This document shows, piece after piece, positions 1 through 64,000 of a stretch of 64,000 bases of DNA. Positions within the stretch are counted from its first letter, which is position 1; each line of letters begins with the position of its first letter. This DNA is from an uncultured bacterium. Its GTDB lineage: Bacteria; Electryoneota; Tariuqbacteria; Tariuqbacterales; Tariuqbacteraceae. The stretch spans positions 8,747 through 72,746 of the forward strand of contig CAYQZD010000002.1 of NCBI GenBank assembly GCA_964421875.1. Reading direction: 5' to 3'. The notes beneath the pieces are model-generated. The model ran no database searches, was not told where the DNA came from, and was given only the letters and a program-made list of their open reading frames with translations. The position numbers were made by a program, and so were the translations under genes.

Positions 1-2
1 AC

Positions 3-791
3 AGTGTTACCATCTGCACTAACGGCTGGGTCTCCTTCGTATCGACCTGGATGGCTGATTTTCGGAATTGGGATTTGCCTTCTCCGCTGGGTCCGCCCAC
101 GCTTATCGCCGCTTTCTGGGACGATTTAAAGGACATATACGATGACACTCTGGACATGTTTTACTGGTATGACAGCCCCGGACATCGTTTCATTGTGGAG
201 TGGAGCCGGGTGCAGAACCGTTTCACAGGTGTAGCTAATCGGGAGGAGACTTTTGAGTTGATTCTGTACGATCCTCAATACCGTTCAGGTCCTACCGGAG
301 ACGGGGATATCCTTATCCAGTTCAAAGTGGTCAACGATATCGATGAAGATAACAACTACTGCACCGTCGGCGTGGAGGATTATGAACATATGCGGGGATT
401 GGAATATGTTTACGGTTTGATATATCCGCCCACATCCGCCACTCTGCGCAATGAGATGGCGATATTAATCACCACCACACCGCCGGATAATTATTTAGGG
501 GTGGAAGAGCAGCCGGGGACTGCTGTTTATCGTTTTTCCCTGTCTCAGAACTATCCCAATCCCTTCAACGCCTCGACAGTCGCGAGCTTCGAGCTGCGGG
601 ATGCGAGTGATGTCAAGCTGATAGTGTATGATATCAGCGGGCGAGAGATTGCCCGGCTGGTGGACGGCTGGCTTCCCGCCGGGGCGCATCAGGCGGTATG
701 GGACGCGTCTGGAGCGGCGTCAGGGGTGTATTTCGCGCGGCTCAGCGCCGGGGATGCGCATCTGACAGAAAAACTTCTGTTAATTAAGTGA
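3..791 (+). CDS. Secreted protein carrying a T9SS (Por) C-terminal sorting domain; 5'-partial, the reading frame is open to the window edge
   Basis: No stop in frame from position 3. The C-terminal ~80 aa (YPNPFNASTVASFELRDASDVKLIVYDISGREIA...GVYFARLSAGD...LLLIK) matches the T9SS CTD pattern. Gene 788..2248 (also T9SS cargo) follows with an ATGA overlap. Confidence 0.7.
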   Translation, partial: SVTICTNGWVSFVSTWMADFRNWDLPSPLGPPTLIAAFWDDLKDIYDDTLDMFYWYDSPGHRFIVEWSRVQNRFTGVANREETFELILYDPQYRSGPTGDGDILIQFKVVNDIDEDNNYCTVGVEDYEHMRGLEYVYGLIYPPTSATLRNEMAILITTTPPDNYLGVEEQPGTAVYRFSLSQNYPNPFNASTVASFELRDASDVKLIVYDISGREIARLVDGWLPAGAHQAVWDASGAASGVYFARLSAGDAHLTEKLLLIK

Positions 792-2248
792 TGAGAAAAC
801 CGGTCATACTTATAGCAATCGTGTTTTTATCATTGTCCGCCTTTGGTCAGTACGGGCGGTGGGCGGAGCCGGTTAATATCTCCAATTCGCCGGGAGGCTC
901 TTACGATCCGGACATGGCGATTGGACCCGACGGGAAAATTCATGTGGTTTATGAAGATTGGACGCGGCTTAATAATTTCAATTACCGGGATATAATGTAT
1001 GTCGTTTTCGACAGTTACGAATGGCGGGAGCCGGTGCAGATTTCGGAATACGACACTACCTATGCGGCTGACCCACGAATAGCGGTCGATTCTCAAGGCA
1101 AGCCTCATGTGGTATGGTATGACCGTTTCTTATTTTACGATTCCGATATTTTATACGCCACCTTGACCGATTCCGGCTGGACGGAACCGCTCAGTCTAAC
1201 GGAGTTCAGCCCAGCATCTTTGGTGCCTGATATTGTTATCGACAGCCGCGACTATGTGCATATTGTCTGGGATGATTATTATTACGGCCGCGCGCAAATA
1301 TTCCACATATATTTTAACGGCAACAGTTGGTCTAATTTCGTTAATGTTTCCAATGACCCTATCGATTGTTGTTTTCCTCGAATAACGGTTGATTCAAATG
1401 ACAGCCTGCATATTGTTTGGCGGCAGATGACCGGCGGCGGATACGACAGTGAGATATTTTACTCAATGTATAACGGCGTTTCCTGGCGGCCGGGGATAAA
1501 TATTTCCTTTAGCGGGACATTGCAATCGCTCAGCCCTCAGGTTGAGGTCGACCGCTATAACAATCCTCATGTGATTTGGACCCAATCGCAATACAGCGGA
1601 TTCAAAGAGATAATCTATACATATTTCAACGGAGAATATTGGTCTCAACCGGACAGTCTTACCAATTTGGGAGTAAATTCAACTTATCCGAGTTTCGCAA
1701 TCTCCCGCGAAAGTATAAGATGCTTTATATTCAGCGCGCGGAGGCAGAGTTATAGTCCCTATATTTGTTATTCATTCAGGAGGGATTTGAGTTGGACCTG
1801 GCCTTTACCGATTTTCTATGATTATTTAGGCACTAAATCCGCAATCGCTATTGATACTTATGATGTCATTCATACTTGTTTATTACTATCTGATAACGAT
1901 TACGGAGAAATAATGTACACATATTATATACCTGATAATTCAATTAGCAGTCAAGCAGATGGACGCCCATCCTACTGTATTTATTTGAATAATCATCCCA
2001 ACCCATTTAATCAATCGACATCGATAAATTTCAACGTAAATATTGATTCACCAGTGAATCTTTCAGTTTATAATATCAGAGGGGAATTGGTAAAGGCTTT
2101 AAAAGAAGGAATCTTGTCAAGAGGAGATTATTCTGTAATCTGGGAGGGCGATAATTCATTGGGAACAGAGGTGGGTGGCGGGATTTATTTTGTTAGGCTA
2201 CAGGTAGATGGGGAATCGTATTTTAAGAAGTTGATTCTCCTGAAGTAA
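788..2248 (+). CDS. Secreted repeat protein (about five ~45-aa repeats with a P.HVVW/HIVW/HVIW core, possibly propeller-like) with a T9SS C-terminal sorting domain
   Basis: N-terminal signal peptide MMRKPVILIAIVFLSLSAFGQ. Repeated motifs DGKIHVVYEDW, QGKPHVVWYD, DYVHIVWDD, DSLHIVWRQ, NNPHVIWTQ. C-terminal NHPNPFNQSTSINF...VYNIRGELV...GIYFVRL...KKLILLK matches the T9SS CTD. Confidence 0.7.
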   Translation: MMRKPVILIAIVFLSLSAFGQYGRWAEPVNISNSPGGSYDPDMAIGPDGKIHVVYEDWTRLNNFNYRDIMYVVFDSYEWREPVQISEYDTTYAADPRIAVDSQGKPHVVWYDRFLFYDSDILYATLTDSGWTEPLSLTEFSPASLVPDIVIDSRDYVHIVWDDYYYGRAQIFHIYFNGNSWSNFVNVSNDPIDCCFPRITVDSNDSLHIVWRQMTGGGYDSEIFYSMYNGVSWRPGINISFSGTLQSLSPQVEVDRYNNPHVIWTQSQYSGFKEIIYTYFNGEYWSQPDSLTNLGVNSTYPSFAISRESIRCFIFSARRQSYSPYICYSFRRDLSWTWPLPIFYDYLGTKSAIAIDTYDVIHTCLLLSDNDYGEIMYTYYIPDNSISSQADGRPSYCIYLNNHPNPFNQSTSINFNVNIDSPVNLSVYNIRGELVKALKEGILSRGDYSVIWEGDNSLGTEVGGGIYFVRLQVDGESYFKKLILLK

Positions 2249-2286
2249 ATAATTATAATATAGAGATGTGCTAAAAGCTTTGATAA

Positions 2287-2487
2287 TTGCTTATGCACCA
2301 ACTCCACATCAAACTAACAATCTACGACATCGCCGGGCGGGAAGTGTATATCCTCGCTGAAGGCTTCTATCCCGCGGGAGCGCATCAAGCGGTGTGGGAT
2401 GCTTCGGGGGCGGCGTCAGGGGTGTATTTCGCGCGGCTCAGCGCCGGGGATTTTACACAAACACTGAAGCTGATACTGATGAAGTAA
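2287..2487 (+). pseudogene. Orphan T9SS C-terminal sorting-domain fragment (66 codons), a near-duplicate of the 3' end of gene 3..791
   Basis: YDIAGREVY...AGAHQAVWDASGAASGVYFARLSAGD is near-identical to residues in 3..791. About 80 nt at ~2370-2455 is near-identical to ~661-740. No signal peptide or cargo domain; a 40-nt gap separates it from the upstream stop. Confidence 0.55.
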
Positions 2488-2619
2488 TGTTCTTCAGATA
2501 TTATTGGTTTCTTTGAAATATTCATTATTGATTATGGCGTTTTAAGTTATGATACCTTTAACTGTTTATGCCTCCATACTTTTATTATGAGGCTGTGATT
2601 AATTTTAAGGAGAATTGTT

Positions 2620-4125
2620 ATGGTCAATGTTGCAGAGTTGCTGGAGAATAATCGGCAGGAAAATGGTAGCAAGGAAGCGTTGGTATGGGGGAATTCACGC
2701 GTGAGCTATGATGAATTGTTTGATGCTGTGCTCAGGCTGGGCGCAGGATTGAAACAGCGAGGTATAGAGAAGGGCGACAGAGTGTTGCTGATGCTGCCTA
2801 ATATTCCTCATTTTCCCATCGCATATTATGCGATTCTTTCCATAGGCGCCGTTGTGGTGCCGGCCAATATAATGTTCAAAGAGCGCGAGATCGCTTATCA
2901 GGTAGAAGATTCCGAGGCGATAGCCGCCGTGGGCTGGGAAGGATTCGCGGAGGATTTGAAACGTGCTCAGGAACTGACGGAATCTCTGAAGCATCTGATT
3001 GTGCTGGGCGACCGGATACCCCCGGAGGCGGATTCACTCACCAGAATGATAGGTGAGAATAAACCGCTTGACGGTTTCGAGAAACTTGATTCTCAAGATT
3101 CCGCGGTGATATTATATACTGCGGGTGTGACCGGTCATCCCAAGGGCGCGGAATTGTCCCATGGGGCGATGATGCACGGGATGAGGGTTCTGTCGGAGAC
3201 TTTGCGTTTCACCGACCGGGAGCGGATTATGGCCGTAGTGCCTTTCTTCCACTCTTTCGGCGGCGGTGTGGTAATGAATGCGGGTCTTTTCGGTGGAGCT
3301 ACTCTGGTGCTTTCTCCCAAGTTCAATCCCCAGGAAGCTCTGGAGATGATTGCAGGAGAAAAGGTGACCGTCTTCGCCGGTGTGCCCACGATGTTTCAAT
3401 ATCTTTTCAACCGTGACAATACCTCGGAATACGACCTGTCAAGTTTGAAGTATTGTCTTTCCGGGGGGAGCGCCCTTTCGGAGGAATTACTGAAAAGGTT
3501 CGAAGAGAAGTTCAACACCTATGTTCTCGAAGGCTACGGGTTATCCGAGACCTGCGCCGCAGCCTGTTTTAACAACTTTAAGCGAGAGCGTAAACCCGGC
3601 TCGATAGGTTACCCTTTGGACGGGGTGGAGATGCGGATTCTCGACGACGATGACAAGGAAGTTGCCATTGGCGAAATCGGCGAGATTGCCATCAAGAGCC
3701 CTACTCTGATGGCGGGATATAGAAACCGTCCCCAGGCTACTGCTGAAGCAATACGCGACGGCTGGTTCCGCACCGGCGATATTGGGCGGATGGATATGGA
3801 CGGTTACTTCTACATCGTGGACCGTAAGACCGATATGATTCTAAAGGGTGGTTTTAAAGTTTTCCCCCGCGAGATTGAAGAAGTTATAGCGGCGCATCCC
3901 CAGGTTCAGGAAGTGGCGGTTATCGCCATCAGCGACTCCATAATGGGCGAGGAAATCAAGGCTTGCGTGGTTCCCAGGGAGGGTGAGCGGATTAATCCCA
4001 AAGCTTTGATCGATTATTGCCGGGGCAGGATGGCGAATTATAAGTGCCCCGCGGTGCTGAAATTCTACCGGGAACTTCCCAAGGGCCCCACCGGACGCAT
4101 CTTGAAGAAGGAACTCAGAAGATAG
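2620..4125 (+). CDS. AMP-dependent acyl-CoA synthetase / fatty-acid--CoA ligase (ANL superfamily)
   Basis: AMP-binding motif YTAGVTGHPKGAELSH, 501 aa. The C-terminal ...GRILKKELR lysine region is typical of adenylate-forming enzymes. Confidence 0.85.
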   Translation: MVNVAELLENNRQENGSKEALVWGNSRVSYDELFDAVLRLGAGLKQRGIEKGDRVLLMLPNIPHFPIAYYAILSIGAVVVPANIMFKEREIAYQVEDSEAIAAVGWEGFAEDLKRAQELTESLKHLIVLGDRIPPEADSLTRMIGENKPLDGFEKLDSQDSAVILYTAGVTGHPKGAELSHGAMMHGMRVLSETLRFTDRERIMAVVPFFHSFGGGVVMNAGLFGGATLVLSPKFNPQEALEMIAGEKVTVFAGVPTMFQYLFNRDNTSEYDLSSLKYCLSGGSALSEELLKRFEEKFNTYVLEGYGLSETCAAACFNNFKRERKPGSIGYPLDGVEMRILDDDDKEVAIGEIGEIAIKSPTLMAGYRNRPQATAEAIRDGWFRTGDIGRMDMDGYFYIVDRKTDMILKGGFKVFPREIEEVIAAHPQVQEVAVIAISDSIMGEEIKACVVPREGERINPKALIDYCRGRMANYKCPAVLKFYRELPKGPTGRILKKELRR

Positions 4126-4183
4126 CCTCGAGGCAGATTAATTTTGGAGGAGCTTAGTTCGGCGGAATAATCCGAATGCGCAT

Positions 4184-5308
4184 ATGATTTTCACCGAATT
4201 AGCGTTGGGATCCTTAACGCTGCCCAATCGGCTGGCTCGTTCCGCCACCGCTGAAAGAGGGGCGGATGAAAAGGGCAGAGTATCGAAGAGTATGGCGCAG
4301 ATGTATGAGTCCCTGGCTCGCGGCGGAGTGGGATTGATAATGACGGGGCACGCTTATGTCAGGGCGGACGGAAAAACCAATCCTGCGCAGACCGGGATTC
4401 ATACCGACCGGACCATTCCCGGTTTGGCGATGACGGTTAGGGCGGTTCACCGCAATTCCGACGCTAAGATTTTCCTGCAGATGAGCCACGCCGGCCGCGC
4501 CGCCTCGGAGAAACTGATTGGCTCCAAGCCCGTCGCGCCCAGTGCGGTTCCGGTGCGGATGTCAGGGGAGCAGCCTCGGGAAATGTCGGGTGACGAAGTG
4601 TCGGAGCTGATCGAGTTATACGCGATTGCGGCTTTGCGCGCCCGGGAAGCCGGGTTCGACGGCGTCCAACTCCACTGCGCTCACGGCTATTTAATTTCGC
4701 AGTTTCTCTCCCCCTATACCAACAAGCGGGAGGATGAATGGGGCGGTTCGCCACAGAACCGTCGGAGATTCCTCCTGCTGATTACGGAGGAAATTACGCG
4801 GCAGGCGCCGGATTTACCCTTGACGGTTAAAATCAACTGCGACGATTTACTGCCGGGCGGAATTACTCTTGAAGAGTTCACCGAAACCTGCAGGTTGCTG
4901 GAGGGGGCGGGAGTAATAGCTTTCGAGGTTTCCGGCGGCATACCTGAAACCGCGGGCAGGATAATCAAAAAAGGGGTCGATTCTCCGGAGAAGGAAGGAT
5001 ATTTCCTTTACGGCGCCAAAGCCCTGAAAGAGGCTGGGATATTATCCACCATTCTCACTGTGGGAGGTTTTCGCACTCTTCCGGTATGCCGGGGAGCCGT
5101 TTCCCGCGGCGATACGGACATAGTTTCGCTTTGCAGACCCTTGATAACGGAACCGGATCTTCCCCTGAAATGGCGCAGAGGGGAGGCGTCGGGGAGCCGT
5201 TGTATTTCCTGCAACCGCTGTTTGAGGCTGCGCCGGGGGATGACGCACTGCGTTTACTGGGAAGAACAGACGGATAAAGACGGTGGCGGAGGTAATAGTA
5301 TAATTTAG
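4184..5308 (+). CDS. Old-yellow-enzyme family NADH:flavin oxidoreductase (2,4-dienoyl-CoA reductase-like FMN/Fe-S domain)
   Basis: HCAHGYLISQFLSPYTNKREDEWGGSPQNRRRF catalytic region. C-terminal CISCNRC...C four-Cys motif as in FadH-type enzymes. Sits next to the acyl-CoA ligase. Confidence 0.7.
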   Translation: MIFTELALGSLTLPNRLARSATAERGADEKGRVSKSMAQMYESLARGGVGLIMTGHAYVRADGKTNPAQTGIHTDRTIPGLAMTVRAVHRNSDAKIFLQMSHAGRAASEKLIGSKPVAPSAVPVRMSGEQPREMSGDEVSELIELYAIAALRAREAGFDGVQLHCAHGYLISQFLSPYTNKREDEWGGSPQNRRRFLLLITEEITRQAPDLPLTVKINCDDLLPGGITLEEFTETCRLLEGAGVIAFEVSGGIPETAGRIIKKGVDSPEKEGYFLYGAKALKEAGILSTILTVGGFRTLPVCRGAVSRGDTDIVSLCRPLITEPDLPLKWRRGEASGSRCISCNRCLRLRRGMTHCVYWEEQTDKDGGGGNSII

Positions 5309-5361
5309 TACATATAATTGTGTTATGTAATGGAAGAAGAATTGAAGAGACGAGTTAACAA

Positions 5362-6390
5362 ATGAATATAGGCATATTGACAGGGGGGGGCGATTGCCCC
5401 GGATTGAATGCGGTTATCCGCGCTGTGGTCCGGCGCTCTCGGATAACCTATAATTGGGATGTCATCGGTATCAGAAACGGATGGAAGGGATTGATAGAGG
5501 GGGAAGTGGTTCCTTTGACGATGTATGCCGTTTCCGGTATCCTGCATCGGGGCGGCACTATTTTGGGCACTTCCAGGAAGAATCCCACCAAGTCAGCGGA
5601 AGACATTGAAAAGGTTCGGGACAATATGAACCGATACGGCATAGACTCTCTGCTGGTGGTTGGAGGGGATGACACCCTTTCCGCCGGGCTTGATTTTCAC
5701 CGGCAGGGCATACCAGTGGTGGGTGTGCCCAAGACTATCGACAACGATATCGAAGGGACGGATTTTACCTTTGGATTCAACACTGCGGTCACCATAGTCA
5801 CCGAAGCCATCGACCGTCTGCACACCACTGCGGAATCGCATCACCGGATTATGGTGGTAGAGGTTATGGGTCGGCACAGCGGTTGGATTGCGGTAATGTC
5901 GGGTATCGCCGGCGGCGCCGATATGATTATTATCCCCGAAGTCCCCTATGACATCCAAGGCGTCTGCGACAAACTGAAAAAACGGCACGAAGTGAAGCGG
6001 TTCTCCATCGTGGTGGTGGCGGAGGGCGCTAAGCCGGTTAACGGCGAAAACCTAATTACTCAGGACCAGGAACTGGACGAATTTGGCAACGTCCGGCTGG
6101 GCGGGTTGGGACATATCGTCGCCAATGAGATAGAAAAAATCATCGGTATAGAAACCCGGGTCACCATCCTAGGGCATATTCAACGGGGCGGGAGCCCTAC
6201 CGCCTATGACCGGATTTTAGCTACTCGCTTCGGAGTCGCCGCCGTCGATGCGTTGAAACGGAAGGAATATGGTAAGATGGTGGCGCTGCGGTCGGAAAAG
6301 ATTATCACTGTCCCGTTGGAAGACGCGGTTTTGGAGAATAAGAAGGTGGATATGGAGCTTTACGATATCGCCGAGATATTTTTTGGCTGA
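5362..6390 (+). CDS. pfk: 6-phosphofructokinase, probably pyrophosphate-dependent
   Basis: MNIGILTGGGDCPGLNAVIRAVV N-terminus. GGDDT in place of the ATP-PFK GGDGS, and PKTIDNDI in place of PGTIDNDI; Asp and Lys at these positions are characteristic of PPi-PFKs. Confidence 0.85.
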   Translation: MNIGILTGGGDCPGLNAVIRAVVRRSRITYNWDVIGIRNGWKGLIEGEVVPLTMYAVSGILHRGGTILGTSRKNPTKSAEDIEKVRDNMNRYGIDSLLVVGGDDTLSAGLDFHRQGIPVVGVPKTIDNDIEGTDFTFGFNTAVTIVTEAIDRLHTTAESHHRIMVVEVMGRHSGWIAVMSGIAGGADMIIIPEVPYDIQGVCDKLKKRHEVKRFSIVVVAEGAKPVNGENLITQDQELDEFGNVRLGGLGHIVANEIEKIIGIETRVTILGHIQRGGSPTAYDRILATRFGVAAVDALKRKEYGKMVALRSEKIITVPLEDAVLENKKVDMELYDIAEIFFG

Positions 6391-6408
6391 TGGTTATTAA
6401 TAGGATTT

Positions 6409-6804
6409 TTGCAGGTTATAATGTCGAGAAGGCATCACGATTGGATGGCGCAGGCCGAGGCTGATTTTAAGCACGCCGTTAATTCCAAGGAATGGGGCGA
6501 TTACGAATGGGCTTGCTTTGCGTCTCAGCAGGCGGCGGAAAAAGCGATAAAAGCCTTGATTGAGAGCAGAAATGGGAAAGCGATTGGTCACTCATTGAAA
6601 AAGTTACTCCAGCTTATTAATGTTGACGATAAGAATCTTATCGAAGCAGCTATAAGACTGGATAAACATTACATTCCCGCCCGATATCCTAATAGTTTCG
6701 ATTCCGGCGCTCCCAGTGATTATTATACTATCAAAGATGCTGAACAAGCGGTAATAGATGCGGAATCGATAATAAGGTATTGCCAAGACAATTTAGCAGG
6801 TTAA
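6409..6804 (+). CDS. HEPN-domain protein (putative toxin of a HEPN/MNT pair)
   Basis: ...QQAAEKAIKALI...RLDKHYIPARYP matches the HEPN domain pattern with an R-x(3-6)-H-like motif. Its stop overlaps the start of the nucleotidyltransferase gene. Confidence 0.7.
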   Translation: MQVIMSRRHHDWMAQAEADFKHAVNSKEWGDYEWACFASQQAAEKAIKALIESRNGKAIGHSLKKLLQLINVDDKNLIEAAIRLDKHYIPARYPNSFDSGAPSDYYTIKDAEQAVIDAESIIRYCQDNLAG

Positions 6805-7140
6805 ATGTCTTCGGAAACATATATTGAGTATCTTCGTAAAGAAGATGTAATCCCCATTGTTAAAGACGCCGCCGAGAAGATAAAAAAACTGCCTAATGTC
6901 TTGCGCATCGGATATTTTGGCTCCTTTGTCCGCAACGACCAGATTCCCGGTTCGGACATCGACATCTTCATCGAATTGGCGGATGATGACCGCAGATGGT
7001 TCGACCGGGCGGGGGATTTCATAGAATATTTTGATAAAGTCCCCTGCGTGGTGGAAATCTTCGCTTTTACCCGGCAGGAGATGTCGAATAAGGATAATAA
7101 GTTCTATCAAGAGGTTTTGCAGGAATTGGTTGAATTGTAA
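6805..7140 (+). CDS. Minimal nucleotidyltransferase (MNT) domain protein (putative antitoxin partner)
   Basis: GYFGSFVRNDQIPGSDIDIFIEL is the GS-x(n)-D-x-D Pol-beta-type NTase motif. 111 aa, directly follows the HEPN gene. Confidence 0.75.
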   Translation: MSSETYIEYLRKEDVIPIVKDAAEKIKKLPNVLRIGYFGSFVRNDQIPGSDIDIFIELADDDRRWFDRAGDFIEYFDKVPCVVEIFAFTRQEMSNKDNKFYQEVLQELVEL

Positions 7141-7237
7141 TGGTATAGCTTAGGATGGTAATTATATCCCGGAAAACTGTTTTAAAGTAGAGTACATACT
7201 AATTTGGACAATATGAAAACGTGGTGTGGCGATAATA

Positions 7238-8336
<1,099 letters not shown>

Positions 8337-8399
8337 TAATAATGTTTATATTCCAAGCGCCCGTTAAAATTTTCAAAGATATTCACAGGAGGAGGCGCC

Positions 8400-9413
8400 A
8401 TGCCAATCCTTTTTAAGGGCAAGGCAGGGGATTTGAAAATGTCCCCCAGCGAATTCAGCGGCGAGGATGAGTTAAAGGGAATTCTGACCCAGAATCCGGA
8501 ATTGCTGCTCGCCGACGGCGAGCCTCCGGCTGCCGTAGCGGGGGAGGGGGTCAATTTATCCAGCGCCGGCGAAACGGATTTACTGCTGGTGGATTCCGAG
8601 GGATTCCCGATGACGGTGGATGTATTGGTGAGGGGGAGCGATTTCAGCGCGTTTATCGCCTGCGCCCTTGATAACGCCTCGTCTATATCACGCTTCAACG
8701 CTAAAGAACTCGACCGAAAGCTGGAAGGGAAACTGGGAGGGGCGTTGGAGTCTTTTTATAGCAGTCTTAATGATTACTTCGCGGTGGAGCGGCGGTGGGA
8801 AGCCTGTGAGGCGTATCTTTCCCAAGGAAAAATCCGAATTATACTCGCCGTGGATGAGGTTTCCCCGGATATGATTCGCCTGGCGAAGTTTATCGGTTCC
8901 AACGCCAATTTCTTTGTCAGGTTAGTGGCAATTAGGAAGTATGAGCTTAAGCGCGGGGAAAACCTTTTGATACCGGAGATGGTGGTTCGCGGAGGGAGTG
9001 TTTCCGACTGCCCCAGGGTGAGGTTTTTGGCGGCGGCGGACGCTTATTCGATTGTCGCTTCCGGGGGATTCAAGCTGTCGGGCCAGGGTTTCGACCGGCG
9101 TGAGATTCACCCTAACGGCTGGGGGAGCGCCGTTTATTATGGATTGCGGGACAGCGGGGCGGAGGATATCAGCGTAGGGGTTTATGTGACGGAGGAGGTC
9201 AGCGGTCTTAATGAAGAACTTAGCGCGTTGGAAGGGGACATAGCCGGAGCGGTGAAATGGGGTATAACGCGCTGGAGTAACGAGGGAGAAGATGAAACCG
9301 GCAGGCTGGAAATCGCCTTCAACCAATCAACCTCTTCTATGGGAGTGGCTAAGGCTTTAAAAATATTGGTCGATATGACCAAGGAGAAGATTTCTGCGGC
9401 TTTGGGGATTTGA
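8400..9413 (+). CDS. Hypothetical protein (337 aa) inserted between gap and pgk; the N-terminal region resembles a degenerate PD-(D/E)xK / NucS-like fold
   Basis: No recognisable catalytic motif. N-terminal E..ELK.ILTQNPELL...GE.DLLLVDSEGFPMTVDVLV pattern. Co-directional and tightly packed within the gap-pgk-tpiA-secG block. Confidence 0.4.
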   Translation: MPILFKGKAGDLKMSPSEFSGEDELKGILTQNPELLLADGEPPAAVAGEGVNLSSAGETDLLLVDSEGFPMTVDVLVRGSDFSAFIACALDNASSISRFNAKELDRKLEGKLGGALESFYSSLNDYFAVERRWEACEAYLSQGKIRIILAVDEVSPDMIRLAKFIGSNANFFVRLVAIRKYELKRGENLLIPEMVVRGGSVSDCPRVRFLAAADAYSIVASGGFKLSGQGFDRREIHPNGWGSAVYYGLRDSGAEDISVGVYVTEEVSGLNEELSALEGDIAGAVKWGITRWSNEGEDETGRLEIAFNQSTSSMGVAKALKILVDMTKEKISAALGI

Positions 9414-9551
9414 AGCAGTTTATAGTTGGAGGCAGCGGTTGGTAGTAGGAAAGTTGTGGTGTGGGTTTTAACTCACCGACATGATGTCAGTGTTAAAGAG
9501 TACCATATTAGATATTTGTTCTAATTATATCCCATCGAAAAGGGGGATTTT

Positions 9552-10748
9552 ATGAATAAACTCACCATCGACGATATTGAACTTGTGGGAAAGCGGGCGC
9601 TGGTGCGGGTCGATTTCAATATTCCGTTGGATGAGAACGGCTCGATAACCGACGACCTCCGTATCCGAGCCAGTCTTCCCACTATTCGTAAGATAATCGA
9701 GTCCGGCGGGCGGGCTGTTTTAATGTCGCATATGGGCCGGCCCAAGGGTAAGGTCGTGCCTGAACTCAGGATGACGCCCGCGGCGCTGCGCTTGTCGGAG
9801 TATTTGAAGAAGGAAGTGAAGCTCGCTCCCGACTGCGTCGGCGCAGAGACATTGAATATAGCGGAAGGATTGACGGACGGCGAGGCGCTGCTGCTGGAAA
9901 ACCTCCGCTTTCACAAGGAAGAGACTGAGAACGATCCGGAATTCGCTCGGCAGCTGGCGGAATTGGGGGAGGTTTACATCAACGACGCCTTCGGCACCGC
10001 CCACCGGGCGCACGCTTCGACCGAAGGGATTACTCATTACCTTTCCCCCGCCGCAGCGGGTTACCTGATGGAGAAGGAAATTGAGTTCTTAGGGAGGGCT
10101 ATTGAGAATCCGCCTCATCCTTTTGTGGCGGTTTTAGGGGGCGCTAAGGTATCGGGCAAAGTGGAACTTATAGAACGGCTGATTGGGCGGGTGGACGCTA
10201 TTTTAGTAGGAGGGGGGATGTGCTTTACATTCCTGAAAGCCCAGGGCTTGAATGTGGGGGATTCACTGGTTGAAGAGGATTTAATTCAGACTGCTTCGGC
10301 TACACTATCCAAAGCCGCGGCTCAGGGAGCGGAGATGTCATTGCTGCAGGATGTGGTTATAGCCCGGGAGATTAGCGCTGAGACTGACGTTAAAACTGTG
10401 AGCGCAAATGAGATTGAAGCGGGATGGAAAGGTTTGGACATCGGACCGCGCACCGCTGAGTATTTCGCTGAGAGGATAGCGGGAGCGCAAACCGTGCTCT
10501 GGAACGGGCCGATGGGAGTTTTTGAAACCTCTCCCTTCGCCGGGGGAACGGAGAGGGTGGCTTTAGCGATGGCGGCGGCTACGCAGAATGGGGCGACCAC
10601 AGTTGTCGGGGGAGGGGACACTGCGGCCGCAGCCCGGAAATTCGGCGTCGATGCTAAGGTTTCGCACGTGTCCACCGGCGGCGGAGCCTCACTTGAGTTT
10701 TTAAGCGGTCTCAGCCTTCCGGGATTGGAGGCTTTGACTGATAAATAG
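9552..10748 (+). CDS. pgk: Phosphoglycerate kinase
   Basis: RVDFNIPLDENG...SHMGRPKG N-terminal motifs and GGGDTAAA C-terminal motif, 398 aa. Confidence 0.95.
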   Translation: MNKLTIDDIELVGKRALVRVDFNIPLDENGSITDDLRIRASLPTIRKIIESGGRAVLMSHMGRPKGKVVPELRMTPAALRLSEYLKKEVKLAPDCVGAETLNIAEGLTDGEALLLENLRFHKEETENDPEFARQLAELGEVYINDAFGTAHRAHASTEGITHYLSPAAAGYLMEKEIEFLGRAIENPPHPFVAVLGGAKVSGKVELIERLIGRVDAILVGGGMCFTFLKAQGLNVGDSLVEEDLIQTASATLSKAAAQGAEMSLLQDVVIAREISAETDVKTVSANEIEAGWKGLDIGPRTAEYFAERIAGAQTVLWNGPMGVFETSPFAGGTERVALAMAAATQNGATTVVGGGDTAAAARKFGVDAKVSHVSTGGGASLEFLSGLSLPGLEALTDK

Positions 10749-10814
10749 GACTGTGTGATTTGGCTCGGTATATATTCGTAAGTACAATGACTTAGTAAAC
10801 GCGGGAATCGGACT

Positions 10815-11576
10815 ATGCGCAGATATTACATCGCCGGGAACTGGAAGATGAATCCGGCGGAAAATCCACGGGATTTGCTGGATAAATTGAAGGCAAGGCT
10901 GTCGGGGATGAGTAAAATCGATCTGATGGTCGCTCCCCCTTTCACCTCGATTCCCGAAGCGGTTGAAGCGCTGCGGGGGACGGGAATAGCTGTTTCCGGG
11001 CAGAACCTGTATTGGGAGGAAAAGGGAGCTTATACCGGCGAGATTTCCGCTTCGATGCTGATAGACGCTGGCTGCTCCTGCGTTATCATCGGCCATTCCG
11101 AAAGACGCCAGTATTTTAATGAGACCGATGAAACGGTGAATCGCAAGATACGGGCGGCGCTTAAAGCCGGTTTGACTCCGGTGCTTTGTATCGGCGAGAC
11201 TGAGAAGCAACGTGAAAACGGGGAAACCTTCAAGGTGGTGGAAAAACAGCTCCGCGGCGCTCTCCGCGGCATCGATGTAGAGGCTGTCGAAGGATTTATC
11301 ATCGCTTATGAGCCGGTGTGGGCTATCGGCACCGGGAAGGTGGCTTCGCCGCAGGATGCGCAGGAGGCGCATCGCTTTATCCGGGGACTGTTGGAACAGC
11401 TATACTCCCCATCGCTGGCGGAAAAGACCAGAATTCTCTACGGCGGTTCGGTTAAACCTGATAACGCTAAGGGAATACTTAGTCAGCCGGATGTGGATGG
11501 AGCCTTGGTGGGCGGAGCGAGTCTTTCGGAGGTGTCATTTGGGGAAATTGCCGCGGCGGCAGTGTCGCTGGCTTGA
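10815..11576 (+). CDS. tpiA: Triosephosphate isomerase
   Basis: YIAGNWKMN start, IGHSERR, AYEPVWAIGTG and GGS motifs. Confidence 0.95.
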   Translation: MRRYYIAGNWKMNPAENPRDLLDKLKARLSGMSKIDLMVAPPFTSIPEAVEALRGTGIAVSGQNLYWEEKGAYTGEISASMLIDAGCSCVIIGHSERRQYFNETDETVNRKIRAALKAGLTPVLCIGETEKQRENGETFKVVEKQLRGALRGIDVEAVEGFIIAYEPVWAIGTGKVASPQDAQEAHRFIRGLLEQLYSPSLAEKTRILYGGSVKPDNAKGILSQPDVDGALVGGASLSEVSFGEIAAAAVSLA

Positions 11577-11706
11577 TAAAATGTGAAAATATTGCTATAT
11601 TATAAGTTTGAAAATAGCGGCAGTTTATATGCGATAGTCTTTCTTTATTCCAGGTTAAGGAGGGTCGTGGAAAGGACTCTCTCTTAGCTTTTAGTTTGGA
11701 GAGTAA

Positions 11707-12105
11707 ATGATTTACGGAATTTTGTTATTAATTCACATCCTCGTCTGTCTGGCGTTGGTTTTGGTTATACTGATGCAGGCTTCCAAGGGGAAGGGACTTG
11801 CGGGAGCATTCGGAGGTGGAGGAGGGGCGGCAGCGGGATTTTTAGGAGCGCGCGGGACTGCGACCTTCCTGTCGAAGGCTACTACCTATCTGGCGATAGC
11901 CTTTATGGTGAATGCGCTCCTGTTATCACTACTGTCCCGAGGAATCGGCACTCCGAGGAGTGCGGTGCAGGATGCGATGCAGAACATGCAATCCCCCGCT
12001 CAGCAGCTCCCGGCTATACCGGGCACAGTGGGAGAATCCCCCTTGAGCGGCGAACAAACGCCTGCTCCGGCTGAGGAAAGCCCTGGGGGCGGCGAGGGGG
12101 AATAA
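11707..12105 (+). CDS. secG: Preprotein translocase subunit SecG (with a low-complexity C-terminal extension)
   Basis: Two TM helices and LMQASKGKGLAGAFGGGG typical of SecG. Canonical position after tpiA. Confidence 0.85.
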   Translation: MIYGILLLIHILVCLALVLVILMQASKGKGLAGAFGGGGGAAAGFLGARGTATFLSKATTYLAIAFMVNALLLSLLSRGIGTPRSAVQDAMQNMQSPAQQLPAIPGTVGESPLSGEQTPAPAEESPGGGEGE

Positions 12106-12235
12106 TTGCTGGAGATTATTCCTCTGAAGATGTTTGCGCCGAAACTGTGTGATTTTATTAGTAGAATAAGTTTCTAAAGGGGAGGAATAGAATCGATCTA
12201 ACGAATCGATAGGGATTGAGTGGAGGATTACACCA

Positions 12236-12319
12236 GCCGGAGTGGTGGAATAGGCAGACACACCATCTTGAGGGGGTGGCGCCTTAACGGGCGTGCCGGT
12301 TCAAGTCCGGCCTCCGGCA
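12236..12319 (+). tRNA. tRNA-Leu (anticodon GAG), type II with a long variable arm; CCA not encoded
   Basis: Acceptor GCCGGAG/CTCCGGC. D-arm GTG..CAC with a large loop. Anticodon stem CCATC/GGTGG, loop TTGAGGG (U33, G37). Variable arm CGCCTTAACGGGCG. T-arm GCCGG-TTCAAGT-CCGGC. Discriminator A. Confidence 0.85.
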
Positions 12320-12321
12320 CA

Positions 12322-12356
12322 AAAGCCCGGGATATGACTCCCGGGCTTTTTTTGGG
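12322..12356 (+). terminator. Rho-independent terminator after tRNA-Leu
   Basis: GCCCGGGA-tatgac-TCCCGGGC stem followed by TTTTTTT. Confidence 0.8.
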
Positions 12357-12375
12357 CTCTGTAATTGAGTATCGC

Positions 12376-12765
12376 TTATTCTAAGGCGCGAAGGTGTTTC
12401 AAAACGCTGATTTTACCATCGAAACCGAGGTTCAACACCCGGTTGATGATTTCCAGGTCAAGGTTTGAGAGGATGATGGGACGGGGCTGTGCAACCGTTT
12501 CTTTCATCGCAGGTTCCTGGACTTTTTCAATTCGGGGAGCGGGTGCGCTTACCGGCGCGCCTTCGCTCCGCCCGAATAGCTGCCCTTCGGTAATACCCAG
12601 CCCGTCGATTAGTTTATTTATTGTGTCCCTCCGAGCTTTTCTTTTTCCGGTCTCAATTTGACCGATGGTTACGGGGCTGACCCCTGACCTTTTAGCTAAC
12701 TCGTTTTGGGAGAAGTTCAATCGTTTTCTCCAAAACCTTAAGTTTTCGCCGAAGTTCTCATCCAT
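12376..12765 (-). CDS. XRE-family helix-turn-helix transcriptional regulator
   Basis: LRFWRKRLNFSQNELAKRSGVSPVTIGQIETGKR HTH_XRE pattern, plus a C-terminal extension of unknown function. Confidence 0.7.
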   Translation of the reverse strand: MDENFGENLRFWRKRLNFSQNELAKRSGVSPVTIGQIETGKRKARRDTINKLIDGLGITEGQLFGRSEGAPVSAPAPRIEKVQEPAMKETVAQPRPIILSNLDLEIINRVLNLGFDGKISVLKHLRALE

Positions 12766-12907
12766 AATTGACCTTTCTATTAAATTAGTTTCACAACAGT
12801 TGCCTCAAAAACACGGCAGCGTTAATAAACAGGGCATACTATAATCCGCGAAATATTCTATAAAAATTATGCGGAATACTGACACATTTCTGCGTGGAGT
12901 GATGTGC

Positions 12908-13456
12908 TTATGCGTTTATTATATTCTTGGAAAATCGCTGCAGGTACTTGACAAACTTTTGTTTTTTATCGTTGTCCAACGCCAACGCTCTATGGATAAT
13001 TTCGAGTTGAATCAGGCTGGCTCTGATTTTTCCGTCACCTTCGGAGTCGAGGTTTACCACCGATTTCATCGCTGTATCGAATTGCACCAGCCGCCGCTCA
13101 AATTCCTGCCGCATCATCTTCGCCCGTTCTCGTCCCACCCGGACTTTCTGCGCGCGGTCCCGCTTTTCTTTCAGCCTTTTCAAGCCTTTGCGGTAGATAT
13201 CGCGAATTCTTGCGGCGGAATCCTGGTGTGCGCTTTCCCATAACTTAGAATCCTCAATCAACTGCGAGATAGTCACCAGGGAGCGTCCAGTGCCGAATTC
13301 AAGGGCTATTTCACCCAGTATTTCATGCAGGAGAGGGGTATGGTAGGAACGTTCTACCGGATAGCAGTTATTCTTTAGAAAGAGAATAACCGTGGTGGTA
13401 GCGAGGTTCAACTTCTTCGATACGTCTATGACCCGGATTGGTTTTGCAGAAGGCAT
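12908..13456 (-). CDS. Hypothetical protein with an IF2_N-like N-terminal HTH segment and a charged coiled-coil-like C-terminus
   Basis: KPIRVIDVSKKLNLATTTVILFLKNN resembles the IF-2 N-terminal domain. The rest is K/R/E-rich. Confidence 0.35.
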   Translation of the reverse strand: MPSAKPIRVIDVSKKLNLATTTVILFLKNNCYPVERSYHTPLLHEILGEIALEFGTGRSLVTISQLIEDSKLWESAHQDSAARIRDIYRKGLKRLKEKRDRAQKVRVGRERAKMMRQEFERRLVQFDTAMKSVVNLDSEGDGKIRASLIQLEIIHRALALDNDKKQKFVKYLQRFSKNIINA

Positions 13457-13684
13457 TTTGAATACTCCTCTGCGGAGGCTTTCATTTTATTACATAATGT
13501 GAAAACAGCGGCGGCATTAGAACGCGAACTGCTATTTTCTTTCTTCGTTGTATAGGTTTACGATAGAAATCCTTTATGAGGATTTATCGTTCAAGTCTTG
13601 GTTTCGGAATACTACCTCCCTAGGTTAATATTTAAATTAATCGAAAACAGTTAGATTCTTATTCTAAATCCAAATATCCGGCAA

Positions 13685-15163
13685 TCAGCGAATGATAATC
13701 ATCTTGACCGATTGCATCTCCCGGTCAGTTTCTACCCTTAGTACATAGAAACCATTGGACAGATTCAGGGAATTCGCGGTTTCAGGCATTTTAGCGAATG
13801 AAACGGTATTTAGAAGCGCCACCCGCCGCCCTAAAATATCATAGAGCGAAGCTTTCTTTATGATAGACTCTCCCGCGTTGAATGATATTTCTTTGAGACT
13901 GAGGGGCTGATGACCATATGATGTCTGTGATGGTCTCTGCCACGCAGGATTCAGTCTATGCGCATAAAGCAGTTGATGGTATCCTCGGTCAACCCGGCCC
14001 CGGTCGAAGGATTGGGTTTGAACGCCGGTGTAGTACTTCAGTCCCGCTTCGGAAACGCTCCGCGATCCGCTGTCGATTTCACGGCTGAAAACTGTAAGCA
14101 AATATGACTCACCCAGATTGGGTTCGCGAACCTCCTCGCCGCGACCGTTGACGCCATTGGCGGGCAGCGCGGACCGGTACTGTGAAAACCTCTGCAAAGG
14201 CCTGCCGTCGAAGCCCCCGAAACTGAAGCAGACCGAGCCGCTCTGATTGAACCAGGTATTGTGATGAAATCGATTGCTTTGAATCTGCGCCATAGTGTAA
14301 TCGACGGCGAAGATGGGAGAAATTCCGGGGTCGTTTTTCAGGCATATATTGTCAAAGATTCCGCAGTGAACGCAAGGTTCCGAGTTGGGGTCGGTGCCTC
14401 GGTACAAATGAATCCCCGGCGCTCGAGAAGTAATGATGGTGTTGTTGAATACCTGAGTGTTAATGGTGCGGTAGATGGTTATCCCGCCCGCGGGTTCTTC
14501 CCATTCTCCGTTATGATACAGCAGATTGGCGTAAATTTGATTATCGACGCTGCCTTTGATTCTGATGCCGGCTTCACCGCAATCGCTGATTACATTCCCG
14601 TATATGCGGGCGCCGAAGATGGTATCTTCAGGATTAGACTGTCTGACAAATATCCCTATCTGGCATCCGTAAATATTATTATAACGAACCGTTACATTCG
14701 TACCCGCTATCTTCACCCCTGGAGTGTGTCCGTAGTATGAGTTTCCCGTGGCGTTGCTGAAATGAAAGTTTTGGATGACTACATTGTGAGTCGAGTATTC
14801 GACCGCGATACAAGGTTCAAGCTGCGAAGATACCGCCTGAATATGCGCCCGTTCGCATTCATTCCATTCCACTCCCTGAAACACAACCGGACTGCTTAAA
14901 GTATGACTTTGCTCGACAGAAATATGTATAGTGGACAGGGTCGAGCTTGAATCCACAGTATAGACGCCGGGAAGAACGTTCACAGTATCTCCGGGGAGCA
15001 GTGTGTGAAAACCGGGATGACAAGCGTATCCGGGATGGGGCCAGGGATTTTCATAAGTTCCGAGGAAAGGAGGAATACGATTGTTGTCATCCACCCAATA
15101 AACACCACCCCAGGAAATGCAGGAATACAGGATGCCTAGGAGAAATGCAATTTGCGGTCGCAC
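13685..15163 (-). CDS. Secreted right-handed beta-helix (pectate-lyase-fold) protein with a T9SS C-terminal sorting domain
   Basis: Signal peptide MRPQIAFLLGILYSCISWGG. Repeated N.xI..N / G..I.G parallel beta-helix rungs (VVIQNFHFSNATG, VTVRYNNIYGCQIGIF, IYGNVISDCGEAGIRI). C-terminal ...LYDILGRRVA...GFYVLRVE...KMIIIR CTD. Confidence 0.65.
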   Translation of the reverse strand: MRPQIAFLLGILYSCISWGGVYWVDDNNRIPPFLGTYENPWPHPGYACHPGFHTLLPGDTVNVLPGVYTVDSSSTLSTIHISVEQSHTLSSPVVFQGVEWNECERAHIQAVSSQLEPCIAVEYSTHNVVIQNFHFSNATGNSYYGHTPGVKIAGTNVTVRYNNIYGCQIGIFVRQSNPEDTIFGARIYGNVISDCGEAGIRIKGSVDNQIYANLLYHNGEWEEPAGGITIYRTINTQVFNNTIITSRAPGIHLYRGTDPNSEPCVHCGIFDNICLKNDPGISPIFAVDYTMAQIQSNRFHHNTWFNQSGSVCFSFGGFDGRPLQRFSQYRSALPANGVNGRGEEVREPNLGESYLLTVFSREIDSGSRSVSEAGLKYYTGVQTQSFDRGRVDRGYHQLLYAHRLNPAWQRPSQTSYGHQPLSLKEISFNAGESIIKKASLYDILGRRVALLNTVSFAKMPETANSLNLSNGFYVLRVETDREMQSVKMIIIR

Positions 15164-15390
15164 AATACAATTTTTAAATTTCGTTGAAATATAGTACTGA
15201 TTATTTTCAACTAAATTCGTGGGATAATATACACTAATTATAGGAAAAATGCAAATAGTAATAACGATATAATTAAAATTATTTGCATTATCACTGCTTT
15301 ATCAAGTTGCCTTTAGTTACTAATATGTTGAGAGTGTTGATAAATAACTTATGCTGTAACTTAATATTTATATTAACAAACACTTAGTCA

Positions 15391-16072
15391 TGTCATCCTG
15401 AACGAAGTGAAGGATCTCCATTTTTCAACAAGTATATAATTAACAAAGAGATTCTTCGCTTCGCTCAGAATGACAACGCTATCTATCAACGCTCTCATAT
15501 TAAGCGACTCAAACATAGTATTAATTAAAATGGATAATAGTGGACAGTGTAAGAACATAAAGGAATTTATCACCTGAATGTAGTGAAAGATTTCATCTTG
15601 TTTATTAACTTGAAATTAAGTATAGATTCTTCACTCCGCCTGCGGCGGGCTCAGAATGACAACATTAACGATGTACACTATTAAACGACGTGATTAATAT
15701 ATTTGGCTCTTCTCCATTTTAGTTGCAAGTATCAAGTACAAATCAAAGCTGGGGCATTAGCCCAAAAGAAGCGCGCTTGTCATTCCGAGCGAAAGCCGGA
15801 ATCCAGTTTTTTCTTAAAAGAGATTTTCCTGGACTCCCGCTTTCGCGGGAGTGACAACGTTTTGAGAATTAATCATCAGAGCAACGAGCGTTATTCCGAA
15901 AAGCAAGATATTTTGCAACTACTTTGGAGATGAACCATATATCTTATTAATCGAGCTTCATGCAAAAGTCAGGAATTTCCGAGTTTGTCATTCTGAACGT
16001 AGTAAAGAATCTATTGTTTATTAAGATGTTAGATAAAACTGAGACCCTTCACCTCGTTTAGGGTGACACTTC
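15391..16072. repeat. Array of four ~85-nt composite inverted-repeat (MITE-like) elements in an AT-rich non-coding region
   Basis: Elements at 15391-15476, 15571-15663, 15778-15858 and 15986-16072. Each has a ~27-nt arm TGTCA-NNN-TGAACGAAGTGAA-N'N'N'-TC, a ~30-nt AT-rich spacer, and the inverted arm. The NNN/N'N'N' positions covary (TCC/GGA, TTC/GAA, CCC/GGG, TTCCG/CGGAA). Confidence 0.75.
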
Positions 16073-16470
16073 GTGCCGATTTTTACCAGTAATTCAATCG
16101 AATAAATTAATGCGAGACCAATTGTAGATAAGTCTCATTTTCAGTAAAACGGAAATGCGATTAATATTATATGAAGTTAAGCAAAAAGGTTGTCATTATT
16201 TACCCACTTTGACGCGTGAAATTTTGAAATTTTAATCTAAAAAACTTAAATTAATTAGATTATCCCTCATAGGAGGATTTCGGCTGCGATTTCGCATCCC
16301 GAAAGATGAAAATATATGCTTTTCAAGGAAGCGGTAAGACCATTTTTCAAAGCGAAATCAGGTCTTCGCCCGATTAATCGAGCTAAAGCCCTGGCTTTAC
16401 AGAAAAAGACTCTTGGTAGATAAGGACTTAACCATAGGTCTGCCGCTATTAACAGTGAAATAAATGGAAT

Positions 16471-17787
16471 ATGCCGCAGAGTGATATAAGTTCCGGAGTT
16501 ATGGGATCCGGCGTGGTGGGAGCCGGAGGCGCCGGATTTCCTTCACACCTGAAACTCAAAGCGGCGGTGGACACGGTAATCGGCAATGGGATTGAGTGTG
16601 AACCGCTGTTGTCTCAGGATAGGGCGGTGATGGTTCACCGTCCCGAAACCGTAATCAAGGGACTGAGTTTACTGGCTGAAGTTGTGGGGGCGCGGAGAAA
16701 GATAATCGTTCTCAAGAAGAAGTATGCCGACGCGATGCGGGCGCTGGAACCTTTCTGCGATGAGTGTGAAATCATCTTGACGCCGGATTATTACCCCGCC
16801 GGCGACGAAGTCGAGATTGTGAAATTCCTCAGCGGCGAAACTGTCCCCGAAGCCGGGCTCCCTCTCGATGTCGGTGTGGTGGTCAACAATGTGGAAACCC
16901 TAACGAACATCGCCCGCGCCTGCGAGGGTATCCCCGTGACGCGCAGGTTCGTCACCGTCTGCGGTGAAGTAAAGAAACCAACGGTCCTAAGTGTTCCCCT
17001 CGGAACGAAAATCAGCGATATTGTGGACAGATGCGGGGGAGCGACCACGGACAATCCGGTCTATTACACCGGCGGGCCGATGATGGGGGAGATTGCCGGC
17101 GCCGATTCTCCGGCGCTGAAAACCACCACCGGCATCTTCGCGCTTCCCCAGGAACATGAGCTGGTCCGCGCCAGGTCGCTGCGGATGGAATACATCCTGC
17201 GCCAGGCGCAGTCCGCCTGCACCTCCTGCAGGCTCTGCACCGACGCCTGCCCCAGATACCTGCTGGGGCACGCAATCGAACCTCATCGCGTTATGCGCGC
17301 CATCGGCTTGACTCAGGATATATTCAAACGCGAACTCACCTCGGCTCTGTTATGCAGTGAATGCGGCGTTTGTGAATACGCCTGCCCTATGCGGCTATCT
17401 CCGCGAAGGATCTATCGGCAAATCAAAGAATATTTGGCCGCCGAGGGAATTGAGTATCCCCGCAGGATGACCAGACTCAGCGACCACCCGATGCGGGAAT
17501 CCCGCCGTATTCCCGGCGGGCGTCTGCTGGAAAGACTGGGGCTTAAGCGCTACGAGGTCCGGATGGACTACGACGATTCCGGCTGGTCTCCCCAGGAGGT
17601 CGCTCTTCCCCTCAAGCAGCATATCGGTCTTCCCGCGCAGCCGGTGGTCTCACCCGGAGACAGGGTGATTGAAGGAGAGGTGATAGCGGAAATTCCTCCT
17701 GGAGCGGTCAGCGCCCGGCTGCACGCTTCAATCGACGGTAAAGTGACGGCTGTTGACGATGACAAGATAATCATAGGGGCGGTATGA
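16471..17787 (+). CDS. PduS-like RnfC-family Fe-S flavoprotein (NADH-binding; two 4Fe-4S motifs)
   Basis: Begins almost directly with GVVGAGGAGFPSHLKL (NADH/FMN-binding motif shared by RnfC, PduS and NuoF) without the RnfC N-terminal barrel. SLBB-like region. CTSCRLCTDACP and CSECGVCEYACP ferredoxin motifs. 438 aa, matching PduS architecture. ATGA-coupled to a PduT-like gene. Confidence 0.7.
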   Translation: MPQSDISSGVMGSGVVGAGGAGFPSHLKLKAAVDTVIGNGIECEPLLSQDRAVMVHRPETVIKGLSLLAEVVGARRKIIVLKKKYADAMRALEPFCDECEIILTPDYYPAGDEVEIVKFLSGETVPEAGLPLDVGVVVNNVETLTNIARACEGIPVTRRFVTVCGEVKKPTVLSVPLGTKISDIVDRCGGATTDNPVYYTGGPMMGEIAGADSPALKTTTGIFALPQEHELVRARSLRMEYILRQAQSACTSCRLCTDACPRYLLGHAIEPHRVMRAIGLTQDIFKRELTSALLCSECGVCEYACPMRLSPRRIYRQIKEYLAAEGIEYPRRMTRLSDHPMRESRRIPGGRLLERLGLKRYEVRMDYDDSGWSPQEVALPLKQHIGLPAQPVVSPGDRVIEGEVIAEIPPGAVSARLHASIDGKVTAVDDDKIIIGAV

Positions 17788-18350
17788 ATCCATTCGAAGA
17801 GAAAAAAAACGCGCTGGGGATGGTGGAGTGGAACTCTATCGCCCTGGGAATTTTCGCCGCCGACGCGATGCTCAAAGTCTCCGAAGTGGAATTGATTTAC
17901 GCCAACACTATCTGTCCCGGTAAATACATTTGCGTGGTCAGAGGCGATGTGGCGGCGGTGAAGGCTTCGGTGGAAGCGGGAAAGGACGCTTCACCTGTGA
18001 GTGTGGTGGATGAGATGGTGATTCCCAATCTGCACTCCACGGTATTCCCCGCCATCAACTCCCTCACTTGCGCGGAGAAGGTCGACGCGGTGGGCATCAT
18101 CGAGACCTTTTCCGCAGCTTCAGCTTTGGTGGCGGCGGATCGAGCCGCTAAGACCGCGGAAATTCTACTGCTATCGGTGAGGCTGGCAACCGGATTGGGG
18201 GGGAAGTCTTTCGTGGTGGTGACCGGGGAAGTGGCGGCGGTGCGTTCTGCAGTGGAAGCCGGCGCGCGAACCGCTGAAGACAAGGGGCTGCTGGTGTATC
18301 GAACGGTGGTGCCTCAGCCGGAGCCCCGCTTGTTTGAAAAATTGAATTAG
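17784..18350 (+). CDS. Tandem BMC-domain shell protein, PduT-like (BMC-T with a conserved Fe-S-ligating Cys)
   Basis: Two BMC domains: ALGMVEWNSIALGIFAADAMLKVSEVELI...VVRGDVAAVKASVEAG and AVGIIETFSAASALVAADRAAKTAEI...VVVTGEVAAVRSAVEAG. TICPGKY matches the PduT cluster-ligating Cys strand. C-terminal GLLVYRTVVPQP matches the PduT tail. 188 aa. Confidence 0.8.
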   Translation: MNPFEEKKNALGMVEWNSIALGIFAADAMLKVSEVELIYANTICPGKYICVVRGDVAAVKASVEAGKDASPVSVVDEMVIPNLHSTVFPAINSLTCAEKVDAVGIIETFSAASALVAADRAAKTAEILLLSVRLATGLGGKSFVVVTGEVAAVRSAVEAGARTAEDKGLLVYRTVVPQPEPRLFEKLN

Positions 18351-18387
18351 AATACTAATAACTCAATAATCATCGGGAGAATCGACT

Positions 18388-18729
18388 ATGAAAATGAACG
18401 TTAGGGAACATGAACAGTTCGTAGTGGTAGAACTCAAGGGAAAGATTATGGGAGGACCTGACGCCACGGTTTTTCACGATATGCTTAAGGAATTAATCGC
18501 CCAAGGCCGGCGGCGGTTCATCTTAGATTTGAACAAGGTTGACTGGATGAACAGTTCCGGTCTCGGTATCCTGATTTCCGGGATGACTACTATCCGCAGC
18601 GCTCAGGGGGAACTGAAATTAGCCAGAATCTCGAATAAAATCAAGAGCCTGCTGATGATTACCAAACTGATCACAGTATTTGACAGCTATGAAACGGTAG
18701 AGGACGCCGCCGCCAGTTTCGCTAAATAA
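18388..18729 (+). CDS. STAS-domain anti-sigma-factor antagonist (SpoIIAA/RsbV-like)
   Basis: 113 aa. ...ILDLNKVDWMNSSGLGILI... STAS pattern with the conserved phospho-Ser region. Confidence 0.8.
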   Translation: MKMNVREHEQFVVVELKGKIMGGPDATVFHDMLKELIAQGRRRFILDLNKVDWMNSSGLGILISGMTTIRSAQGELKLARISNKIKSLLMITKLITVFDSYETVEDAAASFAK

Positions 18730-18805
18730 TCCCGGGTATTCAGAGAAAATTTATTCAGAGAACAAAAGCATCAATTGACGGCTGCTTAATGAGGTCCTAT
18801 TCGCG

Positions 18806-20188
18806 GTGAGTGAGATTATCGATTTACTGCAATCGGTCCGCCTTGGCGTTGCTGATTTTTCCGGCAAGCTCTTATCCAAGGAGGATTCGGAGGACTGCGC
18901 GTTTCTGGTAAAGCGCGTGGAAACGGGCTTGCTCCGAGCTGTCGAACTGACTCAAGAGCACGAGCGCAGGGACCGGCTCTTCGATGAGCTTTACTACAAT
19001 GTGGGCTCGAAACTCAACGCGACCTTCGACCAGAACGAGTTGCTTGATAACATCATAGATGCGCTGGGACAGCTTATAAGCTTCGATGCCGCCGGGATTT
19101 TCCTGGTAGATACGGATACCGGGAATATTGAGGCAGAAGTTATCAAGGGATACCGGAAAGAGTTCCTGGGCAGCGTGCATCAGAAAGTTGGCGAGGGCGT
19201 CCTCGGCTGGGTGATAGAAAGCGCCCAATCGGTCAGACTTGCCGACGTCCGAAATGACGACCGTTATATCGACGCCCGTCCCGAAACCCGTTCGGAGGTC
19301 GCGGCGCCGATGGTTAGCGAAGGTAAGGTGATTGGCTGTATCAACCTGGAAAGCGATAAAATCGCCGCCTTCAGCGAAGAGGATGTCGCCCTGCTGGAAA
19401 CATTCGCCACCCAGGCTTCGCTGGCGGTGCAGCGAGCCAGATTGTACCGTGAGTTAGTCGATACCAAGCGCTTGGAAGAGGAGGTGGCGCTGGCGAGGAA
19501 GATTCAGACCTCGCTTCTGCCCAAGAAGCCGCCTCAATTTCCGGGGTACGATCTGGCCGGAATGAACATTCCTTCAACTGAAGTCGGGGGAGATTATTAC
19601 GATTTCATTCGTTTAATAGGCGGGGGTTTGGGATTGGCAATCGCCGACGTCTCCGGCAAGGGAATCGGAGCCGCGTTTATTATGTCCGGCGTGAGGGCTT
19701 CGCTCAGGGCGGAAATCCGTCACAACCTTGACCCCAGTATGTTGATGCACAAAGTCAATCACTTTGTTTATGAGAGCACCGACTCCGGCAGTTTCGTGAC
19801 CGCTTTCTACGGAGTTTTGAATGGCGATGAATTCAATTATGTCAACGCCGGACATAATCCGCCTATTTTGATGCGAGGCGACCAGAGTTTCATTATGCTG
19901 GAGGACGGCGGATTGGTGCTGGGGCTGGCGGAGGAACAGCATTTCCGCGAGGGGAGGATACATCTGGAACCGGGTGATACGCTATTGCTATACACCGATG
20001 GCGTGTCGGAGGCTATGAATCGTCAAGAGATGGAATTTGGCGCGGAACGTTTGATTGAGGCGTTAAAGGAATCTCAGGGAATGAGCGCCAATGTCAAGGT
20101 GGATTTCATCCACCGCAATGTAAGAGATTTCGCCGGCAGGTCGAAACAAGCGGATGATTTGACCATAATGGTGGTGAACAAAATATGA
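18806..20188 (+). CDS. GAF-domain PP2C-family serine phosphatase (RsbU/SpoIIE-like); GTG start
   Basis: N-terminal GAF (GVLGWVIESAQSVRLADVRNDDRY). C-terminal PP2C/SpoIIE domain (EVGGDYYDF, LGLAIADVSGKGIGAA, LLLYTDGVSEA, DDLTIMVV). Confidence 0.85.
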   Translation: MSEIIDLLQSVRLGVADFSGKLLSKEDSEDCAFLVKRVETGLLRAVELTQEHERRDRLFDELYYNVGSKLNATFDQNELLDNIIDALGQLISFDAAGIFLVDTDTGNIEAEVIKGYRKEFLGSVHQKVGEGVLGWVIESAQSVRLADVRNDDRYIDARPETRSEVAAPMVSEGKVIGCINLESDKIAAFSEEDVALLETFATQASLAVQRARLYRELVDTKRLEEEVALARKIQTSLLPKKPPQFPGYDLAGMNIPSTEVGGDYYDFIRLIGGGLGLAIADVSGKGIGAAFIMSGVRASLRAEIRHNLDPSMLMHKVNHFVYESTDSGSFVTAFYGVLNGDEFNYVNAGHNPPILMRGDQSFIMLEDGGLVLGLAEEQHFREGRIHLEPGDTLLLYTDGVSEAMNRQEMEFGAERLIEALKESQGMSANVKVDFIHRNVRDFAGRSKQADDLTIMVVNKI

Positions 20189-20625
20189 GAGAGGTCGAAA
20201 AATTGGTAATTCCCTCAGACCAGGATGAACTTCCCCGGGTCGACGAAGCCGCCGATAGAATCGCCAGGGAGATGGGTTTTAGCAAGGAGGAGCGCGATGA
20301 TATCGCTATTTCCGTATCAGAAGCGGTCAACAACGCTATCCTGCACGGCAATCGCGGCGACAAGAAGAAGAAGGTGATTATCACCTTCTTCAAGCGCGAT
20401 GATTCCCTGATAGTTAAAGTTAAGGACCAGGGCACCTGTTTCGATCCTGAGCGCGATTTACCTCAGGACCCCACCTCGCCGGATAATATTCTGAAGGAGA
20501 AAGGGCGGGGGGTTTTCATCGTGCGGCATTTGATGGACGAAGTAAGCTATAACTGCTCCTCCGACGGGACGGAGATGGTGATGGTCAAGTTGAAAACGCC
20601 CCGCGAAATTCTGTCTTCTAAGTAA
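20185..20625 (+). CDS. RsbW/SpoIIAB-type anti-sigma regulatory factor (Ser/Thr protein kinase, HATPase_c)
   Basis: 146 aa, EAVNNAILHGN N-box and GRGVFIVRHLMDEV G-box. Start overlaps the phosphatase stop. Confidence 0.8.
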   Translation: MREVEKLVIPSDQDELPRVDEAADRIAREMGFSKEERDDIAISVSEAVNNAILHGNRGDKKKKVIITFFKRDDSLIVKVKDQGTCFDPERDLPQDPTSPDNILKEKGRGVFIVRHLMDEVSYNCSSDGTEMVMVKLKTPREILSSK

Positions 20626-20696
20626 TGAAAGAAAATAACACAACCGTGGTGCCGGGTCTCCGCATTCGGCGCCAAATAATAATTATTATTGAATAT

Positions 20697-20722
20697 GCTG
20701 TCGACTGCGGAGAGTCGACAGC
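20697..20722. terminator. Hairpin (family C REP-like) plus T-run after the partner-switching operon
   Basis: GCTGTCGACT-gcggag-AGTCGACAGC followed by ACACTTTT. Confidence 0.45.
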
Positions 20723-20771
20723 ACACTTTTAGTATTTGGGCGAAGGCCCCTTTAGAAACCGCTAAGTTACT

Positions 20772-20813
20772 AACTTGCGGACTTGTAAACTTGTCAACTT
20801 GTTAACTTATTCT
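20772..20813. promoter_or_regulatory. Five tandem copies of the octamer ACTTGTNA upstream of the 3-hydroxyacyl-CoA dehydrogenase gene
   Basis: aacttgcgg/acttgtaa/acttgtca/acttgtta/acttattc. The same octamer also repeats at 57519-57556. Confidence 0.35.
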
Positions 20814-20830
20814 AAGATAAAGGTAAGCGA

Positions 20831-21784
20831 ATGGTCAATCAAGAGTTCGAAGAAATAATAGGCAAACCGCTGGAGATTGACGATAAGGATCCCCAGAATC
20901 TGGTTCAAGCCGGTATGGTTGGCGCTGGGACTATGGGTCAGGGCATAGCCCAGTTAATGGCTCAGAACGGAATCGATGTGCTGTTGGTGGAGAAGGATAA
21001 GGAATCGTTGGAACGCTCCCTCCAGGAGTTGGCTGAGAGTATGGATCGTGAAATCAGGCGTTGGGGAATGACCGCCTCGGAAAAACGAGCGGTGCTCTCC
21101 CGTATCGTGGGCACCGTAGATTACGAAGAACTGGGAAGAGTCCCTTTGATAATCGAATCTGTCCCGGAAGACCTGAAAATCAAGCAGGATTTATTTCAGC
21201 ATATCGATGAGGTCTGCCGTGAAGACGCCATTTTAGTCTCCAACACCTCAACCCTCAGCCTTTCGGAAATCGCCGCGGTGACCAGCCGCCCGGAAAATGT
21301 CATCGGTATGCACTTTATGAATCCGGTGACCAAAACTACATTGGTGGAAGTTATCCGCGGCTTGAAAACTGCGGAAACCACTTTCAATTATATCAAAGGC
21401 TTCGCCGAGCGCATCAACAAAGTGGTGGTGGAAGTCTACGAATATCCGGGATACGTAACTACCCGGATAATCATTCCTATGCTCAACGAGGCGATGTATG
21501 TTTTAATGGAGGGTGTCGCCACCGCCGAAGGTATCGACACCGCGATGAAGCTGGGCTACAACCTGAATTTCGGTCCCCTGGAATTTGCCGACATAATGGG
21601 GCTGGATGAAGTGATGAAATGGATGGAAACACTGTTCCACGAGCTGGGCGACCTTAAATACCGGCCCTGCCCCCTGCTGAGGAAACTGGTTAGAGCCGGG
21701 CACCTGGGTAAAAAGACCGGCGCAGGATTCTTCAAATACGACAAGGATGGCAACAAGATCAAGAGCCCGGGTTTAGGGATTTAA
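20831..21784 (+). CDS. 3-hydroxyacyl-CoA / 3-hydroxybutyryl-CoA dehydrogenase
   Basis: GMVGAGTMGQGIAQ Rossmann motif and NTSTLSLSEIAA...GMHFMNPV; C-terminal 3HCDH domain. Confidence 0.85.
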   Translation: MVNQEFEEIIGKPLEIDDKDPQNLVQAGMVGAGTMGQGIAQLMAQNGIDVLLVEKDKESLERSLQELAESMDREIRRWGMTASEKRAVLSRIVGTVDYEELGRVPLIIESVPEDLKIKQDLFQHIDEVCREDAILVSNTSTLSLSEIAAVTSRPENVIGMHFMNPVTKTTLVEVIRGLKTAETTFNYIKGFAERINKVVVEVYEYPGYVTTRIIIPMLNEAMYVLMEGVATAEGIDTAMKLGYNLNFGPLEFADIMGLDEVMKWMETLFHELGDLKYRPCPLLRKLVRAGHLGKKTGAGFFKYDKDGNKIKSPGLGI

Positions 21785-21947
21785 GGAAAGTCTGAGTAAG
21801 AATGTAATAGCCTATGATTTTTAAGTAATAGTCATATTGCCATTCCGGCTTGCTTCGCAGCCAGAATAATCCTATCACTTCAGGTGCGAGAGTGTTATAG
21901 TTTAATAAGAAATTGTTTAGTAACAGGAATTAACAGAATAAAATAGA

Positions 21948-23180
21948 ATGAAAATACTGATTCTCAACTGCGGTTCCTCCTCCGTGAAATATCAGTTGAT
22001 GGATATGACCGAGAGGAAGGCGCTGGCCAAGGGATTAGTGGAGCGTATCGGGATGAGGGGAGCCATCCTCACGCACTACCGCTATGACGGGGATAAAGTG
22101 AAAATAGCCGGGGAAATCATCGACCATCAGATGGCTATAGAATTCATCCTCGGAATTCTGCTGTCTCCCAATCACGGAGTGATAAAAGATCGGAGGGAAA
22201 TCGAAGCGGTGGGGCACCGCGTGGTTCACGGCGGCGAAAGGTTCACCGGCTCGGTGCTCATCAACGCCGATGTAATGGAGGGACTGCATGACTGCATCGA
22301 CCTGGCGCCCCTGCACAATCCCCACAACATCAAAGGCATCCGCGCCTGCCAGCGGCTGCTGCCCGGATTGCCGATGGTGGGGGTGTTCGACACCGCTTTT
22401 CATAGCACCCTACCGGATTATGCTTTTACCTACGGTATACCCTATCTGCTATACAAACGATACTCCCTCCGCCGCTTCGGCTTTCACGGAACCTCCCACT
22501 ACTATGTGTCCCAGGAAGCGGCTAAAATGATGGATAAGCCCATTACCGAATTGAAAATGATTACCTGCCATCTGGGAAACGGCTGCAGCGCCGCCGCTGT
22601 GGATAAAGGCCGGTCGGTCGATACCACGATGGGATTCACCCCGGTGGAAGGGCTGCTGATGGGTACCAGGTGCGGAGATTTGGACCCCAGCGCCATTTTG
22701 TACATCATCAGCCGCGAAGAGCTGACTATGGGAGAAGCTAACGCGCTTATGAATAAGCATTCCGGGATGCAGGGCATCTCCGGCGTATCCTCCGATATGC
22801 GGGAAATCCTGGAAGAAACTAATAACGGCAATAAGCGCGCCGAACTCGCTTTGGATGTATTCTGCTATCGTTTGAAGAAATATATCGGCTCCTACGCTGT
22901 CGCGATGAGCGGTTTGGACGCCATCATTTTCACCGGCGGTATCGGCGAGAAAGCCGCTGAAGTGCGCCGCCGCACCCTGCAGGGGATGGAATTCCTCGGC
23001 GTGAAACTCGACGAGGAGAAAAACGCCGCCTCAAAAGGTGAACAAGGCATCGTTTCCACCGAAGATTCCAGTGTCTCCGTGCTCGTTATTCCCACTAACG
23101 AAGAGTTGGTGATTGCGATTGACACTGAAAGAATCGTTAAGGAAATTAAAACGGAAACCGCCGCTGCAACGGAAAAGTAA
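21948..23180 (+). CDS. ackA: Acetate kinase
   Basis: MKILILNCGSSSVKYQL, HRVVHGGE, ITCHLGNG(C)S and FTGGIGE motifs. Confidence 0.9.
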   Translation: MKILILNCGSSSVKYQLMDMTERKALAKGLVERIGMRGAILTHYRYDGDKVKIAGEIIDHQMAIEFILGILLSPNHGVIKDRREIEAVGHRVVHGGERFTGSVLINADVMEGLHDCIDLAPLHNPHNIKGIRACQRLLPGLPMVGVFDTAFHSTLPDYAFTYGIPYLLYKRYSLRRFGFHGTSHYYVSQEAAKMMDKPITELKMITCHLGNGCSAAAVDKGRSVDTTMGFTPVEGLLMGTRCGDLDPSAILYIISREELTMGEANALMNKHSGMQGISGVSSDMREILEETNNGNKRAELALDVFCYRLKKYIGSYAVAMSGLDAIIFTGGIGEKAAEVRRRTLQGMEFLGVKLDEEKNAASKGEQGIVSTEDSSVSVLVIPTNEELVIAIDTERIVKEIKTETAAATEK

Positions 23181-23317
23181 ACCATCATCCGATGGCTTCT
23201 CTTTGCGAACCATCGAATAGCTTAGGATAAACCCTTGTGCGAGGGTCTCTTTCGCGACCTCGCGCAACTTAAGATGAAAATTACCGGCTCGCATATAGAC
23301 GCTGCCGCTATTTTCAG
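23181..23317. repeat. Conserved non-coding element, copy 1 (hairpin plus ~70-nt conserved block); copy 2 is at 26352-26441
   Basis: The block ...ttcgcgacctcgcRcaactWa..atgaaaattNNcggctcgcRtata..acgctgccRYtatYttcag is shared between the two loci. Both follow a stop codon and precede a gene. Confidence 0.6.
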
Positions 23318-23358
23318 GATAAATAAATATTAACTACAATAATAAGACTATTTCATCA

Positions 23359-24231
23359 ATGACTGTAAACCAAATCGTAAAAAAGCGTGTTTTGGTGGAA
23401 AGTATCATAGAGATTGAAGTCTATTCTCCGGTGATTGCGCGAAAGCACCGGGCGGGGCAGTTCATCATCCTCCGTATCCACGAGGAAGGAGAACGCATCC
23501 CCCTCACCATAGCCGATTCACATCCGGATAAGGGGACCATCACTCTGATCTATCAGATAGTGGGTAAAACCACGGAGCATCTTTCCACCCTTGACCAGGG
23601 GGATATGATTCAAGACCTGGTGGGACCCTTGGGGAATCCCACCCACCTTGAAAAATTCGGGACCGTAGTCTGTATCGGAGGTGGCTGCGGCGTAGCTCCC
23701 GTGTATCCCATCACCAAAGCGATGAAAGAAGCCGGAAACCACGTCATCGGCATCATTGGCGCCCGTTCCAAAGACCTCCTGATAATGGAAAACCGGATGC
23801 GGGCTGTCTGCGATGAACTGCAAATCTGCACCGATGACGGCTCCTACGGCGCTCACGGCTTCGTCTCAGATGTTTTAAAAAGACTGTTGGATGAGGGTGA
23901 GAAAATAGACATGGTGGTCGCTGTAGGCCCGGTGCCGATGATGAGGGTGGTGTCGAATCTCACTAAAGAATACGATGTCCCCACCGTAGTCAGCCTCAAC
24001 ACCATTATGGTTGACGGCACCGGGATGTGCGGCGCCTGCAGGGTCACAGTGGGTGGAGCCACCAGGTTTGTCTGCGTTGACGGCCCCGAATTCGACGGTC
24101 ATCGGGTGGATTGGGTGGAAATGAGTAAAAGGATGCGCGCTTACCTGCCTCAAGAGCGGGAATCACTGACGCGTTTCCGGGAACTGTGCAAATGCGAAAC
24201 CCAGTTGGAGAGTTGCGACTATGGCAAATAA
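23359..24231 (+). CDS. NfnA-like ferredoxin-NADP+ reductase subunit (dihydroorotate-dehydrogenase electron-transfer-subunit / SudB family; FAD, 2Fe-2S)
   Basis: FNR-like barrel (RKHRAGQFIILR) with NAD-binding fold (GGGCGVAP). C-terminal Cys cluster CGACRV...C. Overlaps the downstream GltD-like gene. Confidence 0.75.
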   Translation: MTVNQIVKKRVLVESIIEIEVYSPVIARKHRAGQFIILRIHEEGERIPLTIADSHPDKGTITLIYQIVGKTTEHLSTLDQGDMIQDLVGPLGNPTHLEKFGTVVCIGGGCGVAPVYPITKAMKEAGNHVIGIIGARSKDLLIMENRMRAVCDELQICTDDGSYGAHGFVSDVLKRLLDEGEKIDMVVAVGPVPMMRVVSNLTKEYDVPTVVSLNTIMVDGTGMCGACRVTVGGATRFVCVDGPEFDGHRVDWVEMSKRMRAYLPQERESLTRFRELCKCETQLESCDYGK

Positions 24232-25690
24232 TAAACCTGCTGAAGACAAAAAGAAACCACTTAAACCCAAAAAACCCAAAATCCCCCGCCAGGCGATGCC
24301 TCAGCAAACCCCGGAGGAGAGGGTTACAAATTTCAACGAAGTCCCCCTGGGATACTCTCCGGAAACCGCAATGATTGAAGCTGCCCGCTGCATTATGTGT
24401 AAAAAACCCAAATGCATCGATGGCTGCCCCGTGGAAATCGATATTCCCGCCTTTATAAACCTGATTAAGGAGGGTAAATTTTCCGAAGCGTCGCGAAAGA
24501 TTAAGGAGGAAAACGCGCTCCCCGCTATCTGCGGCAGGGTCTGCCCGCAGGAGGAGCAGTGCGAAATTGTCTGCGTGCTGGGAATCAAGCAGGAACCGGT
24601 GGCCATCGGACGCCTGGAACGGTTCGCCTCCGACTGGGAGCGGCGGGAAGATGATGTGCAGGTCCCCCATATTCCCCCGCCCACCGGGAAAAAGGTAGCG
24701 GTGGTCGGCTCCGGACCTGCGGGACTAACCGTCGCCGGCGAGCTGGCGCTCAAGGGTTATAAGGTTACCATCTTCGAAGCCTTGCACAAGCCGGGTGGAG
24801 TGCTGATGTACGGCATCCCCGAATTCCGTCTCCCCAAAGCGATTGTCCAAGCCGAGGTCGATTATGTAAAATCCCTGGGAGTGGATCTGACGCTGAACGC
24901 AGTCATCGGACGCTACCAGTCTGTGGATGAACTACTACGGGAGTACGACGCTATCTTCCTGGGGACCGGCGCCGGACTTCCCTACTTTATGCATATCCCC
25001 GGCGAAAACCTGAACGGGGTATATTCCGCTAATGAATACCTCACCCGCTCCAATCTGATGAAAGCCTATCGTTTCCCCGAATACGACACTCCCATCGCCA
25101 AGTCGCGCCGGGTGGTGGTTCTGGGAGGAGGGAATGTGGCAATGGATTCCGCCCGCACCGCGCTGCGGCTGGGAGCGGAGGAAGTTTACATCGTCTATCG
25201 CCGTTCTCGTAAAGAGATGCCGGCGCGGATTGAGGAAATCGAACGCGCCGAAGAGGAGGGAATCGTCTTCCATCTCCTCACTAATCCCACCCGCTTCCTG
25301 GGCGACGAGGAGGGCTGGGTGAAAAGTATGGAGTGCCTCCGGATGGAGTTAGGCGAGCCCGACCAGTCCGGCCGCCGCCGACCCATTCCAAAGGAAGGGA
25401 GCGAATTCCTGATAGATGTGGATACTGTAGTAGTCGCTATCGGGAACGGCGCCAATCCGTTGCTGCCGCAAACCACTCCCGGACTGAAAACTAATAAATG
25501 GGGCAACATCATCGCCAATGAAGAGACCGGCGCCACCACTAAGAAGGGCGTTTACGCCGGCGGGGACATCGTCATTGGCGCCGCTACCGTGATTCTGGCG
25601 ATGGGAGCGGGGAAAAAAGCCTCCCGGGCGATACACCGCTATATTATGGGCGAGGAAGAATTCGAAGCCCAGGCTCCGCAGGCGGAATAA
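24221..25690 (+). CDS. NfnB-like / glutamate synthase small-subunit (GltD) family NAD(P)H oxidoreductase with two 4Fe-4S motifs
   Basis: CIMCKKPKCIDGCP and CGRVCPQEEQCEIVC; VAVVGSGPAG and VVVLGGGNVAMD dinucleotide-binding motifs. Confidence 0.8.
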   Translation: MANNKPAEDKKKPLKPKKPKIPRQAMPQQTPEERVTNFNEVPLGYSPETAMIEAARCIMCKKPKCIDGCPVEIDIPAFINLIKEGKFSEASRKIKEENALPAICGRVCPQEEQCEIVCVLGIKQEPVAIGRLERFASDWERREDDVQVPHIPPPTGKKVAVVGSGPAGLTVAGELALKGYKVTIFEALHKPGGVLMYGIPEFRLPKAIVQAEVDYVKSLGVDLTLNAVIGRYQSVDELLREYDAIFLGTGAGLPYFMHIPGENLNGVYSANEYLTRSNLMKAYRFPEYDTPIAKSRRVVVLGGGNVAMDSARTALRLGAEEVYIVYRRSRKEMPARIEEIERAEEEGIVFHLLTNPTRFLGDEEGWVKSMECLRMELGEPDQSGRRRPIPKEGSEFLIDVDTVVVAIGNGANPLLPQTTPGLKTNKWGNIIANEETGATTKKGVYAGGDIVIGAATVILAMGAGKKASRAIHRYIMGEEEFEAQAPQAE

Positions 25691-25842
25691 AACACTCCTG
25701 CACTGCAAACTAATTGACTTTTTGCCTGTATTTTTATATATTGAAAGCTCAATTTTAAAATAACGGCGGCGTTTCTGCGCGAATCTGTTACGTAATCCCT
25801 TTCATACGTAATAAAAGCGCAGTCGTCCGTCTCCGATGGTCT

Positions 25843-26352
25843 ATGATAATAAAACTCCACGACCTCAGAAAGGGGCCCAACGAAATTGTCATTGCCGGCG
25901 TTCCCGAAGAATTGGAACTGCCGGTCAAGGTCTTTGCTCGTCCGGTGGAAGTGAAGCTCATTCTGGAAGAGATCGGCGGTTTGATTAAGGCCGATTTCTT
26001 GCTTAAGACCGTGACCAGACAAATCTGCGACCGCTGCGCCGCGGACTTTGAAATGCCGCTCGAGGTTAAACACCTGATGTATTTTATACCTGAAGGTGAA
26101 GGCAGCCTCTCCGGCCAGGACGAAGTGAAATACTTCCATCCCGACCGGCCTCAGGTGAACATCGGCGGCGACGTGCACGACGATCTGATGCTGGCTATCC
26201 CCCAGAAAATCCTCTGCAGCGAGGATTGCAGAGGGCTGTGCCCGCAATGCGGAGCGGATTTGAACTTAGAAGAATGCTCCTGCGCCCGGGAGAAAATAGA
26301 CCCTAGGTGGGAAAAATTAGCTAAACTCAGAGAGCAGTTAAAGACCGATTAA
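25843..26352 (+). CDS. yceD: YceD/DUF177 family protein (large ribosomal subunit accumulation protein)
   Basis: C-terminal C..C.DL...C.C zinc-ribbon-like CPQCGADLNLEECSC. Conserved position upstream of rpmF-plsX. Confidence 0.7.
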   Translation: MIIKLHDLRKGPNEIVIAGVPEELELPVKVFARPVEVKLILEEIGGLIKADFLLKTVTRQICDRCAADFEMPLEVKHLMYFIPEGEGSLSGQDEVKYFHPDRPQVNIGGDVHDDLMLAIPQKILCSEDCRGLCPQCGADLNLEECSCAREKIDPRWEKLAKLREQLKTD

Positions 26353-26441
26353 TCCATCATTCGATGGATTCTCTTCGCGACCTCGCACAACTAATAATGA
26401 AAATTCACGGCTCGCGTATATATACGCTGCCATTATCTTCA
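26352..26441. repeat. Conserved non-coding element, copy 2 (see 23181-23317)
   Basis: Hairpin atccatc-attc-gatggat, then the conserved block with the perfect palindrome gcgtatatatacgc. Confidence 0.6.
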
Positions 26442-26462
26442 GAACAAACGGAGGAGTTATAA

Positions 26463-27050
26463 ATGTTGAGAAACGCGTTCATTTTTGTCATTGCTTTGGC
26501 ATTGACTTTTCCCGCCCACGCCGGCGAGCAGACTCTCATCACCGGAGAAATCGAGAGCGGCGGATTCGGAGGCCCGGTTCTGAGAATCGGCGGTATCAAT
26601 GGGGAAACCGGAGTCTGGATGGGCGGCCGGGGCGGCTGGATTATCAACCATCGCTTCATCCTCGGAGGCGGCGGCTGTGGACTGGTGAGCGATGTCGAAG
26701 CCTTCAAGGAAGCGGGGGAAACTTACTATATAGAAATGGGCTACGGCGGAATGGAATTGGAATTCATCATTAAGTCCGACCAGATGGTTCATTTCTCGGT
26801 GATGTCCCTTTTCGGCGCCGGAGGGATTACTATCAACCGGCATGGAGACGTTGATCAGACCGCCAACGACGACGCGGTATTCGTGATGGAACCGGCCGCA
26901 GCCCTGGAAATAAACATCGTCGAGTTCTTCCGTATCAATATCGGCGCAAGTTACAGGTATGTCAGCGGTTTCAAAACGGTTCATGGAATTTCCGAATCGG
27001 ACCTTGCAGGCGTCAGCGGAGTGCTGACGCTCAAGTTTGGCGAGTTCTAA
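26463..27050 (+). CDS. Small outer-membrane beta-barrel protein
   Basis: Signal peptide ending AHA. Gly-rich amphipathic beta-strand pattern. C-terminal Phe (…LTLKFGEF), typical of OMP barrels. Confidence 0.55.
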   Translation: MLRNAFIFVIALALTFPAHAGEQTLITGEIESGGFGGPVLRIGGINGETGVWMGGRGGWIINHRFILGGGGCGLVSDVEAFKEAGETYYIEMGYGGMELEFIIKSDQMVHFSVMSLFGAGGITINRHGDVDQTANDDAVFVMEPAAALEINIVEFFRINIGASYRYVSGFKTVHGISESDLAGVSGVLTLKFGEF

Positions 27051-27168
27051 TCCTTACTTCGGTTTGATGATTTTATTTCAGGCCTTAGTTGAAACAACAA
27101 GAACGCCTTACGATTGTGCAATTGAAGAATTATCGATAATTGATTATATCTTATGGAACGGAGAAATA

Positions 27169-27351
27169 ATGGCTGTACCTAAGAGACGTACAAGTAAAGC
27201 GAGAAAGAATAAAAGACGCTCCCATAACGCGTTAACCGAACCCTCATTATCCAAGTGTTCAAACTGCGGAGCAGTGGTATTGCCGCACCGGGCCTGCCCC
27301 AGCTGCGGATACTATAACAAGCGTTCCGTTTTCATTCCCAAAGAGAGTTAA
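27169..27351 (+). CDS. rpmF: 50S ribosomal protein L32
   Basis: MAVPKRRTSKARKNKRRSH; GGAG RBS 8 nt upstream of the ATG at 27169. The ORF track merged it into a longer ORF starting at 27037. Confidence 0.9.
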   Translation: MAVPKRRTSKARKNKRRSHNALTEPSLSKCSNCGAVVLPHRACPSCGYYNKRSVFIPKES

Positions 27352-27391
27352 TAACTTAATCCCGATAGGTAATCAGCGCGGGGATACTCCT

Positions 27392-28486
27392 GTGAAAATC
27401 GCTGTGGACATTATGGGAGGAGACTATGCGCCGGGAAATCCCCTCCAGGGCGCTCGGATGGCGCTGCAAAGCCATCCGGACCTGGAACTGTTTCTGGTTG
27501 GTCAGCGGGACTTGATTGAAGCGGAGATGAAGCGGTTTGATTTCCCGCAAAGCAGGGCGCATCCGGTTCACGCGCCTCAGGTGGTGTCGATGCTCGACCC
27601 GCCCACCTCCGCGCTGCGGCAAAAGAAGAATTCATCCATAGCCGTCGCGCTCTCCCTTCACAAAAAGGGAGTTGTGGACGCGGTAGTCAGCGCCGGGAAC
27701 ACCGGCGCCCAGATGGCCGCTTCGGCTTGGAAGCTGGGCCGGATTGAGGGGGTGTTGAGGCCGGTTATCGGGTCGTTTCTCCCTACATTGAAATCGCCCT
27801 GCCTGATGCTGGATGTGGGAGCCAATCCCGATTGCCGGGGAACCCATCTCTTCCAATTCGGAATAATGGGGGCAATTTTGATGGAATCCTGCTTTGGTCT
27901 GAAAAATCCCAGAGTGGGATTGCTTTCGATTGGGAAGGAGGCTACGAAAGGGAATAAGATTTCCCTCTTCGCCCATCAGCTCTTTTCCGAGAGTCATCTG
28001 AATTTCGCCGGCAACATCGAAGGCTCCGATTTGTTGTCCGGAAAAGTCGATGTGGCGGTCTGCGACGGATTTGTAGGTAATCTGCTGTTGAAGTTTGGCG
28101 AAGTTTTTCCTCGGTTTATGATGGAGAAACTCTGCGCCTCGGATAACGGTTTCGATTGTCAGGGACTGATTGAATTTGTTAAAAAGAACCTGAATCCGGA
28201 TAATTTCGGCGGAGTGCCGATTCTGGGGGTGAAGGGAGTCTCGGTGGTATGCCACGGAGCTTCATCGCCGCTGGCAATCGCCAACGCCATTCAGGTGGCG
28301 GTGGATATGGCGGAGAGAGAATTGGGTGACCTCATCGCCGAACGGATTTCCGATATCCGGCGTTTCTATGAAATGAACAAGTATTTTCGAAGTCTGAAGA
28401 AACGGTGGGAGCGAAGGCGCACTGAGGTGTATCGCAGTCCGCGGCGTTTCTTCACCTGGTTTTTGGAAAGAGAATCGGAGGAATGA
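27392..28486 (+). CDS. plsX: Phosphate acyltransferase PlsX
   Basis: MKIAVDIMGGDYAP and GNTGA motifs; followed by fabH. Confidence 0.9.
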   Translation: MKIAVDIMGGDYAPGNPLQGARMALQSHPDLELFLVGQRDLIEAEMKRFDFPQSRAHPVHAPQVVSMLDPPTSALRQKKNSSIAVALSLHKKGVVDAVVSAGNTGAQMAASAWKLGRIEGVLRPVIGSFLPTLKSPCLMLDVGANPDCRGTHLFQFGIMGAILMESCFGLKNPRVGLLSIGKEATKGNKISLFAHQLFSESHLNFAGNIEGSDLLSGKVDVAVCDGFVGNLLLKFGEVFPRFMMEKLCASDNGFDCQGLIEFVKKNLNPDNFGGVPILGVKGVSVVCHGASSPLAIANAIQVAVDMAERELGDLIAERISDIRRFYEMNKYFRSLKKRWERRRTEVYRSPRRFFTWFLERESEE

Positions 28487-28637
28487 GGCCGTGGTCGGCG
28501 GTCGGCAATCGGTAGTTGGTTGTTGACAGTCGGTAGTCTGTGAAATTAAAATTGTCCGATTCACTAATCACCAACGGTTTTTTTCAAGTTATGTTGAGTG
28601 AGGTTACAACGGAGAGGCTCGTATTAGGAATTAACCT

Positions 28638-29636
28638 GTGAGAAATTTGCATAAAAGACCATATTCGATGGTGGTCGGCACCGGCCATTACGTCCCGGAC
28701 AAGGTTTTGTCCAATTACGACTTGGAGAAGATGGTCGATACCTCCGATGAGTGGATAGTCACCCGCACCGGAATCAGGGAACGGAGGATTTGCGCCCCCG
28801 ATGAGACCACTTCCGACATCTCCGCCAAAGCGGCGCTGGCGGCGCTCGACAAAGCCGGCATCGAACCGGCAGAGGTCGAGCTTATTATCACCGGAACCAT
28901 CAATCCCGATATGAAATTTCCTTCCGCCTCCGTTTTCGTCCAGAAAAAACTCGGCAACACAAAAGGAGTCGGCTTCGATTTAGCCGCGGCCTGCTCCGGT
29001 TTCCTATATTCTCTGACGGTGGCGGATTCCCTGATTGCTACTGGAATGTTCAACAACGCTGTGGTCATTGGCACCGAAATTCTCTCGCGAGTCGCTGACT
29101 GGAATGACCGGAATACCTGTGTCCTGTTCGGAGACGGCTCAGGGGCGGTGGCGCTTGAAAAATCCGACGGAAAGCGAGGACTGTTGTCTTCCACCCTGCA
29201 TACCGATGGTTCCCTTACCCATCTGCTCTATTACCTCGGCGAAGGCACCAAATACCCCGCCAGTCATGAAACCATCGACAAAGGATATCATTTCCTCCGT
29301 ATGAACGGCCAGGAGGTTTTCAAGCATGCGGTGCGGGAGATGGCTGAGTCATCCCTGGAAGCAATTGAAAAGGCGGGATTGAAACCCGCCGACATCGATA
29401 TTATGATACCTCATCAAGCGAATATACGCATCATCGACGCTACTGCCAAACGATTGGGATTCACCACCGACAGGATTATGGTCAACATCGACAAAACCGG
29501 AAACACCTCCTCCGCTTCTATCCCCATCGCCCTTGACCAAGCCGCACGAGAGGGGCGGGTAGTCCCGGGGATGAATGTGCTGATGGCTGTTTTTGGAGGG
29601 GGATTGACCTGGGGCGCCGCGGTTTTGAAGTTCTAA
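28638..29636 (+). CDS. fabH: 3-oxoacyl-ACP synthase III
   Basis: AAACSGF active-site Cys, and the His/Asn C-terminal motifs (HQAN, GNTSSAS). Confidence 0.9.
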   Translation: MRNLHKRPYSMVVGTGHYVPDKVLSNYDLEKMVDTSDEWIVTRTGIRERRICAPDETTSDISAKAALAALDKAGIEPAEVELIITGTINPDMKFPSASVFVQKKLGNTKGVGFDLAAACSGFLYSLTVADSLIATGMFNNAVVIGTEILSRVADWNDRNTCVLFGDGSGAVALEKSDGKRGLLSSTLHTDGSLTHLLYYLGEGTKYPASHETIDKGYHFLRMNGQEVFKHAVREMAESSLEAIEKAGLKPADIDIMIPHQANIRIIDATAKRLGFTTDRIMVNIDKTGNTSSASIPIALDQAAREGRVVPGMNVLMAVFGGGLTWGAAVLKF

Positions 29637-29672
29637 GAAATGACTGTAATGACAATGAAGGTTTGTTCAGAT

Positions 29673-29749
29673 GTCGGGTTCGAGGATGAACCCGACTCCA
29701 CACATAAGTATTAGTAAAACAGTGGAGTCGGGATGGTCTCCATCCCGAC
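29673..29749. repeat. Family G hairpins (GTCGGGTTCG-agga-TGAACCCGAC type) between fabH and fabD
   Basis: GTCGGGTTCgaggatGAACCCGAC at 29673-29696 and GTCGGGATGGtctCCATCCCGAC at 29727-29749. A related copy, GTCGGGTTCGtcctCGAACCCGAC, is at 35929-35952. Confidence 0.65.
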
Positions 29750-29811
29750 AATATTCCTACTTGTATCCTAACCTTAAATGCCAATACAAATAACCGTTAA
29801 TTTTCAATAGA

Positions 29812-30723
29812 TTGAAAAAATACGCTTTCATTTTCCCCGGTCAGGCTTCCCAGGAAGTGGGGATGGGCCAGGATTTCTATCGGGAATTTTCCCGAGTGCG
29901 CGAACTTTACGACGCCGCGGAAACTTTCTTAGGATTTCCCCTTAAGCGGCTCTCCTTCGAAGGACCGCTGGAGGAGCTTACTCAAACCCGGATTACCCAG
30001 CCCGCCATCTTTGTGATGAGTGTCACGGTGGATATGCTCTTGAAAGAGCGGGGGATAACTCCTGTCGCTGCCGCAGGTCACAGTCTGGGCGAGTTCTCGG
30101 CGCTGGTATCGGCGCAGGCGCTGACTTTTGAACAGGGACTAAAGCTGGTAAAACTTAGGGGGGAACTGATGGCTCGAGCGGGGGAGCTTAATCCCGGAAC
30201 TATGGCGGCGGTGATTGGACTCGAGGGCGGGAAAGTCGAGGAAGTCTGCCGCGAAACCGAGGGTGTGGCGCTTCCCGCAAATTACAATTCACCGGGACAG
30301 TTGGTCATCTCCGGCGAAATTGAGGCGGTGAAAAAAGCGATGGCTCTGGCCAAGGAAAGAGGGGCGAAAATCGTAAAGGAACTAAACGTCTCCGGAGCCT
30401 TCCATTCTCCGCTGATGGAATCAGGTTCCGAGGAACTTTTCGAGGAGATAGATAATACCGAGTTTGCGCCTCCCGTTTTCCCGGTCTATCATAACGCCGC
30501 CGCAGAGCCGGCTTCTTCACCTGAGCAAATAAAAGAAATGCTGAAAAAGCAATTGACTTCCCCGGTTCTTTGGGAACAATCTATATTGAGTATGATTCCC
30601 CTGACAAATGCGTTCCTGGAAGTCGGACCGGGCAAGGTTTTGACCGGGCTGCTTAAACGGATAGATCGGGAGGTGCAGGTCGATTCCATCGGCTGTGTCG
30701 AAACATTGAATACTATCGAATAG
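29812..30723 (+). CDS. fabD: Malonyl-CoA-ACP transacylase
   Basis: FPGQASQ, GHSLGEFSAL active-site Ser, and GAFHS motif. Confidence 0.9.
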   Translation: MKKYAFIFPGQASQEVGMGQDFYREFSRVRELYDAAETFLGFPLKRLSFEGPLEELTQTRITQPAIFVMSVTVDMLLKERGITPVAAAGHSLGEFSALVSAQALTFEQGLKLVKLRGELMARAGELNPGTMAAVIGLEGGKVEEVCRETEGVALPANYNSPGQLVISGEIEAVKKAMALAKERGAKIVKELNVSGAFHSPLMESGSEELFEEIDNTEFAPPVFPVYHNAAAEPASSPEQIKEMLKKQLTSPVLWEQSILSMIPLTNAFLEVGPGKVLTGLLKRIDREVQVDSIGCVETLNTIE

Positions 30724-30816
30724 AAATTTCAGGGTGGATTATGACCCACTAAAATACTAATTCTCAGTAAAAAAAACAAAAAAATAGAATTCCACAAAAT
30801 CTTGGAGAAAAATACT

Positions 30817-31050
30817 ATGGTCAACGAAGAAAGGGTCAAGGAAATCATCGTGGATCAGCTTGGTGTTGATCCCGCTAAGGTCGTTCCCGAAGCGTCTTTT
30901 ATCGATGATTTGGGAGCCGATTCGCTCGATACGGTGGAGCTGATAATGGCCTTTGAGGAGGAATATGGGATTGAAATCCCCGATGAAGAGGCGGAAAAGC
31001 TCACCACTGTCGGCGCAGCTCTAAAGTACCTCGAAAGCAAAATTGGGTGA
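30817..31050 (+). CDS. acpP: Acyl carrier protein
   Basis: [15 protein letters not shown] phosphopantetheine-attachment motif. ATG at 30817 is preferred over the TTG at 30802 because of the GGAGA RBS. Confidence 0.9.
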
Positions 31051-31056
31051 GACTCA

Positions 31057-32307
31057 ATGACTGACTACCCAAAAAAGGTGGTCGTGACCGGGATGGGAGT
31101 GGTGACTCCCCTGGGAACCAATGTGAAAGACTACTGGGATGGGCTGCTCGCCGGCAAAAGCGGAGTGGGCCCCATAACCAGGTTCGATTCCGATGGATTC
31201 GCCACCACCATCGCCGCCGAAGTGAAGGGATTCAATGCCGATAGTTTTTTGAATCCCAAAGAAGCTCGAAGGATGGATCCCTTCAGTCAATTCGCTATCG
31301 CTTCAGCCCAGATGGCGATTGAAGACGCGGGATGGGATCTGAATTCGATAAACAAAGACCGGGTGGGCGTGATAATCGGATCCGGCATCGGGGGGATGTA
31401 CGTTTTCGAAGACCAGGTGATAACGATTAAGGAAAAGGGGCCCCGCCGGGTGAGTCCCTTCTTCATCACCACTATGATAATCGATATCGCCGCTGGACAC
31501 ATCTCAATGCGCTATGGCCTGAAGGGACCCAACTTCGGCACGGTCTCCGCCTGCGCCACCGCCAGCCACGCCATTGGAGTGGCTGTGGACCACATCAGAC
31601 TGGGACGAGCCGACGCCATCATCACCGGCGGGACCGAATCGCCAATCTGCAAGCCCGGTATCGCCGGCTTCAATTCAATGAAAGCCCTCTCTACAAGAAA
31701 CGATGAGCCGGAAAGAGCCAGCAGACCCTTCGACCGCGAAAGGGATGGTTTTGTCACCGGGGAGGGGTGCGGACTACTCATCCTCGAATCCGAGGAGTTC
31801 GCCAGAGCCAGAGGGGCGCGGATTTACGCTGAACTTGCGGGAGTTGGTTTCACCGCCGACGCCTACCATATCACCGCGCCCGCGCCCGGGGGAGAAGGAG
31901 CGGTGCGAGCGATGAAAATGGCGGTGGATGAGGCGCATCTCAAGCTCACAGATATCGATTACATCAACGCGCACGGAACCTCAACCCCGCTCAATGACAA
32001 GAACGAAACCGAGGCTATTAAAAACCTATTTGGAGAGCACGCCTACAAACTGAAAATCAGTTCCACCAAGTCGATGATTGGGCATCTGCTGGGAGCTTCC
32101 GGGGGGGCGGAGTCGGTGGCTACAGTGATGACTGTCTGCCATGATAAAATCCATCCCACCGTAAACTATGAATATCCCGACCCTGATTGCGACCTCGACT
32201 ATGTGCCCAACCAGGCTGTCGATTATAAGGTTAAACATGCTTTATGCAACACTTTCGGTTTTGGTGGGCACAATGCCTGTCTGCTGTTCTCAAAGTACTC
32301 TCGTTAG
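31057..32307 (+). CDS. fabF: 3-oxoacyl-ACP synthase II
   Basis: Active-site Cys in SACATASHAIG, and the HGTSTPLND and GHLLGASG motifs. Confidence 0.9.
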   Translation: MTDYPKKVVVTGMGVVTPLGTNVKDYWDGLLAGKSGVGPITRFDSDGFATTIAAEVKGFNADSFLNPKEARRMDPFSQFAIASAQMAIEDAGWDLNSINKDRVGVIIGSGIGGMYVFEDQVITIKEKGPRRVSPFFITTMIIDIAAGHISMRYGLKGPNFGTVSACATASHAIGVAVDHIRLGRADAIITGGTESPICKPGIAGFNSMKALSTRNDEPERASRPFDRERDGFVTGEGCGLLILESEEFARARGARIYAELAGVGFTADAYHITAPAPGGEGAVRAMKMAVDEAHLKLTDIDYINAHGTSTPLNDKNETEAIKNLFGEHAYKLKISSTKSMIGHLLGASGGAESVATVMTVCHDKIHPTVNYEYPDPDCDLDYVPNQAVDYKVKHALCNTFGFGGHNACLLFSKYSR

Positions 32308-32310
32308 CCG

Positions 32311-33072
32311 ATGATGGTTATTATGCCTTCTCTGAAACGGAAATTGTTCAAAAAAATCTCCGGACCGGACCGGGAAAACCTGCGCCGCTTGGAGAAGAAA
32401 ATCGGCTACCGTTTCAAGAATCCCTCGCTGGCGCTTAAAGCGCTAAGGCATCGGTCTGTACTCACACAGGAGAATTTCGACCACACCGATTCCTATGAAA
32501 GGCTGGAGTTCCTGGGCGATGCGGTCATAACTCTGGTCACCTCCAAATACCTGATGAAAAAATTCCCCGAAGCTGGCGAAGGTGAATTGACCAAATTAAA
32601 ATCGCTGGTGGTTTCCGGAGAGGTTTTAAGCGAACAAGCGCAGGCGCTGCAACTTGGTGATAACATCTTTATGAGCGAAGGGGAGGACCGTTCCGGAGGC
32701 CGGGAGAAACCCTCGATTCTGGAGGATGTGTTCGAAGCGTTGGCGGGCGCGGTTTTCCTCGACGGTGGATTATCAGCCTCGGAAAAATTTATCCGGAAAA
32801 ATCTCCTGAGATACACTGAAAGTATTTATCACTCTGAAAATCATGTCAATTACAAGAGCATCCTGCTGGAGTACGCTCAATCTGAACATTCGGTTCAACC
32901 CAAATATCGAGTGATTTCCGAGGAGGGACCGGACCACAACAAAATATACCGCATCGAAGCCTCGATTGAAAACAGGGTTCTCGGTGTAGGCGAGGGAACC
33001 AGCAAGAAACGAGCGGAACAGCAAGCCGCTAAAGCCGCCCTTCAAGAGTTGGGGGTGAAAATCGGAGAATGA
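32311..33072 (+). CDS. rnc: Ribonuclease III
   Basis: ERLEFLGDAV catalytic signature and a C-terminal dsRBD. Confidence 0.9.
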   Translation: MMVIMPSLKRKLFKKISGPDRENLRRLEKKIGYRFKNPSLALKALRHRSVLTQENFDHTDSYERLEFLGDAVITLVTSKYLMKKFPEAGEGELTKLKSLVVSGEVLSEQAQALQLGDNIFMSEGEDRSGGREKPSILEDVFEALAGAVFLDGGLSASEKFIRKNLLRYTESIYHSENHVNYKSILLEYAQSEHSVQPKYRVISEEGPDHNKIYRIEASIENRVLGVGEGTSKKRAEQQAAKAALQELGVKIGE

Positions 33073-33186
33073 ACCTGACAGGGGCGGGAAGTTTTATAAA
33101 TAAATATATCCGGAGACATTTGGGGAGGAAACCGTTAGTGACGGTTCTTAAGATACAAAACCTCATCTAAAACGATTGGGAGAAAA

Positions 33187-34338
33187 ATGGATTATTTGCT
33201 TACCGAAGAACAGGAGGAACTGAAAAAGATAGCGCGCCGAATCGCGCTGGAAAAGGTCAAACCCGTCCGCGAAAAATATGACCGTGAAGCGATTTTTCCC
33301 TGGGATATAGTGAAAGTCTTCGCTGAAGCGGGATTCTTCGAATTGTACATACCCGAAGATTACGGCGGCGCCGGAGGCGGTGTGTTCGAACTCTGTTTGG
33401 TAACCGAAGAACTCTCCCGCATTTGCGGCGGAATAGCCCTGGCTGTAGCTGCCACCGCTCTGGGAACCTTCCCCATAATTATCAGCGGAAACGATGAGCA
33501 GAAGAAAAAATACCTGCCGGACCTGGCGGCGGGAAAGATGATCGCCGCTTTTGGATTGACCGAACCCTTGGCCGGGTCCGATGCCGGAGCTATCCGAACC
33601 ACCGCGGTTCGAGACGGGGACTACTATATTCTCAATGGGAGTAAGTGTTTCATCACCAACGGAAGCGAAGCCAAGATTTATACTGTAATTGCCTCTACTG
33701 ACCCTGGAAAAGGCACCAGAGGCGCCTCCGCCTTCATCGTGGAAGAAGGATTCGAAGGATTCAGTTACGGTAAAATAGAAGACAAAATGGGTATCCGAGC
33801 CTCCGCAACCTCCGAACTTATCTTCCAAGACTGCAAAGTGCCGGTGGAAAATCGGCTGGGTAAAGAAGGCCAGGGATTCATAGTGGCGATGAAAACCCTG
33901 GATAAATCCCGTCCCGGCGTAGCCGCTCAAGCCCTGGGTATAGCGCAGGGCGCCTTCGACCTGGCGGTGGAATACACTATGCAGCGGGAGCAGTTTGGGC
34001 GGACAATCGCTTCCTTCCAGGGAATCCAGTGGATGCTGGCGGATATGGCTGCTCAGATTGAAGCGTCCAGAGCGCTGGTCTATTCCTCAGCCAGAATGAT
34101 CGACGCCGGTAAATCCAACGTAGCTAAGGGAGCCGCCATCGCTAAATTAGTAGCTTCCGACACCGCGATGAAGGTCTCCACCGACGCGGTTCAACTGTTC
34201 GGAGGATACGGCTATATGCGCGATTATCCCATTGAAAAGTTTATGCGGGACGCAAAAATCACGCAGATTTACGAAGGCACCAATCAAATTCAACGTGTGG
34301 TTATCGGAAAGAGTATCATCCGCGAAGCCGCAAGCTGA
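33187..34338 (+). CDS. Acyl-CoA dehydrogenase (short/butyryl-CoA type)
   Basis: 383 aa, ACAD N, middle and C domains; ...QLFGGYGYMRDYPIEKFMRDAKITQIYEGTNQIQR C-terminal signature. Confidence 0.85.
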   Translation: MDYLLTEEQEELKKIARRIALEKVKPVREKYDREAIFPWDIVKVFAEAGFFELYIPEDYGGAGGGVFELCLVTEELSRICGGIALAVAATALGTFPIIISGNDEQKKKYLPDLAAGKMIAAFGLTEPLAGSDAGAIRTTAVRDGDYYILNGSKCFITNGSEAKIYTVIASTDPGKGTRGASAFIVEEGFEGFSYGKIEDKMGIRASATSELIFQDCKVPVENRLGKEGQGFIVAMKTLDKSRPGVAAQALGIAQGAFDLAVEYTMQREQFGRTIASFQGIQWMLADMAAQIEASRALVYSSARMIDAGKSNVAKGAAIAKLVASDTAMKVSTDAVQLFGGYGYMRDYPIEKFMRDAKITQIYEGTNQIQRVVIGKSIIREAAS

Positions 34339-34742
34339 TTCCCTTATGACTAAAGGAACGCTTAAACTCTGAAATCGAGTGTGGAATCTCGAATAGCCCT
34401 GAAATAAGGCTCTATACTTAAACTCAACTGTCATACCGCATCCCGAGGAAAAAACGGCAGCGCTGCCTCGCGAGCCCTTGTTTTCACACTTCTGAATACA
34501 AAATCTCGATTTAAACCCCCGAATAAGGATTCAATCGTTAATCCGTCAGGATTGATACAAATTATTACCTTGAAAAAAACGGTAGCGTTAGTGCGCAAAC
34601 CGTAGGTTTTTCCGCAGTACAGCGGATTCCGAAGGGTCGCGATAAAGACCTTCTGAGAGGATTTATCTGAATTTGTGCTCGTGTTTTTCTGCTCGCTGTG
34701 GGTAAGGTTTAACATCACGGCACATCATGCCTGGAGAATGTT

Positions 34743-35876
34743 ATGAATTACAAGGTGTTGTTGGTTGATGACGACCAAACCATCCTTAAACTCTTCTCGG
34801 CTTATCTGGAAGCGCAGGGAATGGATGTTACCGAAGCTTCCGACGGATTGGATGCGCTTGAAGTGTTGAAGCAGGAAGAATTCGACCTGTTGGTTACTGA
34901 CATCAGGATGCCGAAGATGACCGGTATTGAATTGATACGCAGAAGCCGCGAGTATCAGCCGGATTTACCCTCGGTGATTGTTTCCGGAGAGGGAACTTTG
35001 TCGGAAGCCGCGGAAGCGGTGAACCTCAAGGTCCAATACTACCTGGAAAAACCGGTGGACAATCTCAGCACCCTGAAAGAGGTGCTGCTCGAAGCGGTTA
35101 AATCTGACCGGAAGAGTCTGGAAAGAAGAATTAAAAAACTGGAGGAGGAGCGGGAACTCTATCGCAGAGTCCTACGCGATGTGTACCGCCTGCCGACATT
35201 AGGCCCCATCGCAGTGGGTTTGGCGCATAACCTCAATAGCCCCTTGGGTGGGATAATAGGTTATACTCAACTGGGTAAGATGAAGAATCCGCAGCTTGAA
35301 GTGTTCGGCACTATAGACGGTCAAGCTAAAAAAATATCTAATTCCCTCAACGAAATTGCGGACAAGGGCAAAGCGGAAAACAACACTCAACCGGAAGAGA
35401 TTAACCTCAAAAGACTGGTGCAGAGCGAGGTCGAGTTTCTCAATTATAATCTGTTTTTCAAACACCAGGTTGAGTTCAGTCTGAAGTTGGAGGATGTGCC
35501 GCAAATTATGGGCACATATTTCCATTTCTCGCTGTGCTTGCATCACATTCTTCAAAATGCGCGAGACGCCGTCTTCAATTCCGAAAAAAAGTCCGTCGTG
35601 ATATCAACCAGTCATCAAGATGGAATAATCCTGCTAAAAGTGTCGGATACCGGCGTAGGGATTCCCCAAGAAAATATGGATAAGCTTTTCGAACCGGGTT
35701 TCTCCTCCAAACCCCTTCCCGCCCAAGTCTCCGCTCCTGAAATCCCCTCGGGCTATGGCCTCGGTCTAAGCATTGTCAAGGAATTACTGGAAAGCTACGG
35801 CGCGGAAATCTCGATTGAAAGCAAAGTGGAAGCAGGAACCAAGGTTAAGGTAAAAATTCCGGTCGAAAAGAAATAA
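34743..35876 (+). CDS. Hybrid response-regulator receiver / histidine kinase (REC-HisKA-HATPase)
   Basis: N-terminal REC domain (VLLVDDD...LVTDIRMPKMTG). Phospho-acceptor His in GLAHNLNSPL. C-terminal HATPase (DTGVGI, GYGLGLSI). Confidence 0.75.
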   Translation: MNYKVLLVDDDQTILKLFSAYLEAQGMDVTEASDGLDALEVLKQEEFDLLVTDIRMPKMTGIELIRRSREYQPDLPSVIVSGEGTLSEAAEAVNLKVQYYLEKPVDNLSTLKEVLLEAVKSDRKSLERRIKKLEEERELYRRVLRDVYRLPTLGPIAVGLAHNLNSPLGGIIGYTQLGKMKNPQLEVFGTIDGQAKKISNSLNEIADKGKAENNTQPEEINLKRLVQSEVEFLNYNLFFKHQVEFSLKLEDVPQIMGTYFHFSLCLHHILQNARDAVFNSEKKSVVISTSHQDGIILLKVSDTGVGIPQENMDKLFEPGFSSKPLPAQVSAPEIPSGYGLGLSIVKELLESYGAEISIESKVEAGTKVKVKIPVEKK

Positions 35877-35990
35877 TCTCCATGAAAACTATCCCGACTT
35901 CACTTTATTAATTATACTTATGTACGGAGTCGGGTTCGTCCTCGAACCCGACATTTGAACTGACTTTCAATGTCAGTCCTCTAACATTGT

Positions 35991-36926
35991 ATGGTAGGTT
36001 TTACTATGGATTCAAGGCGAGTCGTAATATTGGGTTCGGGACCTGCGGGATACACCGCAGCGATTTATACCTCCAGAGCTGAACTGAAGCCGATGATGTT
36101 CGAGGGATATCAGGTCGGCGGGCAAATCACCATCACCACCGAAGTGGAAAATTTCCCGGGCTTTGAAGAAGGCATCCTGGGGCATGAATTGATGAACAAG
36201 ATGAGGCAGCAGGCTTTAAAGTTCGGAACTGAGATTGTGGCCGACCATGTCAAAGAAGTGGATTTTACCCAGCGACCCTTCACCATTAAAGCCGAGTACA
36301 ACGAGGTTTTAGCGGAAGCCGCCGTCATCTGCACCGGCGCTTCAGCCAGGTGGCTGGGGCTGCCCTCGGAAGCGAAGTTAAGAGGTTATGGCGTGTCGGC
36401 CTGCGCAACCTGCGACGGTTTCTTCTTCAAGGATAAAAAGGTAATGGTGGTCGGCGGCGGTGACAGCGCGATGGAGGAAGCAACCTACCTCACTCGTTTC
36501 GCCACCGAAGTCAGGGTCATCCATCGACGGGACCAGCTCCGCGCCTCCAAGTTTATGCAGCAGAAGGCCTTTAACAATCCCAAAATCAGCTTCATCTGGG
36601 ATTCGATTGTAGAAGAAATTGTCGGAGAACCGGAAATCGGCCTGCAAGCTGTTAGATACCGTAATGTGAAAACCGGCGAGGTTGCCACCGAACCCTTCAA
36701 CGGCCTCTTTTTAGCCATTGGCCACGTTCCCAATACCTCCATCTTTCGAGGACAGCTCGACCTAGACCAGGAGGGATATATCATCACTCAGCCCGACAGC
36801 GCTAAGACCAGCGTGGAGGGAGTCTTCGCAGCCGGCGATGTGCAGGACAAGGTCTTCCGTCAAGCAATCACCGCCGCCGGCTCCGGCTGTATGGCAGCCC
36901 TCGAGGTTGAACGCTGGTTGTCATAG
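35991..36926 (+). CDS. trxB: Thioredoxin-disulfide reductase
   Basis: ILGSGPAG and redox-active CATCDG motifs; the true start may be at 36006 (MDSRR). Confidence 0.9.
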   Translation: MVGFTMDSRRVVILGSGPAGYTAAIYTSRAELKPMMFEGYQVGGQITITTEVENFPGFEEGILGHELMNKMRQQALKFGTEIVADHVKEVDFTQRPFTIKAEYNEVLAEAAVICTGASARWLGLPSEAKLRGYGVSACATCDGFFFKDKKVMVVGGGDSAMEEATYLTRFATEVRVIHRRDQLRASKFMQQKAFNNPKISFIWDSIVEEIVGEPEIGLQAVRYRNVKTGEVATEPFNGLFLAIGHVPNTSIFRGQLDLDQEGYIITQPDSAKTSVEGVFAAGDVQDKVFRQAITAAGSGCMAALEVERWLS

Positions 36927-37166
36927 TATTATGAAAACAGCTTTACCGCTCCTTGCAAAGATATATCTTCATTCTTTTTTACGGATGGTCGCGAAAAGAG
37001 ACCATCTTTGATGCTTTATAAATATCTTCCACAGTGAATTCTTCTCTTCTAAACCTGTCCTGAAAACAGCCTCGCCAATTCGCGAGCCTGTATATATCAT
37101 TCCTGAAACCGTGAAATTGCGGAACAGCTCTTTTCTTGAAATTACTATATCATCGTATCCTGCTAA

Positions 37167-39146
37167 ATGGCGAAGACGGCGCAAAAATATCCCGTATGGT
37201 TAATTTTACTTCTTTTATTCATCATAACCGGAGTGACTGGAGCCCTCTTCGATTTCGGAAATGACTTTGCCCGCGGAGGGGAACTGGCTCGGATGGCCAC
37301 TGCCGAGTCCTTAGTGGAGCGGGGAACCTTCAGCATCGACGAATCGCCCGGTTTGGCCACCGTGGACAAGGTTTACATCGAGGGACGCTTCTACGGTTGT
37401 CAGACCCCGGTGATGCCGATGATGATGTCGGTCTCCTATTTTCCCTTATACAAAATCGGTTTGAGTTTCGCCCGTTATAGAGATTTTGTGGTATGGTTCT
37501 TGACCTGGCTTTTCACCGGAGCCGCCATCGCCGGAGCAGCCGCCCTTTTGGGGAAGGCGCATTTCATTGAGTATGAGCGAAGCCGCGAGGCGATAGCCTG
37601 CGCGCTCCTGTTTTTCTTCGGAACCCTATACATCGCTTATAGCTCTGTTCTGAGTAACCATATCTTCTCCGGATTCCTGGTTTTCGCCGCCTTCTTTGTG
37701 GTAATTTACAAACACGGGCAGAAAGCCTGGCTGCTGATTGCAGGTTTTGCGGTGTCGATTGCGGCGATGACCGACCCTCCCGCGGGATTCGCTTTCGGTG
37801 CGGGACTGCTGATATATCAGATAGCGGTGAACCGGTCGGTTTCAGGGGCGTTGTTGTTTCTGCTGGGCGCTGCGCCTCCGGCAGCGGCGCACGTTATCGC
37901 CAATGTCTCTTTTTCCGGTTCAATAATACCGGTCAATCTCAGGCCCGAGCTGTTCGCATACTCGGGGGCGATTTTCGACAAATCCAACCTTTCAGGCGTA
38001 GTGGCGAACACGAAAATCTCTGACATTATTTGGTACGGCTTCCATTCCCTTATAGGGCATCGGGGTTGGTTCAGTTACACTCCTTTGTTATTATTCGGTT
38101 TATGGGGATTGATTGCCGCCCTGCGTCAGCGCGAGTACCGGAACAGAGCCTTGCTCCTGATTATACCATTGTTTGCCGTAACCGCTTTTTATATCTGGAG
38201 AACGAAAAATTTCGGCGACTGCGCTTACGGAAACAGGTTTTTCCTCGCCATCACCCCGGCAATGTTCTATGGAATCGTCTTCCTGGGCGGCAGGCTGAAG
38301 CAGAAGGTTGTAAGTCCCCTCTTCAAGGTCGCAGTGGTATGGTCAATCATCGTCGCCCTGGTGGGAATGATTCGTCCCATATCCGACGCTAAGCTGGGAT
38401 TGAACACTTTCGCCACCAATCTATACTATCTGCAAACGATTACCTTCCCCCGGCTTTCACCCTTAAGCACGAACTGTATTGCCTATCTCTCAGGCTGCGA
38501 TCCGGATGTTATCCAGCGGCAGGGTCGCTGGTTATTCGATTTGGGGCAGTATTCAACAGCGTTAAAGATTTTGGATAAAACACCCTCCGACGTGGACAAC
38601 CGCATAGCAGAAAAAACCCGCGGTGAAATCAGTATGAGCAGGGGAGACTACGCCGCCGCTATCGCAAGGTTTGAAGCAGTATGGGAAAAGTTCGCAGACC
38701 CGGATTTCCTCTACCTTATCGGAAGGTCTTATACTTGGATGGGCGAGCGGGATTCCGGCAATCTATACCTTAACCGATACCTCGCGTTGTTAGACTCTGA
38801 AATCGAAAAAGCGCCGCCGCAACTGGCGCAGCAGGGATTGATATATTTCGACTCGCCCTATGACCGCGACCGCGCCTTAGCTATCCTCGCCGACAACCTG
38901 ATAGTTATGGGCGACATAGACAGCGCCGCCGCTGTTCTGCACCGAGGATTCACCTTCGGCGATTCACTTTTGGAGGTGAAGGTAGCCAAAGCTCGTTTTT
39001 ACGCAATGAAGAACGATGAAGAAGCGGTTTCAATGTATCTTACCAAGGCGGTGGAACAACACCCCCGATTGTATTCGGAATTACAGGGGGATTCATTACT
39101 GAGAAAATACCTCGAAAAAATGAATTGGGAGAAGCAGGGGAGGTGA
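37167..39146 (+). CDS. Polytopic membrane protein (GT-C / ArnT-PMT-like fold suspected) with C-terminal TPR-like repeats
   Basis: About 12 predicted TM helices in the first ~430 aa. The C-terminal ~200 aa is soluble and TPR-like. A paralogous architecture occurs at 46257..47756. Confidence 0.4.
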   Translation: MAKTAQKYPVWLILLLLFIITGVTGALFDFGNDFARGGELARMATAESLVERGTFSIDESPGLATVDKVYIEGRFYGCQTPVMPMMMSVSYFPLYKIGLSFARYRDFVVWFLTWLFTGAAIAGAAALLGKAHFIEYERSREAIACALLFFFGTLYIAYSSVLSNHIFSGFLVFAAFFVVIYKHGQKAWLLIAGFAVSIAAMTDPPAGFAFGAGLLIYQIAVNRSVSGALLFLLGAAPPAAAHVIANVSFSGSIIPVNLRPELFAYSGAIFDKSNLSGVVANTKISDIIWYGFHSLIGHRGWFSYTPLLLFGLWGLIAALRQREYRNRALLLIIPLFAVTAFYIWRTKNFGDCAYGNRFFLAITPAMFYGIVFLGGRLKQKVVSPLFKVAVVWSIIVALVGMIRPISDAKLGLNTFATNLYYLQTITFPRLSPLSTNCIAYLSGCDPDVIQRQGRWLFDLGQYSTALKILDKTPSDVDNRIAEKTRGEISMSRGDYAAAIARFEAVWEKFADPDFLYLIGRSYTWMGERDSGNLYLNRYLALLDSEIEKAPPQLAQQGLIYFDSPYDRDRALAILADNLIVMGDIDSAAAVLHRGFTFGDSLLEVKVAKARFYAMKNDEEAVSMYLTKAVEQHPRLYSELQGDSLLRKYLEKMNWEKQGR

Positions 39147-39150
39147 CAGG

Positions 39151-39423
39151 ATGATTGCGGCTCATATTTTAGTCGACGGCATTGTCCAGGGGGTCGGATT
39201 CCGCTGGTTCGCCCTTAATCTGGCGAATAAGCACGGTCTGGTGGGATGGGTCAGGAATCGGTGGCGGGGAGATGTGGAAATCTTCGTCGAGGGCGACAGG
39301 CAGGTGATAGAGAACTTCATCCAGGTAATCAGGGAGGGACCAAAATACGGCAGGGTGGATTCGGTGGATATCCGATGGAAAACAGCCTCAGGCAAATATA
39401 AAATATTCAATATCACCCGGTAA
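39151..39423 (+). CDS. acyP: Acylphosphatase
   Basis: VDGIVQGVGFRWF and GWVRNRWRGDVEI motifs, 90 aa. Confidence 0.85.
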   Translation: MIAAHILVDGIVQGVGFRWFALNLANKHGLVGWVRNRWRGDVEIFVEGDRQVIENFIQVIREGPKYGRVDSVDIRWKTASGKYKIFNITR

Positions 39424-39473
39424 TTTCAAAATTTTCGAAATCTGAAAAATTACGAAGAAACGGACTTATCCTT

Positions 39474-39998
39474 ATGCTCGACCTGAAAAACTATATCCGT
39501 TCCGTCCCCGATTTTCCCAAAAAGGGAATTATTTTTAGGGACATCACCACACTATTAAAGGACGGAGAAGCCTTCAAACATTCCATCGATGCGCTCTGTG
39601 AGCTCTTTCCGGATTCGGGAGCGAATGTGATAATAGGCCCGGAATCCCGAGGCTATATCTTTGGCGCGGCAATGGCTTATAAGATGGGAATATCTTTCGT
39701 GCCGGTGCGGAAACCGGGAAAACTTCCGGCGGAAACCATCTCGGAAACCTATGAACTGGAATACGGAACCGATACCATTGAAATGCACCGCGACGCCATC
39801 GGCGCTGACTCTAAAGTCCTGATGATAGACGATCTGCTGGCGACCGGGGGAACTATGGCGGCGGCCTGTAGGATGGTGGAGAAATTAGGGGGGAAAATTG
39901 TGGGAATCGGATTCCTGATTGAATTGAGTTTCCTTAAAGGAAGGGAGAAACTGCAAGATTATCCGGTTCACTCCTTGATAGACTACGATGCGGAGTAA
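39474..39998 (+). CDS. apt: Adenine phosphoribosyltransferase
   Basis: GPESRGYIFGAA and VLMIDDLLATGGT PRTase motif, 174 aa. Confidence 0.9.
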   Translation: MLDLKNYIRSVPDFPKKGIIFRDITTLLKDGEAFKHSIDALCELFPDSGANVIIGPESRGYIFGAAMAYKMGISFVPVRKPGKLPAETISETYELEYGTDTIEMHRDAIGADSKVLMIDDLLATGGTMAAACRMVEKLGGKIVGIGFLIELSFLKGREKLQDYPVHSLIDYDAE

Positions 39999-40070
39999 AT
40001 CGGAGATGGGAGAGATTTAATCATAAGGGACAGTTCGCGAACCGCCCCTACAGATATCAGATTCCGCGTT

Positions 40071-40104
40071 ATGTCAGGTCTTTAGCGAAGCGGAGACCTG
40101 ACAT
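40071..40104. repeat. Family D hairpin (perfect copy) between apt and gpsA
   Basis: ATGTCAGGTCTttagcgaagcggAGACCTGACAT, an 11-bp stem. Confidence 0.75.
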
Positions 40105-40157
40105 AACCTCATCCCTCCCTACCCATGTGAAAACGCAGACAACCCCCCGCAGTGCCC

Positions 40158-41189
40158 CTAATCCTCGACCTTCAAACGCCGCATCATAAGTTCTCCCACT
40201 GCCTGACGAGGGTCCTTGTCCTCAAACAAAATCTGGTAAACCACCTCCACAATGGGCATCGGGAGTTCGTATTTTCGGGAAAGGCGCAGGACGGCTTCAG
40301 TGGTTTTCACCCCCTCCGCCACCATCGACATCCCACTCAATACCTCCTTCAGTTTTTTACCCTGCCCGATCTGGTAACCGACATGATGATTTCGCGAAAG
40401 GTCGCTGACGCAGGTGGTGATTAAGTCTCCCATCCCCGACAATCCCATAAAAGTCTGAGGCTTGCCGCCCATCTTCACCCCCAGCCTGGCTATCTCCGAC
40501 AATCCCCGAGTGAGCAGCGCTCCTTTAGCGTTATCGCCGAACCCCAGACCGTCGGAAATACCGGCCGCAATGGCGATGACGTTCTTCAATGCTCCGCCCA
40601 ATTCCACACCCACAATATCGTCCGAAGCGTAAACCCTGAACAGCGGGGAAGCGAACGTACGCTGAGCCCATTCCGCATTAGCCAGCGATTGCGAAGCGAT
40701 GACCACGGTTGTGGGCACCCCTTTGTTAACCTCCCGCGAAAGCGAAGGCCCCGACAGCGCGCCGATTCTTTCCTGCGGTAGTTTCCACTCCTCGGCAATG
40801 ACTTCCGACATTTGCAGCAGGCTGTCGGTCTCTATCCCCTTGGTGGCGGATAATGCCATCGCATCTCCCACAAGTTCCCCTGAAACCTGCCTGATGGCGG
40901 TTCTCAACAGATGCGAAGGGACGGCGAGCAATACCATCTGTTTTTGTGAGACCGTTTGGGGAAGGTCTGAAGTGATGTTCATAGCCACCGGAAGTTCCAC
41001 GCCGGGCAGGAATTCGAAATTCTCCCGCCGCCGCCGCATCTCCGCCGCTATTTCCGGTCTGTATTCCCAAAGCGTAATACGATGCCCGTTTTCATGCAGT
41101 AGAAGCGCTAATGTAGTCCCCCAACTCCCCGCGCCCACCACCCCAACCTCGATGGGTTCCTGGATATTAAAATCACGGTCTGAATTCAT
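40158..41189 (-). CDS. gpsA: NAD(P)H-dependent glycerol-3-phosphate dehydrogenase
   Basis: GAGSWGTTLA Rossmann motif and NVIAIAAGISDGLGFGDN. Confidence 0.9.
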   Translation of the reverse strand: MNSDRDFNIQEPIEVGVVGAGSWGTTLALLLHENGHRITLWEYRPEIAAEMRRRRENFEFLPGVELPVAMNITSDLPQTVSQKQMVLLAVPSHLLRTAIRQVSGELVGDAMALSATKGIETDSLLQMSEVIAEEWKLPQERIGALSGPSLSREVNKGVPTTVVIASQSLANAEWAQRTFASPLFRVYASDDIVGVELGGALKNVIAIAAGISDGLGFGDNAKGALLTRGLSEIARLGVKMGGKPQTFMGLSGMGDLITTCVSDLSRNHHVGYQIGQGKKLKEVLSGMSMVAEGVKTTEAVLRLSRKYELPMPIVEVVYQILFEDKDPRQAVGELMMRRLKVED

Positions 41190-42190
41190 AATACCTCTCC
41201 TATAATCACCGGCGATTCGCCGTTATTGACCAATTCTGCGGACACTGCCTCGACCTCTGAAGTGTTCACCACTATCACCATCCCAATACCAAGATTGAAA
41301 GTGCGGCGCATATCCTCTTGGGGAACGCCACCCCATTCCGCTATGAGCCGGAAAATCGAGGGGATATCCCAAGCCTTCCAGTTGATTTTAAGCTCCCTTC
41401 CCACGGGGATAATCCGCTTCGTATTGCCCGTAATTCCCCCGCCGGTGATATGCGCCAATCCCTTGATATTGTACTTTTGCAGAAGGGGTCGGACAGCATT
41501 CAAGTAAGAGCGGTGAACTCGAAGCAATTCCTCCCCGATTGCGCCCTCCAAACCCTCGATTCTGTCGTCGACCTTGAATTTCATGATTTCGAAACAGACT
41601 TTCCGCGCCAGAGAATACCCGTTAGTATGAAGTCCGTTAGAGGGAAGTCCGATTAAAACGTCGCCCGCTGAAATCCACTTTCCGTCGATAATCACGCCAC
41701 GATCCACCATACCTACAATGGTGCCGGCAAGGTCGTATTCCCCCGGCTGATAAATCCCGGGCATCTCCGCGGTTTCGCCTCCGATAACCGCCACTCCGTT
41801 CTCCTCCGCCGCTCTGCATAATCCTTCAATCACCTTCAACGCTGCTTCCTCGTCCATCGAACTCATCGCCAGGTAATCCATAAAGTACATCGGGTCCGCT
41901 CCGGTGCAAAGGATATCGTTCACACAATGGTTGACCAGGTCCTGCCCGATAGTATGATGAATACCCGCCATCTGCGCCACCTTTAGCTTGGTGCCCACGC
42001 CGTCGGTGGAGGATACCAGCACCGGCTCCTTCATTCCCGTAAAATCCGGCTGAAAGAAAGCGCCGAAATGGCCTATCCCGGTTAAAACTCCTGGAGTGAA
42101 AGTGCCGGAGATGTTCTTCTTCGCCCTTTGCAGAAACCTGTCGGCGAGTTCAATATCCACGCCGGCGGATTTGTATGTTGTTGGCTTCAA
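41186..42190 (-). CDS. purM: Phosphoribosylformylglycinamidine cyclo-ligase (AIR synthetase)
   Basis: YKSAGVDIE N-terminus and PurM N/C domains; overlaps the gpsA start. Confidence 0.9.
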   Translation of the reverse strand: MKPTTYKSAGVDIELADRFLQRAKKNISGTFTPGVLTGIGHFGAFFQPDFTGMKEPVLVSSTDGVGTKLKVAQMAGIHHTIGQDLVNHCVNDILCTGADPMYFMDYLAMSSMDEEAALKVIEGLCRAAEENGVAVIGGETAEMPGIYQPGEYDLAGTIVGMVDRGVIIDGKWISAGDVLIGLPSNGLHTNGYSLARKVCFEIMKFKVDDRIEGLEGAIGEELLRVHRSYLNAVRPLLQKYNIKGLAHITGGGITGNTKRIIPVGRELKINWKAWDIPSIFRLIAEWGGVPQEDMRRTFNLGIGMVIVVNTSEVEAVSAELVNNGESPVIIGEVL

Positions 42191-42276
42191 TTATTCGCCT
42201 GCTGTGTATTATTAATTGTCCTGAAAATAAGTCTGCAAGTCTGTAAGTCTTCAAGTATTTAAGTCAGAAAAAAATT

Positions 42277-42528
42277 GTAGGGTGGGTTCTTAACCCACCA
42301 ATTTACAAGTCATTCCGGCGCAGCCGGAATCCTTCTTCATAGGGGCGAACGGCCGTTCGCCCCTACCGGCATCCAATAACTGGGAACCACTGTGTCGCAG
42401 AGTCCCCGCACTCTGCGACATCACCGGCGGCTCCGAATAGTTTGCCCTGCAGATTGGTGTTAAGTTATGCCTTTAACGAAACGGAGACCTGACGTTTGAC
42501 TTGTTCCCACCCTCCCGCGTGGGAATGC
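42277..42528. repeat. Mosaic cluster of REP-like hairpin modules (families B, A, F, C, D', E)
   Basis: B: GTAGGGTGGGTTcttAACCCACC (42277-42299). A: gtcATTCCGGCgcaGCCGGAATcc (42309-42332). F: GGGGCGAACGGCCGTTCGCCCC (42342-42363). C: tGTCGCAGAGTccccgcACTCTGCGACa (42392-42419). D': 42463-42498. E: TTCCCACcctcccgcGTGGGAA (42502-42525). Confidence 0.8.
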
Positions 42529-42936
42529 ATACTATAAAGTGATGTGTTCAATAATTGAACCTAAAATTAAGAAATTTTTCACCAAAATTCAACAGGAGAA
42601 GACAATTGAGCCGATATACCGCTTAAAATACTTGCATTATTCCCTATAATTAATTATATTAGATGCGTCTAACTTTTTGGTTCCTCGCTGTTCTGTGTGG
42701 GTAAAGTTCTTATAATAAAAAAATTCACCTAATTATCTATAAAACAAATCCCCCTAAATCCCCCTTTTCCAAAGGGGGACTTCCGGTTTCCCCCCTTAGA
42801 ATAAGGGGGGCAGGGGGGATTTCTAGCAACATACTATTGTCTAATTACCCATACAAAACAGCGAGGAACCTTTCTTATTATATCCATACAATTTAGCGAA
42901 GAGCCAACTTTTTTATAACCGCCATGTTCGGAACCG

Positions 42937-43419
42937 ATGCGTTACGATACTGTCGTAGAAGAATACATTGAAATCATAAGCGGACTCCTCACGGATAATC
43001 ATGAGGCGCGGGTCAAAGATATCGCCAAATCTCGTGGCGTCACCCTTCCCACAGCTTCCAGCGCAGTGGAACGGCTTAAGGAGATGGGACTGGTGAATCA
43101 TAAGCACTATGGAACCGTAACCTTGACCCGGAGCGGGGAAGAACTGGCCTCGGAATTGGACGAATATCACGCAGCCATCAAAAAACTGCTGGTGAACGTG
43201 CTGGGAGTATCCGAGGAAATCGCCGAGGAGGACGCCTGCAAACTGGAGCATCAAATCTCTGCGGAGACGGTGCAGTCGCTTCTCAGGCTGTTGAAATTCC
43301 TGGAAAAGTGTCCCCGAGGCGGCACGGATTGGCTGAAAATCCTCCACGATTGTTCCCTCTTCACTGATGGAGACGAACAAGGATGCCTCCAATGCCGATG
43401 GCTGGACCAGGCGGACTGA
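42937..43419 (+). CDS. DtxR/MntR-family metal-dependent transcriptional regulator with a Cys-rich C-terminal tail
   Basis: VEEYIEIISGL...DIAKSRGVTLPTASSAVERLKEMGLV...LTRSGEELA matches the DtxR wHTH and dimerisation region. Tail CPRGG...C...CLQC. Confidence 0.7.
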   Translation: MRYDTVVEEYIEIISGLLTDNHEARVKDIAKSRGVTLPTASSAVERLKEMGLVNHKHYGTVTLTRSGEELASELDEYHAAIKKLLVNVLGVSEEIAEEDACKLEHQISAETVQSLLRLLKFLEKCPRGGTDWLKILHDCSLFTDGDEQGCLQCRWLDQAD

Positions 43420-43461
43420 TGCTGAGTGAGATGCACTATGCCGAATTCTGAGGAATAGAAC

Positions 43462-45540
43462 TTGGATATGAATCTTGTTGATAAAGAAGACCGGAATCTG
43501 CAATTCGAGTTGGGTGAACCGCCGGGCCGACGCCGCCGCCGCAGATGCCGTGCGAGGAGAGGTCTGAGTACGGGGGAACGAAAGCCCCGCATAGTGCTGG
43601 TGGGTCACCCCAATGTGGGTAAAAGCGTCATCTTCAGCGCCCTCACCGGCAAATACGTCGATGTCTCCAACTATCCCGGAACCTCGGTGGAAATCGCCTG
43701 CGGCGGTATGAGTATCGGCTCCCAGAACTATGAGCTGATCGACAGCCCGGGTATAAACAGCCTGATTCCCCGTTCCGAGGATGAGCAGGTGACGCTGAAT
43801 ATTATCACCAATCCCGGCGTAGTCGGCGTGATTCACGTTATCGACGCTAAGAACATCAAACGCGGCCTGCTGCTCACTATGCAGTTGATTGAGCTGGGGC
43901 TGCCCTTAGTCGTGTGCCTCAATATTTTCGATGAAGCCCTGGAGCGGGGTGTAAATATAAATCCCGCCGAACTGACTAAGATTTTTGGCGTGGAATTCAT
44001 TCCGACGGTGGCCACCGAAGGCCGGGGCTTGGATAAACTGAAAAAGTCGATAACGGATATGCATCTCTCGGAGTTTCAGGCTAAGTTCGCCCCTGAAATT
44101 GAGAGGAGTGTCACTCGCATCGCTCAGCGAATCGAAGGAAGTCATCTCCGCCCGCGGGGAGTAGCGCTAAATGTCGTCGCCGGAGAAGGCAAAATCCCCG
44201 ACTTCCTCAAAGATAGTGACAACGGATTTAGAAGTTATCTGCGCGACGAAGTGCGGTCGCTGCAAAAAAAACTCCCCAATCCCCCGGGGTATGAAATCCA
44301 TTCCAGCCTGATTCATCAGGTGGAAGACACCTCCCCGGAATTCCTCACCCATAAAAAAACCACCCGCCGCCGCCTCAGAGAGCGGCTGGGGCTGCTCGCA
44401 ATGCACCGTTGGTATGGCATCCCTTTTATCATCATCACCCTGTTTATCCTCTATGAACTGGTCGGAGTTTTCGGCGCGGGAACCTGTGTGGACTATATTG
44501 AAAACCACATCTTCGGAGGAATAGACGACGCGGGAAACTTCTACGGCGTCATCAATCCCCTGGCGATTCAAATCCTCGCTTTCCTGAAAGGCTCCACAGT
44601 CGGCGGATTCTTCTATGAAATGCTGGTAGGAGAATACGGCGCTATTACGGTCGGACTCACCTACTCAATCGCAATTGTGTTTCCCGTGGTCAGTCTCTTC
44701 TTCATTTTCTTCGGCATCCTTGAGGATTCGGGGTACCTCCCGCGCCTGACCGTGATGTCCAACCGATTGTTCCAGAAAATCGGGCTCAACGGCAGGGCTA
44801 TCCTGCCCCTGGTGCTGGGATTGGGCTGCGACACTATGGCGACCTTCACTACCCGCATCCTGGAGACCAAAAAGGAGCGAACCATCGCCACCCTGCTCCT
44901 CGCCCTGGGAATTCCCTGTTCCGCTCAATTGGGAGTGGTGCTGGGGATGATGGCCTCGATTTCCTTCTGGCTGCTGCTGGTGGTGGTCTTAACCGTCATC
45001 TCGCAGCTCTGGGTGGTGGGATACGCAGCTTCAAAGCTGATTCGCGGTAAAACCGCTGCCTTAATCGCGGAAGTCCCCCCCATTAGAATCCCAAAGTTGA
45101 AAAATATCCTGATTAAGACTTATTTTAGGGTGAAATGGTTTATGCGGGAAGCGGTGCCGCTCTTCATCCTGGGCACATTTATCCTCTTCCTGCTGGACAA
45201 GCTTAAACTGCTGTCCGGGCTGGAAAAAGCGGCCTCCCCGGTAATAACCGGGATATTGAACCTTCCCCAGCAGGCGACTCAAGCATTCATCATCGGCTTC
45301 CTCCGCAGGGATTACGGCGCCGCCGGGCTTTTCAAATTGGCGGAAAAGGGGCTGCTGGACAACATACAGATTACGGTCGGCATAGCGGTAATGGTCCTCT
45401 TCATTCCCTGCCTGGCGAATTTCTTCGTAATCATCAAAGAACGCGGATTCAAAACCGCAATGGTGATGAGCGCGTTCATCATCGTTTACGCCGTCTTGGT
45501 GGGCGGAGTGCTCAACCAAATCCTGCGGCTGGTTCTATAA
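43462..45540 (+). CDS. feoB: Ferrous iron transport protein B
   Basis: G-domain GHPNVGKSV, DSPG and NIFD motifs; C-terminal polytopic permease with gate motifs. Confidence 0.9.
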   Translation: MDMNLVDKEDRNLQFELGEPPGRRRRRRCRARRGLSTGERKPRIVLVGHPNVGKSVIFSALTGKYVDVSNYPGTSVEIACGGMSIGSQNYELIDSPGINSLIPRSEDEQVTLNIITNPGVVGVIHVIDAKNIKRGLLLTMQLIELGLPLVVCLNIFDEALERGVNINPAELTKIFGVEFIPTVATEGRGLDKLKKSITDMHLSEFQAKFAPEIERSVTRIAQRIEGSHLRPRGVALNVVAGEGKIPDFLKDSDNGFRSYLRDEVRSLQKKLPNPPGYEIHSSLIHQVEDTSPEFLTHKKTTRRRLRERLGLLAMHRWYGIPFIIITLFILYELVGVFGAGTCVDYIENHIFGGIDDAGNFYGVINPLAIQILAFLKGSTVGGFFYEMLVGEYGAITVGLTYSIAIVFPVVSLFFIFFGILEDSGYLPRLTVMSNRLFQKIGLNGRAILPLVLGLGCDTMATFTTRILETKKERTIATLLLALGIPCSAQLGVVLGMMASISFWLLLVVVLTVISQLWVVGYAASKLIRGKTAALIAEVPPIRIPKLKNILIKTYFRVKWFMREAVPLFILGTFILFLLDKLKLLSGLEKAASPVITGILNLPQQATQAFIIGFLRRDYGAAGLFKLAEKGLLDNIQITVGIAVMVLFIPCLANFFVIIKERGFKTAMVMSAFIIVYAVLVGGVLNQILRLVL

Positions 45541-45597
45541 TCCTGCGGGGGGATGAATCCCGCTTAACATGTTATTATTAATTATTAAGGATGATGT

Positions 45598-46260
45598 ATG
45601 AATCATCATGAGCATAAATGCGAGCGCAGGAGGCACGAGGAAGTGGTCGAAATCATCGGACTGCATCTGGAGCAGGGCGAAGTTGGGATTCCGGACCTGC
45701 AGGAGCATGACATTACCCTTCCCCGGCTGCAGGAGTTGGTGGATAGTAATCACATCTTAATTGAAGACGACAAAGTCCAATTTCGGAAAAAAGGAAAGCG
45801 CGAATTTCTCAGCATCATCCGCCGCCACCGATTGGCAGAGAGGCTGCTGCACGATGTCCTGGATTACTCGGACGAAGACGGCTCCGAGGAAATCGTCGGG
45901 AAAATGGAACATATCCTCAACGAGGATGTGACCGACAGCATCTGCACCCTCCTGGGGCATCCCGCCTCCTGCCCCCACGGACTCCCCATTCCAAGGGGAA
46001 GGTGCTGTGAACTTAAACAGGACAAGATTCCTGCCCTGATAACCTCGCTGAACCGGATGGAGCCCGGCGAGGAGGGAGTCGTCGCCTTCATCTCCACCAC
46101 CGACCATGACAAGTCGGATCGGCTGGCGGCGATGGGAATCATCCCGGGCGTGAGCATCAAACTCCATCAGTTGAAACCCGCTGTAGTCGTAATGTTCGAT
46201 GAAACCGTGCTCTCTATGGATGAGGAATACGCACAGATAATATACCTCCGCCGAAAATGA
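45598..46260 (+). CDS. DtxR-family regulator with a fused C-terminal FeoA/SH3-like domain
   Basis: RRHRLAERLLHDVL...CPHGLPIP (DtxR dimerisation and metal-site region). C-terminal EPGEEGVVAFI...MGIIPGVSIKL...VVVMFDET FeoA-like domain. Confidence 0.65.
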   Translation: MNHHEHKCERRRHEEVVEIIGLHLEQGEVGIPDLQEHDITLPRLQELVDSNHILIEDDKVQFRKKGKREFLSIIRRHRLAERLLHDVLDYSDEDGSEEIVGKMEHILNEDVTDSICTLLGHPASCPHGLPIPRGRCCELKQDKIPALITSLNRMEPGEEGVVAFISTTDHDKSDRLAAMGIIPGVSIKLHQLKPAVVVMFDETVLSMDEEYAQIIYLRRK

Positions 46261-47756
46261 TTAAAACCAATTGGAAAGACTGGATAGAGCGGGACCTGTA
46301 CCGTGAGCGGATGTTCCTCAAAGGGCTCATCCTGCTCCTTTCAGCCTGGCATCTTGGGGTGATACTGTGGGTGGGATTCCACCGCTTTGCCTACCCTTTC
46401 GAGTTGGAATGGACTGAAGGCGCTGTAATCCAGACTGCAATCCGAATTCTGAATGGTCTTCCCATTTACACCAATCCTGGCCTGGAATGGGCCTCGCCGC
46501 TCTCGTCGCCGCTTTATTATTATTTGGGCGCGGCTTTAATGAGTGTGTTCGGAGAGGGATTCGCTGCGCTCCGAATTATCTCGCTCTGCGCCTCCATCGG
46601 AACTGGTCTCCTTATATACCGTTTCCTCCGGAACCTAGAAATCGAAGACCTCTATGCTTTCGCCGGATTCGGTCTCTATTTTGCCGCTTTCTCCGCCGCC
46701 GGAGGATGCTACGATCTGGCGCACCGAGATTCATTGGCCCTGTTGCTCGCCTTAAGCGCTTATTTCATTATCTCCCCGAAAGGAGGTTGGGAAAGAGCAG
46801 CTCTAAGCGCCGCAGCGGTGACTCTGTCAGTATTCACCTCACAATACTATCTTCTGATATCAATCTTATTAGGAATATTCTGGTTCGTTCAGGAACGCCG
46901 AAATTTCTATGTTTACCTCGTGACCTGTATGTTACTGGGCGCCGCCGGAGTTAGTCTGTTATACGCTAAAAATGGCTTGCCGTTTTTAAGAGTTATCATC
47001 ACTTTACCCCGCTTCGAACCGGGACATATCATCACTTTTTGGTTGACGGAATGTCCCGGAAGATTTCTGCCGTTATGCCTGATGAGTATACCGGCATTCT
47101 ATCTCCTGGCGAGAAAAATTAAACGGGAATTTAATAAGCAAGCCCTGCTGTTTATGATGTTATGCGCAGGGCTCATAATCGTATCCTATATTGGATTTAT
47201 CAACGGTTCCGAATATGGAAACGCCTTTATGCCCGCAGGATTGGCGCTGGCGGCTATAGCCGCCTGGACTCTGCAGTATTTCAAGCTGAATGATTACAGG
47301 CTGGGCTGGCTGTTACCGGTCGCAGTCAAGGTTTTGGTGATAGCGCAGCTTTGCTTGTTGATTGTGCCGCCTCAGACTATGGTTCCCACCGAAGCCGATA
47401 CCGGCGCGGGCCGAGGCTTGATAGACAAGATTGCCTCGATTGATGGTGAAGTTTATATCCCCAAACACGGATATTATGAATATTTGGCCGGGAAAGAAAG
47501 TCATTTCCCCTGGGCGCATCTGTCGCAAATTACCGGCAGGACAGGGGAGGAAGCGCTGAGCAGGATTCCCGAAGACATCAAACGGGAAATAAAGGAAAAA
47601 CGCTTCAGCGCTATAATACTCGATGAACCTGCGGAATTCTGGCTGGAGTTCATCAGCCCTTATTATTATCTTGATGAAGAAATCTTCGAACAGCCGGGAG
47701 TATTTAAAACCAAAGCCGGTGAAATCACCCGCCCCCAATTCATCTTCAGACCGTAA
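46257..47756 (+). CDS. Polytopic membrane protein, paralogue-like of the N-terminal part of 37167..39146 (GT-C-fold glycosyltransferase suspected)
   Basis: About 11 TM helices and a soluble C-terminal ~110 aa; start overlaps the upstream stop. Confidence 0.35.
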   Translation: MIKTNWKDWIERDLYRERMFLKGLILLLSAWHLGVILWVGFHRFAYPFELEWTEGAVIQTAIRILNGLPIYTNPGLEWASPLSSPLYYYLGAALMSVFGEGFAALRIISLCASIGTGLLIYRFLRNLEIEDLYAFAGFGLYFAAFSAAGGCYDLAHRDSLALLLALSAYFIISPKGGWERAALSAAAVTLSVFTSQYYLLISILLGIFWFVQERRNFYVYLVTCMLLGAAGVSLLYAKNGLPFLRVIITLPRFEPGHIITFWLTECPGRFLPLCLMSIPAFYLLARKIKREFNKQALLFMMLCAGLIIVSYIGFINGSEYGNAFMPAGLALAAIAAWTLQYFKLNDYRLGWLLPVAVKVLVIAQLCLLIVPPQTMVPTEADTGAGRGLIDKIASIDGEVYIPKHGYYEYLAGKESHFPWAHLSQITGRTGEEALSRIPEDIKREIKEKRFSAIILDEPAEFWLEFISPYYYLDEEIFEQPGVFKTKAGEITRPQFIFRP

Positions 47757-47786
47757 TGTTTAACGATTCTTGAAAATAGTCGCTGA

Positions 47787-47920
47787 TGTAGGGGCGAACG
47801 GCCGTTCGCCCCTAACAAAACACAGAACAGTCTTTTTGGAAATCGCTATAAACACTGTTTCATTATTATAGTGGAATATTAAAGCTTAAAGTGCAGCAGA
47901 GTCCCCGCACTCTGCTGCAT
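47787..47920. repeat. REP-like hairpins, families F and C
   Basis: GTAGGGGCGAACGGCCGTTCGCCCCTAAC (47787-47815); GTGCAGCAGAGTccccgcACTCTGCTGCAt (47891-47920). Confidence 0.75.
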
Positions 47921-48043
47921 AATCGCATATGTGCTGTTAACTTTCAGCAGTCGGTCCGGTTTGATTAAAAACTGGCGGAACATTCACCGGCGGGGGGAGT
48001 TAAAATACACAAACCTTAAAGCTGAAAAAATTGACCTAATACT

Positions 48044-48277
48044 ATGCCCTTCTACGAATATAGATGCCAAAAATGTGAACATGAATTCGAGGAACTCATC
48101 CGTTGCGAAGATGACCTGAAAAATCTCCGATGCCCCCAATGCGGCGGGGAAGAACTGGGAAAACTGCTCTCACTTTTCGGGATGAGGACGCCCGGCGGTA
48201 AAGTTGTTTCATCGGCGCCCGGAGGGGGAGCGGCCTGCGCCGGATGCGCTAAAACCTCCTGCGCCGGATGTAAATAG
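48044..48277 (+). CDS. FmdB-family zinc-ribbon protein
   Basis: MPFYEYRCQKCEHEFE...CPQCG signature. Confidence 0.7.
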   Translation: MPFYEYRCQKCEHEFEELIRCEDDLKNLRCPQCGGEELGKLLSLFGMRTPGGKVVSSAPGGGAACAGCAKTSCAGCK

Positions 48278-48329
48278 TGATTGGTGAATGGGGAATAGTG
48301 GTTGGTGAATAGAAGATGGTATTAGCAGA

Positions 48330-48585
48330 ATGTCAGGTCTATTATAAATCCGCAGGTTGGGTTCTTAAATGATGTGCCCGCCGGGTCCCCGCACCCGGCG
48401 GAAACCCGTAGGGTGGGTTCTTAACCCACCAATTTACAAGTCATTCCGGCGCAGCCGGAATCCTTCTTCGTTGAAGCGCTTTGCGAACCGCCCTATTATC
48501 AGGGCGTTCAATTAAACGCCCCTGCCGGCAACCGATAATATGTGCGTTATGTCAGGTCCTTAGCGAAACGGAGACCTGACATTCA
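48330..48585. repeat. Mosaic REP-like cluster (families C', B, A, D) downstream of mutS
   Basis: CCGCCGGGTccccgcACCCGGCGG (48377-48400); GTAGGGTGGGTTcttAACCCACC (48408-48430); gtcATTCCGGCgcaGCCGGAATcc (48439-48462); ATGTCAGGTCcttagcgaaacggAGACCTGACAT (48549-48582). Confidence 0.8.
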
Positions 48586-48625
48586 CCTCTACTTAAAGAG
48601 TATTAGCTTTCAAACGATCCTTCCA

Positions 48626-51196
48626 TCACGCCTTCCTAATCAACTCATATATCAAATCCAAAGCTTCCCTGGGACTAAGGCTGTCAGGATTTATCCCCTT
48701 CAACATCTCTTTTAACTCGTCCTTCACTCCGGCAAACAGGCTGAGCTGGTCCATCGTATGACCCGATACATAACCCGGACGCTGCATTTGCTCCCCTTCC
48801 AGCCCCGCCAACACCTCCAATGCCCGCTCTATCATCTTCTCCGGCAGTCCTGCCATCCGCGCCACCTGAATACCGTAACTCCGGTCGCAGCCTCCGGGTG
48901 CGATTTTGCGCAGGAAAATCACCCGGTTCTCGTACTCCTTGACCTGGATGTTGAAGTTCTTCACCCCCGGCAGCTTCTTTTCCAGTTCCGTCAATTCGTG
49001 GTAATGGGTGGCGAACAAGGTCTTCGACCGCAGCCGCGGATTGTCGTGCAGGTATTCGGTGAGGGCCCAGGCGATGGAAAGACCGTCGAAAGTCGAAGTC
49101 CCCCGGCCGATTTCATCCAGCACTATCAGGCTTTTAGTGGTGGCGTGGTTGATGATGTTCGCCGCCTCATTCATCTCCAGTAAAAACGTGCTTTCGCCTT
49201 CAGCCAGGTTATCCTGCGCCCCCACCCGCGTAAAAATCCGGTCCACTATGCCAATCCTGGCGCTTTTAGCCGGGACGAAACTCCCAATCTGCGCCATCAA
49301 TGTTATCAACGCCGCCTGCCTCAGGTAAGTCGATTTCCCCGCCATATTAGGCCCGGTTATCAGCATTATCCGCAGCCCGCCGCCAATATTCAAATCGTTG
49401 GCAATGAACTTCTCCCCCGGTGGCAGCAGCCTTTCCACCACCGGATGCCGGCTCTCCGAAAGTTCTATCGTATCCCCCTCGAAAACCTCAGGCCGGCAGT
49501 AACCGTACTCCTCCGCAGCCTCGGCAAAACCAAGGAAAACATCCAATTCCGCCAGCGAAGCCGCGTCCTGCTGAATCGTTTCAGCGAAGCCTGCGATGGT
49601 GTAGCGCAGTTCGTTGAAAAGCTCGACCTCCAGTTCCTTAATCTCCTCCTCCGCGCGAAGCACCTGCTCCTCGTGCTCCTTCAATTCTTCCGTTATGTAA
49701 CGCTCCGCGTTCACCAGCGTCTGTTTGCGGATATACTCCGGCGGAACCTTGCCTATCTGAGCCTTGGTGACCTCGATGTAATATCCGAAAACCTTATTGT
49801 AACCGATTTTCAGGTTCTGGATGCCGGTGCGGGAACGTTCATCCTCCTGCCGCCCGACAATCCACTCCTTACCGCTGCCCGATATCCGCCGCAGCTGGTC
49901 CAGCCGCTCATTATACCCCTCCCTAAAAACTCCGCCGTCTCCTGCAGTGAAGGGCGGGTCCTCCACCAGAGCCCGCCGCAGCCGGTCCGTAAGCTGAGGC
50001 AGCGGATCGATTGCTTTGCCGATTTCCCGCAGACAAGCCTCTTCCGCGCGGTGCAATATCTCCTTGATTTCAGGAAGAGCCTCCAGTGTCCTGAATAGTC
50101 CCAGCGCATCCCGCGGACCGCCCCGTCCTCCCGCCAGGCGGGACAAAGTCCGCTCGATGTCGCACAGCTTCCTTAACCGGGAAGACAATTCCCGGCGCAG
50201 CGTCCGCTCCTTCAAGCAAGCGTCCACCGCCTCCAGCCGGCGCTCCGCCCCCGCCGCCTCCAAAAGAGGCCGGCCCATCCACCGCCGCAGTAGCCTCCCC
50301 CCCATCGAAGTGAAAGTCCGGTCAAGCGTATGATAGAGCGTGGCTTCTTTGCGCCCGGAAAATGAGGTGAATAATTCAAGATTGCGCAATGTCGCCGGAT
50401 CCAGCATCATCCCTGACTTCGAAGGAGCCAGAAATACCCGCCGAATCTGCGAACAATCCCGCTTCAGTTCCTCCTTCAAATAAGTCAGAACCGCCCCTGC
50501 TGATTGCGCCGCCGCCGGAAAATGCTCCAGCCCCAGCCCTCGAAGCGAAATGACGCCGAAGTGAGTCTTAAGAGCGTCCACCGCGTAAGAGTGAGAAAAA
50601 TAAAGGTCGTTCACCGGGGATATAACTGTATCCCGATTGAGGTCAAGCGATTCGGAAAGGGAATCCGCGGTAGCTTCGGGAAGAATTATTTCGGCGGGAG
50701 AAAAATGCATAAGCTCCGCCCCCATCTCGGAAACGGAGCCCTGAGAAACGAAAAATTCGCCGGTGGAAACGTCGGTGAAAGCGATTCCCAGAACCTCCCG
50801 CTCCAAAACCGCAGCCGCTAAATAGTTGTTGCGATCCTCCTCCAGCAGGCTTTCCGAAAGCGAGCTGCCCGCAGTCACCACCTCGATGACCTCACGCTTA
50901 ACCAAACCCCGAGCCTTCTTAGGGTCCTCAACCTGCTCGCAAACCGCAACCTTGTAACCCGCGCGAACCATCTTCGCTTTGTAGTTTTCCAACTGATGAT
51001 GAGGAAATCCCGCCAGAGGTGTCTTACCGGAACCGCCGTGGTTGCGGGAAGTGAGGGTCAAGCCCAGCGCTTCGCTGGCGATCTTGGCGTCTTCAAAAAA
51101 CATCTCGAAAAAATCGCCCATCCGGAAGAACAAAACCGCGCCGTCATACTGAGCCTTGATGGCTGAATATTGCTGCATCATCGGAGTGCGGCTCAT
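48626..51196 (-). CDS. mutS: DNA mismatch repair protein MutS
   Basis: N-terminal TPMMQQY...FFRMGDFFE; Walker A GPNMAGKST; 856 aa. Confidence 0.95.
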   Translation of the reverse strand: MSRTPMMQQYSAIKAQYDGAVLFFRMGDFFEMFFEDAKIASEALGLTLTSRNHGGSGKTPLAGFPHHQLENYKAKMVRAGYKVAVCEQVEDPKKARGLVKREVIEVVTAGSSLSESLLEEDRNNYLAAAVLEREVLGIAFTDVSTGEFFVSQGSVSEMGAELMHFSPAEIILPEATADSLSESLDLNRDTVISPVNDLYFSHSYAVDALKTHFGVISLRGLGLEHFPAAAQSAGAVLTYLKEELKRDCSQIRRVFLAPSKSGMMLDPATLRNLELFTSFSGRKEATLYHTLDRTFTSMGGRLLRRWMGRPLLEAAGAERRLEAVDACLKERTLRRELSSRLRKLCDIERTLSRLAGGRGGPRDALGLFRTLEALPEIKEILHRAEEACLREIGKAIDPLPQLTDRLRRALVEDPPFTAGDGGVFREGYNERLDQLRRISGSGKEWIVGRQEDERSRTGIQNLKIGYNKVFGYYIEVTKAQIGKVPPEYIRKQTLVNAERYITEELKEHEEQVLRAEEEIKELEVELFNELRYTIAGFAETIQQDAASLAELDVFLGFAEAAEEYGYCRPEVFEGDTIELSESRHPVVERLLPPGEKFIANDLNIGGGLRIMLITGPNMAGKSTYLRQAALITLMAQIGSFVPAKSARIGIVDRIFTRVGAQDNLAEGESTFLLEMNEAANIINHATTKSLIVLDEIGRGTSTFDGLSIAWALTEYLHDNPRLRSKTLFATHYHELTELEKKLPGVKNFNIQVKEYENRVIFLRKIAPGGCDRSYGIQVARMAGLPEKMIERALEVLAGLEGEQMQRPGYVSGHTMDQLSLFAGVKDELKEMLKGINPDSLSPREALDLIYELIRKA

Positions 51197-51813
51197 TGAA
51201 CCTCCCTGACCACCCGAGTTTTGAGAGGTAGTCTCTTCTCTATCGCTCCGGAGACGGAATCAGCCCCGGACTCCTCCTTGAAACCGCCCACAAGAACCAA
51301 ATAAAGCATTTTGTTATTGACAATTTTATCCCGAATCACCACGGAATAGCCCATCCCTTCCAATCGCACATTCAGATTAGCAGCGTTGATGAAATCGGAG
51401 AAAGCCCCGACCTGAACCCAAAATGTCTCAATTTGACCGGGGAGTGAAGGAGAGGTGAGTTCAATCTGAGGACGTTTATTGAGTAACTGTAAAAGCGAAT
51501 CCGCCTTCAAGTAAGCGCCCCGGGCGTAGTAATACTCCTGGAGGCGGCTCAGCGATTCCCATCCCAGAGGATTCTCCGGAAACTGCTTCCAGATAGATTC
51601 GAAAAGCCCTGCTGCCCGTTCACCCTCCTGCTCGAACAACGCTTCCAGAAACTGCTTCTCAATCTTACTTGCCCCCGATTCGCGCAATTCCCGGAGTTCA
51701 TCTATCCGCCCGGCGCGCAATAATGAGATAATCTCCGAGGGTTCAGCGAAGCATAAAGTGGCGGTGAAAAACAACCATAACAATAACACTATTGGGTTGA
51801 AGCGTCGAATCAT
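51193..51813 (-). CDS. SPOR-domain protein
   Basis: Signal/TM N-terminus; C-terminal FWVQVGAFSDFINAANL...VLVGGF SPOR motif. Confidence 0.65.
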   Translation of the reverse strand: MIRRFNPIVLLLWLFFTATLCFAEPSEIISLLRAGRIDELRELRESGASKIEKQFLEALFEQEGERAAGLFESIWKQFPENPLGWESLSRLQEYYYARGAYLKADSLLQLLNKRPQIELTSPSLPGQIETFWVQVGAFSDFINAANLNVRLEGMGYSVVIRDKIVNNKMLYLVLVGGFKEESGADSVSGAIEKRLPLKTRVVREVQ

Positions 51814-51828
51814 CGCATTGCCCCGAGG

Positions 51829-52968
51829 CTATAACCTGAAAGAACGCCACCGTTTACATCTGGGGCAGCGCCATTGAGGCTGAGAATCGATGTAACCGCA
51901 TTCCTTGCAAACATAAGCTTCCCGCTCCTCCATCACCATATCCAGGATTTCAAGACCGAGACCGGCTGCCTCGGCGTGCTGCTTGTCAGCCGCCAGGAAA
52001 CGGAAAAGGTTCCGTCTTATCCAGAGCGATTCCGGGGAACGGTCCAAACCTTCACGGCAGATGTCGATAGCCTCCGCAGTTTCACCCTTACGGTCTAAAA
52101 AACGAGCCAGAGCCACCACCGCCCGAGTATTCTTAGGATTGTCCCGAACCAGTTCCCGGTAAATCGATTCCACCTCCTGGAATCTCCCAAGCTCAAAAAC
52201 CGCCTTCTCCATCTGGTCGAAGGCAAGATAAGACAGCAGGGGATTGTTCTTAAAAAACTTCCGCCACTCCGAAAGCGCGTCCTCTGTCCGATTTTCCAGG
52301 ATATAAGACCCGGCAAGCTCCAGATATGCCGGCGCTAATGAGTTATCCAGTTTCAAAGCCGCGCGGTAGCGCAGACGGGCGTCATGCTCCCTGCCACCTG
52401 AAGACTTGATCGCATTTCCCTCCATCACCCGATAAAGCGCCAGTTTCTCCCGGTCGTGAACGCCAATGATTGACTGAATTCGCTTCTCTACTTCAAAAGC
52501 GGACTTCCAATCACCCAGTGTCTCTTCTATTTCCAACCACTTACCCAGCGCCCAGACATCGTTCTTGTCGATGGAAAGAAGACCATTGATAAAGGGGATA
52601 GCTCCTCGAAGGCTGCCGCCCGCTAAATGGTCAAGCACCAGCGAACGAAGCAGCTTGGTCTTAAGACCGGGGGTGAGTCTTTCCCGCACTGTAAGTTCTT
52701 TGTGAACCTTAATCGCCAGTTGGCCCTGATCCATCTCCCGCAGGATGTCGCCATATAGAATGTAAGCCTCGATGTTCTCCGTGTCCTCCTTTACAACCTG
52801 CCGCAGTTTGTCCAAAGCCTTGCGCTTTTCGCCCGCGAGAAGAAGCGAAAGCGCCTGGGTGTAAGGAGGCTGCTGCCGGGAGCGCTGACGCTTGGTGTAA
52901 ACAAGCGTTCCCACAGAAGCAAGGATGAACAATCCCGCCGCCAATATGACTATCGCTTCCCAACTCAT
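51829..52968 (-). CDS. lapB: Lipopolysaccharide assembly protein B-like (TPR repeats plus a rubredoxin-type zinc ribbon)
   Basis: N-terminal TM; TPR repeats; C-terminal CKECGY...RCPRCKRW. The lapA-like gene lies immediately upstream on the same strand. Confidence 0.7.
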   Translation of the reverse strand: MSWEAIVILAAGLFILASVGTLVYTKRQRSRQQPPYTQALSLLLAGEKRKALDKLRQVVKEDTENIEAYILYGDILREMDQGQLAIKVHKELTVRERLTPGLKTKLLRSLVLDHLAGGSLRGAIPFINGLLSIDKNDVWALGKWLEIEETLGDWKSAFEVEKRIQSIIGVHDREKLALYRVMEGNAIKSSGGREHDARLRYRAALKLDNSLAPAYLELAGSYILENRTEDALSEWRKFFKNNPLLSYLAFDQMEKAVFELGRFQEVESIYRELVRDNPKNTRAVVALARFLDRKGETAEAIDICREGLDRSPESLWIRRNLFRFLAADKQHAEAAGLGLEILDMVMEEREAYVCKECGYIDSQPQWRCPRCKRWRSFRL

Positions 52969-52969
52969 A

Positions 52970-53311
52970 TCAGTCTTCCTCTTCCTCGCTCTCTAAAGAG
53001 GCCTCCGGAAATGTAGGAACCTCCTCCTCTATCGATAGGTTCCGAAGCCGGTCGAGTTCATCGCGAAGCCGGCGGTTTTCACGCTTATGACGCCCGATTT
53101 CCGTCTTCAACTGGAACAGATTGTAAATGGATATCAGGAAGAAAACCAAAACGCCCAGTGCAAAGGCGATATAGAGAGCAAAGTAGAGCGGCATCTCTGG
53201 CGTAATATAACCCCCGATGTGAATCTGCACTTTCTGGTCCTGATTCTGAAGGGAAAATCCCAGAATGGCAAGCAGGACGAGGATTATCAAACTCCAGCGG
53301 ATAATCCACAT
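52970..53311 (-). CDS. lapA: Lipopolysaccharide assembly protein A-like (DUF1049)
   Basis: Two TM helices with FSLQNQDQKVQIHI between them; charged C-terminus. Confidence 0.6.
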   Translation of the reverse strand: MWIIRWSLIILVLLAILGFSLQNQDQKVQIHIGGYITPEMPLYFALYIAFALGVLVFFLISIYNLFQLKTEIGRHKRENRRLRDELDRLRNLSIEEEVPTFPEASLESEEEED

Positions 53312-53326
53312 AATAGTTAACTCCGG

Positions 53327-54655
53327 TTATATTGTGATGTTGAATGCTTCTTTTCTCGAACTGCACCTGAGAGTGAATCCCGATACCGAGTTCACCGATA
53401 CTCTGACAAAGTCCCCCGGCGAATAGTCGCCTCGGGGGAAAATGGCTATCCGGTTGTATTCGGTGCGCCCCATCCAGTAATCCGAATCCTTCTTACTCGC
53501 GCGCTCCACCAGCGCCGTGAAACTTCTGCCGATTTGAGCCTCCAGGTTCTCCCGCGAAATCCTGCGCGTGAAGGTGATTACTTCCTCCAAACGCTCGATC
53601 TTCTCCGCCTCAGGCACGTCATCGGTAAGCCCGGCGGCGGAAGTCCCCTCCCGCGGTGAATAACGGTAAGTGAAAGCGTCGTCGAATCTGACCGCCTCTA
53701 TCAAATCTAAAGTCGCACGGTAATCCTCATCCCTCTCCGAGGGGAAACCGACGATGACGTCGGTAGTGAGCGAAATTCCCGGAATGATGCGGCGAGCCTT
53801 TTCCGTAAGCGCCAGGTATTCAGCGCCGCTGTAACCTCGCTTCATCAGCCCCAAAATCCGGTCGCTCCCCGCCTGGAAGGGCAGATGCAAATGCGGAGCG
53901 GCGCTGCCGCACTCCGCCATCGCTTCCAGTAGTTCATCGGAAAGGTCTTTGGGGTGAGAAGTCAGGAAACGCAGGCGCTCTACCCCCCCCACCTTATCCA
54001 CTTCCCTGAGTAACTTTGGAAAGTTTATGTCATTATGATTGTAAGAGTTAACGTTTTGCCCCAGCAGGGTAATCTCTTTTACCCCGGCCGCCGTCAAATA
54101 CTCGATTTCAGCGATAATGCTCTGAGCCGGGCGAGACCTCTCCCCGCCGCGGACATAAGGAACAATGCAGTAAGAACAGTAGTTGTCACAGCCCCGCGCT
54201 ATCGCTACCCCTGCGCTCACGCCGGAACAGACTGGAAGCAGATTCTCGTAGGTTTCGACGGGATTGTCCCCCATCCACACCCTTCGAGTGAATTCATCAG
54301 ATACTAAAAGTTCCGGTAGTTTACGGTATCCGTCAGGACCCACCACCAAATCAAGATGCGGAAATTCCTCCAGCAGCCTTTCCCCAAACCGGCTCCCCAT
54401 ACATCCCATCAGTATGATTCGCAGCCCCGGATTGGAACGCTTAAGCGCCTTGTATTGCGATAGAAGTGAAAATACCCGCTGTTCCGCATGACGCCGAACA
54501 CTGCAGGTGTTGATAAGTAAAAAATCAGCCGTCTTCCTGTCGCTTGCAGGAGTCATTCCGCGCAATTGAAGCAGATGCTCCACCAGCGCGGAATCGTAAT
54601 CGTTCATCTCACAGCCGTATGTCTCGATGAAGTATCTTCCCTTCAATACATCCAT
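53327..54655 (-). CDS. miaB: tRNA methylthiotransferase (radical SAM, MiaB family)
   Basis: YFIETYGCEMNDYDS; radical SAM CDNYCSYC; C-terminal TRAM domain; 442 aa. Confidence 0.8.
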   Translation of the reverse strand: MDVLKGRYFIETYGCEMNDYDSALVEHLLQLRGMTPASDRKTADFLLINTCSVRRHAEQRVFSLLSQYKALKRSNPGLRIILMGCMGSRFGERLLEEFPHLDLVVGPDGYRKLPELLVSDEFTRRVWMGDNPVETYENLLPVCSGVSAGVAIARGCDNYCSYCIVPYVRGGERSRPAQSIIAEIEYLTAAGVKEITLLGQNVNSYNHNDINFPKLLREVDKVGGVERLRFLTSHPKDLSDELLEAMAECGSAAPHLHLPFQAGSDRILGLMKRGYSGAEYLALTEKARRIIPGISLTTDVIVGFPSERDEDYRATLDLIEAVRFDDAFTYRYSPREGTSAAGLTDDVPEAEKIERLEEVITFTRRISRENLEAQIGRSFTALVERASKKDSDYWMGRTEYNRIAIFPRGDYSPGDFVRVSVNSVSGFTLRCSSRKEAFNITI

Positions 54656-54722
54656 AAGAATAATATAAGGAATTCATAAAGATAAATCAAAAATCGACTT
54701 GTGTTATTCAGGAGTGTCTTTC

Positions 54723-54948
54723 GTGCCGCAGAGTCCCCGCACTCTGCGGCACAACACCTGCGCTCTCAATTGTAGGTCGGCTTATTCAAAGCCGACAACC
54801 GGCAACAGGTAACCGGAAACCGGCAACCATAAACTTACTGAGCTGCCAGGTCCCCGCACCCGTTAGTGTTGCGTTATGTCAGGTCTTTAGCGTAGCGGAG
54901 ACCAGACATAATTTTTCCCTCCTTCCCACGCTCCCCCGTGAAAATGCA
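54723..54948. repeat. Mosaic REP-like cluster (C, GTAG-hairpin, C', D, E')
   Basis: GTGCCGCAGAGTccccgcACTCTGCGGCAC (54723-54752); GTAGGTCGGCTTattcaAAGCCGAC (54772-54796); D at 54874-54910; E' at 54923-54948. Confidence 0.8.
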
Positions 54949-54956
54949 AATATGAC

Positions 54957-55340
54957 CTAACTAATGCACAGAATCAGATAAATCACCCCTCCCAGCACGA
55001 AGATAACGGTCAAAACCAGCGACCGCACTTTGGTAATCGGGAAAAAGATGATTTGCAGCACCGCCCGGAAAAACCAGAAAAGCGCGATGAAGAACAGAAG
55101 CATTTTTCCCAGCCAGGTCGTCAATAATCCTTCCACCTGGATAAAGGAGAGGAATCCCATTATCAGGAAATAGTACATCAGGCAAAGATTCAGTATCTGC
55201 ATCACCTGACGATTGATAAGCGATAAACTTCTGAGGTCAGCTTTCCACCGAAAAATCTTCCAGAAAAAGGCATGGAATATGAAAAAAGCCAGGTGATAAG
55301 CTCCCCCGATATAGATCAAAGTCCTGGCGTAATCCGCCAT
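54957..55340 (-). CDS. Small integral membrane protein (four predicted TM helices), unknown function
   Basis: Hydrophobicity pattern only. Confidence 0.4.
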   Translation of the reverse strand: MADYARTLIYIGGAYHLAFFIFHAFFWKIFRWKADLRSLSLINRQVMQILNLCLMYYFLIMGFLSFIQVEGLLTTWLGKMLLFFIALFWFFRAVLQIIFFPITKVRSLVLTVIFVLGGVIYLILCIS

Positions 55341-55388
55341 ACGCTCCTCCGTAGTTATACTTGTTTTGAATTAGCTTCGAACCGCCGC

Positions 55389-56054
55389 TCATTTAACTCC
55401 CACCGGAATAATATAATACGGCTCCTCCTTGATCCCCAAAGCTTTCTGCACCTTCTTCTCGTAAAAAGCCCCCATCGGAACCGCCCCCAGCCCCAACGCC
55501 GCCGCTTGCAATAGTAAATTCTGCGCCGCGTGCCCTACCTCGATAAGCACATACTGCTCCGCCCGCTCCCCATACTTTTTCGCCGTCCGGGAAACCACCC
55601 CGGTCACTACAAAAGCCGCCGCGCATTTATGAATTGCGCTCTGACCCAAAGCCGCTCCCGCTAAATCATCCAGCAGCTTACCCTCCTTTACCAGCTTGAT
55701 TTTGTGACCCTTGGGGATATAGCGGTAAAGCCCAGGCGCCAAACCCTCCACCTGCTCCGCCACCGCGAAAAGCTCCAGCGGATAAAGCGCCCCCGCTGAA
55801 GGCGCTATCCGGTAAAAATCCTTCTTAGTCAATCCCTGCGCCGCCCAAAAAAGCTGAGAAAACTGCTGAAGCGTCAAAGCCTCTTCGCTGTAGCTCCGAA
55901 CCGAACGACGCTGGCTTAAAGCCTCCTCCAGAGATACTTCACCCTTCGTAACCGGCGCAGGAAGCTTAAATGTGGATTTCTTCATCTCCTCCCCCAGGCA
56001 AATTGTTGAAACTGAGAATAAAACTATCCAGATAAAACCTTGAGCAAAACGCAT
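55389..56054 (-). CDS. Nitroreductase-fold / SagB-type dehydrogenase family protein with a signal peptide
   Basis: ...LYRYIPKGHKI...YVLIEVGHAAQNLLLQAAALGLGAVPMGAF... nitroreductase-like signature. Confidence 0.5.
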   Translation of the reverse strand: MRFAQGFIWIVLFSVSTICLGEEMKKSTFKLPAPVTKGEVSLEEALSQRRSVRSYSEEALTLQQFSQLFWAAQGLTKKDFYRIAPSAGALYPLELFAVAEQVEGLAPGLYRYIPKGHKIKLVKEGKLLDDLAGAALGQSAIHKCAAAFVVTGVVSRTAKKYGERAEQYVLIEVGHAAQNLLLQAAALGLGAVPMGAFYEKKVQKALGIKEEPYYIIPVGVK

Positions 56055-56075
56055 AATCTAATCCTCCTTTTAACT

Positions 56076-56273
56076 CGTTCCACGCTCCGGCGTGGGAATG
56101 CATAATGGATTGTCATTGCCAACGATTTGTAGGGTGGGTTTCAACTCACCACCATCTGTCATTGCCAACGAAGTGAAACAATCGGTAAATTATACCGCGT
56201 TATGTCAGGTCTTTAGCGCAGCGGAGACCTGACATTTTACCTCGTTCCCACGCTCCCGCGTGGGAATGCAGAC
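56076..56273. repeat. Mosaic REP-like cluster (E, B variant, A variant, D, E)
   Basis: TTCCACGCtccgGCGTGGGAA; GTAGGGTGGGTTtcAACTCACC; TGTCATTGccaacgaagtgaaaCAATC (stem covariation); ATGTCAGGTCtttagcgcagcggAGACCTGACAT; TTCCCACGCtcccGCGTGGGAA. Confidence 0.8.
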
Positions 56274-56341
56274 GAGCGACCGATAGCGTTTTCATCCTAA
56301 GTTATGCGATGCAGCGAAAGAGACCCTCGAATGAGGATTTA

Positions 56342-57145
56342 TCAACCCAACGCCTCCAGTATCTTCCCCTGAATCTCCGGAGTCGCAGCCACTATATTAC
56401 CCGTCTCCAGATAATCGGGCTCCCCCCCAAATCCGCTGACTATCCCCCCGGCTTCCCGGACAATCAAACTCCCCGCCGCCATATCCCAGGGCGAGAGCCC
56501 CTTTTCCCAAAAACCGTCCAGCGCCCCCGACGCCGTCCAGCATAAATCAAGCGCCGCCGCCCCCGCCCGACGAATCCCGCTGACCGCGTGAAACAGCCGC
56601 GAAAATAACTCCAGAAAGTCCCCCAGATAATCCTTCTCCCGAAAAGGAAATCCCGTTGCTAATAGGCAGTCGCTGAATTCCACGCGATGGCTGACGCTGA
56701 TACTCTCCCCGTTGCGAAACGCTCCCAAACCCCGCCCCGCATAGGATAGCTCCCCCGACACAGGATTCAGCACCGCCCCCGCCTCAATCTCACCGAAACC
56801 CTCCACCCCGGAAGCCATCCGCTCCACCGCCACCGAAACCGCGAAAACCGGAAAGCTGTGAATGAAATTCGTCGTCCCGTCCAAAGGGTCGATTATCCAG
56901 CGGTAATCCTCCCCGGAAATCCCTCCGCCCCGCTCCTCTGCTAATATCCCGTGACTCGGGAAACGCTCCAATACATAGCTGACAATCGCCCTCTGAGACT
57001 CCAAATCCACTTCGGTCACATAGTCCTTTTCCGATTTATGCTCAACCTTGCCAATTCCGCCCTTCCTGTAATGCCGGAGTAAAACCTCCCCTCCAACCAG
57101 AGCCGCCCCCTTAGCCGTCTCCAATAACGCACTGACTTCAATCAT
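56342..57145 (-). CDS. Inositol monophosphatase family protein (SuhB/IMPase/CysQ family; subtype not resolvable)
   Basis: WIIDPLDGTTNF motif; family-level match only (the metal-binding region ...HGILAEE...). No gene symbol assigned because the specific subfamily cannot be distinguished from sequence. Confidence 0.85.
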   Translation of the reverse strand: MIEVSALLETAKGAALVGGEVLLRHYRKGGIGKVEHKSEKDYVTEVDLESQRAIVSYVLERFPSHGILAEERGGGISGEDYRWIIDPLDGTTNFIHSFPVFAVSVAVERMASGVEGFGEIEAGAVLNPVSGELSYAGRGLGAFRNGESISVSHRVEFSDCLLATGFPFREKDYLGDFLELFSRLFHAVSGIRRAGAAALDLCWTASGALDGFWEKGLSPWDMAAGSLIVREAGGIVSGFGGEPDYLETGNIVAATPEIQGKILEALG

Positions 57146-57194
57146 ATAATATAATCATTATGTAAATATTGACCTGTTGTGCTGCAGACTGTTC

Positions 57195-57470
57195 GAGAAT
57201 GCCCCGAATCTGTCATTCCCGCGCAGGCGGGAATCCGGAGCGTGGGCTGCAAGCGAGGACTTGATAATGTGCCCGCCGGGTCCCCGCACCCGGCGGTATG
57301 AGATTCAGCTCTGCAATATGCGTTATGTTATGCCTTTAGCGCTGCGGATACTACCGTGCTGTCGAGTCTCCGCACTCGACAGCTAACCATTGAAAAACCT
57401 CGTGCCGCAGACTCCCCGCAATTTGTCCGAGAATGCCCCGAATCTGTCATTCCCGCGGCCAGTGCGCCGT
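57195..57470. repeat. REP-like cluster with two ~45-nt direct repeats (gagaatgccccgaatctgtcattcccgcg) plus C' and C variants
   Basis: Copies at 57195-57243 (with hairpin TTCCCGCgcagGCGGGAA) and 57424-57458. CCGCCGGGTccccgcACCCGGCGG at 57272-57295. GCTGTCGAGTctccgcACTCGACAGC at 57357-57383. Confidence 0.75.
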
Positions 57471-57518
57471 ACGGCGTAAAACGGGAACCCGGAGAGCGGC
57501 GCGGTCTTCGAGCGCGGA

Positions 57519-57556
57519 CTTGTTACTTAACACTTGATACTTGTTACTTGTAACTT
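57519..57556. repeat. ACTTGTTA octamer direct repeats at the 3' end of gene 57544..58728
   Basis: acttgtta-cttaac-acttgata-cttgttacttgtaac; the same octamer family occurs at 20772-20813. Confidence 0.4.
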
Positions 57557-58728
57557 TTTTGCTTCCGAACCATCCTGTAAATAATCCATCCCAATACTAT
57601 CACCAGAATCACAGCCGCGCCGCCAATCCTAAATGGACGGTAAATCGTGGAAATCGCAGCCAAAGTCACAGTTGAATCCGCCAAAGTCTCCCCGTTGAAT
57701 TCCCAAACCAGCCATCGCCTCACTTCCCCTGTGCCGGTGCTGTCAACAACCATTGAATCGGCATTGGAACTGCGAATCACACCCGGAAGCGATACTTCAA
57801 CCTTAAAACCGTCGTCGCCCAGGTCCTTGGTTATATCGTACTCCCGAGCCAGCATCCGACCCACACTGCGCATATCCAGAAAGAAAGTGGTGTCACCCAG
57901 AAAATTCAACTGCTCCTCGATTATACCGTAACCGCTGTCCTGAACCGTGTTCCAAAGGTCGCAAACATCCTCTGCCTCCTCCACCCGGACATTGTCCATC
58001 GCTATGTGTAAAAATTCCACCAAAGCGGCTTCGGCGGAAGACAGCGTCTCCACTGATATTTCAATCTCAGGGTGCATCTCCAGAGATTTACGCACCGAAC
58101 TGAGGAAACGGGATTGGAAGACTTGGATTCCCCAGCGGACGTAGCCGTCGCGGAATTCCCCCTCAAGCCTCTCTTTGGTGGAATCGTCCAGGGATTCGGC
58201 TTCTTCCAACGCCCGGACTTCCTCCGGAATATAATCGAAGGGATCGCCGTAAAGCTCAGCCTTACGCCGGCTCTCAAATCGAAAATCGAGAATGTAATTC
58301 ACCATAAAAAACAGCTCCTGACGCTGAGCCTTTAAAGGATGGCGCAGGTCGAGCTGGGCGTAATCCACATAATCGACTCCGAAACTTTCCGGAAGAGGGC
58401 GCCGCTTGCTCGGACGGAAATGACGCCAAGCCCGGTAAAAGTAGCTGGTGTCGGGGCTGTCGCCGGAAGTGTCGATGTCAGTACCCTCCTCAACCTCCCA
58501 CATTACCGTGTCGGGCAGAGAATTCAGCCCGTCGTAAAGGTCGGCGCTGTCGCCGCTGGCAGTGTATTCGTAACTGACTCTTCCATCCTCAAGCGCCGTG
58601 ATTTTATACTCGTGCATCAAACAGGAATTGAGCAGTAATAAGCAGACCGAAAGAAAAACCACCATCTTGACAGCCAGTGGAAATGAAAACCGACTGAGCC
58701 CGAAAAATGAGTCCTCTGAAACTCTCAC
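57544..58728 (-). CDS. Hypothetical lipoprotein with a C-terminal TM anchor (394 aa), unknown function
   Basis: Lipobox-like LLLLNSC after the N-terminal hydrophobic segment; acidic soluble domain; C-terminal hydrophobic helix followed by KQKSYK. Confidence 0.4.
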   Translation of the reverse strand: MRVSEDSFFGLSRFSFPLAVKMVVFLSVCLLLLNSCLMHEYKITALEDGRVSYEYTASGDSADLYDGLNSLPDTVMWEVEEGTDIDTSGDSPDTSYFYRAWRHFRPSKRRPLPESFGVDYVDYAQLDLRHPLKAQRQELFFMVNYILDFRFESRRKAELYGDPFDYIPEEVRALEEAESLDDSTKERLEGEFRDGYVRWGIQVFQSRFLSSVRKSLEMHPEIEISVETLSSAEAALVEFLHIAMDNVRVEEAEDVCDLWNTVQDSGYGIIEEQLNFLGDTTFFLDMRSVGRMLAREYDITKDLGDDGFKVEVSLPGVIRSSNADSMVVDSTGTGEVRRWLVWEFNGETLADSTVTLAAISTIYRPFRIGGAAVILVIVLGWIIYRMVRKQKSYK

Positions 58729-58732
58729 TGGA

Positions 58733-60121
58733 TTATCCCTCCTCAGGAAAGATTTTTCCCGGATTGAGAAGATTCTTAGGGTCGAAAACAGACTTAATCC
58801 TCCGCTGAAATGCGATGCTTTCGGCCGAAAGCTGAAGTGGGAGATACTTACGCTTCGCCAAACCTATGCCATGCTCACCGGAAATCGTGCCCTCCAAACG
58901 CACAACCTCCTTTAAAACACGTTCCACTCCCCCAAGCGCACGAGCCTCCTGAACCGGGTCGTTACGGTCGAAAATGAAATTGACATGAAGATTGCCGTCC
59001 CCGGAATGTCCGTAAACCGGCATCGTCACCCCGATTTCCTCGGAAAGTTCCTCGGCGAAAGCCACCAAATCCGCGATCCTGCCTCGAGGAACCGACACAT
59101 CCTCGTTGATTTTGCCGCTCGCCAGCCGGGTAAGCGAAGGAGAGATTGAACGCCGCAGCTTCCACAGGTTCTCCCGTTCCGCCTCCGCTTCACCGATCTT
59201 TACCCGCATCGCTCCGAAATCACGGCATAATTCCTCAGTCCTCTCCCCCAGAATCCGGTTCAAATCATCGGATTCGTCATATTCTATCAACAGCGCTGCG
59301 TTAGTTGCTTCGGACACATCAAGTTCAACATAACTGGTGATTGCCTGAAGTGTAGTCCGGTCGATGAACTCCATTATCGAAGGAGTGTGCCCTGAATTCA
59401 ATATCGCCGTCACCGCTTTCGCTGCATCGACCGCCGCGCCGAACTCCACCAGCAGAGTCAAATGAGAAAGCGGCGCTTGAATCAACCTCAGCGCCGCCTT
59501 GACTATGATACCTAAAGTCCCTTCGCTACCGCACATTAAAGGAGTCAAATCCAAAGGAGAACGGTAATCGTCCAGCCAGCCAGCGCGCTGCGCTTCACCC
59601 TCCATACTTACGAATTCAATCCCTAAAACATAATCCGAGGTCACCCCGTATTTTAGACAGTGTAAACCGCCGGCGTTTTCAGCAATATTCCCCCCGATGG
59701 TGCAGACCTTATAACTCGATGGATCCGGCGGGTAAAAAAGCCCCAGCTTCGCTGTCTCGTCCTGTAATTTAGAGGTAATCACTCCGGGCTCAACTACAGC
59801 TACCCGTCGCTCCCCGTCGATTGATAATATCCGCTTCATCCGCTCGAAGGAAAGCGCAATACCCCCCCGCTGAGGAACCGCTCCACCGGACATACCAGTC
59901 CCCGCGCCCCGAACCGCAATCGGTATCCCAAACTTCGAAGCGGTCTTAACTGTATGGGATACATCGGCAGCGTCCGCTGCGAATACAACCGCCATCGGAA
60001 GACCGCGCTCCCGCCAGACATCTGCAGCGTAAACTATAGCCGCTTCCGGGGAACATTCCACCTTTCCTTCGCCTAATTTACGCTTTAATTCCTTTATCAC
60101 CGGGTTCTTGGGTGAAGCCAT
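58733..60121 (-). CDS. FAD-linked oxidase (GlcD / D-lactate dehydrogenase family)
   Basis: PCMH-type FAD-binding domain (RGAGTGMSGGAVP) and a C-terminal FAD-oxidase domain; 462 aa. Confidence 0.75.
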   Translation of the reverse strand: MASPKNPVIKELKRKLGEGKVECSPEAAIVYAADVWRERGLPMAVVFAADAADVSHTVKTASKFGIPIAVRGAGTGMSGGAVPQRGGIALSFERMKRILSIDGERRVAVVEPGVITSKLQDETAKLGLFYPPDPSSYKVCTIGGNIAENAGGLHCLKYGVTSDYVLGIEFVSMEGEAQRAGWLDDYRSPLDLTPLMCGSEGTLGIIVKAALRLIQAPLSHLTLLVEFGAAVDAAKAVTAILNSGHTPSIMEFIDRTTLQAITSYVELDVSEATNAALLIEYDESDDLNRILGERTEELCRDFGAMRVKIGEAEAERENLWKLRRSISPSLTRLASGKINEDVSVPRGRIADLVAFAEELSEEIGVTMPVYGHSGDGNLHVNFIFDRNDPVQEARALGGVERVLKEVVRLEGTISGEHGIGLAKRKYLPLQLSAESIAFQRRIKSVFDPKNLLNPGKIFPEEG

Positions 60122-60128
60122 CAGGGCC

Positions 60129-60398
60129 CTATTTCTCGCTGGATGTGTCGGATTTTACTGTTTTCTGCGGCACGGTTTCGGTGGGTTTGTAGTGTTTCCG
60201 GCCGTTGCCGTCCGATTTACGCTTATAATCCGTCTCGTAGAAACCGCTGCCCTTGAAAATCAATCCCGCGCCCCCGGAAATCAATCGTTCAACCCGCCCT
60301 TTGCAGCGGGGGCATATCTTTATCGGTTCCGATAGAATACTCTGGAAAGCCTCGAACTGATAATGGCATCTGCTGCACCTGTACTCGTATGTCGGCAT
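60129..60398 (-). CDS. FmdB-family zinc-ribbon protein (second paralogue)
   Basis: MPTYEYRCSRCHYQFE...CPRCKG. Confidence 0.7.
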   Translation of the reverse strand: MPTYEYRCSRCHYQFEAFQSILSEPIKICPRCKGRVERLISGGAGLIFKGSGFYETDYKRKSDGNGRKHYKPTETVPQKTVKSDTSSEK

Positions 60399-60499
60399 CG
60401 TTGTGTCTTATGTTATTGTTATTGTTGTAGGTATTAAGAAATATCAGTGATTACACATATCTGAGAAAAGTCTGCAAGTTTGCAGGTCAACACGTTTTC

Positions 60500-60702
60500 G
60501 TGCCCGCCGGGTCCCCGCACCCGGCGGCATTGAACGGCGGATTTCTCGTTCCCACGCTCCCGCGTGGGAATACAGACATATCTGCTGTCGACTCTCCGTA
60601 GTCTAAAGCATATTCAGTATTAATAATAACTTAAATAAACGTTTTCGTAGGGTGGGTTCTTAACCCACCAATTTACAAGTCATTCCGGCGCAGCCGGAAT
60701 CC
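60500..60702. repeat. Mosaic REP-like cluster (C', E, B, A)
   Basis: CCGCCGGGTccccgcACCCGGCGG (60503-60526); TTCCCACGCtcccGCGTGGGAA (60548-60569); GTAGGGTGGGTTcttAACCCACC (60647-60669); gtcATTCCGGCgcaGCCGGAATcc (60679-60702). Confidence 0.8.
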
Positions 60703-60968
60703 TTCTTCCAGCTTTTACTCGGAATCCTCCTTCTGTTTCCCCCCTTTTTAAAAGGCGGGCAGGGGAGATTATAGCGGCTTTAAACGCTATTACCGCAAAA
60801 TCGCCCGGGCCTTCAAGTATAAGCCCCTAAGTATAAATCGACTTTTTTCACCAAAAACTTGACAAATGTGCAGCAATTTTGCATATTACCTGAGAGGGGG
60901 CTTTTAAAAACCGGGGGAGCGGCGGTCCCGGGTTAATCACCCCGCCCCCATCATTTCTATCGGAATAA

Positions 60969-62837
60969 TCACTTAAACCGCGAACTAACCATCCGCGGAG
61001 GTCTCAGCTTCATTTTGTCAGGGATGGTGATTTCGAATTCCGCCGGCCACTCGTCCAAATCCTTCTTGGATTCCTTATCTTCCATAGCTTCGGATGGAAT
61101 GTCGGCCGGGACCGAGACCCGGTCCTTCCGTTTGGGAGCGATTTTGAAGGAATCCTCCGCCCAGCGCTTGATTTCCGGGTTCAACCCCTCGGAATTTATC
61201 TCCTCCGTGAATTTACGACGGCCCTCGACCAGATCCTGAATGTAATGGTCGATTTGCTCCTGGCTGTAAAGGTTCTTCGCTTCGTATTGGTCCAGATTGA
61301 AATCCTCGCACTTAACCGGGTATTCCGTGCCCACTACCCCCATCGCGTATTCGTTGGAACGGCGCAAATCCCCCCGTTGCAGCGCCGCCATCAGGTTGAT
61401 GGGGACCCGCTGCACCTTGCGAATCAGATTCTTCCGACCGTCCTTGACCTCGATGATTTCACCTACGCCGCCAGTGTTGTACTGGAAGAAGTGAACCTTC
61501 CCCGGATATTTCTCCAGCATATTGAACACGATGTTGCGGAATCGATTGACCTTACGCGCCCGCGAACCGATGATGAAATCGTCGGTCCCTACAATCCGCA
61601 CCGAATCCCCCGCTTTCTCCGGGCGGGTGGCGAAACTGTGAGTCGATTCCCCCCACAGATACGCCAGCACCCCTTGCTCCGGGGTCAAACGCTGCGCGAA
61701 GGGCATAATCGTATTCCGGCGCGTAATGAAGGCGAAAACCACCCCGTCCAACTCGTCCAGATTGGGCATATTGATGGAGTTAGCCATAATGCCCACCATT
61801 CTCCCTTCGCTCTTCACCTTCAGCTTGTCCGGATGTATCACCGCCCGGCCGTTGGCGCAAAGGTTCTCGTCCAGGAAGTCGGGCTGTCCTTGAGCGTCTA
61901 TCATCACATTCTCGTAGAGGGCGCTCTTGTCGATGAGCGCGTTGTACATCGCCTCCTGAAGGTATTTATCCACGTCCGTCTTCACGAAAAAGCCCACCTC
62001 CGAACCGTAGGAGCTGCCGTCCGGCCGCAGGAATACGATGTCATCCTGCAGCGCACGCGTTTCCTCCTTTTTCCGCCCCTCCAATCCGAGTTGATGGCAG
62101 GACCAGGTCGATTTGCCGGTGGCGGTCAGCCCGAACATAAAAACGCCGTAGGTCTTGAGTTTATTATCCTTAGCGTCCTTGACCCGGACAATTTTGGTTC
62201 CGGCGTGGAGTCCCAGCATACCGTGTTCATCGGCGTACCACATCGCCTGCCGCAGAAATCCCTTTTTATCCTCCCCCATATAGTCTGAACCCAGACAGAC
62301 ATTCAGGTTATGCTCCGGCAGTGCCAGCACCTGCTGGCGAATGGAATGCTCCTCCGGGATGTGAATCATAATGAATTCCGGTCCCGGCTTCCGCTTATCC
62401 ACCTCCGCCATGGTGTTTCCCCACATATACGCAAGGCGGTAATTTTTGGGGTCGGCGATGGATATATAGAGTTCGCACACCGGATTATACTCATCGTTGT
62501 TCCCCATCCGGCGCCGAATCTTCACAAAGGGCAGAGTCCTCATTAAGTGCAGGACTTTGTGCAACTCTTCTTCGTGGTTGGTCAATATAATTCTATGTAA
62601 ATCAGTCAATTGCGGCAGCCTGACCGAGGGCGAACCGAGGTAAACCGTTTTCGCCCCCAAACGACTGGAAACCGCGCTCCGCCATCCATAGGAGCCGAAT
62701 ACCGACCGTTTGCCGGTTTTTTGCGCGAGGGGGCGGATTTCGTTTAGTCGCATCTCACGGATGTTCTTGCCGTTCAGACAGCTTTGCAGATTCTCGTAGA
62801 ACTGGTCATAAGACCTGGTATTGTAATAATCAGACAA
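60969..62837 (-). CDS. Phosphoenolpyruvate carboxykinase (ATP)-family protein, unusually long (622 aa)
   Basis: Kinase-1a-like FMFGLTATGKSTWS (compare PckA FFGLSGTGKTTLS); LQDDIVFLRPDG..FFVKT; ANGRAVIHP; FQYNTGGVG. Confidence 0.55.
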   Translation of the reverse strand: MSDYYNTRSYDQFYENLQSCLNGKNIREMRLNEIRPLAQKTGKRSVFGSYGWRSAVSSRLGAKTVYLGSPSVRLPQLTDLHRIILTNHEEELHKVLHLMRTLPFVKIRRRMGNNDEYNPVCELYISIADPKNYRLAYMWGNTMAEVDKRKPGPEFIMIHIPEEHSIRQQVLALPEHNLNVCLGSDYMGEDKKGFLRQAMWYADEHGMLGLHAGTKIVRVKDAKDNKLKTYGVFMFGLTATGKSTWSCHQLGLEGRKKEETRALQDDIVFLRPDGSSYGSEVGFFVKTDVDKYLQEAMYNALIDKSALYENVMIDAQGQPDFLDENLCANGRAVIHPDKLKVKSEGRMVGIMANSINMPNLDELDGVVFAFITRRNTIMPFAQRLTPEQGVLAYLWGESTHSFATRPEKAGDSVRIVGTDDFIIGSRARKVNRFRNIVFNMLEKYPGKVHFFQYNTGGVGEIIEVKDGRKNLIRKVQRVPINLMAALQRGDLRRSNEYAMGVVGTEYPVKCEDFNLDQYEAKNLYSQEQIDHYIQDLVEGRRKFTEEINSEGLNPEIKRWAEDSFKIAPKRKDRVSVPADIPSEAMEDKESKKDLDEWPAEFEITIPDKMKLRPPRMVSSRFK

Positions 62838-63116
62838 CTGTGAAGTCCTCCGAATGTTAATCGTTGATAATCTATAACAAAAGCGGCTTTAATGCATGAG
62901 TAACACTTTGTCGTTTGAAGCGCAAACGTCATCAGCCGTACGGCTGATCCTTCTTTTTCGGAGGGATTCCGGCTGCGCCGGAATGACGATATGGTGCGCG
63001 ATGCTTTTAGGAATACGGACTAACTCCGGGAATATAGTTCCATAATTTAATTTTTATAAATCAAAGCCCGCCTTATAATGCTATCCTTGACCTGTTGACT
63101 TGCAGGCCTGCCGACT

Positions 63117-64000
63117 CTAATATTCATAGCCGTCGATGGATACCGACCTTGCCAGCGGGTCCCAGAAGGGTAGTTTGACCGGTTTAGTATCCAGCATTTT
63201 CAACACATCTTCGTCCAGGTATTTTTTGTCGATGACAATGGAGAAGCCGAAATTCGTGAACCACTCGTCGGTCATCGCGAAGAAGCCCCCGTCGCCCCGG
63301 TCGGAGCCCCAGCTATTCTCCACCTTCCACTTCATAGGCTTGCCATCGACTACATCCACACCCACCAGCGCCATGGAATGGTTGGGGGCGCTTTCACGGG
63401 TGATAATCCAATCGGTTTTATCGAAGGGGAGTTCGACTCCTATCAGCGATTCGTAATCGAACAATCCCAGCGCCAGGTAGCCCTTTTTACTATCCCGTTG
63501 CTGTCCGACATCCACGCTGAATTGCAGCGGGACCGTATCTTGCAGCACTTTAAGGGCGTAATCTTTAATCACCTGCATATCCAGGTTGAGGAAGGTCCAG
63601 TCCATCCCTTCAAGCTGTCCCCGTCCCAGTTTTATCCGGTAGTTTTTATCGTAAGGCTGGCTGGGGCAGTTACAGAGCACCGCGTAATTGTTCAAATCCA
63701 CCCCTACGACCTCATCGTAGAAACTCTTGGGGGTATAGGTTTTCACCGGCTGCTTATTGCCGTCCTTGTCCACATATTTCCATTCGAATTCGGCGGGCGG
63801 TTCCCCCAGCATAAACACCAGGACTCGGTAGATATCTTTCAGCATTTCGATTTTAGCTTTCCGCAGCTTCTTATCGTTGGTTCCTTTCCGGGTCATTTGC
63901 AGCATTTCCGCAGCGTCGGAACGGAGGCGCATTTTCAGGATATTGTTCATTTCACGAGTGGCGGCGCTGTGTTTTGACTCCGGCATCGCTTCTTTGGGAA
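63117..64000 (-). CDS. pepC: Aminopeptidase C / bleomycin hydrolase (C1B peptidase); 5'-partial, the N-terminus lies beyond the window end
   Basis: C-terminal ...KVENSWGSDRGDGGFFAMTDEWFTNFGFSIVIDKKYL papain-family His/Asn region. The ORF is open to the window edge. Confidence 0.75.
   Translation of the reverse strand, partial: PKEAMPESKHSAATREMNNILKMRLRSDAAEMLQMTRKGTNDKKLRKAKIEMLKDIYRVLVFMLGEPPAEFEWKYVDKDGNKQPVKTYTPKSFYDEVVGVDLNNYAVLCNCPSQPYDKNYRIKLGRGQLEGMDWTFLNLDMQVIKDYALKVLQDTVPLQFSVDVGQQRDSKKGYLALGLFDYESLIGVELPFDKTDWIITRESAPNHSMALVGVDVVDGKPMKWKVENSWGSDRGDGGFFAMTDEWFTNFGFSIVIDKKYLDEDVLKMLDTKPVKLPFWDPLARSVSIDGYEY

Follow-up and report, generated by a model that had tools for sequence, protein, structure and literature searches.

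The 337-amino-acid protein encoded between gap and pgk in the 64,000-nucleotide stretch of DNA analysed here (the window) belongs, on our analysis, to the known candidate defence family PDC-S11, of which it is a domesticated, nuclease-dead variant at an unusual and conserved housekeeping site. Our overall reading, which we consider probable, is that of a PDC-S11-derived pseudo-enzyme that no longer cuts DNA, is vertically inherited and under selection between gap and pgk, and likely works by binding. The features of the locus are the following.

5362-6390: pfk, 5' of the HEPN-MNT pair and gap
6409-7140, + strand: HEPN-MNT toxin-antitoxin-like pair between pfk and gap (Pfam HEPN and NTP_transf_2 in the related contig L001)
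7338-8336, + strand: gap (GAPDH), upstream neighbour (open reading frame; Gp_dh_N/C in syntenic loci)
8390-8395, + strand: Shine-Dalgarno sequence AGGAGG, 4 nt 5' of the ATG of the open reading frame under study (the ORF)
8400-9413, + strand: the ORF, 337 aa, ATG start, predicted nuclease-dead PDC-S11 member (NucS_C-like plus DUF4268-like)
8400-8999, + strand: N-terminal domain, aa 1-200, PD-(D/E)xK fold of the NucS C-terminal type
8577-8675, + strand: degenerate active-site block, from column counts over 152 sequences
8619-8621, 8625-8627, 8661-8663 and 8673-8675: active-site codons E74 to D, K76 to L, Q88 to C and Y92 to N, respectively
9006-9410, + strand: C-terminal domain, aa 203-337, alpha/beta platform, DUF4268-like
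9450-9479, + strand: degenerate hairpin between the ORF and pgk, one copy of a dispersed repeat, from alignment to the other copies
9552-10748, + strand: pgk, downstream neighbour (open reading frame; PGK Pfam label on the identical contig L006)
10815-11576: tpiA, after pgk (TIM Pfam label on L006)
11707-12105: secG, after tpiA (SecG Pfam label on L006)

The ORF is co-directional with its neighbours and separated from gap by 63 bp and from pgk by 138 bp, exactly as the original prediction had described it. No Rfam family was found across the whole window, and no paralogue of the ORF within it. T9SS sorting domains occur near the glycolytic string, according to Pfam labels on the contigs, a hint of a lineage of the FCB type. 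Further upstream, a 93-nt direct repeat (86% identity; window 663-755 and 2359-2451) lies in or near the two adjacent large ORFs 788-2248 and 2620-4125, which suggests paralogous or repeated coding segments.

Family and fold

Sequence comparison places the ORF protein in the PDC-S11 family, although this relationship is not visible in a routine search. Against Pfam, NCBIfam and PDB sequences the protein gave no match, even at E <= 10, and its sole library match was a weak one to the PADLOC PDC-S11 model PDLC04916 (E = 4.1e-5, aa 13-191). None of these four sources returned a confident match to a housekeeping family, which would have spoken against the original prediction. A word-indexed search of 5.8 billion proteins recovered only the protein itself and two relatives, P0002 (63% identity) and P0003 (46%). 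These three protein clusters constitute the gap-linked subclade among the 5.8 billion proteins (the trio in the following). When GTDB genomes and JGI metagenomes were scanned for motifs of the subclade, nothing could be added to it.

The family came to light only by an exhaustive HMMER search of 1.84 billion representatives, not by the word-indexed one. It comprises 375 proteins at E <= 1e-3, 136 of them at E <= 1e-10, which are mostly 340-360 aa long and align end to end with the ORF protein at 25-35% identity; with phmmer, the matches extend over the full length (aa 1-335) with E values down to 2e-47. All 50 aligned relatives match PADLOC PDC-S11 (best 3.5e-21), and 16 of the 50 match Pfam NucS_C. 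PDC-S11, a single-gene phage-defence candidate (HMMs PDLC04909-04916), thus shares homology over the entire length with the ORF protein, which conforms to the family also in size (ca 340-360 aa) and in its two-domain layout, a PD-(D/E)xK N-terminal domain followed by an alpha/beta C-terminal domain. No validated activity of PDC-S11 was found in the accessible literature, only a haloarchaeal correlation (bioRxiv 10.1101/2025.11.08.687337). Since no experiment on the family was found there, "defence nuclease" is only a candidate label.

The AF2 model of the ORF protein is confident (pLDDT 93.5) and contains both domains. The N-terminal one has a restriction-endonuclease-like alpha/beta core, i.e. 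the fold of the PD-(D/E)xK superfamily, with a helical insert at around aa 100-141. The original prediction had pointed to a loose resemblance to a NucS/PD-(D/E)xK-like scaffold, and both the NucS-like fold of the model and the profile evidence bear this out. The relation to NucS/EndoMS itself (Pfam PF01939; PDB 2vld) is distant, with an identity of ca 15%. The NucS_C-like domain is N-terminal in the ORF protein, the N-terminal DNA-binding domain of NucS is missing, and the C-terminal domain is a different one. Furthermore, the protein has no Pfam NucS match, its catalytic E-x-K is missing, and neither a PCNA nor a clamp motif could be recognised in it. It is not an orthologue of the mismatch-repair enzyme.

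The C-terminal domain resembles in its fold a type III secretion chaperone, YbjN/AmyR and the MotA CTD. Compared with Pfam DUF4268 (PF14088), it does not reach the gathering score and gives no match at E <= 10. However, the relatives P0158 (1.1e-21) and P0122 (6e-8) do match PF14088, and the family profile aligns across this region, so that the domain can be described as DUF4268-like, not as a scored member. A nuclease combined with a DUF4268-type domain, as in the ORF family, is also the architecture of MdgA/MdgB and the GmrSD Type IV fusions. DUF4268 is fused to GmrSD enzymes (PMC4619093) and has been proposed to be a substrate-recognition module (PMC12366544). The catalytic glutamate of MdgA, E77, for which an E77A mutant is described, lies near the E74-equivalent position of the family (PMC12366544). 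MdgA and MdgB are reported to be without PADLOC homology (PMC12366544), and since they are compared here by domain description, they are perhaps analogues only; the link of the C-terminal domain to DUF4268 also runs through the relatives and not through the ORF protein itself.

The degenerate active site

The family alignment carries a textbook PD-(D/E)xK signature, AG.LDLLLVD..G.P..VEVKL.RN..SRREVVAQ..DY. About 90% of the family have the residues D-E-K-N-Q-D-Y, the counts in 152 sequences being D 142, E 138, K 136, N 135, Q 140, D 135 and Y 135, whereas the ORF protein and its two orthologues are without this signature. The ORF protein has D-D-L-S-C-D-N at these positions: D60 and D91 are kept, while E74 is replaced by D, K76 by L, N80 by S, Q88 by C and Y92 by N. 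For P0002 the corresponding residues are D-N-R-G-S-K-N, and for P0003 H-E-V-gap-S-N-K. The three signatures thus match neither the consensus nor one another, the pattern of relaxed constraint on a dead site. An intact D...E-x-K...Q..DY set is absent from the ORF protein. The lack of E-x-K had been noticed from the single sequence, and the family alignment now shows that ExK, Q and DY have specifically been lost.

This loss is concentrated at the catalytic positions. Across the 36 family columns that are at least 80% conserved, the trio keeps 4 of 21 catalytic cells compared to 68 of 87 others (Fisher p = 7.6e-7), so that 78% of the structural positions of the family are still in place. The conserved basic residues of the cleft, namely K76, R79 (of RN), the SRR motif and R141, are gone as well. 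The trio is acidic overall (pI 4.6-4.7), with a C-terminal domain of pI 4.7-5.5 compared to a family mean of 7.7. An acidic protein with these basic residues missing makes even DNA binding doubtful.

On the basis of the alignment, the ORF protein is very probably nuclease-dead. Its remaining acids D60 and D74 could still bind metal, and their persistence in the window protein is one argument for a still-active nuclease with a rearranged, non-canonical active site. Another is that the PD-(D/E)xK superfamily tolerates variation of its motif, some restriction enzymes having a relocated lysine. Catalytic constraint would, however, bar free variation among the orthologues, and the columns do vary: position 60 is D/D/H, 74 is D/N/E, 76 is L/R/V and 88 is C/S/S, such that no acid or lysine is common to all three. 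Nor do the three have conserved replacement residues near the cleft, where the basic residues have also been lost, and we consider an active enzyme very unlikely.

We infer instead that the nuclease activity has been lost and that the protein has a binding role. Non-catalytic PD-(D/E)xK folds are known to serve as binding modules, for example the nuclease-like domain of RecC and the N-terminal domain of RPB5. These domains belong to large characterised complexes, whereas the ORF protein is stand-alone.

Conservation at the gap-pgk junction

All three subclade proteins are encoded directly 3' of gap. The order in the related locus L008 is gap-ORF-pgk, matching the window, and the P0002 lineage has pfk-HEPN-MNT-gap-ORF. 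The ORF has accordingly kept its position across three lineages with GAPDH identities of only 72-81% between them. In neighbour-joining trees, calculated without bootstrap, the trio is monophyletic on a long stem, irrespective of whether the motif block is included or left out. The AGGAGG sequence is the same in L001 and L008 as in the window, in contrast to the remainder of the gap-ORF spacer, which has diverged. No terminator-like sites were found on the + strand between gap, the ORF and pgk, and together with the conserved Shine-Dalgarno sequence and the spacing this points to co-transcription of the ORF with gap and pgk.

The ORF evolves under protein-level constraint. Its dN/dS is about 0.10 for the window against L001 and 0.28 for the window against L008, values that are rough, upper-bound-type estimates because dS is saturated (1.7-2.7). 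The reading frames are intact in the relatives, with no frameshifts found that would speak for a non-coding ORF, and long identical blocks are specific to the subclade (MPILFKGK.GDLK, LNDYFA, DAYSIVA and STSSMGVAKALK). Judged from these comparisons, the encoded protein is very likely under selection. One could argue that the ORF, placed as it is among essential genes, is a decaying relic without any function of its own, the frame of which stays open only to avoid polarity on pgk-tpiA-secG. The catalytic site is indeed eroded, and with a dN of 0.27, compared to 0.11 for gap and 0.07 for pfk, the ORF evolves ca 2.5 times faster than gap. Selection against polarity would, however, preserve an open frame and not an amino-acid sequence; the low dN/dS, the retained structural positions, the identical blocks (such as STSSMGVAKALK and LNDYFA) and the confident predicted fold contradict the relic, which we regard as very improbable.

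How unusual the arrangement is was assessed with a background of 80 diverse GTDB genome loci, fetched via GAPDH, and 80 metagenome loci, fetched via PGK. Linkage of gap and pgk on one strand was found in 105 of these loci, and in 96 of the 105 the two genes lie within 400 bp; the median spacers are 66 and 75 bp. Five of the 105 have spacers of 449-586 bp, and four have gene-sized inserts that encode unrelated proteins (L101, L103, L121 and L147). The family HMM found a homologue of the ORF in 0 of the 160 loci. A gene wedged between gap and pgk is thus uncommon, yet not unprecedented, and the occupant here is unique to its lineage. The best identities among the matches listed were 63% for GAPDH (genomes) and 61% for PGK (metagenomes), and neither the GAPDH genome scan nor the PGK metagenome scan had an insert-free sister genome among the matches listed. 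With this and with three subclade sequences at hand, we infer the timing and the direction of the insertion.

In L101 (1544-3757) and L103 (2583-4956), another gene pair parts gap from pgk. It consists of a conserved protein of 412-415 aa (MQKL.TVDDY.PFIGKEAVERIKKKAEPLKNLHLVNVNSTYSGGGVAEIM...) and a variable gene of 252-258 aa, and the PGKs of these two loci, 59-60% identical, are some of the closest among the metagenome matches listed. The presence of a different gene pair there indicates that additional genes have entered the gap-pgk junction repeatedly, in more than one lineage.

The surroundings of the ORF contain a number of defence cassettes. The HEPN-MNT pair (window 6409-7140; L001 7950-8645) has kept its position in the P0002 lineage, with amino-acid identities of 80% and 77%. 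It is an AT-rich outlier (GC 0.43-0.44; RSCU r = 0.02 for HEPN), and MNT matches PADLOC PDC-S09 (1.9e-11). In the P0002 lineage, a Type II methyltransferase and restriction enzyme (PADLOC 3.6e-65 and 9e-80) are located between an Oxidored_FMN gene and pfk (L001 4933-6830), a pair that the window does not have, its ORF 4184-5308 being followed directly by pfk. Also in that lineage, a HEC-01A AAA ATPase (PADLOC E = 2.7e-86) begins 42 bp after the ORF, where the window has pgk; this cassette (L001 11054-12380, also in L002, L003 and L089) includes the start of a DUF4276-like gene. From the interleaving of cassettes in this string it can be concluded that the operon junctions are insertion-prone, with the ORF and HEPN-MNT as conserved residents.

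The four longer contigs of the P0002 lineage all end inside or just after the HEC-01A cassette, which suggests strain-variable content. L001 and L089 are identical over 11,240 nt except for seven differences, all in the last ca 95 nt of the ORF. They span 10918-10983 (66 nt, ORF codons 306-328), a placement with a chance probability of ca 5e-8, and three of them are nonsynonymous (M322T, T327S and K328R). The cluster probably marks a strain or recombination boundary beside the variable cassette, and targeted hypermutation as the source of the seven substitutions was dropped in favour of this explanation.

These cassettes, the defence-candidate status of the family and the degenerate hairpin repeat in the spacer raise the alternative that the ORF is a recently acquired mobile or defence gene, with the hairpin as insertion scar; at the P0002-lineage junctions such variable genes do occur, with HEC-01A following the ORF and Type II RM preceding pfk. 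The composition of the ORF is native, however: its GC3 is 0.621, compared to 0.620 +/- 0.045 for the long ORFs of the window, and its RSCU correlation is 0.54, compared to 0.69 +/- 0.145. No integrase, direct repeats or tRNA flank it, and the shared position in the three lineages also argues against a recent arrival. The hairpin itself is real, as the original prediction had it, aligning to repeat copies at 42271, 48402 and 60641 (intact core at 42281, 48412 and 60651). It is absent from the equivalent L008 spacer, and as the ORF composition is native, it is not evidence on the insertion of the ORF; by sequence comparison, it is a later local arrival. The folding of the ORF-pgk spacer is unremarkable (z = -0.32). 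A recent mobile insertion is therefore largely refuted, and we consider it extremely unlikely. Of the earlier suggestion of a domesticated mobile gene, the domestication is supported by the conserved synteny and purifying selection; as to the mobile origin, no result points to a transposable element, the ancestral family being a candidate defence nuclease. On the whole, the original prediction was right.

Other repeats are found further downstream, where the window from 40000 to 63000 contains a dense intergenic cluster of several short hairpin or palindromic families, for example GTTATGTCAGGTC...GACCTGACAT in 6 copies, GTAGGGTGGGTTCTTAACCCACC...CCGGCGCAGCCGG in 3 copies of 71 nt, and CCGCCGGGTCCCCGCACCCGGCGG in 3 copies. 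In appearance these families are REP or MITE-like, without an Rfam match.

Possible role and implications

According to the scenario that we favour, the ancestor would have been a PDC-S11 stand-alone nuclease, a computational anti-phage candidate with a NucS-type PD-(D/E)xK domain and a DUF4268-like domain. Long ago, a copy would have settled between gap and pgk in a single lineage of bacteria that is poorly sampled, and lost the catalytic E-x-K, Q and DY together with most of the basic cleft residues. It would then have been inherited vertically under purifying selection within the pfk-gap-pgk-tpiA-secG string. The resulting pseudo-enzyme would be made along with the glycolytic enzymes, would most likely be unable to cut DNA, and would work by binding. 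Its ligand may be a protein or peptide, in line with the chaperone-like C-terminal domain and the acidic surface, or a nucleic acid, the ancestral target. Of this scenario, the homology, the fold, the loss of the catalytic set, the conserved position, the purifying selection and the native composition are results of the comparisons described above.

PDC-S11 members are defence candidates, whereas the trio is found in a glycolytic string and not in a defence island; in the sister lineage, this string is interspersed with TA, RM and HEC-01 cassettes. A role of the ORF tied to the neighbouring defence or TA cassettes is a possibility to which we give limited credence, and a role in glycolysis or its regulation appears unlikely. 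Specifically, the protein could be a dedicated glycolysis factor, for example one that regulates the gap operon by binding DNA, in functional analogy to CggR, or one that associates with GAPDH or PGK. The strict position after gap, the strong and conserved Shine-Dalgarno sequence, and the C-terminal fold common to YbjN/AmyR, the MotA CTD and type III secretion chaperones are consistent with this. On the other hand, there is no homology to known regulators, the acidic character and the lost basic cleft residues argue against DNA binding, a defence cassette parts the ORF from the following genes in the P0002 lineage, and position alone is weak evidence; such a dedicated factor is quite improbable. 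It is likewise unlikely, though worth mentioning, that the nuclease was exapted to a pseudo-enzyme co-expressed with glycolysis with a new cellular role, for example as a non-cutting sensor or adaptor linking the nearby HEPN-MNT or variable defence cassettes to the metabolic state, as a dominant-negative or decoy regulator of intact paralogues, or as a regulator of the gap operon.

Degenerate relatives are also found elsewhere in the family. The catalytic motifs are likewise degenerate in the longer proteins P0005 (581 aa), P0016 (943 aa) and P0008 (609 aa), encoded at L096 7001-8746, L098 7001-9832 and L095 1252-3081, the C-terminal extensions of which have no Pfam match. They share a conserved, non-defence neighbourhood of their own, in which the P0005 or P0016 gene itself is accompanied by a TPR protein and by SLT lytic transglycosylase, HTH-cupin and AMP-binding genes; on the short contig of P0008, a TPR gene is the only neighbour shown. 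In the neighbour-joining tree without bootstrap, the three are sister to the gap-linked trio, a grouping that long-branch attraction may have produced. If the exaptation to a new role is true, these proteins, fixed at another housekeeping-like locus, would indicate that domesticated PDC-S11-like proteins form a wider clade that has gone unrecognised.

The practical value of the finding is modest, since the lineage is rare, contributing three protein clusters to the 5.8 billion proteins, and a function has yet to be assigned. The ORF nevertheless provides a clean and well-supported example of how a candidate immune nuclease can be without catalysis and still be selected within an essential metabolic gene string. 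If the role is real, it would show the recycling of defence genes into host physiology, and the protein would be a natural separation-of-function variant of the PDC-S11/DUF4268 architecture, in which binding is kept and cleavage is lost.

Follow-up and report, generated by a model that had tools for sequence, protein, structure and literature searches.

Hairpin repeats of the REP type rank with the commonest non-coding repeats of bacteria, and a dedicated enzyme, RAYT, is known for their GTAG-tagged half. The CGTC/TGTC-tagged REP super-family comprises the Neisseria dRS3, the Rickettsia RPE-4 and RPE-6 and the Wolbachia repeats (Di Nocera, De Gregorio, Rocco 2013, PMC3733652). According to the written family descriptions of that survey, these units begin at the 5' side with CGTC as an unpaired tag, "changed to TGTC ... 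in many repeats", followed by an 8–9-bp stem opening with A-T pairs, a 4–5-nt loop and a 3-nt tail with the consensus CCA. They are described there as mostly inverted dimers with 20–100-bp spacers and often unlike arms, which vary in stem and loop within a family, lie inside as well as between genes, and "apparently lack a dedicated transposase" (PMC3733652).

In a 64-kb stretch of DNA from a bacterium of the FCB group, here called the window, sequence reading revealed four inverted pairs of hairpin arms (E1 to E4) at positions 15391–16068, with arms of 28–39 nt (Table 1). The preliminary description of this DNA had placed four elements here, spaced 180–210 bp apart and each with an AT-rich spacer of about 30 nt; all four were found, with start-to-start distances of 176, 211 and 208 nt and spacers of 22–30 nt (17–20% GC) within the pairs. 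Spacers between the pairs measured 90–129 nt, and the GC content was 48% in the arms and 31% in the spacers overall. One 11-nt stretch, TTGTTTATTAA, was common to the spacers of E2 and E4, the only such case within the region. Tandem Repeats Finder detected no unit of ~190 nt, so simple tandem duplication does not account for the array.

Table 1. Arms of the array and neighbouring features, in window positions. R1 is a covariance model built exclusively from arms flanking GIY-YIG genes in other loci; sequences of right arms are given on the minus strand.
Feature	Position	Strand	Details
E1 left arm	15391-15418	+	TGTCATCCTGAACGAAGTGAAGGATCTC; R1 47.3 bits, E 1.5e-9
E1 right arm	15448-15475	-	TGTCATTCTGAGCGAAGCGAAGAATCTC; R1 49.3 bits, E 4.8e-10
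E2 left arm, degenerate	15567-15594	+	TTATCACCTGAATGTAGTGAAAGATTTC; start reads TTATCACC..., tag lost
E2 right arm	15623-15661	-	TGTCATTCTGAGCCCGCCGCAGGCGGAGTGAAGAATCT; R1 28.3 bits, E 7.7e-5
E3 left arm	15778-15806	+	TGTCATTCCGAGCGAAAGCCGGAATCCAG; R1 19.1 bits, E 0.015; tail CCA
E3 right arm	15829-15856	-	TGTCACTCCCGCGAAAGCGGGAGTCCAG; plain 8-bp stem, GAAA loop, CCA tail; R1 12.1 bits
E4 left arm	15986-16013	+	TGTCATTCTGAACGTAGTAAAGAATCTA; R1 37.2 bits, E 4.9e-7; also in Logan contig L195
E4 right arm	16041-16068	-	TGTCACCCTAAACGAGGTGAAGGGTCTC; R1 30.6 bits, E 2e-5; also in Logan contig L195
AT-rich gap containing the array	15164-16470		1307 nt, the widest interval separating chosen ORFs of the window; divergent genes on either side
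Beta-helix protein with T9SS sorting domain, flanking, outside the element	13685-15163	-	Pfam Beta_helix, NosD, Por_Secre_tail
PduS/RnfC-like flavoprotein, flanking, outside the element	16471-17787	+	Pfam Complex1_51K, RnfC_N, SLBB, Fer4
BMC shell protein, flanking, outside the element	17784-18350	+	Pfam BMC

Along an arm, TGTC is followed by a basal stem and an internal loop of TGA/GAA (tandem G·A), after which come a small distal hairpin and the TC tail. The tag stands at the start of seven of the eight arms; it is missing in the left arm of E2, which is 67% identical to the left arm of E1 and matches model R1 only in part (8.6 bits). The two arms of E1 differ at four positions, and each change is compensated inside its own arm. 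Arms of E1, E2 and E4 have nine stacked positions, two of them G·A, and a 3-nt loop, and the right arm of E2 has a distal stem 14 nt longer, seen as a 14-nt insertion at the apex in the R1 alignment. The E3 arms belong to a plainer subtype, in which the stem either has 8 bp and a GAAA loop or contains a bulged A. In all arms of the array the first stem pair is A-T, and tails read CCA in both E3 arms and CTC or CTA in the remaining ones. The compensatory stem pairs of the preliminary description (TCC/GGA, TTC/GAA, CCC/GGG, TTCCG/CGGAA and ACTCCCGC/GCGGGAGT) are all present, while its consensus TGTCA-NNN-TGAACGAAGTGAA-N'N'N'-TC describes E1 and E4, covers E2 loosely and fails for the plainer E3.

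The pattern TGTCA-N3-8-GARCGAAR matched three times in the window against 0.04 matches expected from shuffles. When folded as single-stranded DNA, E1 and E3 were much more stable than shuffles (z -4.9 to -6.8; E3 pair, z -5.4), and E2 and E4 did not exceed them in stability (z about -1.2 to -1.5). Several other kinds of structured element were considered and rejected: integron attC sites, as the ends read TGTCA/TGACA(A) and not RYYYAAC / GTTRRRY and no integrase occurred among the scanned ORFs; CRISPR, as identical direct repeats are absent; ribozymes of the hammerhead or another type, whose core motifs do not match and which Rfam does not support; and K-turns, as there is no 3-nt bulge.

By form, the array elements fit the REP repeats with a CGTC/TGTC tag, judged by what the survey writes about its four published CGTC families. 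The unpaired tag, the A-T first pair, the short 3' tail, the inverted dimers with their often unlike arms, the variable stems and loops, the occurrence within as well as between genes and the lack of an associated transposase agree with these descriptions, as does dispersal, the four pairs being accompanied by further tagged hairpins at about ten other sites in the 64 kb. The right arm of E3 corresponds exactly to CGTC-1 as described in the survey (PMC3733652). In contrast to the continuous 8–9-bp stem given for the published families, most arms here have a conserved internal loop, TGA/GAA, and an apex of 3 nt, GAA, and the tail is mostly CTC where the published consensus is CCA. A 26-nt arm of the present type furthermore occurs in about 20 phyla, compared with five phyla reported for CGTC repeats in the 2013 survey.

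The gap that holds the array has a GC content of 36%, compared with ~51% for the window, and the ORFs inside it are solely translations of the repeats, with no credible gene; it had rightly been described as a 1.3-kb AT-rich, gene-free region. The downstream gene, previously called pduS-like, is PduS/RnfC-like by Pfam and is followed by a BMC-domain gene. A recorded protein, P0001 (424 aa), is 100% identical over 97% of the 438-aa PduS/RnfC-like ORF, and we infer that the called start of this gene lies 14 codons further in, at ~16513. An independent Logan assembly (contig L195) is 100% identical to window positions 15911–20716 and ends within the array. This confirms E4, the only independently confirmed element; a unique 24-mer used to check E1 to E3 was absent from the JGI metagenomes.

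Stem covariation was then followed in copies from other genomes, and it holds there. In 65 distinct arms 96.5% of the pair cells were standard pairs, compared with 20–46% in slid controls, and 72 cells were altered on both sides, a level reached in 0 of 500 shuffles. Together with the compensatory changes within the arms, this bears out the earlier proposal of a hairpin, which compensatory change maintains in each arm. Fully complementary triplets of seven types were present in 223 of 236 copies. A pattern consisting of the anchor only retrieved 187 more arms, against none in reversed sequence; 173 of them pair, and in those pairing arms that were listed the distal portion was mostly self-complementary. 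Among 87 pairs, the basal triplets were unlike between the two arms in 64, and both arms were self-complementary in 72, which indicates that the arms fold individually and not onto one another.

Some cells of the 65-arm covariation are of the G·U type, which would be expected if the hairpins acted as RNA, that is as 3'-end stabilisers, terminators or small RNAs, with the array forming structured transcripts that act on the pduS-like operon. Many REPs are transcribed, as argued in the 2013 survey (PMC3733652), and the other tagged hairpins of the window sit in convergent or co-directional gaps, like REPs. The right arm of E3 also gave sub-threshold Rfam matches to the reported sRNAs WsnRNA46 and FtrB, which have the same hairpin type. 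However, the best of these (WsnRNA46) scored 29.7 bits against a gathering score of 65.3, and with Rfam 15 no family reached the gathering threshold, either in the whole window or in the region searched at E values up to 10. Each element has one functional-strand arm per strand, so neither strand is preferred; the array lies between divergent genes, promoter- and terminator-like sites were not above shuffle frequency, and two of the four elements are decayed. Moreover, relatives (61–69% identical) for which the upstream region is covered keep the operon and lack the array. We therefore regard an RNA function as improbable, and the structured small-RNA family suggested in the preliminary description has little in its favour. 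The location upstream of the operon, which had been singled out as notable, looks incidental because of these relatives, and nothing indicates that the array controls this microcompartment operon or affects it in any other way.

A genome scan detected the arm at no fewer than 120 loci in about 20 phyla, isolates included. Viral contigs hold 86 copies. Copies without repeat annotation lie on plasmids of Planktothrix, Calothrix, Granulicella and Hymenobacter; one plasmid copy falls under a CDS for a "hypothetical protein", and in Planktothrix plasmids arms lie inside an annotated CDS. Three Planktothrix plasmids differ in their counts of arms, half-arms and whole pairs. Two relatives (L196 and L197) have tagged hairpins at other sites. 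No conserved blocks emerged when the intergenic region was aligned with that of L199, a 69%-identical relative, so insertion points could not be mapped. Neither the exact arm sequences nor the spurious peptides led to anything relevant in the literature, and a survey of MITEs in prokaryotic viruses (PMC11602168) contained no matching text.

Short, repeated, non-coding elements with TG...CA ends might be classical MITEs, derived from an insertion sequence that has a DDE transposase and TGTCA...TGACA terminal inverted repeats. But a duplication of at least 3 nt in the flanks was found in 0 of 77 non-redundant pairs, at either of two boundary offsets, which makes a classical MITE unlikely. Paired arms are usually unlike, each still being self-complementary, and we found no insertion sequence with these ends and no transposase near the copies, so that we give this origin hardly any probability. 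Pfam scans of 30 window ORFs detected no transposase. A RAYT/IS200-like transposase, raised in the preliminary description, or any Y1 (HUH) transposase flanked by repeats was found neither among these ORFs nor recurrently beside the copies in 194 loci. Long arm-to-arm intervals, in the locus L017 and the low-GC phage contig 2808606664, contained non-coding repeats and phage genes and no transposase. When ORFs within 2.5 kb of copies were clustered, only common phage structural genes and two-component regulators emerged; this clustering used an 80-aa cut-off with ranking by locus number, and it missed the GIY-YIG genes described below. Among the three readings offered originally, miniature transposable elements or a DNA-hairpin recognition array fit best.

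The array coincides exactly with a synteny break relative to the relatives, about 3 kb from a tRNA-Leu gene, and its tagged hairpins at 48% GC alternate with spacers of 22–130 nt at 17–38% GC. This resembles the NIME arrays of Neisseria, in which tagged hairpins (dRS3) and lower-GC spacers of 50–150 bp form a GC wave and which are dynamic between strains and adjoin variable genes (Bentley et al. 2007, PMC1797815). Cassette exchange beside an arm cluster also occurs in Planktothrix, where one plasmid slot holds a GIY-YIG gene with arms in one strain and a PIN toxin-antitoxin pair in the other two. NIMEs differ in being described as Neisseria-specific, and in being long and numerous with spacers that belong to repeat families (PMC1797815), whereas the window, from a bacterium of the FCB group, holds a single short array of four pairs. 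No recombinase gene was detected in the scanned window ORFs or recurrently near copies, for NIME arrays themselves a role has only been hypothesised, and the link to GIY-YIG genes would be left unexplained. A recombination array of the NIME kind is thus very improbable here.

In related loci, the arms bracket a stand-alone GIY-YIG nuclease gene of 90–130 aa (Slx1-like, UPF0213), an association unreported in the 2013 survey, which monitored transposase genes (PMC3733652). Among loci selected by the arm, all five GIY-YIG genes had tags on both sides at distances of 32–147 nt. The encoded proteins are 53–66% identical across Saccharibacteria, Gracilibacteria, Cyanobacteria, Syntrophales and a viral contig, and consist of a bare GIY-YIG domain (Pfam match of the arm-bracketed protein, E 1e-16). 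For a reciprocal test we picked 80 metagenome loci by the protein alone, the arm pattern used for density having been fixed before these loci were retrieved. A tagged hairpin lay within 250 nt of the gene in 70 of the 80 loci and on both sides in 53. Close to the gene the arms reached a density of 4.37 per kb, against 0.19 per kb at greater distance, a 23-fold enrichment, and the arms around the gene often comprised several copies plus half-arms, the latter ending at the apex after GAGC. The commonest geometry was arm(+) - ORF - arm(-), the ORF often ending inside the downstream arm, with this commonest orientation of upstream and downstream arms holding in only about two thirds of cases.

Model R1 carried this association back to the window: its six best matches, from 49.3 down to 19.1 bits, all lie in the array, and nothing else in the window scored above 17 bits; the E3 arms, of the other subtype, matched it weakly, which counts against the link. 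A GIY-YIG gene or remnant was not detected in the 64 kb by tblastn or by six-frame HMM search (best HMM E ~8), and the window copies are therefore ORF-less. As the arms bracket a nuclease gene in other genomes, we read the window elements as ORF-less derivatives. The array thus probably consists of four non-autonomous, gene-less small-hairpin copies, two of them (E2 and E4) decayed, that derive from a nuclease-bracketing unit, and by analogy these copies may relate to that unit as MITEs or REPINs do to their parent elements. A wider proposal, to which we attach less confidence and which we put forward only tentatively, is that two TGTC-tagged hairpins and a GIY-YIG gene of ~95 codons form a minimal mobile unit of ~400 bp that has reached some 20 phyla as well as phages, with the gene-less pairs as its offspring.

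On the strand reading TGTC-A..., each arm is a self-folding module with the TGTC tag unpaired. Its basal stem of 4–8 bp is free to vary in sequence as long as pairing is kept, the conserved TGA/GAA internal loop is read as a T-A pair and two tandem G·A pairs, and a small distal hairpin, typically GC-GAA-GC, is followed by the TC(yc) tail. Two inverted arms with the tags outermost make one element. The association with the nuclease is only positional, and both its action on the arms and the route by which copies multiply are inferred. In the mechanism we propose, the nuclease would recognise the folded arm or a cruciform and then cut, and host repair or recombination between arms could then copy, delete or shuffle units. 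A mechanism of cutting followed by repair would yield clusters, copy numbers that change from strain to strain, and no target-site duplication. GIY-YIG enzymes hydrolyse DNA; to our knowledge they form no covalent intermediate and perform no strand transfer of their own, so that the copy mechanism must be assumed.

Arms far outnumber nuclease genes: only a minority lie near one, with five genes and more than 400 arms in 1.6 Mb, and GIY-YIG relatives at 44% identity in viral contigs are without arms. The arms could be targets and not ends. The GIY-YIG gene would then encode a free-standing homing endonuclease with hairpin repeats as its substrate and be copied into them by repair, with gene-less pairs spread by another activity. 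Homing endonucleases of the GIY-YIG type cut at sites free of the element (PMC1564403), the ORF stands between the two arms of an otherwise ordinary-looking pair, and the Planktothrix slot with its different cassettes by strain would suit such a process. However, arm and nuclease sequence are both conserved across phyla, which fits transfer as one unit, and the enriched copies and half-arms recall the way in which repeats cluster around RAYT genes. The surroundings of the copies yielded no other candidate enzyme, and we consider homing unlikely, though less so than the other alternatives discussed above.

The reading of the array as ORF-less derivatives of a nuclease-bracketing unit finds a close parallel in REPINs or BIMEs with their RAYT (TnpA-REP, "REPtron"). 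Both have a pair of inverted hairpin repeats as mobile unit, with an unpaired tag 5' of the hairpin foot; in both, target duplication is absent and clusters of the unit's own repeats stand on either side of the enzyme gene. The tag of the array, however, is TGTC and not GT[AG]G, and the flanked gene encodes a hydrolytic GIY-YIG nuclease and not a Y1 HUH transposase. REPINs are also described as species-specific and vertically inherited, whereas the present arms cross phyla and occur in viral contigs. In the literature searched, no paper was found that names GIY-YIG together with REP, REPIN or RAYT.

For the protein, the nearest solved structures are the UPF0213 proteins 1zg2 (BH0048) and 1ywl (EF2693), Slx1-like proteins that share the bare GIY-YIG domain. 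A 2006 survey took the UPF0213/Slx1-like family to be inherited mostly vertically and to have a possible part in repair; the present clade differs in being bracketed by repeats, variable between strains and 53–66% identical across phyla. The findings suggest a function for part of this uncharacterised family. As hairpin and GIY-YIG gene are linked by position in both directions, the nuclease is a concrete and testable candidate for the missing enzyme of the CGTC/TGTC-tagged REP class. If this is true, it would be the long-missing partner of the super-family or of part of it, and bacterial repeats would be mobilised using neither a transposase nor a recombinase. For the window alone the significance is modest, as its copies are partly decayed passenger repeats at a synteny break.

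The arms also generate spurious ORFs of the SEAKNL, HPERSEGS and FASLRMT types. The SEAKNL type had been noted in translations of the array units and is seen in the ORF at 15388–15573 on the minus strand, which reads ...VVILSEAKNL...RSFTSFRMT*. Given such ORFs, the short-read Logan contig that ends in the array and the arms inside an annotated CDS, recognising this family would improve annotation. GTAG-tagged hairpins occur elsewhere in the window as well, outside the array.

The array occupied a gap of 1307 nt, the largest in the 64 kb, with a GC content of 36% compared to ~51% for the whole window. Inside this gap eight arms (28-39-nt TGTC-tagged hairpins) formed four inverted pairs, E1-E4, with start-to-start distances of 176, 211, and 208 nt; GC amounted to 48% in the arms, 31% in the spacers, and 17-20% in the inner spacers. 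The core motif TGTCA-N3-8-GARCGAAR matched three times in the window, while 0.04 matches were expected by chance. As Tandem Repeats Finder reported no ~190-nt repeat unit, the four pairs represent copies that have diverged and did not arise by a recent tandem duplication; E2 and E4 are related to each other, having in common the apex ACGTAGT and 11 nt of spacer sequence. Compared to shuffled sequences, E1 and E3 folded far better as single-stranded DNA (z -4.9 to -6.8), whereas E2 and E4 folded no better (z about -1.2 to -1.5) and are thus decayed. Positions 15911-20716 of the window were identical in a Logan assembly of a public run, with a contig break within the array; this independent assembly confirms E4, the only element so covered.

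Positions of features in the window and scores of array arms with the covariance model R1
Feature	Position	Strand	R1 (bits)	E-value	Remark
HEPN and minimal nucleotidyltransferase genes	6409-7140
tRNA-Leu(gag)	12236-12320
Three genes after tRNA-Leu	12376-15163	-
Beta-helix protein gene with T9SS sorting domain	13685-15163	-			Left border of gap
E1 left	15391-15418	+	47.3	1.5e-9
E1 right	15448-15475	-	49.3	4.8e-10
E2 left	15567-15594	+
E2 right	15623-15661	-	28.3	7.7e-5
E3 left	15778-15806	+	19.1	0.015
E3 right	15829-15856	-	12.1
E4 left	15986-16013	+	37.2	4.9e-7
E4 right	16041-16068	-	30.6	2e-5
PduS/RnfC-like gene	16471-17787	+			Right border of gap; BMC shell gene follows
Second tagged hairpin family	40072-40103, 48550-48581, 54877-54908, 56203-56234
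Composite repeat	42277-42334, 48408-48465, 60647-60704
Single dRS3-like hairpin	57211-57237
Single dRS3-like hairpin	62962-62991	-
GT(C/T)CCCGCAC-loop hairpins	42402, 47901, 48385, 54733, 54850, 57280, 57366, 60511	+
Half-arm, GTAG-tagged hairpin, full arm	56111-56185

Read on the TGTC strand, each arm consisted of the TGTC tag, a basal stem with A-T as its first pair, the trinucleotide T-G-A, a distal stem-loop, G-A-A, the basal 3' strand, and a TC tail. Judged by sequence, the TGA/GAA loop could be read as a T-A pair and two tandem G·A pairs, in which case the whole arm would be one continuous helix with a GAA cap. On the opposite strand the loop consists of pyrimidine-pyrimidine mismatches; an arm is thus functional on one strand only, the arms of a pair using opposite strands.

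Public collections were scanned with the pattern TGTCA-NNN-TGARCGAAGYGAA-NNN-TC, in which the triplets were left free. The 86 copies in viral contigs carried six triplet types, perfectly complementary in 84; together with the genome scan, which yielded at least 120 loci, triplets of seven types were complementary in 223 of 236 copies. A looser pattern, fixing only TGTCA, TGA, GAA, and TC with 4-40 nt between, retrieved 187 further arms and none in reversed sequence. Triplets were complementary in 173 of these 187, the distal parts were mostly self-complementary among the pairing arms listed (GC-GNA-GC, AC-GNA-GT, longer stems), and a few arms contained the entire module once more, nested within them. 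In 65 distinct 32-nt arms, standard pairs made up 96.5% of pair cells, and both-side changes occurred in 72 cells at five of the seven pairs, the remaining two being invariant; 0 of 500 shuffles reached the observed values, and sliding the partner reduced pairing to 20-46%. The compensatory stem changes, and with them the selected hairpin claimed in the preliminary description, are thus borne out, also in copies from other genomes. Where both arms of a pair could be parsed (87 pairs), basal triplets were unlike in 64, distal parts in 73, and both arms were self-complementary in 72; the E1 arms differ at four positions, all four changes being compensated inside the own arm. Since the arms of a pair are often unlike yet each self-complementary, it is the fold of each arm that is conserved and not arm-arm pairing. 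The arm is a strand-specific, self-folding unit under selection.

Arms are spread across phyla. The loci of the genome scan span about 20 phyla, including Acidobacteriota, Bacteroidota, Chlorobi, Ignavibacteria, Chloroflexota, Nitrospirota, Nitrospinota, Planctomycetota, Verrucomicrobiota, Bacillota, Desulfobacterota, Alpha- and Gammaproteobacteria, Gemmatimonadota, Armatimonadota, Latescibacterota, Calditrichota, Caldisericota, Cyanobacteriota, and the candidate phyla Saccharibacteria, Gracilibacteria, and Parcubacteria; Mucilaginibacter SG564, Calothrix PCC 7716, and Chloroflexales ZM16-3 are isolates. Plasmid copies (Planktothrix, Calothrix, Oscillatoria, Granulicella, Hymenobacter, Novosphingobium) carried no repeat annotation, one being located under a "hypothetical protein" CDS, and arms were nearly absent from deposited phage genomes. 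In a Bacteroidaceae MAG (L081, 3450-4240), about eight tandem 105-nt units contained one single arm each, TGTCATGTTGAGCGAAGCGAAACATC, without inverted partner; arms can thus also multiply within a longer, tandemly repeated unit.

Rfam contains no family for the arms. Matches were obtained only below threshold, to the Wolbachia WsnRNA46 and the Francisella FtrB, and both consensus sequences contain the same tagged hairpin. The closest description is that of the CGTC-tagged REP super-family, for which Di Nocera et al. (2013; PMC3733652) give a CGTC, often TGTC, tag, a stem of 8-9 bp beginning with A-T pairs, a loop of 4-5 nt, and a tail of 3 nt close to CCA; the units mostly form inverted dimers, often with unlike arms, and Neisseria dRS3, Rickettsia RPE-4/6, and Wolbachia repeats are members. 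The E3 right arm, compared by description, fits the CGTC-1 type as written there exactly. The G·A-loop arms are a variant that probably escaped the 2013 search, whose authors state that elements with bulges may have been overlooked. The same authors found these REPs "not associated to transposase genes". The RAYT/IS200-like transposase that the preliminary description had suggested to look for was not found: 30 window ORFs scanned included no RAYT or other transposase, and no transposase recurred near arm copies elsewhere. Target-site duplications were detected in 0 of 77 non-redundant pairs, and promoter- or terminator-like sites were not in excess over shuffled sequence. Integron attC sites were ruled out, as the motifs do not fit. 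With tagged hairpins alternating with lower-GC spacers, the array shares the architecture of NIME arrays, which consist of Neisseria dRS3 hairpins and 50-150-bp spacers of lower GC, differ between strains, and were described as Neisseria-specific (PMC1797815). Taken alone, the array thus adds one more case to a repeat kind already known.

The first lead to a partner gene was a 94-aa protein annotated as "GIY-YIG nuclease family protein" within an arm cluster on a Planktothrix agardhii plasmid; in arm-to-arm intervals of 300-500 nt, a similar ORF lay between arms in one Saccharibacteria and one Gracilibacteria contig. A tblastn search over 1.63 Mb of collected loci revealed five such genes, all five with tags 32-147 nt away on both sides. 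The proteins, 53-66% identical and from hosts in different phyla, consist of a GIY-YIG domain only (Pfam E about 1e-16). Among solved structures, the uncharacterised UPF0213 proteins 1zg2 and 1ywl are nearest to them; these two belong to the group termed prokaryotic Slx1-like in the 2006 GIY-YIG superfamily survey.

For a reciprocal test, loci were chosen from JGI metagenomes by protein similarity alone; 588 of 600 candidate stretches encoded a relative, and the best 80 of the 588 served as sample. A TGTC/CGTC-tagged hairpin was located within 250 nt of the ORF in 70 of these best 80 loci and on both sides in 53, typically at 15-70 nt, and 224 of their about 350 tagged hairpins lay within this distance. 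Using an anchor pattern set before the loci were fetched, arm density was 4.37 per kb near the gene versus 0.19 per kb farther away. The commonest layout was arm(+), 10-35 nt, ORF, arm(-); the nearest arm had the commonest orientation in 39 of 59 cases upstream and 39 of 61 downstream, and the ORF often stopped 23 nt within the downstream arm or 1 nt short of that arm. The arrangement matches that of the gene-less pairs, except that a gene replaces the spacer. Around more distant GIY-YIG genes in viral contigs (44% identity) arms were absent, and the arm link thus belongs to one clade. The arms are tightly and reciprocally linked to this clade of stand-alone GIY-YIG nucleases. A literature search, whose incomplete coverage leaves room for earlier reports, retrieved no paper naming GIY-YIG alongside REP, REPIN, RAYT, or REPtron, and none linking it to bacterial MITE-like repeats. 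Taken together, the G·A-loop arm family, its wide distribution, and its nuclease partner constitute a new variant.

The model R1, derived from 43 arms next to GIY-YIG genes in metagenome loci only, was run over the whole window without filters. Its top six matches all fell within the array, followed there by the E3 right arm, and the rest of the window gave no match above 17 bits. As neither a GIY-YIG gene nor a recognisable remnant of one is present in the window, the array elements belong to the family as ORF-less copies.

Slx1 of eukaryotes acts as a structure-specific nuclease, and the GIY-YIG protein would recognise the folded arm or an extruded cruciform. Breaks at arms might then be repaired by arm-arm recombination; units would thereby be copied, lost, or reshuffled, and clusters of inverted pairs free of target duplications would form, as observed. 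The main rival holds that the arms are targets of the nuclease and not its own ends, the gene homing into pre-existing pairs; the present data are compatible with either reading.

Clusters turn over between strains. In three Planktothrix agardhii plasmids, 94-95% identical in the region concerned, differences comprise whole pairs of 84 nt and half-arm units of 21-24 nt; between pglX and drmA, one of these three strains has a GIY-YIG gene with arms, the other two a PIN toxin-antitoxin pair. Half-arms, i.e. the tag and 5' strand to TGAR(C) followed by 6-11 nt, occur in one to five successive copies immediately outside a full arm; they recur in loci of unrelated taxa (L028, L047, e.g. 2230-2480, L070, L072, L077, and L204, e.g. 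18543-18610), and their number varies among Planktothrix strains. On the Planktothrix agardhii plasmid NZ_LR882964.1 (L204), arm pairs and half-arms (15404-15597, 17093-17274) lie within an annotated CDS, a 4.7-kb MmeI/PglX-type methyltransferase of a DISARM/BREX-like defence locus; strain indels there are multiples of 3 nt (24, 84), so that the reading frame would not shift.

At 61-69% identity, relatives of the PduS-like protein show a conserved gene order (pduS-like, BMC, STAS, SpoIIE-type phosphatase, kinase-like ATPase, 3-hydroxyacyl-CoA dehydrogenase, acetate kinase); the genes upstream differ, being fliD/fliS/flgM or, in L199, a lipoprotein gene. Where covered by sequence, the upstream gaps of these relatives measure 256-570 nt and contain no arms, and the relatives L196 and L197 have tagged hairpins at other positions. 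The array therefore marks a break in synteny, with a tRNA-Leu gene at a distance of ~3 kb. For the window, passenger repeats, two of which are decaying, are the simplest reading; we saw no evidence that the array controls the pduS-like operon. The three genes after tRNA-Leu encode an HTH_3 regulator, a 182-aa protein without Pfam match, and the beta-helix T9SS protein. Relatives lack this gene set upstream of the pduS-like gene, and it may be a small inserted island ending at the array. Farther upstream, a HEPN gene adjoins a minimal nucleotidyltransferase gene as a toxin-antitoxin-like pair; similar pairs lie downstream of the operon in the relative L198.

The large intergenic gaps of the source genome are mosaics of several hairpin families. 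A second tagged family (TGTCAGGTCyTTAGCGnAnCGGAGACCwGACA) has four copies, each preceded by GCGTTA and all in convergent or co-directional gaps, and shares a GCGAAGC-type apex with the array arms. The composite repeat consists of a GTAG-tagged hairpin, GTAGGGTGGGTTCTTAACCCACC, 5 nt, and a dRS3-like hairpin, aGTCATTCCGGCGCAGCCGGAATCC; single dRS3-like hairpins were also present. At one site a GTAG-tagged hairpin stands between the half-arm TGTCATTGCCAACGA and, downstream, the full arm TGTCATTGCCAACGAAGTGAAACAATC, which looks as if one repeat had landed at the apex of another, duplicating the 5' half. Eight hairpins with the conserved loop GT(C/T)CCCGCAC have stems that differ yet pair (CAGAGT/ACTCTG, CCGGGT/ACCCGG, TCGAGT/ACTCGA), and all eight lie on the plus strand, though gene orientation flips at about 48 kb.

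Follow-up and report, generated by a model that had tools for sequence, protein, structure and literature searches.

The stretch of DNA analysed here (64 kb in total, hereafter the window) belongs to a relative of Candidatus Tariuqbacter arcticus, of the phylum Electryoneota within the FCB group. On its forward strand lie two overlapping genes for predicted microcompartment proteins, directly followed by a set of partner-switching genes:

16471..17787, + strand: flavo-iron-sulfur protein of the PduS type, an MNdh (metabolosome NADH dehydrogenase), predicted from Pfam domains in permuted order
17784..17787, + strand: ATGA stop/start overlap of 4 nt that couples the PduS-type and PduT-type genes, read from the sequence
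17784..18350, + strand: tandem-BMC shell protein of the PduT trimer type (BMC-T^SE) that has a cysteine at the pore, predicted from two PF00936 domains and PduT homologs in the PDB
18388..18729, + strand: STAS-domain protein of the anti-sigma antagonist type (PF01740), a conserved neighbour with a hypothetical functional link to the pair
18806..20188, + strand: GAF-PP2C phosphatase of the SpoIIE/RsbU type (PF07228 plus GAF), a conserved neighbour by synteny
20185..20625, + strand: RsbW-like HATPase_c_2 kinase/anti-sigma protein (PF13581), a conserved neighbour by synteny
20696..20723, + strand: possible terminator-like hairpin with an 11-bp stem, 3' of the RsbW-like gene (consensus scan, weak evidence)

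The open reading frames of the pair comprise 438 and 188 codons, respectively. The start of the PduS-type gene is ambiguous, with ATG codons at 16471 and 16501 and a GTG at 16513, the last being the start in the gene call for an identical PduS-type gene at locus L001. An earlier note on this DNA had described the two genes as translationally coupled, and the overlap is indeed present. The pair is kept in loci L003 to L010, and the PduS-type gene is translationally coupled to the BMC-T gene in every locus examined.

The upstream product carries the N-terminal GAGGAGFP and both CxxCxxCxxxCP motifs from which, together with its length, a PduS architecture had been proposed in that note, and the Pfam domains bear this proposal out: Complex1_51K (residues 12-148) is followed by SLBB (161-206), a 2x[4Fe-4S] domain (249-310) and a C-terminal RnfC_N barrel (373-432). 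This order is circularly permuted relative to RnfC and is that of MNdh/PduS proteins. In the PDB its closest relatives are RnfC chains, which align in two swapped stretches. Identity amounts to 60-61% with the counterparts in two close relatives (L003, L004) and to 37-43% with the PduS proteins from three canonical loci (L006, L007, L010).

For the downstream product, a Pfam scan found two PF00936 BMC domains (E 3e-46), and the protein matches solved PduT-type trimers over its full length (3nwg, 7e-52; 3pac, 2e-47; 3n79, 2e-44), as expected from the tandem-BMC, PduT-like character ascribed to it before. The cysteine of the TICPGK strand, which had been regarded as the cluster ligand, is Cys44; it aligns without gaps with chain residue 58 of 3pac (C. 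freundii PduT), corresponding to native Cys38 provided that the additional 20 residues in the 204-aa chain represent an N-terminal tag. Cys44 is invariant in our alignment A1, as are Gly46, Lys47, the DxxxK edge motif of each domain and P81/H84. Each of the 18 close homologs (identity 74-100%) keeps the CPGK motif, and orphan BMC-T genes without PduS carry C-S-G-K in the same alignment. With the NCBIfam equivalog model eut_PduT (TIGR02526) the protein scores 128.7 bits against a cutoff of 250.3, so that it does not count among the orthologs of enteric PduT. It does combine tandem PF00936 domains, a CP(G/S)K pore motif and an adjoining MNdh/PduS gene, the features by which BMC-T^SE proteins are recognised. 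Judged by their predicted products, the genes at 16471-17787 and 17784-18350 are a real PduS/PduT-type (MNdh/BMC-T^SE) pair, a module known to export electrons from bacterial protein organelles.

The pair stands alone in the window. A six-frame phmmer search of the 64 kb with both BMC domains returned the 17784-18350 reading frame only, and phmmer searches with queries from a complete locus found no BMC-P, acylating aldehyde dehydrogenase (AldDh), PduL or BMC-H. Pfam scans of essentially all plausible window genes agree with this result, as they revealed otherwise housekeeping functions and no further microcompartment gene; they likewise found no rnf genes in the window, hence no rnfDGEAB near the PduS-type gene, and Rfam and tRNA scans of the window gave nothing relevant. 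The isolation of the pair reported in the earlier note therefore holds for all 64 kb, and its neighbours are those named there, i.e. the STAS, GAF-PP2C and RsbW-like genes, hbd, ackA and nfnAB (Pfam scans). A shell gene just past the right end of the window looks unlikely, as no hit of the search with the extended BMC-H of T. arcticus lies on an 81,932-bp contig, the length of the longest one bearing the window PduT.

In close relatives the same pair occurs together with shell genes on other contigs. In T. arcticus (bin.685) it lies on contig k141_3068177 (L003) in the same synteny, with 83% identity of PduT, and the published KEGG table of this MAG lists EutM on k141_1109456 and k141_4424130, a single EutN entry (K04028) on k141_5121901 and an acetylating AldDh (K00132) on k141_4463188. 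Single BMC genes are dispersed over four or five contigs in this organism, and the EutM on k141_1109456 is a BMC-H of 154 aa with a tail of about 60 aa. In the MAG BS750m-G18 the pair is situated on JADHWD010000003 (L004; PduT identity 79%), and a standard BMC-H of 95 aa and a C-terminally extended BMC-H of 164 aa are encoded on JADHWD010000207 (L018). A T9SS beta-helix protein upstream in the window and that encoded between these two BMC-H genes are not orthologs. Six candidate orthologs of the extended BMC-H traced after a search with the T. arcticus protein (P0139, P0153, P0133, P0136, P0140 and P0148) come from other samples, none from the two that hold the window PduT (SRR24302423 and SRR8146443).

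Outside the lineage, the pair is found within complete loci in Firmicutes (L006, L007) and in Coatesbacteria (L010), the latter with the order AldDh-?-BMC-H-PduL-BMC-P-PduS-TPR-PduT and with nfnAB and pgk alongside. Isolated BMC fragments are present in neighbouring phyla (L009, L014, L034, L035). The Peptidase_C1_2 gene cut by the right end of the window shares 53% identity with a peptidase gene placed after the extended BMC-H of L015 and L016.

Stand-alone PduS/PduT pairs have been described for the FRAG1, FRAG6, FRAG7, HO, PVM and ACI types of microcompartments (Sutter 2021, PMC8217296; PNAS 2024, PMC11626177). In 97% of loci the MNdh gene sits next to that of BMC-T^SE, all BMC-T^SE proteins carry the CP(G/S)K motif, and the module is often placed in satellite loci (PMC11626177). 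FRAG1 loci are shell-only and dispersed, with the PduS/T pair found in 24 of 57, and with a second BMC-H whose C-terminus carries a large extension; PduS/T satellites are known from FRAG6, FRAG7 and HO too, and in one genome of Zixibacteria a PduT-type protein and a BMC-P are encoded at scattered positions (PMC8217296 supplement). Since related bacteria with fragmented microcompartment gene sets are known to show such a separation, the location of the window pair is ordinary. We therefore regard it, with a probability of roughly 0.8, as the MNdh/BMC-T^SE module for electron export from a microcompartment of the fragmented-locus kind (FRAG-type, FRAG1-like) in an Electryoneota host. The BMC-H, extended BMC-H, BMC-P and aldehyde dehydrogenase of this compartment would be encoded singly elsewhere in the host genome.

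By analogy with the characterised systems, the BMC-T^SE trimer would tile into a shell facet, and the three Cys44 residues at its central pore may hold one [4Fe-4S] cluster. MNdh would dock on the lumenal face of the trimer and oxidise NADH produced inside the compartment by the acylating aldehyde dehydrogenase. Electrons would then pass from FMN over the two [4Fe-4S] clusters of MNdh and the pore cluster to some cytosolic acceptor, and this export may regenerate NAD+ without an alcohol dehydrogenase.

The resemblance to the described MNdh/BMC-T^SE module (PMC11626177) comprises the four-domain permuted PduS, the tandem-BMC partner with CPGK, the immediate adjacency and the satellite position. 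The window pair, which we assign from sequence alone while AldDh and shell genes are known from relatives, differs in being followed by a partner-switching module, an arrangement unreported for the family. With FRAG1 (PMC8217296) the lineage shares an FCB host, the PduS/T pair and shell genes as scattered singletons, the dispersal being seen in the relatives; the extended BMC-H typical of FRAG1 is present in BS750m-G18 (164 aa, besides the one of 95 aa) and in T. arcticus (154 aa). However, Electryoneota lie outside the phyla given for FRAG1. FRAG1 has a BMC-P triplet (green, grey and orange clades), against one EutN listed for the T. arcticus MAG, which is about 80% complete, and FRAG1 is shell-only by description, whereas T. 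arcticus possesses an acylating AldDh as well. The PduS-PduT of the Salmonella/Citrobacter Pdu system is alike in fold, in the Cys38-equivalent ligand and in the PduS domain set, but the window lacks a pdu operon and a B12-dependent diol dehydratase and its PduT-type protein stays under the eut_PduT cutoff; a role of the window pair in cobalamin reduction is unlikely. Finally, RnfC of the Rnf ferredoxin:NAD+ oxidoreductase likewise has an NADH/FMN domain, SLBB and two [4Fe-4S] clusters, but the domain order in the window is permuted, genes for membrane subunits are lacking close by, and the partner is a shell protein.

This last resemblance could be taken to mean that the upstream gene encodes the RnfC subunit of an Rnf complex, with the BMC protein as an unrelated neighbour. 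The TIGR01945 rnfC score of 250.3 is marginally over the cutoff of 245.95, and the published KEGG table enters the ortholog of T. arcticus as RnfC (K03615). Nevertheless, this reading is hardly credible, given the C-terminal instead of N-terminal RnfC_N barrel, the absence of rnfDGEAB nearby, the coupling to a BMC-T gene in all loci examined and the presence in T. arcticus of a separate, better-scoring RnfC (559 versus 277 bits) together with rnfD and rnfB. It is also highly improbable that the pair is a decaying, non-functional remnant of a lost microcompartment locus. The related pair beside nfnAB and pgk in the complete Coatesbacteria locus is compatible with an erosion around the pair, but both reading frames are intact and coupled, all cofactor motifs are kept, and PduT is 77-84% identical to the window across the lineage, on a par with hbd (78%) and ackA (80%). 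A further alternative, already raised in the earlier note, is that the PduT-like trimer and its PduS-like partner act as a free soluble NADH:acceptor oxidoreductase without any microcompartment. The absence of further BMC genes from the 64 kb, the position among the central-metabolism genes hbd, ackA and nfnAB and the recurrence of isolated pairs (L009, L034) would fit such a relay. On the other hand, the edge motifs that serve in tiling (P81/H84 and the DxxxK of either domain) do not vary, FRAG, PVM and HO types are documented to have the pair isolated as a rule, and BMC-H, BMC-P and AldDh are encoded on other contigs in the closest relatives, where the pair is isolated too; for this last reason a metabolosome module is most likely, and a shell-free relay very unlikely. 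Of the two readings offered in that note, the relay thus received no positive support, and the satellite reading is the supported one in view of the BMC genes of the relatives, except that these are scattered single shell genes and not a canonical complete locus.

The position of the pair directly upstream of the STAS/GAF-PP2C/RsbW-like module is a new feature and a constant one in this lineage. The order PduS-PduT-STAS-PP2C-RsbW-hbd is common to the window, T. arcticus (L003) and loci L011, L012 and L013, despite differing upstream genes; a flgM remnant was not found upstream of the window PduS, though relatives carry flgM there. The gaps in the window are short (38 nt between PduT and STAS, 77 nt between STAS and PP2C), the RsbW-like gene overlaps the phosphatase gene by ATGA, and from 15100 to 22000 a consensus scan found no terminator-like site on the + strand other than the hairpin after the RsbW-like gene, hence none between PduT and STAS, in a region where the total number of such sites is not above shuffled expectation. 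One could thus suppose that the pair was captured in this Tariuqbacteria-like lineage into one transcription unit with the module, being co-regulated with it as a sigma-factor or phospho-switch or feeding it a redox signal, which we consider unlikely. A functional tie beyond co-expression, e.g. a switch from compartment redox state to a sigma factor, with a shell or without, appears quite unlikely. The linkage is absent outside the lineage (L005, L009, L010, L034), a promoter-like site at 18342-18370 lies ahead of the STAS gene, the gap widens to 50-95 nt in relatives, no known mechanism joins these families, and adjacency within a narrow clade may reflect simple inheritance.

Taken as an electron-export module of a fragmented microcompartment, the pair behaves as the 2021 catalog (PMC8217296) and the 2024 study of MNdh/BMC-T^SE (PMC11626177) describe, and the current understanding of these proteins is unchanged. 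Electryoneota, with the class Tariuqbacteria, become one more candidate phylum encoding fragmented-locus microcompartments. The earlier note had called the lineage one not known for microcompartments; this stands insofar as no description for Electryoneota was found in the literature searched, but not as regards the genomes, since the relatives encode shell proteins. The EutM and EutN entries of T. arcticus are undiscussed in the main text of its publication, and the PduS homolog bears the RnfC label in the KEGG table. If the tie to the partner-switching genes were true, the unit would constitute an undescribed regulatory link from the redox state of a microcompartment to gene expression. FRAG-type compartments have no known substrate, and an NAD+-recycling module beside hbd, ackA and nfnAB, in a lineage dominant in a sulfidic water column, could hint at their chemistry.

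The pair consists of two overlapping genes, listed here with the Pfam domains of the first product:

16471-17787, + strand: PduS-type (MNdh) ORF, 438 aa
PduS-type protein, residues 12-148: Complex1_51K
PduS-type protein, residues 161-206: SLBB
PduS-type protein, residues 249-310: two-cluster ferredoxin domain
PduS-type protein, residues 373-432: C-terminal RnfC_N barrel
17784-18350, + strand: PduT-type (BMC-T^SE) ORF, 188 aa

The PduT-type product matches the BMC domain PF00936 twice and significantly (Pfam scan, E 3e-46), and solved PduT-type trimers align over its full length (3nwg, 7e-52; 3pac, PduT of C. freundii, 2e-47; 3n79, Salmonella PduT, 2e-44), which bears out its earlier reading as a tandem-BMC, PduT-like protein. 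Cys44 of its TICPGK motif, the cluster ligand proposed in the earlier note, falls without gaps on chain residue 58 of 3pac, which corresponds to native Cys38 provided that the 20 surplus residues of that chain (204 aa) form a tag at its N-terminus; in PduT, Cys38 is the [4Fe-4S] ligand. In an alignment of 12 PduT-type sequences with identities down to 47%, Cys44 is invariant, as are Gly46, Lys47, Pro81/His84 and the DxxxK edge motifs, one per BMC domain (Asp27/Lys31 and Asp119/Lys123). The upstream product has the PduS architecture likewise ascribed to it: its four domains stand in permuted order, and the barrel and the catalytic part align with RnfC cryo-EM chains in swapped order, which is the PduS permutation. 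Its start is ambiguous (16471, 16501 or 16513), with the same domain architecture for any of these, and its stop overlaps the PduT start in the expected ATGA (17784-17787).

Such pairs were renamed MNdh/BMC-T^SE in a 2024 PNAS study (PMC11626177), according to which 97% of loci have the two genes side by side, a CP(G/S)K motif is universal among BMC-T beside MNdh, and the module is in some types commoner in satellite than in main loci (PVM 18/20); lumenal NADH is oxidised by MNdh, and electrons cross the shell via three [4Fe-4S] clusters. The pair of the window fits this module in every sequence criterion. The BMC catalog of Sutter et al. 2021 (PMC8217296) defines satellite loci as well as fragmented (FRAG) types, with shell genes in up to six places, which are found in Ignavibacteriae, related phyla and many candidate phyla; separately placed PduS/T pairs also occur in FRAG6, FRAG7 and HO, and its trees include a Zixibacteria genome whose BMC-P and PduT-type protein are each labelled 'fragmented (sat)'.

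The claim that the 64 kb hold no other microcompartment gene stands. Six-frame phmmer searches with either BMC domain found no ORF beyond 17784-18350, and searches with BMC-P, acylating aldehyde dehydrogenase, PduL and BMC-H from a complete Ca. Coatesbacteria locus (L010) found nothing further in the window. Pfam scans of essentially all plausible window genes returned housekeeping functions only and no further BMC gene (the set includes pfk, gap, pgk, tpi, secG, hbd, ackA, nfnAB, yceD, rpmF, plsX, fabHDF, rnc, acyl-CoA dehydrogenase, feoB, mutS, and lapAB and miaB-like genes). A HEPN/nucleotidyltransferase toxin-antitoxin pair lies at 6409-7140, and sizeable ORFs without a Pfam match at 8400-9413 (337 aa), 46257-47756 (499 aa), 57544-58728 (394 aa) and 12908-13456 (-) (182 aa). 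A Peptidase_C1_2 gene (63117-64000, -) runs off the window end and shares 53% identity with the peptidase directly after an extended BMC-H in two comparison contigs (L015, L016), and because of this resemblance a shell gene could lie just past the window end; but none of the extended BMC-H hits is on a contig of 81,932 bp, the length of the longest one with the window's PduT, so the two regions are probably not syntenic.

Ca. Tariuqbacter arcticus bin.685 is the nearest genome (identities: PduT 83%, PduS 60%, hbd 78%, ackA 80%), and the Black Sea MAG BS750m-G18 comes second (PduT 79%); two contigs of the window's own organism are 100% identical. NCBI taxonomy places Tariuqbacter in Ca. Electryoneota (FCB group), and the describing paper puts it basal to Zixibacteria and Calditrichota. 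The block PduS-PduT-STAS-GAF/PP2C-RsbW-like-hbd is kept in four related contigs (L003, of T. arcticus, L011, L012 and L013; PduT 77-84% identical to the window's), and in the longer ones ackA, nfnAB, yceD, rpmF and plsX follow as in the window. The DNA fetched from these contigs and from the organism's own two (L001, L002) holds no further BMC gene. MNT/HepT and HicAB modules are inserted at the hbd-ackA junction in relatives (L011 14031-15901), which is uninterrupted in the window. Upstream of PduS, relatives have flgM and fliS, and the window has a T9SS beta-helix protein and a repeat-rich gap of 1.3 kb. This AT-rich gap carries at least six REP-like palindromic units in both orientations (15390-16070; core TCAGAATGACAA / TTGTCATTC(T/C)GA), and a stretch that matches is found in BS750m-G18 downstream of PduT (L004 11056-11132).

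Shell genes are known from the relatives. In the KEGG table published for T. arcticus bin.685, hbd is k141_3068177_10 and ackA is _19, which shows that it describes the same MAG as our comparison contig; it lists, on four contigs other than that of the pair:

k141_1109456_3 and k141_4424130_3: EutM
k141_5121901_9: EutN
k141_4463188_9: acetylating aldehyde dehydrogenase (K00132)

The first EutM, a BMC-H of 154 aa, carries a C-terminal tail of about 60 aa, and its neighbours encode T9SS proteins and a HicB antitoxin. As a query it retrieves a family of extended BMC-H proteins (150-170 aa), one of which (P0139) lies in BS750m-G18 on JADHWD010000207; a standard BMC-H of 95 aa is 2.8 kb away, with genes for a methyltransferase and a T9SS beta-helix protein between the two, and the same MAG has its PduS/T pair on JADHWD010000003. 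The six candidate orthologs of the extended BMC-H that were traced, P0139 among them, come from samples other than those of the window. Both nearest relatives thus combine an isolated pair with dispersed shell genes, alike in this to FRAG1; 'FRAG1-like' is meant as an analogy by features, not as a formal type assignment. The suggestion that the pair is a satellite of BMC genes elsewhere gains support from this, and the shell-independent redox relay offered beside it found no positive support.

That the PduS-type gene encodes RnfC fails on its permuted domain order, on an unfitting gene context and on a separate, better-scoring RnfC in T. arcticus. The T. arcticus table (PMC10439189, Supplementary Material 2) names the PduS homolog k141_3068177_5 RnfC (K03615, 277 bits) and gives the true RnfC 559 bits. 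A decaying remnant of a lost locus is argued against by the invariant residues, by the CPGK motif kept in 18/18 homologs of at least 74% identity, and by a lineage-wide conservation of PduT on a par with hbd and ackA; the same conservation argues for a retained tiling ability of the protein. A link of the pair to the partner-switching module (18388-20625), the sole feature absent from the literature, has in its favour an adjacency conserved in the Tariuqbacter-like lineage, all of whose contigs have the module immediately after PduT, and a hairpin after the RsbW-like gene (20696-20723), the only + strand terminator-like site between 15100 and 22000. Against it, the STAS gene has a promoter-like site in front, the PduT-STAS gap in relatives (50-95 nt) is wider than in the window, and the linkage is not present in the other phyla examined.

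In those phyla, the complete Coatesbacteria chromosome (PduT 51% identical) has a compact locus, AldDh-unknown-BMC-H-PduL-BMC-P-PduS-TPR-PduT, followed by 2-oxoacid:ferredoxin oxidoreductase, nfnAB and pgk, and two Firmicutes (L006, L007) have canonical loci. The pair stands alone in an Elusimicrobiota contig (L009) and in a 186-kb contig (L034), there followed by citrate lyase genes. In L014 and in the genome of LCP-89 (L035) the BMC-T is an orphan that lacks a PduS partner and lies beside alaS or PduL. Fragmentation of BMC genes is thus general in these phyla. The orphans (L014 10001-12817, CSGK; L035 9166-13058, CPGK, with PduL before it) are followed by a conserved ORF of 137-143 aa without Pfam match and an ABC exporter. 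PduS-PduT near nfnAB and pgk in Coatesbacteria (L010 4464-16743) and near ackA in Firmicutes (L007 5232-16353) echo the window's hbd-ackA-nfnAB neighbourhood; this may be coincidence, or it may reflect a functional link that recurs (acyl-phosphate to ATP; redox balancing).

The literature searched holds no discussion of BMCs for this phylum, and because PMC10439189 leaves the EutM, EutN and acetylating aldehyde dehydrogenase entries of its table undiscussed, BMC capacity in Electryoneota appears to be unreported. The observation is real and its biology ordinary: the MNdh/BMC-T^SE pair most likely belongs, as a satellite, to a fragmented set of BMC genes. It is best supported as an electron conduit that regenerates NAD+ for a fragmented-locus metabolosome, with cluster binding, docking and electron flow inferred from the characterised family: lumenal MNdh would oxidise the NADH made by acylating aldehyde dehydrogenase, and electrons would pass from FMN via both MNdh clusters to a pore cluster held by the ring of Cys44 residues in the BMC-T^SE trimer, and from there to a cytosolic acceptor.

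Follow-up and report, generated by a model that had tools for sequence, protein, structure and literature searches.

RsbW-type anti-sigma factors are mostly encoded next to the gene of their own sigma factor. A gene set of the partner-switching type, located in a stretch of DNA of 64 kb (hereafter the window) from an uncultured bacterium related to Ca. Tariuqbacter (Electryoneota, FCB group), has other neighbours: genes encoding a PduS-like oxidoreductase and a PduT-like shell protein precede it, and a gene of fermentative metabolism follows. This raises the question of what such a switch controls, and whether the adjacent genes are part of it. The reading favoured here, with a probability of roughly 0.6, is an autonomous, sigma-less partner-switching cassette with an unlinked target, whose position behind the PduS/PduT genes is inherited and does not define a functional unit. 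Orphan cassettes of this sort are an already known kind.

A complete partner-switching gene set

The earlier note had described a complete set of STAS, GAF-PP2C and RsbW-type genes at positions 18388-20625 (+). Three ORFs with exactly these boundaries were found, and the set is confirmed by domain matches and by catalytic and phospho-acceptor motifs, all of which are intact and conserved. Since independent assemblies carry exact called copies of the three genes, and orthologues at 51-73% identity retain all of them, these are real genes and not chance ORFs.

The first gene (18388..18729, +) encodes a single-domain STAS protein of 113 aa, of the RsbV/SpoIIAA switch type (Pfam STAS, 3e-14), which scores 67.3 bits against the NCBIfam model of the anti-sigma-factor-antagonist superfamily (TIGR00377), i.e. 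above its cut-off of 53.45. Its phospho-acceptor, Ser56, lies within the sequence WMNSSGLG, at the place of the phosphorylatable serine of the DSxGLG motif; it aligns with the serine of DSTGLG in RsbV and is invariant in 10 orthologues and homologues. The nearest solved relatives of the protein are TM1442 and Bacillus subtilis RsbV.

The second gene (18806..20188, +) encodes a GAF-PP2C sensor phosphatase of 460 aa (Pfam GAF_2, 3.7e-22; SpoIIE/PP2C, 2.2e-48). An AF2 model (mean pLDDT 88.2) shows an N-terminal helical hairpin (helices at residues 2-72), a GAF domain (76-190), a long linker helix (191-237) and a PPM/PP2C domain of the SpoIIE/RsbU type (248-459), an architecture that matches the general model of RsbU-type phosphatases, GAF-linked ones included, in which a sensor is joined by a coiled linker to the PPM domain (PMC12143880). 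The acidic motifs GGDYYD, DVSGKG, TDG and DD.T, with the metal-binding aspartates of this subfamily, are invariant in 25 homologues, and the top fold matches are Pseudomonas aeruginosa RssB, the RsbU domain of Rv1364c, SpoIIE and SiaA. The GAF domain matches those of NifA, PtsP, DosS and Lcd1, but all of these matches are too weak and non-specific to narrow down a ligand.

The third gene (20185..20625, +) encodes a small GHKL serine kinase of the RsbW/SpoIIAB type (146 aa; HATPase_c_2, 5.5e-27), a putative anti-sigma-like switch kinase, whose best PDB match is B. subtilis RsbW (6m36, 5.8e-14). Its N-box (E46/N50), G1 box (D81-x-G83-x-x-F86) and G2 box (G107-x-G109) are invariant in 9 homologues and in RsbW. 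The protein nevertheless stays under the NCBIfam equivalog cut-offs for RsbW and SpoIIAB (72.5 vs 145 for PRK04069, 64 vs 155 for TIGR01924 and 53 vs 135 for TIGR01925). Its 183 homologues consist, without exception, of a single domain (about 121-165 aa), and a 'Rosetta stone' search among them yielded no fusions.

In the predicted cycle, the GAF domain would sense a cytoplasmic ligand or a redox cue, and the long linker helix would relay the signal, turning on the PPM domain, which in turn would strip the phosphate put on Ser56 of the STAS protein by the RsbW-like kinase. The unphosphorylated STAS protein would bind the kinase, and another partner of the kinase or of the STAS protein would be released or engaged. 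This output partner is expected to be encoded away from the cassette and would most likely be a transcription-level regulator, i.e. a sigma factor or an anti-sigma factor such as FlgM.

Sigma factors and other candidate outputs

A Pfam scan of 40 ORFs of the window detected no Sigma70 domain; the other ORFs of a size that would suit a sigma factor were judged from their N-terminal sequence only. Likewise, the gene listings of ten related loci (L003, L005, L102, L103, L104, L015, L098, L100, L016 and L105) contain no sigma factor up to a distance of about 7-8 kb from the module. The earlier observation that no sigma gene stands beside the module thus holds here and in every related locus examined; as it is based on a 64-kb window and on incomplete MAGs, it is local evidence. 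At the genome level, the MAG of the related Ca. Tariuqbacter arcticus lists 4 RsbV-like, 3 RsbW-like and 6 RsbU/P-like genes, as well as ECF and sigma-54 genes. KO matches to SigB, SigF-type or FliA sigma factors are absent from it, but the same KO table also lacks RpoD and is therefore incomplete or thresholded.

A sigma factor encoded elsewhere is a possible, if tentative, target. In such a classical anti-sigma switch the kinase would sequester sigma-28/FliA, an ECF or the primary sigma factor, and the dephosphorylated STAS protein would free it. The closeness of the kinase to B. subtilis RsbW, the STAS score above the superfamily cut-off and the ECF and sigma-54 genes of the related MAG are all consistent with this, and there is a precedent in Chlamydia, where an Rsb-type switch has been proposed to act on the unlinked primary sigma factor (PMC8256260). 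Its probability is lowered by the kinase scores, which fall far short of the equivalog thresholds for RsbW and SpoIIAB, by the KO table of the related MAG, by the ten loci with no linked sigma gene and by the absence here of the usual arrangement of RsbW next to its sigma factor.

More doubtful is that the STAS protein itself is the output, in the style of SypA, RbaV or HsbA. The kinase and the phosphatase would then set its phosphorylation, and the unphosphorylated form would bind a non-sigma partner, possibly FlgM. The STAS protein is the best conserved of the three (72-73% identity within the class and 50-56% across lineages; the phosphatase reaches 59% and the kinase 51-61% within the class), which fits extra binding constraints, although small proteins can be strongly conserved for other reasons. 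The P. aeruginosa STAS protein PA3347 provides a precedent for binding of the anti-sigma-28 factor FlgM (PMC8256260), and L003, L005, L103 and Ca. T. arcticus carry flgM at a distance of one to three genes on the upstream side of pduS. However, the triads of the sister group and of Calditrichota have no flgM nearby, and tblastn searches of the window with the FlgM, FliS, FliD, FliC and AAA proteins of relatives revealed neither FlgM nor a flagellar gene, and indeed no match at all.

Separability of the cassette from its neighbours

The gene at 16471-17787 (+) encodes a PduS-like flavo-Fe-S oxidoreductase with Complex1_51K, SLBB and Fer4_17 domains and, at the C-terminus (residues 373-432), RnfC_N, which is the PduS-type order. 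Its identification as RnfC of an Rnf complex was rejected, as no genes for Rnf membrane subunits (RnfD/G/E/A/B) are located nearby and RnfC_N is not N-terminal. The following gene (17784-18350, +) encodes a PduT-like tandem-BMC shell protein (BMC-T) with two BMC stretches (3.1e-46), which matches solved PduT at 2e-44 to 7e-52, aligns with PduT structures 3n79/3pac and with 3nwg, and retains the pore cysteine of TICPGK, while scoring below the TIGR02526 equivalog cut-off (128.7 vs 250.3). The ORFs examined in the window include neither BMC-H nor BMC-P, and neither an aldehyde dehydrogenase nor a signature enzyme, so that they lack the shell genes and core enzymes that together make up a microcompartment locus; Ca. 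T. arcticus, a relative, has two copies of EutM as well as EutN, located on other contigs of its MAG. The PduS/PduT pair is most plausibly a satellite locus.

The five genes from PduS to the kinase are co-directional, with gaps of -4, 37, 76 and -4 bp. The tight spacing reported earlier is correct, including the 37 bp between the BMC-T and STAS genes and the 4-bp overlap (ATGA) between the stop codon of the phosphatase gene and the start codon of the kinase gene, which can be read directly in the sequence. Terminator-like sites were found between none of these genes in the window, the 37-bp gap included. Given the common direction, the short gaps and the lack of such sites, co-expression of the triad with PduS/PduT is possible, and the five genes may share one transcript in this genome.

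The unit probably ends behind the kinase gene, where a hairpin at 20696..20723 (+), with an 11-bp stem, the core GTCGACTGCGGAGAGTCGAC and a T-containing tail, forms a probable terminator or REP-like element. It ranks top among the terminator-like sites in the 15.1-27 kb region and is the only one on the plus strand between 16.4 and 20.8 kb. Two further copies of its core, at 57361 and 60587, lie on the minus strand, both 3' of a gene (0 occurrences expected by chance), and in the relative L005 the same hairpin is found directly 3' of the kinase gene. In the window it divides the kinase gene from the next gene, which the earlier note had given as a 3-hydroxyacyl-CoA dehydrogenase and which was found to encode 3-hydroxybutyryl-CoA dehydrogenase (hbd). 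An Rfam scan of the whole window gave nothing at gathering thresholds, which argues against a riboswitch upstream of pduS; PADLOC gave no defence-system match for the five proteins, and the AACTTG repeat arrays did not generalise across loci.

Comparison with relatives separates the cassette from the pair. All class relatives whose contigs reach far enough keep the order PduS–BMC-T–STAS–PP2C–kinase–Hbd–AckA–NfnAB–YceD–PlsX–FabH, so that the adjacency sits within at least 13 kb of class-level synteny running into fatty-acid synthesis (housekeeping) genes. The gap between the BMC-T and STAS genes varies among them from 27 to 718 bp, the latter in L005, where the triad has its own upstream repeat array. 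The triad occurs in the same order (STAS–GAF-PP2C–kinase) in the Tariuqbacteria-class loci L003, L005, L007, L102 and L103 and, in the absence of PduS/PduT, in a sister group with 471-482-aa phosphatases (L015, L098 and L100), in a locus of a Calditrichota MAG (L105) and in L016, whose phosphatase is a 590-aa GAF-GAF protein. The flanking genes differ between these four groups; in the sister group, for instance, a coaD-like gene and pta come next after the triad. Conversely, PduS–BMC-T pairs with no triad are present in L009 (KSB1), L013 (Elusimicrobiota) and the full microcompartment loci L010, L011 and L014; a genome scan with the BMC-T protein returned 8 loci only. A metagenome scan with the 25-sequence phosphatase alignment returned, among the matches listed, only distant GAF-PP2C paralogues (at most 44% identity) and no orthologues, and PduS/BMC-T accompanied none of 80 such loci listed; PduS/BMC-T is thus not generally tied to GAF-PP2C genes.

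Because the same triad recurs beside other genes in several related phyla of uncultured bacteria, its position beside PduS/PduT looks inherited rather than functional. As far as the evidence goes, PduS and PduT are neighbours that are possibly co-transcribed, and not part of the switch. A conserved neighbourhood, proposed earlier as a test, was indeed observed: all relatives with a phosphatase identity of 51-61% retain the adjacency, contig permitting. A functional link would predict likewise.

It is unlikely that the switch is tied to the PduS/PduT electron conduit or a microcompartment (through shell redox traffic or expression), or that it controls Hbd or AckA, as the earlier note had suggested in proposing that the module is co-regulated with the Fe-S pair or governs the adjacent fermentative genes. 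The tight co-directional arrangement with no internal terminator-like site and the adjacency in class relatives are in line with this idea, as is the fact that the genes for PduS and acetate kinase turn up repeatedly as accessories of microcompartment loci (PMC4207490), of which L011 is an example, and that the triad of the sister lineage is followed by pta, another gene of the acetate pathway. However, the triad and the pair part outside the class, the gap between them is variable in length, the adjacency is embedded in long housekeeping synteny and the strong hairpin intervenes before hbd; in addition, the literature search found no paper linking partner switching to microcompartments. Functional coupling of the triad with PduS/PduT is unsupported, and neither co-regulation with the Fe-S pair nor control of the fermentative genes is borne out.

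A narrower version is quite improbable. The presence of PduS, PduT and AckA here, and of the triad beside pta in the sister lineage, could mean that the switch couples a metabolic signal, sensed by the GAF domain, either to the passage of electrons through the pore of PduT or to the metabolism of acetyl phosphate, thereby regulating post-translationally a microcompartment-linked redox and acetate module in a remnant or satellite locus. If true, this would make it the first partner switch with a link to a bacterial organelle, and bacterial microcompartments would gain a new level of regulation if the switch controlled the shell redox pair PduS/PduT.

The HATPase_c_2 fold of RsbW is also that of RsbT, and RsbS, like RsbV, belongs to the STAS proteins. 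A stressosome-type input module (RsbR/RsbS/RsbT) with the kinase as RsbT-like activator of the phosphatase would fit these two folds, but it is very improbable: here and in relatives there is one STAS gene, single-domain, and no multi-domain STAS protein resembling RsbR, the matches of the single-domain protein are RsbV, SpoIIAA and TM1442, with a DSSGLG site, and the phosphatase has its own GAF sensor in place of an RsbU-type N-terminal RsbT-binding domain.

The preferred reading, an autonomous cassette with an unlinked target, has some wider implications. Orphan partner switches are common and the outputs of most are obscure. Here, a compact and conserved STAS–GAF-PP2C–kinase cassette is defined, which is common to Electryoneota/Tariuqbacteria, Calditrichota and at least two further FCB-group lineages, and which supplies a clean orthologous set for finding unlinked targets by phylogenetic profiling or complex prediction. 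It also calls for caution, as function is not readable from adjacency in lineages with long-range synteny.

Comparison with known systems

The PduS-type domain set and the tandem-BMC protein with its TICPGK cysteine are shared with the PduS–PduT redox pair of microcompartments, for which a role in carrying electrons through the shell has been proposed, but the pair in the window stands alone.

In B. subtilis, the genes are arranged in the order RsbU–V–W–SigB. The RsbV–RsbW–RsbU/RsbP (sigma-B) and SpoIIAA–SpoIIAB–SpoIIE (sigma-F) switches of this bacterium consist of the same three protein types as the cassette, which retains the phospho-serine motif, the N, G1 and G2 boxes of the kinase and the acidic motifs of the PPM domain; its best solved matches are RsbW/RsbV (6m36), SpoIIAB/SpoIIAA and SpoIIE. 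In contrast, no sigma-B/sigma-F gene was found in the operon or window, the kinase and STAS protein lie under the equivalog cut-offs, the order is V–U–W and the sensor is a single GAF domain.

Clostridioides difficile RsbZ and other GAF-linked PPM phosphatases (PMC12143880) have in common with the present one that one or more GAF sensor domains are joined to PPM by a long helical linker. RsbZ, however, carries GAF domains in tandem and acts on a sigma-B system that is linked to it (PMC12143880), whereas the phosphatase described here has one GAF domain following a helical hairpin, and no linked sigma gene.

Further parallels in organisation are sigma-less or non-canonical partner switches, the outputs of which are non-sigma, unlinked or obscure (PMC8256260; PMC3999984), and the suggestion that orphan modules can act on non-sigma targets agrees with these documented cases (PMC8256260). 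Bordetella BtrU/V/W, Rhodobacter RbaV/W/Y, Vibrio SypA/SypE, Pseudomonas PA3346/PA3347 (HsbR/HsbA–FlgM) and Chlamydia RsbU/V/W likewise combine STAS, kinase and PP2C components with no adjacent cognate sigma factor, a likeness at the level of component types. In Vibrio SypE and Pseudomonas HsbR the kinase and phosphatase are fused, whereas they are encoded by separate genes in the present cassette, which further differs from these systems in its GAF input and in its lineage, the Electryoneota of the FCB group.

Organization of the locus and integrity of the switch proteins

The locus lies on the forward strand and opens with a gene for a PduS-type flavo-Fe-S protein (16471-17787, 438 aa; Complex1_51K, SLBB and Fer4_17 domains and a C-terminal RnfC_N barrel) and one for a tandem-BMC (BMC-T) shell protein (17784-18350, 188 aa). 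These are followed by the triad, i.e. (i) a STAS protein of 113 aa (18388-18729), scoring above the cut-off of the TIGR00377 anti-sigma-antagonist superfamily, (ii) a 460-aa GAF and SpoIIE/PP2C phosphatase with a GTG start (18806-20188) and (iii) a 146-aa HATPase_c_2 kinase (20185-20625). Next come genes for a 3-hydroxybutyryl-CoA dehydrogenase (hbd; 20831-21784, 317 aa) and an acetate kinase (ackA; 21948-23180, 410 aa). The STAS gene is separated by 76 bp from the phosphatase gene, whose stop codon shares an ATGA with the kinase start. Given these ORF coordinates, gaps and domain assignments (Pfam, NCBIfam), the gene set, order and spacing described in the earlier note proved accurate in every particular.

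All three switch proteins look active. In the STAS protein, which can be aligned with B. subtilis RsbV, SpoIIAA and Thermotoga TM1442, Ser56 (in WMNSSGLG) sits in the RsbV phospho-serine column, which is invariant in an alignment of 10 homologues from 4 lineages. The kinase, whose nearest match is B. subtilis RsbW (6m36, 5.8e-14), retains the N-box (E46, N50), G1 (D81-x-G83-x-x-F86) and G2 (G107-x-G109). The phosphatase motifs GGDYYD, DVSGKG, TDG and DD.T are present in 25 of 25 aligned homologues, and its AlphaFold2 model (mean pLDDT 88.2) has four parts: a helical hairpin (residues 2-72), a GAF domain (76-190), a linker helix of 47 residues (191-237) and a PPM domain (248-459). In fold it most closely matches P. 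aeruginosa RssB, the Rv1364c RsbU domain, SpoIIE and SiaA. A coiled linker joining a sensor to the PPM domain is the arrangement given as general among RsbU-type phosphatases, GAF-linked ones included (PMC12143880), and it is found here too. Assignment to the RsbW, SpoIIAB or SpoIIAA equivalogs was rejected, the scores being well under the curated cut-offs.

Transcription units and conserved gene order

No terminator-like sites were found on the forward strand at 16.4-20.6 kb, and co-transcription of pduS and pduT with the triad is plausible in this genome. The best terminator-like site of the region is a hairpin with an 11-bp stem (20696-20723), 70 nt past the kinase stop; because of it, the kinase gene is probably the last of a transcription unit here, with hbd separate. 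The hairpin core GTCGACTGCGGAGAGTCGAC has three copies in the window (20700-20719 on the plus strand, 57361-57380 and 60587-60606 on the minus strand), each located 3' of a gene and in that gene's orientation (0 expected by chance), and it also follows the kinase gene of the class relative L005 (approximately 9835-9860), even though the two kinases share just 51% identity. It has the look of a terminator or REP-like element common to the lineage. In other relatives the kinase-hbd spacer carries GC-rich palindromes of another sequence (TGTAGGGGC...GCCCCTAC). In L103 this gap is only 29 bp, and therefore even the kinase/hbd boundary varies among relatives. Five tandem AACTTGNN octamers (20772-20809) lie 22 nt ahead of the start of hbd. 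This array occurs nowhere else in the window, where chance predicts 0.19 matches, and may bind a regulator or serve as a promoter element. A weaker ACTTG..ACTTATT match is present upstream of purM (42226-42240, minus strand).

The class Tariuqbacteria belongs to the phylum Electryoneota/AABM5-125-24 in the FCB group (PMC10439189). By the BMC-T protein, the nearest genomes are Ca. Tariuqbacter arcticus (83% identity on contig JABMRZ010000224) and, at 79%, a Black Sea MAG. Phosphatase orthologues of 51-61% identity were found on the class contigs L003, L005, L007, L102 and L103, and a closer relative, L104, was reached through its kinase (72% identity). The adjacency of the triad to PduS/PduT was upheld by the conserved-neighbourhood check, as the order PduS–BMC-T–STAS–PP2C–kinase occurs in every class relative whose contig extends far enough upstream. 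Downstream, the relatives share Hbd–AckA–NfnA–NfnB–YceD–PlsX–FabH with the window. Since the adjacency forms just one stretch of a class-level synteny that spans at least 13 kb and runs into housekeeping fatty-acid genes, its conservation tells little about function. The BMC-T-to-STAS spacer, 37 bp in the window, is 94, 718, 94, 226 and 27 bp in relatives, and the 718-bp spacer (L005) has, shortly before the STAS gene, an array of about four CAACTTG units (7553-7573) akin to the AACTTGNN octamers, which argues for an independent promoter there.

Upstream of pduS, a 1.3-kb AT-rich non-coding stretch (15164-16470) holds several 'TTGTCATTCYGARCG...GAATC' repeat copies in both orientations, which generate spurious ORFs. 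It coincides with a synteny break, where relatives have FliC–FliD–FliS–FlgM and the window instead has genes for a T9SS beta-helix protein and HTH proteins on the opposite strand. The pfkA/gap interval (6409-7140) carries a toxin-antitoxin-like pair, possibly HEPN/nucleotidyltransferase as judged from sequence alone, and the hbd/ackA interval of L003 (10990-12860) carries NTase/HepT and HicAB pairs; such small pairs mark variable spots in the otherwise conserved synteny. In L102, a relative at 51% identity, the kinase gene (6748-7152) is split into calls of 29 and 83 aa on a contig with 3.5x coverage; the split reflects either a frameshift that made it a pseudogene or a fault in the assembly. 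A 377-aa hybrid REC–HisKA–HATPase_c protein with an N-terminal receiver and no obvious sensor domain is encoded at 34743-35876, beside an acyl-CoA dehydrogenase gene and trxB.

Sigma factor genes and the output of the switch

Pfam scanning of 40 window ORFs, comprising most of those of sigma-factor size (approximately 170-340 aa) and every ORF with an N-terminal sequence of unclear identity, revealed no Sigma70 domain, and precomputed Pfam lists of 10 related loci contained no sigma gene within approximately 7-8 kb either side of the module. The absence of an adjacent sigma gene, as originally noticed, was thus borne out, and the view of the module as an orphan partner switch is supported. The KO table of Ca. 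T. arcticus (PMC10439189 supplement) includes 4 RsbV-like, 3 RsbW-like and 6 RsbU/P-like proteins, together with 6 ECF sigmas and 2 sigma-54 matches. It has no entries for SigB, SigF-type or FliA; RpoD is missing as well, and therefore the table is incomplete or thresholded and the absence of the former three is suggestive only. Many flagellar genes are listed for this MAG, yet no FliA KO.

Going by the conserved parts and by what is established for partner switches, the kinase would phosphorylate Ser56 of the STAS protein, the GAF-regulated PPM phosphatase would remove this phosphate, and the unphosphorylated STAS protein would bind the kinase, the output being an alternative partner of either the STAS protein or the kinase. 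This output is not encoded in cis, and three readings of it remain: the kinase may hold a sigma factor encoded at an unlinked locus, the STAS protein may act as effector in its own right, like SypA, RbaV or HsbA (PMC8256260), or the switch may be linked to PduS/PduT or the fermentative genes, as taken up in the next section. An effector role is consistent with the STAS protein being the best conserved of the three, and with flgM (anti-sigma-28) preceding pduS by one to three genes, close to the triad and on its strand, in four relatives (L003 4797-5300; L005 2091-2588; L103 295-711; Ca. T. arcticus k141_3068177 gene 4). There is a parallel in P. aeruginosa, whose STAS protein PA3347 binds FlgM (PMC8256260). 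However, the window contains no flagellar genes and other lineages show no flgM link.

Relation to microcompartment and fermentative genes

Alignment shows the BMC-T protein to be of genuine PduT type (7e-52 with 3nwg and 2e-44 with PduT 3n79; TICPGK cysteine aligned). Because the ORFs examined in the 64-kb window included no BMC-H, BMC-P or any other shell gene (nor an aldehyde dehydrogenase or signature enzyme), and EutM (two copies) and EutN are encoded on other contigs of Ca. T. arcticus, the PduS/PduT pair is probably a satellite, with the microcompartment locus it belongs to lying elsewhere in the genome. Such satellites have been described (PMC4207490).

Outside the class, the same triad occurs in the same order (proteins 41-56% identical) among other neighbours. 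In a sister group (L015, L098 and L100; phosphatases of 471-482 aa) it lies between MatE and a small CTP_transf_like (coaD-like) gene, which always follows the triad (L015 8842-11579; L098 8867-12641; L100 7913-8398) and in L015 and L098 is followed by a DRTGG-type phosphate acetyltransferase gene (pta). In the window's lineage acetate kinase is encoded two genes past the triad, and acetate-pathway proximity recurs across both lineages. The triad of a Calditrichota MAG (L105) is flanked by genes for a T9SS-tailed protein and a SpoU methylase, while within the GAF-GAF phosphatase group it is loosely spaced and adjoins a second PP2C and SurA in L016 (590-aa phosphatase), and in L017 no STAS or kinase gene is found nearby. 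Kinase homologues, all single-domain, were named from Zixibacteria, Calditrichota and Bacteroidota. Conversely, PduS–BMC-T occurs without the triad, alone in KSB1 (L009) and Elusimicrobiota (L013) MAGs and within ordinary microcompartment loci of Bacillota and Coatesbacteria (L010, L011 and L014), and neither PduS nor BMC-T was near any of the 80 more distant GAF-PP2C loci among the matches listed.

A tie between the switch and PduS/PduT or the fermentative genes would fit the position of ackA here and of pta in the sister group, and PduS and AckA are recurrent microcompartment ancillaries (PMC4207490), but this reading is weakened by the separate occurrence of the parts and has a low probability. 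With the parts separable and their adjacency lying within the class-level synteny, the co-regulation with the Fe-S pair or control of the adjacent fermentative genes suggested in the earlier note is not supported as a functional coupling. The orphan module adds one more system to the well-known partner-switch kind.
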